Positions 1 to 24,000 of a stretch of 24,000 bases of DNA are shown here, in pieces. Origin of the DNA: an uncultured candidatus Brocadiaceae bacterium. Its GTDB lineage: Bacteria; Planctomycetota; UBA11346. Under the pieces are notes generated by a model. The model was not told where the DNA came from, ran no database searches, and worked only from the letters and a program-made list of their open reading frames with translations. The translations under genes were made by a program, and so were the position numbers. Each line of letters opens with the position of its first letter. Position 1 is the first letter of the stretch. The stretch is from contig CAYONM010000010.1 of assembly GCA_964405325.1 (NCBI GenBank), positions 12,445 to 36,444 on the forward strand. Reading direction: 5' to 3'.

Positions 1-182
1 CCAATGCGTTCTTGATCCCCTTTGGTGGCAAACTCGATGCCCGCAACAAGGATGAAATAAAGGCCCGGCAATTGATGGTAGAAGGGGTGTTGGCGATCCA
101 GGCGGGTGAAAATCCCAATGTGATCAAGGAACGCCTGATGGGTTTCCTGCCGCCCAAGGATCGTCCGGTGGAGGAACGATAA
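1..182 (+). CDS. motA: Flagellar motor stator A subunit (MotA/PomA family), C-terminal fragment; the 5' end lies outside the window
   Basis: Frame 3 is open from the window edge to TAA at 180-182. My translation is ..NAFLIPFGGKLDARNKDEIKARQLMVEGVLAIQAGENPNVIKERLMGFLPPKDRPVEER. This fits the conserved last-helix/C-terminal tail pattern of MotA-type proteins (..IQAGENP..I...L..FL). The stop overlaps the ATG of the following MotB-like gene (TAATG). Confidence 0.8.
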   Translation, partial: NAFLIPFGGKLDARNKDEIKARQLMVEGVLAIQAGENPNVIKERLMGFLPPKDRPVEER

Positions 183-901
183 TGGCTGAAAAAGGCGGGC
201 CTCCTCCCACACCCAAGTGGATCGTCACCTTCACCGACCTGATGTCGCTGTTGTTGACCTTCTTTATCCTCTTGTTGACCTTTTCAACACCACGAAAGGA
301 GAAGCTGTACGAGCTGCGTGGATCGATCAAAGGCACCTTCGGTATCTTCGCCGATGCCAAGGATGATCGCGACACCTTCATCTCCCCTTCCGAGCGACGT
401 ATTGGCCGTGACCAGCGTAATCCCTTTGCGCCAGCACAACCGCCACGTTTTCGTCCTCTAGAAGTGCACGAGCCCAACGCCGTGTTGATGAAATTGAAGG
501 ACCAGAGTGGCGATGAATTGCTGGTGGACGCCATCGACGAGGGTTACCGCATCCGCATCAAGGACACCATTGTCTACGACTCGGCTGCGGAGTTGATGCA
601 TTCCAGCGGTTACGACCACCTGGACAAGATCGCCAAAGCGATCGAATTCATGCCCTACCATCTGGTGGTAGTAGGGTTTGTCGGCGGTGCCGAGGAACGC
701 CTGGTGCGCGAACGCGGTATGAATCCCATGGATCTGGCGATCCGCCGCGCGGTGCACTTGGCCGAACGCCTGATGCAGCGTCACCGTGTGCCCGGTGAGA
801 TCATTGGTGTTGCCGGCTATGGTCCGCCATCGGGCGATCAGGGTCCCGGTCGCGCCGAATTCCTACTGATCGACCGCGAACGTTTCCGACGAGGAAATTG
901 A
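182..901 (+). CDS. motB: Flagellar stator B subunit, MotB-like (paralog 1, 239 aa)
   Basis: The N-terminus KWIVTFTDLMSLLLTFFILLL is the MotB signature single TM helix with the invariant Asp (D19 here). The C-terminal half has a degenerate OmpA/MotB-like signature (NPMDLAIRRAVHLAERL ... GVAGYGP). The ATG overlaps the motA stop. Confidence 0.8.
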   Translation: MAEKGGPPPTPKWIVTFTDLMSLLLTFFILLLTFSTPRKEKLYELRGSIKGTFGIFADAKDDRDTFISPSERRIGRDQRNPFAPAQPPRFRPLEVHEPNAVLMKLKDQSGDELLVDAIDEGYRIRIKDTIVYDSAAELMHSSGYDHLDKIAKAIEFMPYHLVVVGFVGGAEERLVRERGMNPMDLAIRRAVHLAERLMQRHRVPGEIIGVAGYGPPSGDQGPGRAEFLLIDRERFRRGN

Positions 902-923
902 AGGAAAGGCGAAAGGCGCAGCG

Positions 924-1646
924 ATGCCTGAAGAAGAAGAGGATTCCGTCGGCGAAGTACCTGCCTACATGGTGAGCTTCGGCGATATGATTACCCTCCT
1001 GTTGACCTTTTTCATTCTGCTGGTCGCCCTGGCCGATACCCAGACCGCCGGTCTGGTGGGAGCAGGCCGTGGACCGCTGGTCCGTCACGTCAATGCCAAG
1101 GGGGAGCCAGGTATTTTCAAGGGGCATCTGATCGAACGGCGCATGCAGTATAAACGCGACAGCTGGTGGATTCCCGATCAGGAAGGTGACCCCGACCAAC
1201 TGGAGGTGGTGCGTGAAAAATTGCAGCGGGAATTGGTGACCAAGTTCAAGCCCGATGAAGCGTCGATCCGTTATGAAAAGGACCGTCTGGTGATGCGGCT
1301 GCCGGCAAAAATTGAATTCGATGCCCAGGGTCGACCGATGGTCTCTGATGCCATGCGTGAAGTGTTGCGCAGCATCGCCCAGATCGCCTATCGGCGCCCG
1401 AATCGCTATATCCGTATCAATGGCGAGGTCGCTCCCGGCGGTAGCCGACGAGACGAATGGTTGGCGAGTGCGCATTTGTGTGAATTGGTATATCTGAATC
1501 TGGTGTGGAACGGCATGACCGCCAAGCGGATCAGTCTCTGGGGATGGGGTGCGTCGCGCCGGATCGCCGCCGCCGCCGCCATCGATCGCGGTGTCACGAT
1601 CGAAGTTCTGGATGTGCCCGTAGAGACCGGGCCGGAATCATTCTGA
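924..1646 (+). CDS. motB: Second MotB-like stator B subunit (paralog 2, 240 aa)
   Basis: PAYMVSFGDMITLLLTFFILLVALA repeats the MotB TM/Asp signature (D21). The C-terminal OmpA-like region is more degenerate (RDEWLASAHLCELVYLNL ... ISLWGWGAS). A purine-rich AAGGAAAGG lies upstream of ATG 924. The DNA differs from motB paralog 1 at synonymous positions, so this is not a recent duplication. Confidence 0.7.
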   Translation: MPEEEEDSVGEVPAYMVSFGDMITLLLTFFILLVALADTQTAGLVGAGRGPLVRHVNAKGEPGIFKGHLIERRMQYKRDSWWIPDQEGDPDQLEVVREKLQRELVTKFKPDEASIRYEKDRLVMRLPAKIEFDAQGRPMVSDAMREVLRSIAQIAYRRPNRYIRINGEVAPGGSRRDEWLASAHLCELVYLNLVWNGMTAKRISLWGWGASRRIAAAAAIDRGVTIEVLDVPVETGPESF

Positions 1647-1662
1647 AGGTAAGGAGGGCAAC

Positions 1663-2232
1663 ATGGCCGAAGAAGATAACGATGCTGTCGCTGAGGGCAC
1701 GGAGCCAGCTGCGGCCAAAGGGAAACAAACGGGTGGTGGCGGCATGGCTGGCCCCATTGCGGCCTTGGCGCTGACCCTGGTGATCGGTGTCGGCCTGGGC
1801 ATGCTGATTCTACGGCTGCTCAGCCCACCCAGCGAGGAAGCCGAAGCGCAACAGGAAGAGCAACAGCACGTACAGGCCGAAGACGAGCTCGATCTCATCA
1901 GTACGACCGAAATCCTGTTTGCTGATGTCATCGCCAACCTCAAAGGTGAGGTGGGTCGCTATGTCAAAGTCACCGTCGGTGTCTGGTTCGACAAGAACGA
2001 TCCCGATTTTCCGAAGATCATGGACGAGCGGGTGCGCCGCATCTTGCAGGAACAGATGATCGAGGAATTACGCTCATACGATCAGAAGCAGCTGGCCGAT
2101 GAGTTCGTACTGGAGCAGATCCGCAAAGGCTTCTCCGATCGCATGGATCGGGAATTGCGTCGTATCCTGCATACGGGTTCTGAAAAGACCTATGTCCGAA
2201 AAATCGTCATGTCCGACCTGATCCTACAGTAG
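1663..2232 (+). CDS. fliL: Flagellar basal-body-associated protein FliL (189 aa)
   Basis: Strong SD AAGGAGG at 1651-1657. One N-terminal TM helix (IAALALTLVIGVGLGMLILRLL). This is followed by the FliL core pattern ILFADVIANLKGEVGRYVKVTVGVWFDKND. Its position between motB and fliM is typical. Confidence 0.8.
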   Translation: MAEEDNDAVAEGTEPAAAKGKQTGGGGMAGPIAALALTLVIGVGLGMLILRLLSPPSEEAEAQQEEQQHVQAEDELDLISTTEILFADVIANLKGEVGRYVKVTVGVWFDKNDPDFPKIMDERVRRILQEQMIEELRSYDQKQLADEFVLEQIRKGFSDRMDRELRRILHTGSEKTYVRKIVMSDLILQ

Positions 2233-2241
2233 AGCGTACCC

Positions 2242-3246
2242 ATGGCCGACGACATTCTCAGTGCAGACGAACTCGAGGCCCTCCTCGCTACGGTGGAAGA
2301 CGAGGGCCAGGGGAAGCGCTATCGCGAGAAGCGGGTCCAGGAATATGACTTTGTCCGGCCGAATAAACTTTCCGGGGATCAGGTCCGCAGTCTGCAGCAC
2401 ATGCACGAGACCATCGCTCAGAATCTGACCATGGCCTTGTCGCCGTATCTTCGGGTCAATCTGGAAGTCAACCTGATCAGCCTCGGGCAATTGACCTTCG
2501 AGGTGTTTCGGAATTCCCTTTCCAACCCGACCGTGATCAACGTGTTGAACATGGCGCCTCTGGAGGAGCGCTCGTTGGTCACCATCGATATGAAACTCGC
2601 GTTCAGTCTGATTGATCGCATGCTTGGCGGTGCCGGTAAAAGCCTGGAAAGTATGCGGCCGCTGACCCTGATCGAGCAAAGCCTATTGGACAACGTGGTG
2701 CAGCGTTTCCTCGATCGGCTGCGCGAAGGCTGGGAGCAGTTGGCGCGTTTCACCGCCGAGGTCGAATCGCGGGAAATGGATCCGCAATTCATCCAGGTGA
2801 TTCCTTCTTCGGAAATGGTGATGGTGGTCACCTTCAGTGTTCAGGCACCTGGCGAATTGGAGGCGGGCGAGATCTGTTTTTGCGTCCCCTTCATCAGCCT
2901 GGATCCGATTCTCGGCCGTTTGGGTGATAGCTTCCAATTCGCCAGCGCCCAGCGGGTCCAGACCGAACCACAGCGGCAGCACCTGCATCACGTAGTCGAG
3001 GAGACAACGCTTCCCCTGGTGGTGCAGCTGGGTACCAGCACATTGACGATTGGTGAGGTGTTGGAATTGCAGGAGGGTGATGTACTGGTCTTGGATCAAC
3101 GGCACGACGAGGCCTTGCAGGGTAAGGTGCTTGATCGCCGCAAGTTGACCGGTCGACCGGGTCGGGTCGGCAAGAAATTGGGTTTGCTGGTGGAGGGGGT
3201 CCTCCCCAGCGGACCGCCTTTCATGGATATGGAAAAGAGGAGCTAG
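2242..3246 (+). CDS. fliM: Flagellar motor switch protein FliM (334 aa)
   Basis: N-terminal CheY-P binding peptide LSADELEALL. This is followed by YDFVRPNKLSGDQVRSLQHMHETIAQNLTMALSPYLRV, and a C-terminal SpoA-like segment LPLVVQLGTSTLTIGEVLELQEGDVLVLD. Confidence 0.9.
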   Translation: MADDILSADELEALLATVEDEGQGKRYREKRVQEYDFVRPNKLSGDQVRSLQHMHETIAQNLTMALSPYLRVNLEVNLISLGQLTFEVFRNSLSNPTVINVLNMAPLEERSLVTIDMKLAFSLIDRMLGGAGKSLESMRPLTLIEQSLLDNVVQRFLDRLREGWEQLARFTAEVESREMDPQFIQVIPSSEMVMVVTFSVQAPGELEAGEICFCVPFISLDPILGRLGDSFQFASAQRVQTEPQRQHLHHVVEETTLPLVVQLGTSTLTIGEVLELQEGDVLVLDQRHDEALQGKVLDRRKLTGRPGRVGKKLGLLVEGVLPSGPPFMDMEKRS

Positions 3247-3249
3247 GAC

Positions 3250-3642
3250 ATGGCCGACGACGACGAGAACAACAGCGAAACCGGCTCAGAAGAGGTTCAG
3301 GCCGCCGATTTTCCCGATCTGGCCGGCAGCGGCGATACCGAGGACAGCACCCCCAACCTGGACATGGTCCGCGATATCAAGGTGGTTCTCACCGTAGAAC
3401 TGGGCCGCACTGACATGTTGATCCAGGAAATACTTGAGCTGACACCCGGCAAGGTGATCGAGTTGGAGAAACTTGCTGGTGAACCTTTGGATATCCTGGT
3501 GAATGATAAATTACTCGCTCGCGGCGAGGTGGTGGTGGTCGACGAAAATTTTGGCGTCCGCATCACCAGCATCATGGACCCGCGCAGTCGTGTCCAGGTG
3601 ATGGGACCGGGCAACGAGAATCCACCGCCGATGGTGTCGTGA
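3250..3642 (+). CDS. fliN: Flagellar motor switch protein FliN (130 aa)
   Basis: SD GAGGAG at 3236-3241. SpoA/FliN core DIKVVLTVELGRTDMLIQEILELTPGKVIELEKLAGEPLDILVNDKLLARGEVVVVDENFGVRITSI, preceded by an acidic N-terminal tail. Confidence 0.9.
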   Translation: MADDDENNSETGSEEVQAADFPDLAGSGDTEDSTPNLDMVRDIKVVLTVELGRTDMLIQEILELTPGKVIELEKLAGEPLDILVNDKLLARGEVVVVDENFGVRITSIMDPRSRVQVMGPGNENPPPMVS

Positions 3643-3664
3643 GCTCTCGGATCGTTCCGGGCGC

Positions 3665-5365
3665 CTATTCCTCCGTGTCCAGCCCGTGCACGGTCTTCTC
3701 CCAGTAATGCGGTCGCCGGATCAGCTGCCAGGCGCCTTTCCAGGCGGCTAGGCTCATCAGCAACCAGTAGACCGGCAGGGCCAGCACGGTGCGGATGGAG
3801 TCGAAGTGTTGCTGGGGGTGGCGACCACAGAGTACATGCAGGATGGCGAAAAGGAGGTTGGACAACAAGAGGGTGATGCTGGCCAGGCTGAGGGTGATGC
3901 TGGCCAGGCTCCACCAGGCATTTTCGCCGACGCCGATGTACAGTATTGGCCAACTCCAGCGGTCGATGGCCCAGGGCCGGGTACTCAGGCATTCCCACAG
4001 GCCGTAACCCAGAGTGATATCGTGACCCAAGGCCATGAGATAATAAGCCAGAATCAGCCACAACAGTGGGTTGAGCAGCAACAAAACCGGTGTGCTGGCG
4101 ACCACGATGCTGAACCAGGCGGTGCCTAGCAGGCCCAGGCGACGCAGCAGCAGCAGTGGCTGTCGGTACCAGACCAGGGCGGTTTGCAGATAACCCTTCA
4201 GCCAACGGCTGCGCTGGCGCAGCCAATTACCGATCTGGCTGTTGGCTTCCTCCCAGGTGGTACTGTCCAGCAGGCCGACACGATGACCGGCCAGGGCCAG
4301 GCGCAGGCCCAGATCGCAGTCTTCAGTCACGTTGAAGGGATCCCAGCCGCCGCAGGCGCGCAGCGGCAGGGACCGAAAATGATTGCTGGTGCCGCCCAGT
4401 GGGATGGGCGCGCGCAAGCGACAGAGGCCGGCCAAGTACCAGCCGAACCAGCCATTATATTCTTGGCTGAAAAGTTGGGTCAGCAGATTTTGCCGTGGAT
4501 TGCGGAAAGCCAGACGCGCCTGCAGGCACACAACCTGTTCGGATTCCTGGCGAAAGGCGTGCACCGCTTTGCGCAGCTGATCGGGCTCGGGACGGTCCTC
4601 GGCGTCGTAGATCACCAGGAATTCGCCGCGTGCCCGGTGTAGGCCGTGGTTGCAGGCGCGTGGTTTGGTGGTGGGCGGTGCAGGTGGCGTGATCAGCACT
4701 TCCCAGCCGGCGGGTAGGTTCATGGCGGCCAGGGCCTGTCGGGTTTCGGAATCGTCGGCTTCGAGCAAAAGTTTGACATCCAGCTTGTCGTATGGGTAAT
4801 CAAGGGCTTGCAGTGCGGCCACGGTCTGGTGGATGATGGCCGCTTCGCGGTAGACCGGTACCAGCACGGTGTAGGTGGGCCAGTCGGTTTCCTCACCAGG
4901 CAGACGGTGGACGTGTATGCTGCCGGCACGCAGCACCGCCAGCAGGCGGCCGAGCACTACCAGCAGGTACGCCATGCAGATCGTAGCGGTGATGAGGCTG
5001 GCGCTGATCAGATAATCATAGGCGGTCAGGTAGCAAAGTGCCGCCACGGCGCCGCCAAGGAACCATTCGAGGCGGATGCCGCGCAGCAATACACCGAACG
5101 CTCCGGCCAGGGCCATGCCGATGAAAACCGGTCGGGCTTGGGCCAGCCAGGTCTGCAGCCAGAGCGGGAGATGGGGATCCGGTTCGGCTGGCAGCTCGAC
5201 CATCAGGCGATGGCAGACCGCGCCCGTAATCAGGCAGACAAACCAGGCAAGGGGTATCCACAGCGGCCGCAGCACCACTCGGCTGCAACGGCGAGCGTGT
5301 TGGCGCTGATAAGCGGTGACCAATGGATCGCGACCCTGTTCGTCGGGTGGCAGTTCGACGATCAT
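3665..5365 (-). CDS. Integral-membrane family-2 glycosyltransferase of the processive synthase type (566 aa from ATG 5365)
   Basis: The ORF track starts at TTG 5377. The first ATG (5365-5363) forms an ATGA overlap with the tsaE stop (5364-5362), so I call 5365. Several hydrophobic helices lie N-terminal. The GT-A core carries VLVPVYRE, LLEADDSET, VIYDAEDRP, GGTSNHFR, VTEDCDLGLRL (TED) and QRSRWLKGY (QxxRW). More hydrophobic helices follow. This motif set is the hallmark of BcsA/PgaC/Alg8/HAS/NodC-like processive beta-glycan synthases. Confidence 0.85.
   Translation of the reverse strand: MIVELPPDEQGRDPLVTAYQRQHARRCSRVVLRPLWIPLAWFVCLITGAVCHRLMVELPAEPDPHLPLWLQTWLAQARPVFIGMALAGAFGVLLRGIRLEWFLGGAVAALCYLTAYDYLISASLITATICMAYLLVVLGRLLAVLRAGSIHVHRLPGEETDWPTYTVLVPVYREAAIIHQTVAALQALDYPYDKLDVKLLLEADDSETRQALAAMNLPAGWEVLITPPAPPTTKPRACNHGLHRARGEFLVIYDAEDRPEPDQLRKAVHAFRQESEQVVCLQARLAFRNPRQNLLTQLFSQEYNGWFGWYLAGLCRLRAPIPLGGTSNHFRSLPLRACGGWDPFNVTEDCDLGLRLALAGHRVGLLDSTTWEEANSQIGNWLRQRSRWLKGYLQTALVWYRQPLLLLRRLGLLGTAWFSIVVASTPVLLLLNPLLWLILAYYLMALGHDITLGYGLWECLSTRPWAIDRWSWPILYIGVGENAWWSLASITLSLASITLLLSNLLFAILHVLCGRHPQQHFDSIRTVLALPVYWLLMSLAAWKGAWQLIRRPHYWEKTVHGLDTEE
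3869..3910. repeat. Perfect 21-bp direct tandem duplication (2 copies) inside the GT2 gene
   Basis: GAGGGTGATGCTGGCCAGGCT occurs at 3869-3889 and again at 3890-3910, identical. On the coding (-) strand each unit reads AGC CTG GCC AGC ATC ACC CTC = SLASITL, giving ..WWSLASITLSLASITLLLSNLLF.. in a predicted C-terminal TM helix. Confidence 0.95.
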
Positions 5366-5811
5366 GCCGGGGTCCAATCACGGTCGGCCGGGATCTGGAT
5401 GTCTGCCAGTCGGCCCGGTTGCTGATGGTGTAGCGACACCGACCATAGTACTGGTACTTCATGGACCAGGTCGGCTATGCGCGCTGCCCATTCGACGCAG
5501 GCGATGCTGTCGTCCAGCAATTCGAAAAAACCCAGTCCGCACAGGTCGCTCAGACCGTGCAGGCGATAGGCGTCCACGTGCACGATCGGCGGGTTGGCCT
5601 GGTAGTGATGCAATAGCGTGAAGGTGGGACTGGCCACCGCTGCGGGATCGCCGCCGCGGGCTTGGACCAGGCCGCGCACCAAGCTGGTCTTGCCGGCCCC
5701 CAGCGGACCATCAAGCGCGAGGGTGTCGCCGATATGCAAAACCGCCGCCAACTGGGCACCAAGGGCCTGGGTGGCGGCGGGATCGGGAAGCGAGACGTGA
5801 TGCACGGGCAT
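5362..5811 (-). CDS. tsaE: tRNA threonylcarbamoyladenosine (t6A) biosynthesis ATPase TsaE/YjeE (149 aa)
   Basis: Walker A in LALDGPLGAGKTSLVRGL, then SPTFTLLHHY, HVDAYRL and IACVEWA. This is the full TsaE motif series in the canonical order and spacing. The ATG at 5811-5809 was verified. Confidence 0.9.
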   Translation of the reverse strand: MPVHHVSLPDPAATQALGAQLAAVLHIGDTLALDGPLGAGKTSLVRGLVQARGGDPAAVASPTFTLLHHYQANPPIVHVDAYRLHGLSDLCGLGFFELLDDSIACVEWAARIADLVHEVPVLWSVSLHHQQPGRLADIQIPADRDWTPA

Positions 5812-5831
5812 GGGCCCATGATGAAGCCCGG

Positions 5832-8800
5832 TCAGGGGGCGTACAGTCGCACGATGCCGTCAGCTGACGACAGCACCAACAGTTCACCCAATTGACAGGG
5901 GGCGAGCATGTCTTGATCGGAGTTGATGGTGAAGGGACGCGGCCCCATGACGGTGGCGGTTTTGCCGTGCACCAGCACCGCATGGCCTTGCCAGGCCATG
6001 GGGGCTTCGGTCAGGCGCTGCCGCATCGGGGCGATTTCTTTCCAGCTGCTATCATCCTGCTGCAGGAAGATGCGGTTCTCGTTGGACAGGAAGACACCAG
6101 GACCGCCGCGTTTGACCACTGCCGGCAGGCCGCTGGTCTGGAAGCGTCCATCGGAGAAGGTCCAGGCTCCGGTCATGGTATAACCGCCGACGCCGTTTGC
6201 GGTGGGCCAGGCGGCCGGCACCACATCGCCAATATCGGTGCTCTCCAGGAGGTTGCCGTTGTCCGGATCGAATTGCAGCAGGGTGCCTTCTGCCAGCACC
6301 ACCAATAGCCGTTCGTCGCGGATCACCGGATTGCTCATCACCTTCGATTGGCAGGACTGCTCCCAGACCGGCAGGCCAGTAGCGGTTTCCACGGCGCGGA
6401 TGGTGTTGTCGAGATCGGCGATGATATACAGCCGGCGGTCGACGATCAGATCGGATTCGAAGACCACGACCGCGTAGTTGGTTTGACCAGAAATCCCACC
6501 TCGTTCTACCGCGCTGGTTTTCGGGTCGATTTCCAGCACGAAGTTGTCGCGCGTGGTGACATAGACATGGTCGCCATAGCGGGCGGCCGGGGCGTAGATC
6601 GGGTTGTCCAAGGCCTGTACCGCCAGGGCGGCATCGTTGTTACCGCTCCAGTAGCGATTGATCTCAGCCTGTGGATCGATGGCGAACACGCCACGGCCAC
6701 CAGCGACCCAGACCCGTCCGTCGATCACTGCCGGACGCGAGGAGATGATCTGTTTGCAATCAGCCTTGCCGACAGCGACCCGTTTCAGGTTAACCGCGAT
6801 CTGCCAGCCGGAACGGGCGTTGATTGCAGGGACCGCCACGCTCTGGTAGCCATCGAGTTGGAATTGATAGACGGTTTCGGCACGATCATCAGCTGCCAGT
6901 CGTTCGATCAGCATCGGTGTGGTGCCGATGACCGCATCCTCGACGCTGATGGTCGCCTTGGCCGGGGTGGTGCTGAGGAAGAGTGGCAATTGTTCCAGGT
7001 TGAGTTTTTCCGCCAGGGTGCGCACGGCGACGATATCACCAGCAGCCATGGCCTCGTGCATGCGTTCGACATCGGCTAGCTGCTCCGCAACCAGCCGATC
7101 GGCGCTGGCGATCTCCTTGGTGGCGATCTCGGCTGCTTCGGTGCGTTGCCACATCAGTTGGTCGATCACCGTCTGATACTGGGCCTTGGCGGCCTGGGCG
7201 CGGCGTTGTCGCATCAGTTCCCGGGCGCTTTCCAGGGCTTCCATCGCCTGCTGTTGCAGCACTTGCAGATTCTTCTGCCGTTCCTGGAGCACCATCTGCG
7301 CGGTCTTGTCAAGATTCGGTTGCTGCAGCAGGCCAGCGATTTGAATCAGCTCCTCTTGCAAGGTCATGTTGTCGATGGCTTCTTGCAGCTGACCGCACCA
7401 GTTGAGCAGCTGCTCGAACTCGCTGCTTTCAGCGATGGCTGGATAGTCGGCCATGACCTGTTTCAAGGATTGCTGCGCCCGTTGTAGATCGTTGCCACGA
7501 ACGTCACTGGCGATGGCTTTCTGGACCGCGGTGCGTGCGCTGTCGATATCACGTCGGCTCTTGACCAACTGTTGCCGCAGGCGTCGCAGGGCCAGGCCGA
7601 TCTCCGAATCTTCGCCCTCCAACTGCAGGCCTTGGCTGAGGCCTTCGGCCTGATCCACCAGACCGCGGGTCGCCATGTCCAGGGCATTGGCCAGACGCTT
7701 CTTGATGCTTTCCTGTTGTTGCAGCAGGTCGTTGCGCATACCGGTCAAGGTGCGCTGCTGCTCCTCGTTGGGACCGGATTTCAAGATTTGTTCGATCAGT
7801 CGCAACCGGGCATTGGTGCTCATGCCTTCCAGACCGCTGAGTTCTTCGATCCGCCGTTGCCGCCATTCGTCCAGGCGCTTCTGCAGAGGTTCGCGCAGCA
7901 GTGACAGTTTAACAGATTCAACCAGACCCAGGGCGGTATCGGCTTGATTGCTGTTGAGCAGTTTGCCGACCTTGTCCTGCAAGTCGCTCAACTGTTGCTG
8001 GACATTGGCCCGTGCCGTGTTGTAGGCACTGCGGAGGCTGTCGAGTTTTTGGACCAGCTGCGGCTGCCAGATCAGCGAGTCGGGGGGGATGACGGTCGGA
8101 TAGGACTGCAGCCGCAGCTCGGTCTTGTTCAGTTCTCTGTTGGCGACCAGTTTTTCGAGCTGTTCCAGTTTTTGGGTGATCTGGACCCGCTTATCGGCGC
8201 AGACCTGTTCCAGTTTGGCGGAGAGGGCGATGTCCTGGCCAGCCAGGTCCATGGCCTCCGATACGTGTTTTTCAGCTTCCTGCCATTGGTGCGACACGAT
8301 GGCCCCGTCCAGTTGGGTGCTGAGGGCGTCGACTGCCACCGAGGTTTGCTGGGCCCGCACCACCACGAAGGCGAGGAAGCCGATGGAGACCAGGACGATC
8401 AGCAGCACCGACCAGACCAGCAGGCGATTATCGCCGACCGGGCGCAGGGTGGAATTGCTGTAGACTTGGAAGTCGTCCATCGCTGCCGGGCTGCCGGCGG
8501 CGGGTTGCGGGGTCATGTTGCCGGAGGCAGGAATGGTGACGGGCGCAGCGGCGGCCGCTGGACTGGGTGCCGGCGCTTCGTCCACCGGCTCCTCTTCGTA
8601 CACTGGTGGTTGTTCTGACACCAGGCCATGATCGCGCAGGCTTTTCAGATAGCAGGCGATATTGATCGTGCTTTCGCGCAGGGAGCTGGCGATGTCGCGT
8701 ACATTTTTGGCACCATCCACCATCATTAAGACGTGCTGTTCCATCTCGTTGATGCTGGTGCGGGCCGGGTCGACGTGGGTCCGGTAGTAGACCCGATTGA

Positions 8801-9308
8801 AGTCGTTGATCACCGAGAGCACTGCGTCGCGCTCTTGGACCCGCGATTGGACCATGGAGAGCAGCATTTCGCTTTCGATGCGGATCTTCAGGGCTCCCAC
8901 GTCCAGGTCGAAGGGCTCGATGGCCGGATCGCCCTCGGCACGGAAGATCAATTGCTGGCATTCCTGGGAGAACAGGTTGATCAGCACCTGTTCCACCATG
9001 CAGCGTTGGATCGTGGCGGCCTCGTCACCGGAGATCAGTCGCTGCTTCTGCAGCGTGTCCACGATCGGTGTGGCCTGATTCTGATACAGGGAACAGGCCA
9101 ATTGGAACATGGCCTGGTCGATCTTGTGGAACTCCAGAAAGGTCTTGGCGAGGACGATTTCCTTGTCTTCGCCAAGGTCGAGGAGCAGGAGCTGACCGTC
9201 TTCAAAATAGAAGCGGTAAATATGATCCGCCACGCCCACCACCAGGGCGCCGGAACGCCTGTCGGATGCGATGTTTTGAATCTCAGCGACCAGTCGGTTG
9301 TTCAACAT
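5832..9308 (-). CDS. Giant bitopic membrane protein 'B' (1158 aa): PATAN/DUF4388-like N-domain, TM, long helical region, PEGA-like domain, PQQ/BamB-like beta-propeller; function unknown
   Basis: ATG 9308-9306 is preceded by GAGGTG, which overlaps the upstream gene's TAG.
Domain map (hand motif calls):
- aa 5-125 (nt 8934-9296): LVAEIQNIASDRRSGALVV..YRFYFEDGQLLLL, DUF4388-like.
- aa 185-230: MMVDGAKNVRDIASSL..YLKSLRDHGLV.
- aa 233-280: Pro/Ala linker.
- aa 296-317 (nt 8358-8423): TM, LLVWSVLLIVLVSIGFLAFVVV.
- aa 320-775 (nt 6984-8351): Q/E/L/R/A-rich helical region.
- aa 776-845 (nt 6774-6983): LFLSTTPAKATISVEDAVIGTTPML..FQLDGYQS, PEGA-like.
- aa 850-1158 (nt 5835-6761): beta-propeller-like repeats (NTIRAVETATGLPVWEQ, GTLLQFDPDNGNLL, ADGIVRLY). 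Confidence 0.8.
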   Translation of the reverse strand: MLNNRLVAEIQNIASDRRSGALVVGVADHIYRFYFEDGQLLLLDLGEDKEIVLAKTFLEFHKIDQAMFQLACSLYQNQATPIVDTLQKQRLISGDEAATIQRCMVEQVLINLFSQECQQLIFRAEGDPAIEPFDLDVGALKIRIESEMLLSMVQSRVQERDAVLSVINDFNRVYYRTHVDPARTSINEMEQHVLMMVDGAKNVRDIASSLRESTINIACYLKSLRDHGLVSEQPPVYEEEPVDEAPAPSPAAAAAPVTIPASGNMTPQPAAGSPAAMDDFQVYSNSTLRPVGDNRLLVWSVLLIVLVSIGFLAFVVVRAQQTSVAVDALSTQLDGAIVSHQWQEAEKHVSEAMDLAGQDIALSAKLEQVCADKRVQITQKLEQLEKLVANRELNKTELRLQSYPTVIPPDSLIWQPQLVQKLDSLRSAYNTARANVQQQLSDLQDKVGKLLNSNQADTALGLVESVKLSLLREPLQKRLDEWRQRRIEELSGLEGMSTNARLRLIEQILKSGPNEEQQRTLTGMRNDLLQQQESIKKRLANALDMATRGLVDQAEGLSQGLQLEGEDSEIGLALRRLRQQLVKSRRDIDSARTAVQKAIASDVRGNDLQRAQQSLKQVMADYPAIAESSEFEQLLNWCGQLQEAIDNMTLQEELIQIAGLLQQPNLDKTAQMVLQERQKNLQVLQQQAMEALESARELMRQRRAQAAKAQYQTVIDQLMWQRTEAAEIATKEIASADRLVAEQLADVERMHEAMAAGDIVAVRTLAEKLNLEQLPLFLSTTPAKATISVEDAVIGTTPMLIERLAADDRAETVYQFQLDGYQSVAVPAINARSGWQIAVNLKRVAVGKADCKQIISSRPAVIDGRVWVAGGRGVFAIDPQAEINRYWSGNNDAALAVQALDNPIYAPAARYGDHVYVTTRDNFVLEIDPKTSAVERGGISGQTNYAVVVFESDLIVDRRLYIIADLDNTIRAVETATGLPVWEQSCQSKVMSNPVIRDERLLVVLAEGTLLQFDPDNGNLLESTDIGDVVPAAWPTANGVGGYTMTGAWTFSDGRFQTSGLPAVVKRGGPGVFLSNENRIFLQQDDSSWKEIAPMRQRLTEAPMAWQGHAVLVHGKTATVMGPRPFTINSDQDMLAPCQLGELLVLSSADGIVRLYAP

Positions 9309-9318
9309 GGGGTCACCT

Positions 9319-12300
9319 CTATTCCAATCTCAAGGCCATGATAGCGCCGTCTTGCAGAGCGACGACCAGGAGGTCGTCTATGAATCCGATGGCCTGAGCC
9401 GCTTGGGGCAAGTGTCGTTGCCAGACCAGTCGAGTATCACGATAAGCGAGCAGTCGTCGATCGTTATCCGCGAGAATCGTGAAGGGGCCACGCACACCCG
9501 CACAGCTGACCGGAACCGCGGATGGAATGATCTGTGCTAATTGTCCATTGTCATGCACTTGGTGGATGCCGTCGGTGGTCGCCAGCAGCACTTGGCCGGC
9601 ATCGTGCATGGGTGGCTCCACCAGGCTGGCGGGCAAGGGTTGTTCCCAGCGCAGTTGCAGACCTTGTTGATCGGCGCCGACCAGGGCCAGGCGGCTATCG
9701 TCCAGCACCGCGATGTAGCGACCATGCTTCCATTGCCGCAGGTGGTCCACTTGGGCCGCCCCCAGATCCAGACGCCAGGCACGCACCCGGTCCACCTCGT
9801 TCCAGCCCAGCAGGTGGCCACTGATGGAGGCCATCAGCAGGATCTGATTGGTATCGTCGCGATAGAGACAGGGCCCGGCGATCAGCGGTTCGCCCACGTC
9901 CACGGTGCGCAATTGGCCGTCCACCACCAATTGCAGCGAGGACGCGGCCATGGCGTAGCGAAGTTCCGGACCAAACAGTTCGTTGCGGTAGAGTAGAGGA
10001 CGGTCGTATAGCGTGCCGTTCAGGTCCACCTGGAAGGTCTCACGGCCGGCGAAATTAAGCTGATGGATGATGCCGGCGCCATCGTCGTAGACGATCAGAT
10101 GGTCATCCTCGGCGATGGCGACGCTGCGGTGCCACCGGGGCGTGTCGCCCAGCCCCAGGTCCTGGATCCGCTTGCGCCAGAGCAGCTGCCCGTCGTTGTT
10201 CAGGCAGCCCAGGCCATCGCGTTGCCACAGTAGCAGGCGTCCTGGCCCCAGGCTCTGCAGACCGTCGGCGGGCTGATTGTTGCGGTAGGTCCACACGATG
10301 GCGCGTTGCGGTCGAACCTCCCAGCGCCAGTCGTCACTGAGTTCTTGGATGCGCGCTTCCACCGGCTCGCAGCCCGGATACTCGATACGCAGGCGTTCCG
10401 CCGAGTCGGGTTGGATGAACATCACCGTCGGCACGCTGCCGATGGATTGCCCGCCCCGCAAGACCCGGCCGCCGGGTACCGCGCTCTCGATCACCAGTGG
10501 CAGCACCAGCTGCTTGCGGGTATCCGGAAAATCCCGGTGCAGCTCCTGGCCGCGCGCGTGCATGCTGGCCCAGTCCTCTTGCTCGCGCGCGGCCTGGTAG
10601 GCCAGCTCCAGGTCGCGCCGTCGTTGGCCCTGGCGCCGTAATTCCTGGCGCAACGCTTGGACCGCTGGCAAGTGGCGGCTGCCGGGAAAACTGGCCAGGA
10701 AGCGTTCGATTGCAGCCATGTCGGGGTCCTGCTGCAGCACGGTCCAATTCCGATCGGCCTGCTGCTGATTGGCGCGGATCACCAGGACAATGGCGTTCAG
10801 GCGCGGGCCGGCCTGCCAGGACTTGGCGGTTTCCTGCAGTGCCGCGGCACTATCGAGGGCGGTACGGTAGTCGCGTTGTCCGGTTTGCTGCAGTTGTTCC
10901 AGACTGGCACGGAACTGCTGCAGCCGCTCGGTGAGACGATCGGCCATGGCGGCAGCATCGCGGGCGACGATGGTGTTGCTGCTGGTGCGCAGGTTCTCCG
11001 CCAGCTGGAGGGCGGCTTGCAGACGGCCTTCCTGCTCGGCCTGCGTGGCTTGCCGTAGTTGTGCCGGGGCCTGATCTGCCAGCGCCTGTTCGTCGGCGAT
11101 TTCGGCTTCGAGTCGTTTCAGCCGTTGTTCCAGCTCCACCAGTTGGACCGCGTGAATATCGCTGCCGAAGACCGTCTTGAACCGCTGCAGGGTGTTGCGC
11201 GCCGCTTCGGCTTGGCGGGCGGCCAGGTGCCGCTGGATGCGGACCAGATCCGCTTCGGCAAAGGACTGCCTGGCCTGGCTGACCAGCATCTCGATGGGAT
11301 GCCAGGCTTCGCTGGTATCACCGCCAACCTCGCTGGCGCGTTTGGTCAGCTCCTTTTTGATGTCGACGATCTCCAGATACGCGTTGGCGCCACCGTCTTG
11401 GCTGAGCAGCATTTCGGCGCGCTCGATTTGGGTGTCGGCGTATTCGCGGAATTCGCGGATACGATATTGCCGCAACAGGATCAGGAGCAGCGCGGCCAGC
11501 AGGACCAGCAAGGCGAAGCTGTAGACGATGCTCGCACGCCGATGATTGGCGACGGCCGTGGCCAGCATGCCTTGTAGCCGCGGTCGGCGGGCATCGTCCT
11601 CGCTGAGACTCTGTAGCGCACCTTTATAGCAGCGGACTGCGATATAGTATCGCCGGCTTTGATTGGCCTTGTTGCCGCGGACGATCAGCTGCTCCACCGT
11701 GTGGTGATGGGCCAGCATCTCCATTTCCCGCAAATGCTGGCGAATATGGCGGCTTTCCGGACGGGAGCGGGCGATTTCGCGCCAAATATCCAGGGCCGTG
11801 GTGTAATCGTGTCGATTCTTGGCCTCGACCGCTTGCTGCACATTGTTTCGGAATGTGCTGTCCTCGCTGCCGCCGACCGCAGCGAAGATATTGCTCTCCG
11901 AGCTATCGGTCGCCTGCCGGTGCGGATCGTGACCACAAAAAATACAGACCTCGTCCGACACCATCACCGGTCGGGTGCACTGCGAGCATTCGATCTCCAG
12001 GAGGGCTTTGCAGGCACTGCAGTGGCTGAGGCCACGTTTATTGACCTGGCCGCACTCGATGCAGAGCACTTCGTCCTGGCCGAATTCCCAAGCATCATTG
12101 TGCCGGACCGCCTGGGCCAGTAGATGGCGGGCGTCGATATCGCCGGGATTGCTGTCGAGCACCTCCAGGCACAGGTCCTGGGCGCTGTGCCAATGGCCAT
12201 CCTCCAGCTGCTGATAGGCCAGGTCCAGACGTTCGCGCCGGGCGCGTGCGAAATCGCCAGACTCGTCCAGGCACTGGATCAGCACCTTGCATTCGGTGAC

Positions 12301-13299
12301 GGCTTTGCCGTGGCTGAGCTCTATCGCGCGCCTGGCCGAAGCGAGGGCCTCGGTATGCGCTCCATCTGCCAGGTGCCCCAGGGCCAGCTGTCGATAACAG
12401 CCAGCGGCTTCGGGGGCGTCGCCGAAACGCTCCAGGGAAATGGCCAGGGCCCGGACCAAGCTGGAATCCGATGGATTGATGGCCAAAGCGCGGCGATACA
12501 GCCGGCTGCTGCGGCCGAAATCACCAACGCTGTCGTAATAGGCGGCGTTGTTGCGGATTTGTACATTGTCCAACGGGGCCAGCAGCTGGTGATCCAGCAG
12601 ATCCACCAGGACCGCGTAGACATCCAAGCGGGTGGCGACGCTTTCGGCGACCAGTTCCTCGACCGAGCGGATGCCGTCGATCAGGGGGATGACCGAATTG
12701 GCCGGATAATCCTGGGACAGGTCATCCAGCAGTTCGCGCGAGCCAGCGGTTTCGGTAAGTATGATGTCATTCGATGGTAGCGCCGAGCGAATGCGGCCCC
12801 ATTCGTCCAGGCGGCGAGCTGATTCCATCAGCAGGCTGTCGGCCTGCAGGCCGACGCCGAGTTTCTGGGAGCGAGCGATCATTTCATCGACGTTATCGGC
12901 CTGGCCGGATTCGACGAAGGTGAAGTTCGCTTCTTCCCAGGTGAACAGGTCGTAGAGCTGATCCTGCATCAATTGTTGAATAATGTCCCGGGTGCGCGCG
13001 TCCTGCAGCCGGCCGCTGTCGATAAGGCGGCCCAGGGTGACATAACCGCCGGAGCCGGTTTCTTCGATTTCGGCAAATTCGATATCGGCAATGACGCCAC
13101 AGGCTTCCATGCGCTGCAGCAGATCACGATCCCCTTGGACGCTGCGATCGATGATCTGCGTAACGACCCCATGGTCGAAGATCACATCAGCGCCTCGCTC
13201 GACCGCATCCAGGCTTAACACGCCGGTGGCATCGGTACGGGCAAGGGTCTGAAAAATCTCCGCCAGGGATAGGGTCCTGAGCGTGCCCGACAGAGCCAT
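9319..13299 (-). CDS. Giant bitopic membrane protein 'A' (1326 aa): PATAN/DUF4388 domain, TPR-like repeats, double zinc ribbon, TM, long helical region, PEGA-like domain, beta-propeller; function unknown
   Basis: ATG 13299-13297 verified; no SD upstream.
Domain map (hand motif calls):
- aa 3-128 (nt 12916-13293): LSGTLRTLSLAEIFQTLARTDATGVLSL..VIFDHGVV, canonical DUF4388/PATAN opening.
- aa 155-240: LLMESARRLDEW and PLIDGIRSVEELV segments.
- aa 250-400 (nt 12100-12552): TPR-like (YRRALAINPSDSS.., LEVLDSNPGDIDA..).
- aa 413-455 (nt 11935-12063): CIEC-x10-CSAC-x7-CSQC-x10-CIFC, double zinc ribbon.
- aa 590-610 (nt 11470-11532): TM, IVYSFALLVLLAALLLILL.
- aa 612-930 (nt 10510-11466): helical region.
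- aa 931-998 (nt 10306-10509): VIESAVPGGRVLRGGQSIGSVPTV..RIEYPGCEP, PEGA-like.
- aa 1000-1326 (nt 9322-10302): divergent beta-propeller-like repeats (DGLGCLNNDGQLLWRK, DGAIMALRLE). Confidence 0.8.
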   Translation of the reverse strand: MALSGTLRTLSLAEIFQTLARTDATGVLSLDAVERGADVIFDHGVVTQIIDRSVQGDRDLLQRMEACGVIADIEFAEIEETGSGGYVTLGRLIDSGRLQDARTRDIIQQLMQDQLYDLFTWEEANFTFVESGQADNVDEMIARSQKLGVGLQADSLLMESARRLDEWGRIRSALPSNDIILTETAGSRELLDDLSQDYPANSVIPLIDGIRSVEELVAESVATRLDVYAVLVDLLDHQLLAPLDNVQIRNNAAYYDSVGDFGRSSRLYRRALAINPSDSSLVRALAISLERFGDAPEAAGCYRQLALGHLADGAHTEALASARRAIELSHGKAVTECKVLIQCLDESGDFARARRERLDLAYQQLEDGHWHSAQDLCLEVLDSNPGDIDARHLLAQAVRHNDAWEFGQDEVLCIECGQVNKRGLSHCSACKALLEIECSQCTRPVMVSDEVCIFCGHDPHRQATDSSESNIFAAVGGSEDSTFRNNVQQAVEAKNRHDYTTALDIWREIARSRPESRHIRQHLREMEMLAHHHTVEQLIVRGNKANQSRRYYIAVRCYKGALQSLSEDDARRPRLQGMLATAVANHRRASIVYSFALLVLLAALLLILLRQYRIREFREYADTQIERAEMLLSQDGGANAYLEIVDIKKELTKRASEVGGDTSEAWHPIEMLVSQARQSFAEADLVRIQRHLAARQAEAARNTLQRFKTVFGSDIHAVQLVELEQRLKRLEAEIADEQALADQAPAQLRQATQAEQEGRLQAALQLAENLRTSSNTIVARDAAAMADRLTERLQQFRASLEQLQQTGQRDYRTALDSAAALQETAKSWQAGPRLNAIVLVIRANQQQADRNWTVLQQDPDMAAIERFLASFPGSRHLPAVQALRQELRRQGQRRRDLELAYQAAREQEDWASMHARGQELHRDFPDTRKQLVLPLVIESAVPGGRVLRGGQSIGSVPTVMFIQPDSAERLRIEYPGCEPVEARIQELSDDWRWEVRPQRAIVWTYRNNQPADGLQSLGPGRLLLWQRDGLGCLNNDGQLLWRKRIQDLGLGDTPRWHRSVAIAEDDHLIVYDDGAGIIHQLNFAGRETFQVDLNGTLYDRPLLYRNELFGPELRYAMAASSLQLVVDGQLRTVDVGEPLIAGPCLYRDDTNQILLMASISGHLLGWNEVDRVRAWRLDLGAAQVDHLRQWKHGRYIAVLDDSRLALVGADQQGLQLRWEQPLPASLVEPPMHDAGQVLLATTDGIHQVHDNGQLAQIIPSAVPVSCAGVRGPFTILADNDRRLLAYRDTRLVWQRHLPQAAQAIGFIDDLLVVALQDGAIMALRLE

Positions 13300-13305
13300 A
13301 AACCC

Positions 13306-13334
13306 AAGTTATTATTGCACATGGCAACTGTCAA
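13306..13334 (-). promoter_or_regulatory. Candidate sigma70-type promoter for gene A, positioned for a leaderless or near-leaderless transcript
   Basis: The minus strand reads TTGACA (13334-13329), a 17-nt spacer, TAACTT (13311-13306), then GGGTTT and ATG (13299). The -35 is perfect and the -10 is weak (3 of 6). The A of the ATG is the 7th nt after the -10 hexamer. No Shine-Dalgarno sequence is present. Confidence 0.25.
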
Positions 13335-13425
13335 TCGACCCCCCCAGAAGCATCGGACCAGCCTGTGACGGATCCCATCGGGAGGGGCCTTGGCGAAAGC
13401 CGGTCAGGGCTTCTGATGCCCGGCC

Positions 13426-14330
13426 ATGGCCTGCTCCGCCTATCTGACCTGCCCGGCCTATCCGCTGCGCGATGCGCAGATGCTTTTGCATGCGCAACTT
13501 TGCGCAGATGGCTGGGCTCGTGAGCTTGGGTGGCAGCTGCAGTGGAGTCCCTTGTGCTGGCGTTTCGGCCCACGAGGGCAGTGGCATCCGGCCGCTGATC
13601 GGGCCGCGGATCTACACCAGGCGTTGGATCACACGCTGCTCTGGGGGCTGCGTGGTGGTTACGGCTGCGTCGAACTGATCACGGAAATGCAGGGTTGGGG
13701 CGCTGATGGTCCGGCCGTGGTGGGCTTCTCCGACCTGACCGTGCTGCACGCGCTGCGCTGGCGCCAGGGCGCGCGGCCGGGCATCTATGGTCCCATGCCG
13801 GCGGTAGCAGCTGGAGCACGGGCCCGTTGCAGCCTGATTGAGGCGGCCAGTGGCCGTGCCTGGCAGATCACCAGTGCGGAATCGGCTGGCCATGGCCAGC
13901 GCAGCGGTCAGGCCGAGGGCCGCTTGTTTGCCGCTTGTTTGCGGGTGCTGGCCAGTCTGGTCGGTACTCCGGCCCAGCCGGATCTGGATGGCAGCATCCT
14001 GGCCATCGAGGACATCGATGAAGCGCCGTATGCGGTGGATCGCGACCTACAGCAGCTGCATGCCGCTGGTCTGCTGCGCGGTGTCCGAGCTTTACTGGCG
14101 AATCGCTTCCCTTGGCAGCCGGAGGTGGATCATGGTGGTCCGCCAGCAGCAGCCGTGATTGCCGCTTGGGCCGAGCGGCTGGGCATCCCAGCTCTGGTCG
14201 GTTTGCCTTTTGGCCATGCTCCCGACCCACTGGCGCTGCCGCAGGGCCGTTTGGCCTGGCTGCGGGTGACCGGTCCGGACGAGTGGGGTTTTGGCTGGGC
14301 TGCCGGGGCTGGCCTGATGGGAGAGAAAGC

Positions 14331-14334
<4 letters not shown>
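13426..14334 (+). CDS. ldcA: LD-carboxypeptidase (peptidase S66, muramoyltetrapeptide carboxypeptidase-like), 302 aa
   Basis: S66 catalytic-triad contexts occur in the right order: GFSDLTVLH (Ser), EDIDEAPYAVDRDLQQL (Glu), GLPFGHAPDPLALPQG (His). Upstream lies RAADLHQALDHTLLWGLRGGYGCVELI, typical of the N-domain. The stop TGA 14332-14334 overlaps the uvrA GTG. Confidence 0.7.
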
Positions 14335-17219
<2,885 letters not shown>

Positions 17220-17444
17220 CGAAGGTGTTTCCCGATTTAACCGCTAGAAAAAGCATCCATGGGCCGGGAGTCAAGAAACCAAACTGTTGGAGCCGGGGCC
17301 GCTTGCGCTCCACGATCGGCAGCGGCTGGCCAGGCAAGGGCGCGAAGGTCAGGCGACCGAGTATCAAGCGCCTGGTAATGTCTCCCCTATTGCAGCATTG
17401 GACAAGGCGAAACGGCGGCTGTAGGAGATGATCCCGGTTGGGTA

Positions 17445-17473
17445 TTGCCGCTGGTCGGGCCAGCCAGATTATG
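17445..17473 (+). promoter_or_regulatory. Candidate sigma70-type promoter for the cytochrome b562-like gene
   Basis: TTGCCG (17445-17450), 17-nt spacer, ATTATG (17468-17473). This lies about 38 nt upstream of ATG 17512, with AGGAG at 17501-17505. Hexamer match only. Confidence 0.2.
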
Positions 17474-17511
17474 CCGGATTCACATCGACACTCTGCTGTA
17501 AGGAGATTCCC

Positions 17512-17901
17512 ATGCGCCACCTGCTGGTGATTGCCGCTCTGTTCATCATGGCCGCGCCATTCGCGCAGGCGGCCAGTATCCACGACGCCATGGCGGAAGT
17601 CGGCGATGCCTACAAGACGCTGGGCAAAGGTCTGCGCCGTCCAGATCCTGCCGACCATGCCGAATACCTAGCTGCAGCGCAGAAACTGCAGTTGAATCTG
17701 GTCATGGCCAAGGACCAGGCCCCAGAGAAGGCTGGCGGTGATCCCGAGCAGATCACCCTGTACCGCAGCATCATGGCCAAGACTCTGCTGACCGCGGTGA
17801 AGCTGGAGATCGCGCTGCTGGACCAGGACTACGAGGCTGCCGGTGACCTGGTGAAAGCGCTCAAAGCGCTCAAGGGCAAGGGCCACGACAAGTTCGAGTA
17901 A
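17512..17901 (+). CDS. Secreted four-helix-bundle cytochrome b562-family protein (129 aa precursor)
   Basis: AGGAG lies 6 nt upstream of ATG 17512. Signal peptide MRHLLVIAALFIMAAPFAQA/AS. The mature N-terminus SIHDAMAEVGDAYKTL parallels E. coli b562 ADLEDNMETLNDNLKV (Met axial ligand). The C-terminus LKALKGKGHDKFE parallels TTRNAYHKKYR (His axial ligand). Length and helical character agree. This is a hand alignment from memory of CybC. Confidence 0.6.
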   Translation: MRHLLVIAALFIMAAPFAQAASIHDAMAEVGDAYKTLGKGLRRPDPADHAEYLAAAQKLQLNLVMAKDQAPEKAGGDPEQITLYRSIMAKTLLTAVKLEIALLDQDYEAAGDLVKALKALKGKGHDKFE

Positions 17902-17914
17902 AGGGAGCGAGTCG

Positions 17915-17958
17915 GCCAACAAAAACCCGCGCTTGTTCAAGCGCGGGTTTTTGTTGGC
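17915..17958. terminator. Bidirectional rho-independent terminator between convergent genes
   Basis: GCCAACAAAAACCCGCGCTTG (17915-17935) and CAAGCGCGGGTTTTTGTTGGC (17938-17958) are perfect reverse complements: 21-nt arms with a 2-nt centre. The GC-rich core stem CCCGCGC/GCGCGGG is flanked by an A-tract and a T-tract, giving a T-run after the hairpin on either strand. Confidence 0.75.
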
Positions 17959-17970
17959 AAGACGCCGGTT

Positions 17971-18777
17971 TCAGGATTCGAGTTCGATTCGGTTTTCCAG
18001 GCAGCCGATGCCAGGAATGCTGACCCGGATGGTATCGTCTGGCTGCAGGAAACGCGCCTGATCGTGGCAGCCGGGGGTGCCGAAGGGCGTGCCAGTGAAG
18101 ATCAGATCACCCGGATGCAGGCTGTGGCCTTGGGAGACAAAACTGATGCAGGTTTCCACTGGGTGAATCATGTCGGCTGTGTTGTCATCCTGGACGACGA
18201 TCCCGTTGAGCTCGGTACGCAGCGGTAGGCAATTTGGCTCGGTGATCTCGTCGGCGGTGACCAGACAGGGGCCGGCCGGCTTGTAGCCATCGAAACCCTT
18301 GCCCTTGGCCCACTGTCCGCCGACGTTCGGGCCTTGCCACTCGCCGGTGCAGATATCATTGCCGATGGTGTAGCCAAATGCGTATTCCAGGGCGTTTTCT
18401 GGTGCGATATTCTTGCCGGTTTTGCCGATTACCACCACCAGCTCACCTTCATATTTGGTCTTCTTGTGGGCCAGGGTCTTTGGCAGTGGCACCGTGCCGC
18501 CGTGGTGGTTCAGCGCGTTGGGCAATGAAAAATAGGTCACCGGATAGGGCGGTACGGTGGCACCCAGATGTTCGGCCAGACGGCGGTAATTGCAGCCGAT
18601 GCCGAGGATGGCGCCAGCCGTCGGCGACAATAACTGTTTGACCGTTACCTGCTCCTCAGTCGGCTGATAGTCGGAATAAATATCACCTGTGATGACGGTC
18701 GCCTGCTGATAGCGGTCGTCGACTGGTATGCCGTAACGGATTTGGTCTTCGGCATCAAGGAAGCGAATGAGTTTCAT
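17971..18777 (-). CDS. Fumarylacetoacetate hydrolase (FAH) family protein (268 aa); specific reaction not assignable
   Basis: FAH-fold motifs: GIGCNYRRLAEHLG, YEGELVVVIGKTGKNI, AFGYTIGNDICTGEWQ, GQWAKGKGFDGYKPAGPCLV, LNGIVVQDDNTADMIHPV and LHPGDLIFTGTPFG. The ATG at 18777 lies 3 nt after the aceB stop. Confidence 0.85.
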   Translation of the reverse strand: MKLIRFLDAEDQIRYGIPVDDRYQQATVITGDIYSDYQPTEEQVTVKQLLSPTAGAILGIGCNYRRLAEHLGATVPPYPVTYFSLPNALNHHGGTVPLPKTLAHKKTKYEGELVVVIGKTGKNIAPENALEYAFGYTIGNDICTGEWQGPNVGGQWAKGKGFDGYKPAGPCLVTADEITEPNCLPLRTELNGIVVQDDNTADMIHPVETCISFVSQGHSLHPGDLIFTGTPFGTPGCHDQARFLQPDDTIRVSIPGIGCLENRIELES

Positions 18778-18780
18778 CGC

Positions 18781-20334
18781 TCAGTCCAATATCTCGTAGG
18801 CGGGTAATGTCAGAAAGTCCGGGAAATCCTCGCGCAGGACCATGTCGTCCAGCAGCTTGGCGGCTTCCTTGATCCGCGGGAACTCGGCCAGTTTGGTCAG
18901 CTCGTCGTCACGTAATTGGCGATAGATGGCTTCGCTCATCACGCCCTCGCGTCGCCACAGCCACAGCATGGAGCGGCTGATCTCGGCGGTGGCGACGTCT
19001 TCCATCAGATTATTGATGGCCGCGGCGCCGTTGCCGTTGAGCCAGGCGCACAGATAGTGCAGGCCGATGGTAATATTTTCGCGCATGCCAGATTCGGTGA
19101 TGCGGCCATTGGGAATGCTGAAGTCGCGCAATTGTTCGGCACTGATCGCAACCTCTTCGCGTCGGCGCTGCTTCTGATGCGGCTGCTCGCCCAGCTGTTG
19201 GTCGAAGGCCTCCTGGGCCACGGCGACCAGGTCTGGATGCGCCACCCAAGTACCGTCGCAACCCTGGCCGACTTCGCGTTGCTTGTCGGCGCGGACCTGC
19301 TTCAGGGCGCGCTCGGTCACCGCCGGGTCACGTCGGTTGGGAATGAAAGCTGACATGCCGCCAATGGCGTGGGCGCCACGTTTGTGGCAGGTGCGAACCA
19401 GCAATTCGGTGTAGGCATGCATGAAGGGAACGGTCATGCCCACTTGGCCGCGATCGGCGAAGCGGAGGCCGCGGCGCTGACGATTGGTTTTGATGCAGGA
19501 AAAAATGTAGTCCCAGCGACCGGCGTTCAGGCCGCAGATATGATCCTTCAATTCATGCAGGATCTCGTCCATCTGGTAGGCGGCGTGGATCGTCTCGATC
19601 AGGACCGTGGCCCGGATGCTGCCGGCGGGAATGCCGAGATACTCCTGGGCGAAGATGAAGACCTCGTTCCACAAGCGGGCTTCCAGATGATGCTCCAGCT
19701 TGGGCAGGTAGAAGGCGGGGGTCTCGCCGCGCGCCAGTCGCTCCTGGGCATTGTGGAACAGGTACAGCCCGCAGTCGAACAAGGAGCCGCTCATCGGTTG
19801 GCCATCAATCAGCAGATGTCGCTCGGGCAGGTGCCAGCCGCGTGGGCGCACCAACAGCGTGGCGATCTGGTCGGCCAGTTCGTAGGTTTTGCCTTTGGCG
19901 CTGTCTGCAAAGCGGATCTGTTTCCGGACCGCATCGATCAGATTGACCTGTCCCCGGAGCTGGTTGGCCCAGGTGGGGCTTTGCGCGTCCTCGCAGTCGG
20001 CCATGAACACCTTGGCGCCACTGTTGAGGGCGTTGATCATCATCTTGCGCTCGCAGGGTCCGGTGATTTCGACCCGACGGTCTTGGAGATCGGCCGGCAC
20101 CGGCGCCACCTGCCAGTCGCCGGCGCGGATGGCGGCGGTTTCTGGCAAGAAGTCCGGTTCGGTACCGGCATCGATAGCTGCTTGGCGGGCCTGGCGCGCT
20201 GCCAGCAGTTCCTGCCGTTTGGGCTCGAAGCGCTCATGCAGGGCCAGCAGGAAGGCCAGGGCCTGGTCGGTCAGGATCTGAGTGGAGGCCGGATGATCGT
20301 GGGTGAGTTGGATGCGGTCGGTCAGCGTGGGCAT
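18781..20334 (-). CDS. aceB: Malate synthase A (517 aa)
   Basis: [139 protein letters not shown]. The length fits the A-type (about 530 aa) enzyme. AGGAG lies 7 nt upstream of ATG 20334. Confidence 0.9.
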
Positions 20335-20364
20335 GGGCGAACTCCTGGGCGAAGCCTAGCGGCA

Positions 20365-20415
20365 ATTCTGTAGGATGAAAAACAGTTTCAAAAGGTGAAA
20401 ATGTTGATACTTTTC
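20365..20415. promoter_or_regulatory. aceB/iclR divergent control region: two GAAA..TTTC palindromes (candidate IclR-type operators) overlapping a candidate aceB promoter
   Basis: TGAAA-AACAG-TTTCA at 20376-20390 is a 15-bp palindrome, the same length and arm type as the E. coli IclR box TGGAAATNATTTCCA. GAAAA-N9-TTTTC lies at 20397-20415. On the minus strand, TTGAAA (20391-20386), a 15-nt spacer and CAGAAT (20370-20365) could form the aceB promoter. The first palindrome covers its -35. Confidence 0.35.
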
Positions 20416-20462
20416 GGACATCTGGGCATCGGTCCGGCCACCAGATTACGAGAGGGGATCCG

Positions 20463-21224
20463 ATGGTCGCAGCCAGTGTAAAGCCGAATCAGAGTCTGGG
20501 CCGGGCTTTCAGTGTTCTGGAATACCTGGCCGAGCATCCGGGAGCGCGGCTGAAGGATGTGGCTGCCGGCACCGAGCTGGCAGCGCCCACGGCGCTGCGC
20601 TTTCTTGGTACGTTGGTGGAGTTGGGTTATGTCCAGCAGCACGAGCACGGTTACGTGATCGGCGCCCGCCTGGCCTCGCTGAGCCGGGGCATGTGGTCCG
20701 GCGATGTGGCCGGGACGATCGCCGCCAGTCTGGCCGAGGTTGCCGATCAGTTGGGCTGCACCGCCTTCTTTGTGTTGCGCGATCGTGATGAAGCTATCTA
20801 CGTGCAGCGGGCGCAACCGCGCCAGGCGGCTTTCGTTAGCACCCAGCGGATCGGCAAACGGGTGCCGCTGTATTGCTCGGGTGTCGGGAAGGTGTTTCTC
20901 GCTGGCGACCCGTTGCATAAACGACAGCAATATTGTCAACGTGCGGAGTTGAATCGATATACCGACGCCACCATTACCGAACCGATGGCCTTGTTGCGGC
21001 ATCTGGAGCAGGTTGCCAATCAGGGCTATGCCGTGGACGATCAGGAATGTGAAACCGGCGTCCGTTGTCTGGCGGTACCGGTCCGGGATGGGCAGCAGCG
21101 CTTGCGCGCTGCGATGTCGGTCAGCGGACCGCTGGCGAGTTTTCCGCCGGATCAGCAGGCCTTGCCCGTCCTGCAGCAAGCGGCAACGGCCTTGGCGCCC
21201 TATCTGCAGGAGGGCGCCTGGTAG
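20463..21224 (+). CDS. iclR: IclR-family transcriptional regulator (253 aa), divergent from aceB
   Basis: N-terminal wHTH LGRAFSVLEYLAEHPGARLKDVAAGTELAAPTALRFLGTLVELGYVQQ. C-terminal IclR effector domain pattern (..GKRVPLYCSGVGKVFLA.., GYAVDDQECETGVRCLAVPV.., AMSVSGP). GAGAGGGGA lies upstream of the ATG. Confidence 0.85.
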   Translation: MVAASVKPNQSLGRAFSVLEYLAEHPGARLKDVAAGTELAAPTALRFLGTLVELGYVQQHEHGYVIGARLASLSRGMWSGDVAGTIAASLAEVADQLGCTAFFVLRDRDEAIYVQRAQPRQAAFVSTQRIGKRVPLYCSGVGKVFLAGDPLHKRQQYCQRAELNRYTDATITEPMALLRHLEQVANQGYAVDDQECETGVRCLAVPVRDGQQRLRAAMSVSGPLASFPPDQQALPVLQQAATALAPYLQEGAW

Positions 21225-21257
21225 TGCTGTGGTTCGGTCTTCGGGTCGGAATTGCCC

Positions 21258-23546
21258 TTATCGTGTGACCACCGCATCTGGCCCGACTTGCTGGTAATCC
21301 AGGCCGATGGTGCCCAGCGCCATTTTGCCGGACGTGGCGCCGCCGGCCGGATGCGTGCTGATCACCAGCGCGTCGTCGGCCGGGAAACTCAGGGGGACGC
21401 CACCGACGAATGTATGCTCGGCAAGCGTGTCGCCGGTAGTGTCGATGCTCAGGCGGTAAACGCCGTCGGCATCCACGTCCAGGCGGAAGGCTGGGGCCGA
21501 TTGCGGATCGATGTCGCTCAGGACGTCGGTGAGATCTTCGACCAGCAGGCTGTCGTCCTTCTGTGCCTGTCCCAGGCTGTAACCGGCGGGGACGCGCCAC
21601 AGGCCGCATTGCACCGGGTTACCGTTGTAGTCACCCAGCTGCCATTTCGCGCTGCCGTTGTTGCCGGCGGCGGGCTGATAGCGGAAGGCCAGAGCCAGAA
21701 CCAGACCATCGGCCGAGCTCTGATTGCCGCCACTGATGCCGATGCCGTGCAGTACCGGCATGGTGCTGATGTCGTCGGCGTAGCGGGCTAGGCGCAATTG
21801 CGCATCTTGGGCCTGATGCTGATCAAAGACGTCGCCTGCTTCGCCGCTGACCAGATCCCAGCTGCGCAGGCGGATCCAATAATCGATGCCAGCCGGGCCG
21901 ACCAGGGTGTTGCTGCTCCAGCCGCGTTTGCCGGCGGCATTGGCGCCGCTCCATTGCACGGTGTCCAGACTCCCGCTGACCGCGTCGCCATCGGTCAGGC
22001 TGACACCAGCTACGATGCCATTGGCGGCCATGGTGGTGGGGCGCTGTAATACTGGGCTGTAATGTTGCCGGGCCCAGCGGAAACCGGCCACGGTATCGGT
22101 ACGGACTGCCGCCACCTGCTGCTGGATGTCGCGGTCTGCGACGGTGAGGTCGAACAGTTGGAGGTCATCCAGGTCGCCGGTAAAATAGGCGTACGGCTCG
22201 CCGGCCAAGCGACCGATATTCAGCGGCAGTTCGCCGCCGCGCAGGGCGGTCAGGGTGCCGTCGGATGCGGTTTCGATGCCATCGACATAGAGTTTGGCGC
22301 TCGTGCCATCAACCATGGCGGCGACATGATGCCATTCATTGGCGGGCAGATCGACATTTTCGGCGCGCGCGACATTGCCGCTTCCGCCAGTGACCGTCAG
22401 TACATTCAGGGCTGGATTATATTCCAGTTCGTAGCCGATGGCATCGTCATAGGCGATTTTTTTCGAGAGGATGCGCATGAAGGTGTTCAGCTCCGCGTCG
22501 GCGATGCGGATCCAGGCGCTCATGCCCAGTTGTCCGGTGATGGCCAGTCCCGGGCCATTGGCAGTTTCCAGCCAGGCATTTTCGTGCTCCAGTCGGATGG
22601 CACCGCCAATGGCGCCATCGGGAATCCAGGCGGCTTCGCCCATCAACGTCGCGTCGTGACCATGGCCGGACAGATCGCCGGCAACGGTACCGGTCTGTTC
22701 ATCGAAACTCCAATGCGCGACCAGTCCCGTGCGACTGCCGGAAAGGGCCTGGAATTCGCTCGGGCTGATGACCCGATTGTAGATCCGCAGCTCGTCCACC
22801 ACGCCGTTCAGGCGACCACCTCCGTGATGATTGCGGCCGACCCAGAGATCGGTTTTCGGAGCTTTGAGGCGATCGATTGTGCCGATTGTGGTGCGTTCGG
22901 TGCCGTCGACATAGAGACGAGCGTCTTCACCATGGATCAGTACTGTGATATGATGCCAGGTGGTGCCAAGATTGGTACGGTGCGCCTGGGCGATTTGCTG
23001 GCCGGAGCTGATCAGATTCAGCTCTTCACTGACCGGATTGTATTCCAGCTCGAAACCTTTGGGCTGATGCCAGTCGTCCTTGCAGGAGACCAGGCGCATA
23101 TAGCCATCGACCGATGGATCATCGATGCGCACAAACAAGCTGATGGTCAGTTGCTCGCCAATGCCTTGTAACGCCTGCTGGTCGATCTGCACGCCACCGC
23201 CATCGATCACCATGATCCCACCGGCATCGAAGCCGGGAGCCCAGGTGGCCGGGCTGATCAGATTGCCGTCGTTGCCCTGGGCAGATTGGTCGGCCACGAT
23301 GTTGCCAGACTGTTCGTCGCAGGACCAGTAGCCCAGCAGGCCCGAGGTGGCCACACTGTTCAGCTGATAGGCGGTTGGCTGGTAGGCGGTTTCGGCATTC
23401 TGGGCGTAGACTTGGAACGTTGAGTTGTCGTCGCTCGCCTGCTGGGCGGACGCGCTGTCGTCGGAGCCACCGCCGCAGGCGCTCAGGCCCATGCCAAGTC
23501 CGATACAACAAACACCATTCAGGAGGGTATTGAGCTTGATGGTCAT
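21258..23546 (-). CDS. Lipoprotein with two tandem LamG/concanavalin-A-like domains and an unassigned ~280-aa C-terminal domain (762 aa from ATG 23546)
   Basis: The ORF-track start (23885) adds 113 aa of Arg/Gln-rich sequence with no signal peptide. The in-frame ATG 23546 is preceded by GGAGAC and gives MTIKLNTLLNGVCCIGLGMGLSAC, with lipobox L-S-A-C (Cys24). LamG 1 spans aa ~68-268 (nt 22743-23345): LLGYWSCDEQSGNIVADQSAQGNDGNL ... WHHITVLIHGEDARLYVDG ... VDELRIYNRVISPSEFQAL. LamG 2 spans aa ~273-470 (nt 22137-22730): LVAHWSFDEQTGTVAGDLSGHGHDATL ... WHHVAAMVDGTSAKLYVDG ... LDDLQLFD. For aa ~480-762 (nt 21261-22108) I recognise no family. Confidence 0.8.
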   Translation of the reverse strand: MTIKLNTLLNGVCCIGLGMGLSACGGGSDDSASAQQASDDNSTFQVYAQNAETAYQPTAYQLNSVATSGLLGYWSCDEQSGNIVADQSAQGNDGNLISPATWAPGFDAGGIMVIDGGGVQIDQQALQGIGEQLTISLFVRIDDPSVDGYMRLVSCKDDWHQPKGFELEYNPVSEELNLISSGQQIAQAHRTNLGTTWHHITVLIHGEDARLYVDGTERTTIGTIDRLKAPKTDLWVGRNHHGGGRLNGVVDELRIYNRVISPSEFQALSGSRTGLVAHWSFDEQTGTVAGDLSGHGHDATLMGEAAWIPDGAIGGAIRLEHENAWLETANGPGLAITGQLGMSAWIRIADAELNTFMRILSKKIAYDDAIGYELEYNPALNVLTVTGGSGNVARAENVDLPANEWHHVAAMVDGTSAKLYVDGIETASDGTLTALRGGELPLNIGRLAGEPYAYFTGDLDDLQLFDLTVADRDIQQQVAAVRTDTVAGFRWARQHYSPVLQRPTTMAANGIVAGVSLTDGDAVSGSLDTVQWSGANAAGKRGWSSNTLVGPAGIDYWIRLRSWDLVSGEAGDVFDQHQAQDAQLRLARYADDISTMPVLHGIGISGGNQSSADGLVLALAFRYQPAAGNNGSAKWQLGDYNGNPVQCGLWRVPAGYSLGQAQKDDSLLVEDLTDVLSDIDPQSAPAFRLDVDADGVYRLSIDTTGDTLAEHTFVGGVPLSFPADDALVISTHPAGGATSGKMALGTIGLDYQQVGPDAVVTR

Positions 23547-23593
23547 GACCTGTCTCCATTCCGGTCTGAACTTAACCTTTCTAAACAAGTAAA

Positions 23594-23622
23594 GCAAGCG
23601 TTTGCGCAGTTTTCGCGCTTGC
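23594..23622. promoter_or_regulatory. 7-bp inverted repeat in the divergent intergenic region (possible operator or hairpin)
   Basis: GCAAGCG (23594-23600), 15-nt spacer, CGCTTGC (23616-23622). It lies between the LamG lipoprotein start (23546) and the + strand ORF start (23652). No known motif assigned. Confidence 0.15.
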
Positions 23623-23651
23623 CTGGGCCAATCAGCCCGGAGCGTTGTGAT

Positions 23652-24000
23652 ATGAGTCAGCATGTCTATCTCGCGGACCCAGATTATGTGGCGCAATTGC
23701 ACACGGAACTGGCGGATTGGGGCCGATTGGAACAACTGGACGATCGTCTGTTTCTGCTGTCTGGTCCGGCGCGGCCATCGGCCTGGGCGGTCTGCATCTG
23801 GTTCGAGGTGGAGCGTTTGCCGATCAGCTCCATCGGCAAGGCTGCTGCGCTGTTGCGGGAGCGGGGTCCATATTGGGATCTGCATGTCAGTGCCGCCGCT
23901 CGCCGCAGCCGTCTGGTGGCCGATAAGCTGTTGCGCATCCGTGACAAAACCTGGGAATTTCCGCTGACCTGGCAGCCCAAGCCGCGTGGCGCGTTCACCC
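23652..24000 (+). CDS. Open-ended ORF (N-terminal 116 aa; 3' end outside the window), possibly an RlmM-like (COG2933) SAM-dependent rRNA 2'-O-methyltransferase N-domain
   Basis: Absent from the supplied track because it has no stop in the window. My translation from ATG 23652: MSQHVYLADPDYVAQLHTELADWGRLEQLDDRLFLLSGPARPSAWAVCIWFEVERLPISSIGKAAALLRERGPYWDLHVSAAARRSRLVADKLLRIRDKTWEFPLTWQPKPRGAFT. The composition is protein-like, unlike the Cys/Arg/Trp-rich track ORFs 23662-23967 and 23717-23926. The pattern W..(I/V)W......I.SI..AA..LR...(R).W........RR..L....L......FP resembles the N-terminal region of RlmM-like methyltransferases as I remember them. Confidence 0.45.
   Translation, partial: MSQHVYLADPDYVAQLHTELADWGRLEQLDDRLFLLSGPARPSAWAVCIWFEVERLPISSIGKAAALLRERGPYWDLHVSAAARRSRLVADKLLRIRDKTWEFPLTWQPKPRGAFT

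Follow-up and report, generated by a model that had tools for sequence, protein, structure and literature searches.

A predicted membrane glycan synthase coupled with TsaE, and its PATAN/PEGA/beta-propeller neighbors, in a Planctomycetota genome

The TED motif of processive GT2 synthases provides the catalytic base, and TsaE is the universal t6A ATPase. In Xanthomonas, the synthase gene xagB contributes to the biofilm EPS (PMC3609779), and the bcsB-xagBCD clusters of iron oxidizers have been proposed to play a role in the formation of stalk polysaccharide (PMC4643136). Fusions of glycosyltransferases with MshEN, a c-di-GMP receptor, have been noted (PMC5013675, PMC8669469); in the NfrB protein of E. 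coli, MshEN is found at the C terminus (PMC8669469).

The locus described here comes from a 24,000-nt stretch of DNA (the window) and comprises two very large genes, A and B, followed by tsaE and a gene for a GT2-family glycosyltransferase. It appears fairly probable that this segment is one compact, probably cotranscribed unit of two evolutionarily separable modules, A-B and tsaE-GT2, and that synthases of this family do not need A and B as partners.

Layout of the locus

Direct reading of the junctions confirmed that the four genes lie on one strand with spacers of 10 nt and 20 nt and an ATGA overlap (Table 1), as the original prediction had it; the stop codon of B occupies positions 5832-5834, and the ATG of tsaE ends at 5811. 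The GT2 ORF as listed begins with a TTG at 5377, and it is the ATG at 5365, used as the start in public gene calls to give a 566-aa protein, that yields the overlap, a predicted translational coupling of tsaE and GT2. The scan of positions 3200-13800 also bore out the earlier remark that there is no terminator-like hairpin or T-tract in any of the three junctions: it returned 8 terminator-like sites, none of them at a junction, versus 7.3 expected from shuffling, and 3 promoter-like sites versus 2.5 expected. Judging from the spacing and the terminator-free junctions, the four genes are very probably read as a single transcript, in line with the cotranscription proposed earlier, and the divergent intergenic region upstream of A is the likely promoter region of the operon. 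The divergent arrangement of A and the LD-carboxypeptidase gene is also kept in loci L005, L089-L092, L095-L098, and L100. An outer membrane porin, Wzx/Wzy, an ABC exporter, and sugar-nucleotide genes are all absent from the window, which agrees with the initial description.

Table 1. Coordinates of the genes, junctions, and protein regions discussed in the text
Feature	Position (nt)	Position (aa)	Strand	Description
Gene A	9319..13299		-	1326 aa; ORF coordinates, strand, and length rechecked
A, PATAN/DUF4388	12799-13290	4-167	-	Cytoplasmic; E = 4e-21
A, TPR		~255-400	-	Cytoplasmic side, before TM helix
A, double zinc ribbon		413-456	-	Narrowly below Pfam cutoff
A, TM helix (single)	11473-11529	591-609	-	
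A, periplasmic part			-	Coiled coil, PEGA-like region, C-terminal PQQ_2 beta-propeller
A-B spacer	9309..9318		-	10 nt; A stop at 9319, B ATG at 9308
Gene B	5832..9308		-	1158 aa; ORF coordinates, strand, and length rechecked
B, PATAN-like domain		10-116	-	Cytoplasmic
B, TM helix (single)	8355-8423	About 296-318	-	
B, periplasmic part			-	Long coiled coil, PEGA, PQQ_2 beta-propeller
B-tsaE spacer	5812..5831		-	20 nt, terminator-free; seam between the two modules
tsaE	5362..5811		-	149 aa; ORF coordinates, strand, and length rechecked
tsaE/GT2 stop/start overlap	5362..5365		-	ATGA: tsaE TGA and GT2 ATG
GT2	3665..5365		-	566 aa; XagB-like, predicted membrane-embedded synthase
GT2, conserved N-terminal motif	5300-5365	1-22	-	Cytoplasmic
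GT2, GT-A domain	4166-4888	About 160-400	-	Cytoplasmic
GT2, DAED	4595-4606		-	
GT2, TED	4319-4327		-	
GT2, QRSRW	4202-4216		-	
Divergent intergenic region	13300..13425		.	126 nt, between A and the LD-carboxypeptidase gene
LD-carboxypeptidase (Peptidase_S66)	13426..14334		+	Conserved divergent neighbor of the A-B module
uvrA	Ends 17219			After the LD-carboxypeptidase gene

The predicted synthase and its family

The D, DxD, TED, and QxxRW motifs and the flanking TM helices ascribed to GT2 in the original prediction were recovered in the alignment of 66 homologues, in which D204/D205, D254-A-E-D257, T347-E348-D349, and Q384-R-S-R-W388 are invariant or nearly so, and in the AlphaFold model. The C-terminal motif PHYWEKTVHG is invariant, and both hydropathy and the model place four N-terminal and three to four C-terminal TM helices around the cytoplasmic GT-A domain. 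With the AF2 model (pLDDT 91.9, pTM 0.90), the best Foldseek match was BcsA (4p00; E = 2.4e-14, TM 0.54), followed by hyaluronan synthases, Chs1, and CesA; BcsA was also the best match in the profile search of PDB sequences (E = 1.8e-15), and the best NCBIfam matches were CelA and PgaC. The catalytic motifs, the TM segments before and after the GT domain, and the matching fold suggest that GT2 is a membrane-embedded processive synthase of the BcsA/HAS/Chs/NodC class, so that the fold and motifs of a self-translocating synthase claimed for it are upheld by the model. The GT-A domain would polymerize a sugar-nucleotide into a glycan, which, to go by fold and motifs, would be threaded through a channel formed by the 7-8 TM helices of the same protein.

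A match to the Pfam family Glyco_transf_21 (E = 1.6e-7) points in another direction: GT2 could be a nonprocessive lipid glycosyltransferase akin to monoglucosyl-diacylglycerol synthase or ceramide glucosyltransferase, for which export partners would be unnecessary. XagB-like genes have been automatically annotated elsewhere as beta-monoglucosyldiacylglycerol synthase (PMC4643136), and no conserved export partner accompanies the tsaE-GT2 subfamily in the loci examined. Such a role is nevertheless improbable, as the full-length structural matches, with the TM region included, are to BcsA, HAS, and Chs and the top NCBIfam matches to CelA and PgaC, GT2 has the QRSRW sequence and, in a C-terminal loop, the conserved motif W-x-K-T, and members of its family pair with BcsB and are needed for the Xanthomonas biofilm phenotype (PMC3609779).

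By sequence, this putative processive synthase appears to belong to the widespread XagB-like family; XagB is the name that JGI automated annotation gives it, and over the catalytic and TM core it shares 40-50% identity with family members in many phyla, including Mariprofundus (L058). An N-terminal MshEN domain is present in 29 of 67 GT2 relatives, and one relative is encoded beside a BcsB-domain protein.

TsaE as the constant partner of the synthase

TsaE is the only invariant partner of GT2. In all 13 loci that encode GT2 with a full-length N terminus (the window, L005-L007, L009, L086, L087, L089, and L101-L105), tsaE is either located directly upstream or fused to it in frame, in contrast to its earlier treatment as a passenger; GT2 relatives with a shorter N terminus (L010, L011, L017, L040, and L106) have no tsaE. 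Of the 120 best-matching homologue clusters, 25 are single TsaE-GT2 polypeptides, in which an in-frame fusion replaces the ATGA junction. Their linkers range from about 20 to about 300 aa, the TsaE motifs are invariant across all 25, and in L087/L088 and L103 the fusions are single ORFs at the DNA level. No account of TsaE-synthase coupling or fusion turned up in a literature search, and this coupling is the more surprising result.

The tsaE product contains the Walker A sequence GAGKTS and the SPTFTL, HVDAYRL, and EW signatures, matches Pfam TsaE with an E value of 1.8e-31, and scores 79.4 bits against the NCBIfam equivalog model TIGR00150 (cutoff, 60.1). Since it keeps every canonical signature of the t6A ATPase, it is most likely still the TsaE of the cell; tsaB and tsaD are absent from the window. 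This ordinary TsaE would be coproduced with the synthase, from a translationally coupled gene just upstream, or tethered to it by fusion with the cytoplasmic N terminus of GT2, the position that in other phyla is held by the c-di-GMP receptor MshEN.

A stronger proposal is that TsaE serves as a functional subunit of the synthase and, from this MshEN-like position, uses its ATPase cycle to gate or activate glycan production. Besides the adjacency in 13 of 13 loci, the recurrent fusions, and the MshEN domains of the relatives, it is favored by the subfamily-specific N-terminal motif of GT2 that comes right after TsaE (modeled at pLDDT 96-97) and by hints of a connection between YjeE/TsaE and the envelope, such as the amiB neighborhood and the morphology defects upon depletion that are mentioned in PMC10452758, citing Teplyakov 2002. 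The retained t6A-complex signatures, the score above the equivalog cutoff, and the fact that an ordinary function combined with coexpression or neutral fusion of overlapping genes suffices for these data make a subunit role unlikely. The model of the fusion (pTM 0.79 versus 0.90 for GT2 alone) gives no support for a contact between TsaE and the synthase; docking is neither shown nor excluded by it. Equally doubtful is the wider version, which would make TsaE part of an envelope glycan synthase, both physically and as a regulator, across much of the Planctomycetota and would, in one clade, have the PATAN pair wired to this machine as well. If TsaE were such a subunit, envelope glycan output may be tied to translation or ATP status, which would directly gate the synthesis of a housekeeping envelope polymer.

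The A-B module and comparison with known systems

The domain assignments made earlier for A and B hold in Pfam (DUF4388, TPR, and PQQ_2) and in the TM predictions, with the zinc ribbon of A falling just short of the cutoff; its TPR and zinc ribbon are N-terminal to the TM helix, on the cytoplasmic side, as had been suggested. The PATAN domain of A scores 75.7 bits against PF14332 and that of B a borderline 24.8 bits (gathering score, 25). Relatives of A have the same architecture, with PEGA and DZR reaching or passing the cutoff, and the B family consists of about 35 full-length clusters at 50% identity; among 33 of its members, DUF4388 was found in 31 (E ≤ 0.01), PEGA in 20, and PQQ_2 in 19. 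There is no BLASTP-detectable similarity between A and B, and Pfam and NCBIfam searches found no c-di-GMP receptor (PilZ, MshEN, or GGDEF/I-site) in A, B, TsaE, or GT2.

According to the original prediction, A and B would be the copolymerase and periplasmic scaffold of a noncanonical synthase-dependent system, in which PATAN replaces PilZ as the input. This would fit the tight operon, the bitopic organization of both proteins with their large periplasmic parts, and the gene order, LD-carboxypeptidase followed by A-B-tsaE-GT2, that the window shares with the deeply diverged loci L005 and L089 (about 46% identity to the window for GT2 and about 27% for B). Persistence of the four-gene order down to such divergence of B could reflect selection for coexpression in that clade. 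However, the unrelated gene uvrA keeps its synteny across that range just as well, which makes conserved order weak evidence of function here. The three linked loci form a single clade in the B tree, the only one in which A-B adjoins tsaE-GT2. Ten loci, drawn from 5 lineages (L090-L097, L099, and L100), have unrelated genes (PutA, GH4, CheA, Rce1-like, and unknowns) downstream of A-B in place of tsaE-GT2, and tsaE-GT2 lacks A or B in 7 of the 10 evaluable loci (L007, L086, L087, L101, L102, L104, and L105). These counts are at the locus level, so that an unlinked genome could carry the other module elsewhere, and come from a small, metagenome-derived sample. Thus, of the earlier proposal, the operon linkage stands, recurring in L005 and L089, whereas the expected co-occurrence of A and B with GT2 mostly fails and the modules are separable.

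A faint, independent hint of a PATAN-GT2 link comes from 8 of the 67 XagB-like GT2 relatives, all from other phyla, that show DUF4388 matches N-terminal to MshEN; PATAN response regulators have been reported to bind PilB, an MshEN-bearing pilus ATPase (bioRxiv 10.1101/2021.06.11.447907). However, these matches are below the Pfam threshold, and the HMM of the B-family PATAN domain fails to recover them (E ≥ 0.25). Together with the lack of a c-di-GMP receptor, a BcsB-like protein, and an outer membrane component in the window, these observations make a scaffold role of A and B quite unlikely. Because the GT2 family is widespread and its members in other phyla carry MshEN and sometimes have a BcsB neighbor, A and B do not appear to be an obligate copolymerase and scaffold. 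The favored interpretation is that A-B and tsaE-GT2 are two independently conserved modules that, going by their distribution, lie side by side. A-B would be a bitopic PATAN/TM/coiled-coil/PEGA/beta-propeller pair that travels with the LD-carboxypeptidase gene and uvrA rather than with the synthase; in the clade of the window, the two modules would have become adjacent and share a transcript, and their expression may be coupled.

Among the described systems, the Alg8/Alg44/AlgK/AlgE, PgaABCD, BcsABC, and Pel systems resemble this locus in combining a self-translocating GT2 (here a predicted one) with adjoining bitopic proteins that have large periplasmic domains and TPR. The assignment to this type fails on the c-di-GMP receptor and outer membrane barrel, which the window lacks, on the TPR, which in A is cytoplasmic and precedes the single TM helix instead of forming a periplasmic scaffold, and on the partner genes, as A and B do not co-occur with GT2 across the loci examined. 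BcsA (PDB entries 4p00, 4hg6, and 9b8v) is the closest match to GT2 by structure and by PDB sequence, sharing the GT-A domain between two TM bundles and the D, DxD, TED, and QxxRW motifs at about 17% identity. GT2 is not a BcsA cellulose synthase proper: it scores 78.8 bits against TIGR03030 (cutoff, 699.1), lacks PilZ in Pfam searches, and has no BcsB partner in the window. The likeness to XagB of Xanthomonas (xagABCD) and of iron-oxidizing Zeta- and Betaproteobacteria (bcsB-xagBCD) consists of the automated JGI name and the family-level identity given above, and that family has been tied to extracellular polysaccharide and biofilm matrix (PMC3609779, PMC4643136). Unlike those systems, GT2 has no adjacent xagA, xagC, xagD, or bcsB gene and no MshEN, and features a subfamily-specific N-terminal extension (aa 1-120) and an obligate tsaE partner or fusion. 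TsaE itself matches the TsaE (YjeE/YdiB) of the TsaBDE t6A machinery in its equivalog-level score and all signature motifs, but its gene is found with that of a membrane glycosyltransferase and not with tsaB, tsaD, or rimI. The MshEN-regulated GT2s, such as E. coli NfrB, are by their description similar in that a cytoplasmic regulatory module is attached to a synthase; in the subfamily of the window GT2, which lacks MshEN, it is TsaE that occupies that end instead.

Anatomy of the cluster and its flanks

In the window, whose G+C content is ∼60% throughout, positions 3665-13299 are filled by four minus-strand open reading frames: the giant genes A and B, the t6A ATPase subunit gene tsaE, and GT2, which codes for a membrane glycan synthase. 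The spacing between A and B is 10 nt, and direct reading of the other two junctions gave a 20-nt gap between B and tsaE and an ATGA overlap of the tsaE TGA with the GT2 ATG (5362-5365). A consensus scan of 3200-13800 detected no promoter-like or terminator-like site in the junctions between the four genes, and its totals were at the background level (3 promoter-like sites versus 2.5 expected; 8 terminator-like sites versus 7.3). This agrees with the cluster anatomy of the original prediction, and the simplest reading would be that all four genes are co-transcribed from the divergent region upstream of A.

Features of the four-gene cluster and its surroundings in the window
Feature	Coordinates	Strand	Remarks
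A	9319-13299	-	1326 aa
B	5832-9308	-	1158 aa
tsaE	5362-5811	-	149 aa
GT2	ATG at 5365	-	566 aa; start as in public gene calls; ORF listing begins at TTG 5377
Divergent region	13300-13425		126 nt
Flagellar block	182-3642	+	Converges on GT2 with a 22-nt gap
LD-carboxypeptidase (Peptidase_S66), then uvrA	13426-17219	+
Cytochrome b562-like ORF	17428-17901	+	Pfam E 9e-8
Antisense ORF	17158-17658	-	166 aa; no family match
Lectin-domain protein	21258-23885	-	875 aa; two Laminin_G_3 (concanavalin-like lectin) domains; unrelated to the cluster

The flagellar block comprises two tandem MotB_plug paralogues (with an OmpA-like domain in the second only), followed by fliL-like, fliM, and fliN genes; in loci L001 to L004, it continues past the window with motA, flbD, fliJ, fliI, fliH, fliG, and fliF. 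This block is not conserved beside the cluster in the relatives' loci L005 or L089. On the other flank, the uvrA ORF at its longest would begin inside the S66 gene (at 14112); the start near 14331 given by public gene calls is therefore probably the true one. The cytochrome b562-like ORF and the antisense ORF overlap, and it is likely that only one of them is real.

Protein A matches the Pfam domains DUF4388/PATAN (E 4e-21), TPR, and a C-terminal PQQ_2 propeller, with a double zinc ribbon scoring just under the cut-off; its relatives contain PATAN, TPR, DZR, PEGA, and PQQ_2 domains. Protein B matches DUF4388 (borderline) and PQQ_2, and among 33 members of its family, DUF4388 is found in 31, PEGA in 20, and PQQ_2 in 19. 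Hydropathy analysis placed a single transmembrane (TM) helix in each protein (residues 591-609 of A and ∼296-318 of B), so both are bitopic, with the PATAN domain (in A, also the TPR and the zinc ribbon) in the cytoplasm and the coiled coil, PEGA, and propeller outside. The two proteins have only their architecture in common: paralogy was considered and rejected, as the best BLASTP match of one to the other (E 0.25) is not significant. The B family comprises ∼35 full-length representatives at the 50% cluster level; recognizing them required an exhaustive HMMER search, as word-indexed searches with B alone or with a 33-sequence B alignment returned just 2 proteins.

The GT2 synthase and its relatives

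In 66 homologues, there is no or almost no variation in the catalytic motifs of GT2, D204/D205, DAED254-257, TED347-349, and QRSRW384-388. Its Pfam matches belong to the Glyco_tranf_2_3/Glyco_trans_2_3 set, and its top NCBIfam match is the BcsA model, at 78.8 bits, far below the cut-off of 699. The AlphaFold2 model built from the alignment of these 66 homologues (mean pLDDT 91.9, pTM 0.90) has four TM helices N-terminal to a GT-A domain and three to four C-terminal to it, as well as an interface helix. In a Foldseek comparison with the PDB, the first match was the bacterial cellulose synthase BcsA (4p00; E 2.4e-14, TM 0.54), followed by hyaluronan synthases from vertebrates and Chlorella virus, yeast Chs1, and plant CesA; BcsA was also on top when PDB sequences were searched with a profile (E 1.8e-15). 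Assignment of GT2 to the self-translocating synthases, with a BcsA fold, is therefore well supported, and the processive-synthase class originally proposed for it stands; within that class, it is a putative member of an XagB-like family (the JGI pipeline labels it “glycosyltransferase XagB”); with such motifs and fold, a lipid glycosyltransferase is the less likely alternative. As a synthase, GT2 can be expected to polymerise a glycan and export it via its own channel. [quoted passage not shown]

Scanning a single genome from each species revealed at least 599 GT2 relatives. Over the catalytic and TM core (residues ∼120-562), identities of 40-50% are seen in Firmicutes, Chloroflexota, Actinomycetota, CPR bacteria, Proteobacteria, and the PVC group. 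Among 67 relatives in this identity range, 29 have an N-terminal MshEN c-di-GMP receptor domain, a type of fusion already known among glycosyltransferases (PMC5013675, PMC8669469), 8 have weak DUF4388 matches, and a single one is fused to TsaE. The DUF4388/PATAN matches (best E 4.9e-6, under the Pfam gathering score; L025, L039, and six other non-planctomycete loci) lie in the N-terminal ∼100-210 residues of XagB-like proteins, just before the MshEN domain. Clustering of the neighbours at 80 GT2 loci detected no universally conserved partner, and several ORFs located 3' of the relatives in other phyla have no Pfam match. One Desulforamulus locus encodes a BcsB-domain protein directly 3' of the XagB-like gene. 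In Victivallales/Lentisphaerae (L012, L014, L018, L022, L023, and L026), this position is taken by a gene for a protein of ∼220-250 residues, sometimes with a 4-nt overlap. Both such ORFs that were scanned (L018 and L026) contain a prepilin-type N-terminal methylation motif, and one matches DUF1559, so these proteins may possibly be pilin-like synthase partners in that lineage.

Separate occurrence of the A-B and tsaE-GT2 modules

According to the original prediction, A and B could serve as the co-polymerase and periplasmic scaffold of the synthase. Its main support comes from the four-gene order, which is deeply conserved within the clade, and from the faint PATAN-like matches on GT2 relatives. 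However, the latter were not confirmed by the B-family PATAN HMM, which detected no such domain in the N-termini of the Firmicutes relatives (best E 0.25), so that these matches can be viewed as a weak sequence lead to a PATAN link. Further, outside that clade each module occurs without the other. A metagenome scan with a 12-sequence B-family alignment yielded 11 loci. In a tblastn search with all window proteins, the LD-carboxypeptidase gene and A were located upstream of B in eight loci (L090 to L092, L095 to L098, and L100), several of which also have uvrA. No tsaE or GT2 was detected across ten loci (L090 to L097, L099, and L100), with 3-10 kb sequenced 3' of B; these loci represent five lineages in the B tree, and their genes 3' of B are mutually unrelated (PutA, a GH4 hydrolase, CheA, an Rce1-like protease, and unknowns). 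Conversely, seven tsaE-GT2 loci (L007, L086, L087, L101, L102, L104, and L105) contain no A or B within 7.6-10 kb upstream; among the neighbouring genes there are gcvP, one for a Ser/Thr kinase, and a sugar-nucleotide/flippase cluster (L101). The A-B genes are followed by tsaE-GT2 solely in the window, L005, and L089, which form their own clade in the B tree.

The expected co-occurrence of GT2 with A and B thus largely fails outside one clade. As uvrA has stayed in position across an equally wide evolutionary range, conservation of gene order says little about shared function in this group. The four-gene-system hypothesis is accordingly weakened, and a co-polymerase/scaffold role of A and B appears quite unlikely. 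A-B is separable from tsaE-GT2 and is a distinct conserved module tied to the LD-carboxypeptidase, an uncharacterised PATAN envelope pair that adjoins a synthase; its co-transcription with tsaE-GT2 in the window's clade probably couples expression and marks no obligate complex. This separability steers experiments on A and B away from the co-polymerase model.

Nearly all A-B loci conserve the divergent LD-carboxypeptidase gene next to A-B, with uvrA behind it. In L099 (1-10000), the B-family gene has neither A nor the LD-carboxypeptidase gene within 10 kb upstream, where a 1082-aa ORF without a Pfam match is located; the A-B pairing itself is therefore not universal. A gene for an AraC-type (HTH_18) regulator lies 3-7 kb from tsaE-GT2 in L005, L086, L087, L101, L102, L103, and L105, that is, in most loci without A-B plus L005, and gcvP is divergent and directly upstream of tsaE in L086, L087, L102, and L105. 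Either proximity could reflect clade synteny or a regulatory link.

TsaE as a partner of the synthase

The window's TsaE is a clear family member (Pfam E 1.8e-31; NCBIfam 79.4 bits, above the equivalog cut-off of 60.1). Among the 120 closest GT2 homologue clusters (44-59% identity, labelled mostly Planctomycetota), 25 combine TsaE (PF02367) and GT2 in a single polypeptide, and two of these fusions were seen as uninterrupted ORFs on their contigs. In the alignment of all 25, TsaE is intact, with GAGKT, SPTFTL, HxDAYRL, and EW all invariant. It is followed by a variable, often Pro/Ala-rich linker of ∼20 to ∼300 residues and then by the conserved IPADxxGxDPLVxxY...TCA segment, which in the window forms the N-terminus of GT2, and the TM helices. 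In the AlphaFold2 model, the first 22 residues of GT2 form a strand and a helix with pLDDT 96-97, so this subfamily-specific N-terminus is structured. The model of one natural fusion (P0007; pLDDT 92.7, pTM 0.79) has scores that say nothing either way on TsaE-synthase docking.

At all 13 loci encoding GT2 with the full-length N-terminus (the window, L005, L006, L007, L009, L086, L087, L089, L101, L102, L103, L104, and L105), tsaE is fused to GT2 or located directly upstream; it was not found near relatives with shorter N-termini, either in other Planctomycetota (L010, L011, L017, L040, and L106) or in any other phylum. TsaE is therefore the invariant partner of this GT2 subfamily. To our knowledge, tRNA t6A modification is its sole established role, and TsaE probably still acts as the t6A ATPase, co-produced with the synthase or tethered to it. 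That it is a regulatory subunit, at the position held elsewhere by MshEN, is a tentative and rather unlikely reading.

The Planctomycetota cell envelope is poorly understood. The gene contexts of tsaE-GT2 are those of housekeeping genes rather than EPS islands, which hints at a possible conserved housekeeping envelope polymer in this phylum. The sole locus seen with the synthase beside sugar-nucleotide or polysaccharide genes is L101 (1-9400), where tsaE-GT2 is divergent from genes for NAD-dependent epimerases/dehydratases, APS kinase, methyltransferases, and a Polysacc_synt_3 flippase-like protein.

As a rule, control of self-translocating GT2 synthases lies with c-di-GMP receptors or dedicated co-polymerases. 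A connection between YjeE/TsaE and the envelope has been suspected from its amiB neighbourhood and from morphology defects upon depletion (PMC10452758, citing Teplyakov et al. 2002). In a full-text literature search, no description of a fusion between TsaE and a glycosyltransferase came up, nor anything relevant on Planctomycetes, DUF4388, and cellulose synthase. The fusion was unexpected and offers a concrete, testable handle on that connection, for which a mechanism has been lacking since 2002. The partnership of TsaE with an XagB-like, BcsA-fold synthase is unprecedented: the usual synthase input appears to be replaced across a whole lineage by strict coupling to TsaE, often as a covalent fusion, which would represent a new type of input.

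Follow-up and report, generated by a model that had tools for sequence, protein, structure and literature searches.

A conserved pair of PATAN, PEGA and propeller membrane proteins in uncultured Planctomycetota as a candidate scaffold across the cell envelope

PEGA domains and BamB-type propellers usually lie outside the cytoplasm. Precedents for the PATAN domain (DUF4388) as a docking module are provided by PixE, in which this domain is sufficient for binding PilB1 and PilC (bioRxiv 10.1101/2021.06.11.447907), and by PatA, which interacts with two division proteins, ZipN and SepF (PMC7380572). In the 24,000-nucleotide stretch of DNA analysed here (the window), two adjacent genes, A and B, encode large proteins in which all of these modules occur together. 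Literature searches turned up no characterised protein with this architecture, as an earlier note on this DNA had also stated, and the existing names for A/B-type proteins ('PilF', 'BamB' and 'DUF4388 domain-containing protein') are all automatic. Our tentative reading, given slightly less than an even chance, is that A and B form a non-enzymatic, probably heteromeric, N-in/C-out protein-protein scaffold across the cell envelope; we infer the topology, the formation of a heteromer, a role as scaffold and what each partner is, whereas domain anatomy, paralogy, conserved pairing, the pattern of conservation by domain and the segmentation of the helical region are shown.

Both A and B are genuine genes. 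They are separated by a gap of 10 nt, and direct reading of the sequence gives the junction as TAG(9321-9319)-AGGTGACCCC-ATG(9308); the two open reading frames reported in the earlier note agree exactly in position, and the GAGGTG Shine-Dalgarno sequence overlaps the stop codon of A by a single G. A TTGAC element is found 34-38 nt 5' of the ATG of A in 33/34 orthologous loci, with a -10 element resembling TAC[GCT]GT behind it, at roughly -12 to -7 relative to this ATG. The geometry of this conserved promoter, with a -10 element ending 6 nt before the ATG, implies that the A mRNA would be leaderless. A simple promoter scan gave no detection of the TTGACA/TAACTT element of A. About 35 full-length B cluster representatives are present among 1.84 billion proteins.

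Table 1. Positions of the A/B genes, their domains, signals and neighbouring genes in the window.
Feature	Position	Strand	Basis
Gene A, 1326 aa bitopic membrane protein	9319..13299	-	ORF; ~22 full-length homologues, 25-30% identity
Sigma-70-like promoter of A	13306..13334	-	TTGACA (13334-13329), 17-nt spacer, TAACTT (13311-13306), 6 nt, ATG
A aa 4-167, PATAN/DUF4388, ends in LLMESARRLDEW helix	12799..13290	-	Pfam PF14332
A aa 168-245, winged-helix-like module, PLIDGxRxVxEL motif	12565..12798	-	AlphaFold2; hhalign vs B
A aa 246-400, cytoplasmic TPR repeats	12100..12564	-	Orthologue Pfam matches; PDB profile search; AlphaFold2
A aa 413-456, double zinc ribbon (4 x CxxC)	11932..12063	-	Invariant cysteines; DZR
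A aa 480-588, conserved cytoplasmic juxtamembrane helical region	11536..11862	-	Family alignment
A aa 591-609, single transmembrane helix	11473..11529	-	Kyte-Doolittle
A aa 612-930, periplasmic all-alpha region, length-conserved spacer	10510..11466	-	AlphaFold2; alignment
A aa 933-994, PEGA-type beta-sandwich	10318..10503	-	AlphaFold2; orthologue PEGA matches
A aa 1001-1326, 8-bladed BamB/PQQ-type beta-propeller	9322..10299	-	PQQ_2; AlphaFold2; Foldseek
Gene B, 1158 aa bitopic membrane protein, distant paralogue of A	5832..9308	-	ORF
GAGGTG Shine-Dalgarno for B	9314..9319	-	Sequence reading
B aa 5-160, PATAN/DUF4388	8829..9296	-	Pfam in orthologues; hhalign vs A
B aa 161-235, winged-helix-like module, MVDGAKNVRDIA motif	8604..8828	-	hhalign vs A's module
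B aa 236-295, Pro/Ala-rich low-complexity cytoplasmic linker	8424..8603	-	Sequence reading
B aa 298-316, single transmembrane helix	8361..8417	-	Kyte-Doolittle maximum 2.84
B aa 320-772, periplasmic all-alpha region, length-conserved spacer	6993..8351	-	AlphaFold2; alignment
B aa 773-845, PEGA-type beta-sandwich	6774..6992	-	hhalign vs A; orthologue PEGA matches
B aa 846-1158, BamB/PQQ-type beta-propeller	5835..6773	-	PQQ_2; profile search
LD-carboxypeptidase LdcA (peptidase S66), divergent	13426..14334	+	Profile search; pair's most conserved neighbour
tsaE, co-directional, 20 nt after B	5362..5811	-	Pfam TsaE E 2e-31; TIGR00150 above cut-off
GT2 glycosyltransferase, polytopic, processive-type, QRSRW motif	3665..5365	-	Profile and motif search

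Pfam, hhalign and the AlphaFold2 model of A bear out the earlier proposal that both proteins share one domain order, which is here found to be PATAN/DUF4388, winged-helix-like module, one transmembrane helix, all-alpha region, PEGA and BamB-like propeller; TPR repeats occur in A only, as does a double zinc ribbon. The PATAN domain of A is matched by PF14332 with 75.7 bits (E 4e-21) and in 22/22 A orthologues; that of B falls just under the cut-off (24.8 bits vs 25), but 5/5 B orthologues match, with a best E of 6e-8. The xxDGxRxVxEL segment noticed earlier is present and is now assigned as a separate winged-helix-like module, which is modelled in A as beta-alpha-alpha-alpha-alpha-beta with pLDDT ~90. 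Sequence matches of this module to winged-helix families are weak throughout (E 0.004 or higher), and those of B are to ArsR, Csa3-HTH and HTH_69. The TPR repeats of A (about aa 250-400) are absent from the earlier note; they are sub-threshold in A itself, TPR_19 is matched in 20/22 orthologues (best E 3.5e-15), the A family profile matches TPR proteins in the PDB and the AlphaFold2 model has helical hairpins there. Zinc ribbons and the DZR model had been mentioned without coordinates or evidence, and a double zinc ribbon is indeed found in A, with eight cysteines (C413, 416, 427, 430, 438, 441, 452 and 455) invariant in the 22 sequences of the family; in A itself the DZR score of 23.8 bits stays below the cut-off of 27.3, and 20/22 orthologues are matched, P0009 with 29.6 bits. 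The juxtamembrane region of A is fixed at 108 aa with a mean pairwise identity of 42.6%, and its invariant residues include W506, E536, I539, R549, Y558, D569 and R571. In B, the place of the TPR and zinc-ribbon region is occupied by the linker, which is 38-71 aa long with a mean identity of 26%.

At the C-terminal side, Pfam profile search found no PEGA match at E<=1 in the window's own A and B; PEGA is recovered at the aligned position at E<=0.01 in 15/22 A and 4/5 B orthologues, and above the Pfam cut-off of 20.8 in P0012 (959-1009, 29.7 bits) and in L002-B (790-843, 23.3 bits). The corresponding region of A is modelled as a sandwich of seven strands (pLDDT 85-92), and hhalign of the A and B regions (E 3e-18) also argues for the PEGA assignment made earlier. 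The propeller assignment is equally sustained, as PQQ_2 exceeds its gathering score of 27.6 in both A (36.8 bits) and B (42 bits). The A model has 32 strands forming eight blades, with BamB as the top Foldseek PDB matches (E 2e-12, TM-score on target 0.58-0.70), and the B-family profile matches BamB chains in the PDB with E 1.5e-13. The AlphaFold2 model of B has pLDDT 47, with values of 70-85 only within aa 440-770, and is unusable; hence the fold of B rests on profile comparisons.

No match between A and B was obtained by BLASTP. The comparison of the two families by hhalign gave 99.8% probability (E 7e-29), and the individual modules matched with 94.9% (PATAN), 93% (winged-helix), 79% (helical region), 99% (PEGA) and 93% (propeller). 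Each of the five modules matches only its counterpart, all 25/25 cross-module controls being below 6%. On these profile comparisons, A and B are ancient paralogues. Neither of them has a recognisable catalytic domain as judged from profile searches, in which no enzymatic family was matched.

Each protein has exactly one strongly hydrophobic helix, as described before, with a Kyte-Doolittle 19-residue maximum of 3.04 in A, where it is the sole segment above 1.6. The N-in/C-out topology put forward earlier is the most reasonable one to infer for both proteins, because no N-terminal signal peptide was found in A or B, a soluble stretch of 295-590 aa precedes the helix and the Cys8 zinc ribbon of A lies on its N-terminal side. 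Moreover, Lys+Arg residues within 15 residues of the helix number 80 on the N-side vs 51 on the C-side in the A family, the count being neutral in the B family (9 vs 10) and reversed in the window's A alone (2 vs 4).

The region past the transmembrane helix is rich in A, Q, R, L and E and poor in proline (~2%) and glycine (~3.5%), in line with the earlier description. An uninterrupted helix 48-68 nm long had been considered for it; however, AlphaFold2 splits the region of A into ~15 helices, most of 5-34 residues (pLDDT about 75-85), and the longest helix of A, with 62 residues, contains the transmembrane segment. The moderately confident part of B, aa 440-770, has the same pattern, with helices in the B region of up to 43 residues. 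In these models, the helical region is segmented and is not one rod. It is also the least conserved part of the proteins, with a mean pairwise identity of 26.5% in A and 21% in B, and its length is held at 319-335 aa (about 325) in A and 440-463 aa (about 453) in B; since the sequence varies while the length stays fixed, it is read as a spacer. No significant Pfam or PDB match was found for A aa 612-930.

The A-then-B order is retained in 25/31 informative loci, all from uncultured Planctomycetota, comprising 19/25 informative species-level genomes, 5/5 metagenome contigs and the window, with B on A's strand, even though the A orthologues share just 25-30% identity with the A protein of the window; the earlier note had named orthologues that are never adjacent as evidence against its view, and these loci show the opposite. 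B is not found downstream of A in six loci (L011, L021, L027, L028, L030 and L033), and more distant relatives occur as single genes (L038, L039 and L053). Thus, a neighbouring partner gene is not present in every case, and it may be as homo-oligomers that the proteins act. In most orthologous loci ldcA lies upstream in divergent orientation, and uvrA is often near the pair, which suggests that a part of the conserved neighbourhood is inherited gene order. Other neighbours include clpXP, lytB and PAPS reductase genes, and the gene context gives no consistent functional clue.

Two explanations draw on the gene context of the window. The earlier note had linked the pair to stator and switch genes, and a scaffold organising or regulating the flagellar motor or type IV pili would fit the location of the pair ~2.2 kb from fliN, fliM, fliL and two motB genes. 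This link is not supported, as the flagellar genes are convergent on the opposite strand with tsaE and the GT2 gene in between, and genes for flagella or pilus motors do not adjoin the pair in any of the orthologous loci examined; we regard a motility role as very unlikely. It is likewise highly improbable that A and B are accessory subunits of an exopolysaccharide synthase, scaffolding the downstream processive GT2 across the periplasm in the manner of BcsB/BcsC, PgaA or AlgK with their TPR and beta-rich parts. The order A, B, tsaE, GT2 with tight spacing, in which the GT2 ATG overlaps the tsaE stop as ATGA (5365-5362), would favour such a role, and so would the polytopic GT2 with the QxxRW motif of processive synthases, which in NCBIfam comes closest to cellulose and PNAG synthases, with every score far under the respective cut-off. 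However, tsaE and the GT2 gene follow the pair in one clade only (the window and L001-L003), and no GT2 gene lies behind the pair at a number of loci, among them L004, L057, L058 and L059. Further, tsaE is a tRNA-modification gene and separates the pair from the GT2 gene, so operon position is an unreliable guide to function here.

Two other explanations start from the domains themselves. The proteins may be inner-membrane-anchored accessories of outer-membrane biogenesis, which we consider unlikely; the propeller would then be the business end and dock on a BamA-type POTRA or the Lpt machinery, perhaps together with a BamD/CpoB-like TPR hairpin, and the cytoplasmic part would merely regulate or localise the protein. 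BamB is the top structural and sequence match of the propeller, but neither protein is a BamB orthologue, since TIGR03300 gives 43 bits vs a cut-off of 285 and no lipoprotein signal was found. The hairpin just before the PEGA domain of A gave weak matches to CpoB (E 0.016) and BamD (E 0.26), which are non-significant, and a supporting gene context (lptE, bamD (YfiO), lptF/G, a Kdo kinase and an MsbA-like gene) surrounds one distant relative only, the wider-family protein P0029 (L060), and not the A/B pair. Conservation is highest in the cytoplasmic modules, which argues against an accessory status for them. Membrane-tethered one-component regulators of ToxR/CadC type, in which the propeller and PEGA would sense a periplasmic cue and the winged-helix module would bind DNA, e.g. 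the ldcA-A intergenic region, are quite unlikely. Such a role would agree with the position of this module directly after PATAN in both proteins, and the divergent ldcA-A arrangement with its strongly conserved promoter region resembles a regulator beside its target gene. A helix-turn-helix in PatA was reportedly predicted in the 2006 description of the PATAN domain. On the other hand, the winged-helix matches are all weak, Pfam search of A and B gave no OmpR/ToxR-type Trans_reg_C match, the -35/-10 elements account for the conserved intergenic sequence with no further palindrome noticed, and two paralogues of 1100-1300 aa far exceed the needs of such a task. DNA binding by PatA-type proteins has also been judged unlikely (bioRxiv 10.1101/2021.06.11.447907).

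In the envelope-spanning scaffold that we tentatively prefer, A and B would be single-span inner-membrane proteins with a cytoplasmic N-terminus and a periplasmic C-terminus, acting jointly and probably as a heteromer. Their best-conserved cytoplasmic modules, i.e. PATAN and the winged-helix-like module in both proteins and, in A, also the TPR repeats, the Cys8 double zinc ribbon and the conserved helical segment next to the membrane, may recruit one or more cytoplasmic partners, and analogy to other proteins with PATAN would suggest an NTPase-based machine or a polarity module in this place. The all-alpha spacer would place the PEGA sandwich and the 8-bladed BamB-like propeller to bind a partner outside, which may be periplasmic, peptidoglycan-associated or located in the outer membrane. 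In the wider family, the gene of a PATAN-TPR-propeller protein is followed by a Roadblock gene, an Arf-like GTPase gene and a second Roadblock gene (L062).

In the window, genes A and B were found to encode giant membrane proteins with a common order of modules, and their open reading frames coincide exactly with the placement in the earlier note. The junction between them, as read from the sequence, consists of the TAG of A (9321-9319), then AGGTGACCCC, then the ATG of B at 9308, so that one base is common to the A stop and a GAGGTG Shine-Dalgarno sequence. No similarity between A and B was detected by BLASTP (E 0.25). Comparison of the A family (22 sequences) with the B family (5 sequences) by hhalign gave a probability of 99.8% (E 7e-29) over 1093 columns. 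Module by module, the probabilities were 94.9% for PATAN, 93% for the winged-helix-like module, 79% for the helical region, 99% for PEGA and 93% for the propeller; all 25 cross-module controls stayed below 6%, each module matching its counterpart alone. On these sequence profiles A and B are paralogues, and the relationship is visible at the profile level only. B differs from A in two respects: where A has its TPR and zinc-ribbon region, B has a Pro/Ala-rich linker, and the helical region of B exceeds that of A by about 130 residues.

Locations of the A/B genes, their neighbours and the related loci (L-numbers are loci compared with the window)
Feature	Location	Strand	Description
Gene A	window 9319..13299	minus	ORF, 1326 aa
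Gene B	window 5832..9308	minus	ORF, 1158 aa
Promoter of A	window 13306-13334	minus	sigma-70-like; same position across L001-L037
ldcA	window 13426-14334	plus	divergent from A in most orthologous loci (L001-L034)
GT2 glycosyltransferase	window 3665-5365	minus	polytopic, about 6-7 hydrophobic segments, QRSRW (QxxRW)
Split B orthologue	L024:14066-17450		two overlapping ORFs, 355 + 814 aa
P0026, 1051 aa	L062:6433-12799		PATAN-TPR-PQQ propeller; followed on the same strand by TPR protein, Roadblock/LC7, Arf-like small GTPase, second Roadblock/LC7
P0029, 1172 aa	L060:1-19519		among lptE, bamD (YfiO), lptF/lptG, Kdo kinase, MsbA-like ABC transporter
Gemmatimonadota pairs	L045-L055 (MAG loci)		paired shorter PATAN + winged-helix proteins, about 355-460 aa + 540-690 aa

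The predicted cytoplasmic modules are the best-conserved parts of the proteins, with a mean pairwise identity of 49% for PATAN and 58.6% for the zinc ribbon. The PATAN domain (DUF4388, PF14332, gathering score 25 bits) had been read in both proteins. In A it scored 75.7 bits (E 4e-21); in B the score of 24.8 bits lies just below the cut-off, and the assignment is supported by matches in all five B orthologues (best E 6e-8) and by the hhalign match with A. The winged-helix-like module forms a small beta/alpha unit in the AlphaFold2 model of A, and profile searches with it gave weak matches alone, to MarR, TrmB and PqqD-like families. TPR repeats, absent from the earlier account, are present at about aa 250-400 in A only. 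The match of A itself is sub-threshold (TPR_17, 23.1 bits vs 24.4); TPR_19 was matched by 20 of the 22 A orthologues (best E 3.5e-15), the A-family profile recovered TPR proteins from the PDB at E 7e-16, and the model has shown TPR hairpins at aa 245-400. Zinc ribbons had also been proposed, with neither coordinates nor evidence. A double zinc ribbon (DZR, PF12773) is now located at aa 413-456 of A, with eight cysteines invariant in 22 sequences and four short strands in the model, while B is devoid of this module. The DZR score of A is 23.8 bits against a cut-off of 27.3; 20 of 22 orthologues match, the homologue P0009 with 29.6 bits. A further carries a conserved juxtamembrane helical segment of 108 residues.

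Each protein has one strongly hydrophobic segment (591-609 in A, 298-316 in B), in agreement with the single transmembrane helix of the earlier note, and the region which follows is, as also described there, rich in Ala, Gln, Arg, Leu and Glu and poor in Pro (about 2%) and Gly (about 3.5%). The length of 48-68 nm calculated there assumes a single helix, which the structural models did not bear out. In the AlphaFold2 model of A (aa 168-1326, 23-sequence alignment, mean pLDDT 84.8), the transmembrane helix is followed by about 15 more helices, mostly of 5-34 residues with loops between them (pLDDT about 75-85), and the longest helix has 62 residues with the transmembrane segment included. The model of B, built on a two-sequence alignment, is unusable as a whole (mean pLDDT 47); its helices do not exceed 43 residues, and the stretch at aa 440-770, the only one of moderate confidence, is similarly segmented. 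A and B resemble TolA and other periplasm-spanning stalks in the N-terminal anchor, the long Pro/Gly-poor helical region rich in Ala, Glu, Gln and Arg, and the C-terminal binding domain. Domain II of TolA is modelled as one long helix, whereas the many short, loop-separated helices predicted for A make a folded bundle or a helical-repeat arrangement more likely than a continuous TolA-like rod or coiled coil. TolA also lacks the large cytoplasmic domains of A and B. The helical region is the least conserved part (mean pairwise identity 26.5% in A and 21% in B) and profile searches with it yielded weak matches only, whereas its length stays within narrow limits, 319-335 aa for A and 440-463 aa for B. 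As the sequence varies while the length stays fixed, the region may serve as a spacer, with its size being more important than its surface.

The PEGA domain (PF08308, cut-off 20.8 bits) claimed for both proteins was found to stand at the family level only. Neither A nor B of the window gave a Pfam match at E<=1; among the orthologues, 15 of 22 for A and 4 of 5 for B have the domain at the corresponding alignment position, with scores of 29.7 (P0012), 29.5 (P0009), 23.3 (L002-B) and 20.8 bits (L004-B), and a 7-strand sandwich occupies aa 933-994 of the A model. The C-terminal PQQ/BamB-type propeller is well founded in both proteins, as PQQ_2 (PF13360, cut-off 27.6 bits) scored 36.8 bits in A and 42 bits in B. 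In the A model, 32 strands at aa 1001-1326 form 8 blades, and Foldseek against the PDB placed BamB first (E 2e-12, TM-score on target 0.58-0.70). Profile searches of PDB sequences agreed on BamB for both families, from which a propeller fold is also predicted for B. BamB (YfgL) has the same 8-bladed PQQ-type propeller and is the best structural and PDB sequence match, but it is a lipoprotein of about 390 aa that stands by itself, whereas the propeller of A and B terminates an inner-membrane-anchored protein of 1150-1330 aa, with an identity of 13-15%. Against the models for BamB proper (TIGR03300/PRK11138), B scored 43.4 bits vs a cut-off of 285, A gave no match, and no lipoprotein signal was seen in either.

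An N-in/C-out orientation is suggested for both proteins by several features. A hydrophobic N-terminal signal was found in neither A nor B, and 295-590 soluble residues precede the sole transmembrane helix; the Cys8 zinc site of A is N-terminal to that helix; Lys+Arg counts in the A family are biased to the N-side (80 vs 51); and PEGA domains, like propellers of the BamB type, usually occur outside the cytoplasm. No such charge bias is seen in the B family, and window A taken by itself shows the reverse.

Homologues of A are few, about 22 at full length with 25-30% identity, and the family occurs in about 33 MAGs out of 185,579 species genomes scanned, all of them uncultured Planctomycetota, a few bearing automatic Brocadiaceae or Kuenenia labels. 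For B, an exhaustive HMMER search of 1.84 billion proteins recovered about 35 full-length cluster representatives. This search was needed to see the family, as a word-indexed search gave no more than 2-3 proteins, whether B alone or a 5-sequence B profile was the query, low-complexity helical words having probably saturated the candidate list. In Gemmatimonadota, more distant relatives have the N-terminal region alone in common; their paired genes are co-directional, with about 3 kb between them, and the similarity of the products to A is confined to the N-terminal 220-280 residues. Adjacency across genomes, proposed earlier as a check, was found to be kept: a same-strand B comes directly after A in 19 of the 25 genome loci that are informative, in all five metagenome contigs and in the window (25/31), and six loci are without a downstream B. 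The split B orthologue of L024 may reflect an assembly error, a frameshift or decay to a pseudogene.

The comparison of loci also recovered a promoter of A which a generic promoter scan had missed. It is kept at a fixed distance from the ATG in 33 of 34 orthologous loci, where TTGAC occupies -34 to -38 and a -10 element resembling TAC[GCT]GT follows at about -12 to -7; the window sequence is TTGACA, 17 nt, TAACTT, GGGTTT, ATG. Since the -10 element ends 6 nt 5' of the ATG and a Shine-Dalgarno sequence is absent, the A mRNA is predicted to be leaderless, with its start site at or next to the start codon, and the conserved distance confirms this codon. The most persistent neighbour of the pair is the divergent ldcA (LD-carboxypeptidase), often with uvrA beyond. 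This linkage may reflect either a functional link to peptidoglycan recycling or an inherited ancestral gene order.

The open literature was searched for DUF4388, PATAN and PEGA together with Planctomycetes, beta-propeller or transmembrane; a characterised protein built in this way was not found, as the earlier note had claimed, and the database names are automatic only ('PilF', 'BamB', 'DUF4388 domain-containing protein'). The modules are all known; the combination, the conserved paralogue pairing and the length-conserved spacer are new. To our knowledge, the PATAN proteins studied so far are all soluble regulators docking onto pilus motors or division proteins. The PatA-type regulators (PatA of Anabaena; PixG, PixE and LsiR of Synechocystis) have, like A and B, an N-terminal PATAN followed by a small helical HTH-like module, but they have a REC domain, measure about 380 aa and are either soluble or peripheral, whereas A and B are integral membrane proteins with 550-860 periplasmic residues. 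No Response_reg (CheY-like REC) match was obtained for A or B by Pfam at E<=1, the transmembrane helix and periplasmic domains coming after PATAN instead. The PATAN of PixE binds PilB1 and PilC (bioRxiv 10.1101/2021.06.11.447907), and PatA binds ZipN and SepF (PMC7380572).

The nearest working analogy, one of principle only, is GltJ/GltG of the Myxococcus Agl-Glt gliding machinery. The periplasmic part of GltJ is linked to outer-membrane components, and we know of no PATAN, PEGA or propeller in it. Since Pfam scans of A and B gave no family outside the PATAN, TPR, zinc-ribbon and propeller types, a match to the other domains of GltJ is unlikely. GltJ crosses the inner membrane once, and its zinc-finger and adaptor motifs in the cytoplasm bind MglA-GTP, MglB and AglZ (PMC11135422). 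In the A/B superfamily, one wider relative (P0026) is encoded beside Roadblock and small-GTPase genes. This gene set resembles an MglA/MglB-type polarity module and hints at partners of PATAN scaffolds. Members of this wider superfamily are single genes of 1030-1270 aa in other Planctomycetota, with PATAN, TPR, an intervening region, PEGA and PQQ propeller.

The family scans found no catalytic domain in A or B, and PATAN is experimentally a docking domain; for these reasons a scaffold or adaptor role is favoured. We tentatively propose, with a little less than even confidence, an envelope scaffold, probably an A:B heteromer, which would bridge a fixed distance between a partner in the cytoplasm and one in the periplasm or outer membrane. 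The candidate heteromer is suggested by the conserved adjacency. If a membrane-fixed PATAN and a BamB-like propeller are indeed joined through a length-fixed spacer, this docking domain would also be able to connect the cytoplasm with the outer envelope. An inner-membrane-tethered BamB/BamD-like factor of outer-membrane biogenesis appears unlikely, though it is the best placed of the rivals; the relative P0029 is encoded among envelope-biogenesis genes, with a 415-aa CarboxypepD_reg-like gene directly 3', and A and B fall outside BamB proper. Regulation of the ldcA-A intergenic region by a membrane-bound transcription factor, with putative DNA binding, is doubtful. Trans_reg_C, the OmpR-type winged helix of ToxR/CadC-type factors, had no Pfam match in A or B, which places them outside that group. 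Equally a long shot is an integrin-like A:B heterodimer across the envelope of one Planctomycetota clade, in which the periplasm width would be set or read by the length-calibrated spacers (about 325 and 453 aa), while the PATAN/TPR/zinc-ribbon hub in the cytoplasm would connect a polarity or NTPase module, via the BamB-like propellers and in step with LdcA, with either the outer membrane or the peptidoglycan; if true, it would be a previously unrecognised envelope-organising or division-related machine.

Still less probable are the two readings drawn from the surroundings of the pair. The earlier note had pointed to the stator and switch genes, but a motility scaffold is very improbable and the flagellar link was rejected, as these genes are convergent with the operon in the window and none lies beside the pair at any other locus. 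The GT2 carries QxxRW, a motif known from processive beta-glycan synthases; it probably starts at the ATG at 5365, which forms an ATGA overlap with the stop of tsaE, and its best NCBIfam matches are cellulose and PNAG synthases, far under the cut-offs. An accessory role of A and B for this synthase is very unlikely, since tsaE and the polytopic GT2 lie 3' of B only in the window and L001-L003 and were set aside as a functional clue for being clade-specific. The value of A and B is limited by uncultured hosts and a gene context without a clear functional pointer. Little is understood of how Planctomycetota build their envelope, divide and organise the periplasm, and as a conserved paralogue pair of this phylum the A/B family is a concrete candidate for experiments on envelope organisation.

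Elsewhere in the window, two tandem MotB-like genes (182-901 and 924-1646, plus strand) lie 5' of fliL, fliM and fliN. The former matches the MotB plug and transmembrane region only, with no OmpA-domain match, and the latter has a weak OmpA match (E 2e-4). A 263-aa ORF (20388-21179) without a family match adjoins a minus-strand gene (21258-23885) for an 875-aa protein, in which two Laminin_G_3 (concanavalin-like lectin) domains were recognised, along with a weak match to the fimbrial TafC family.
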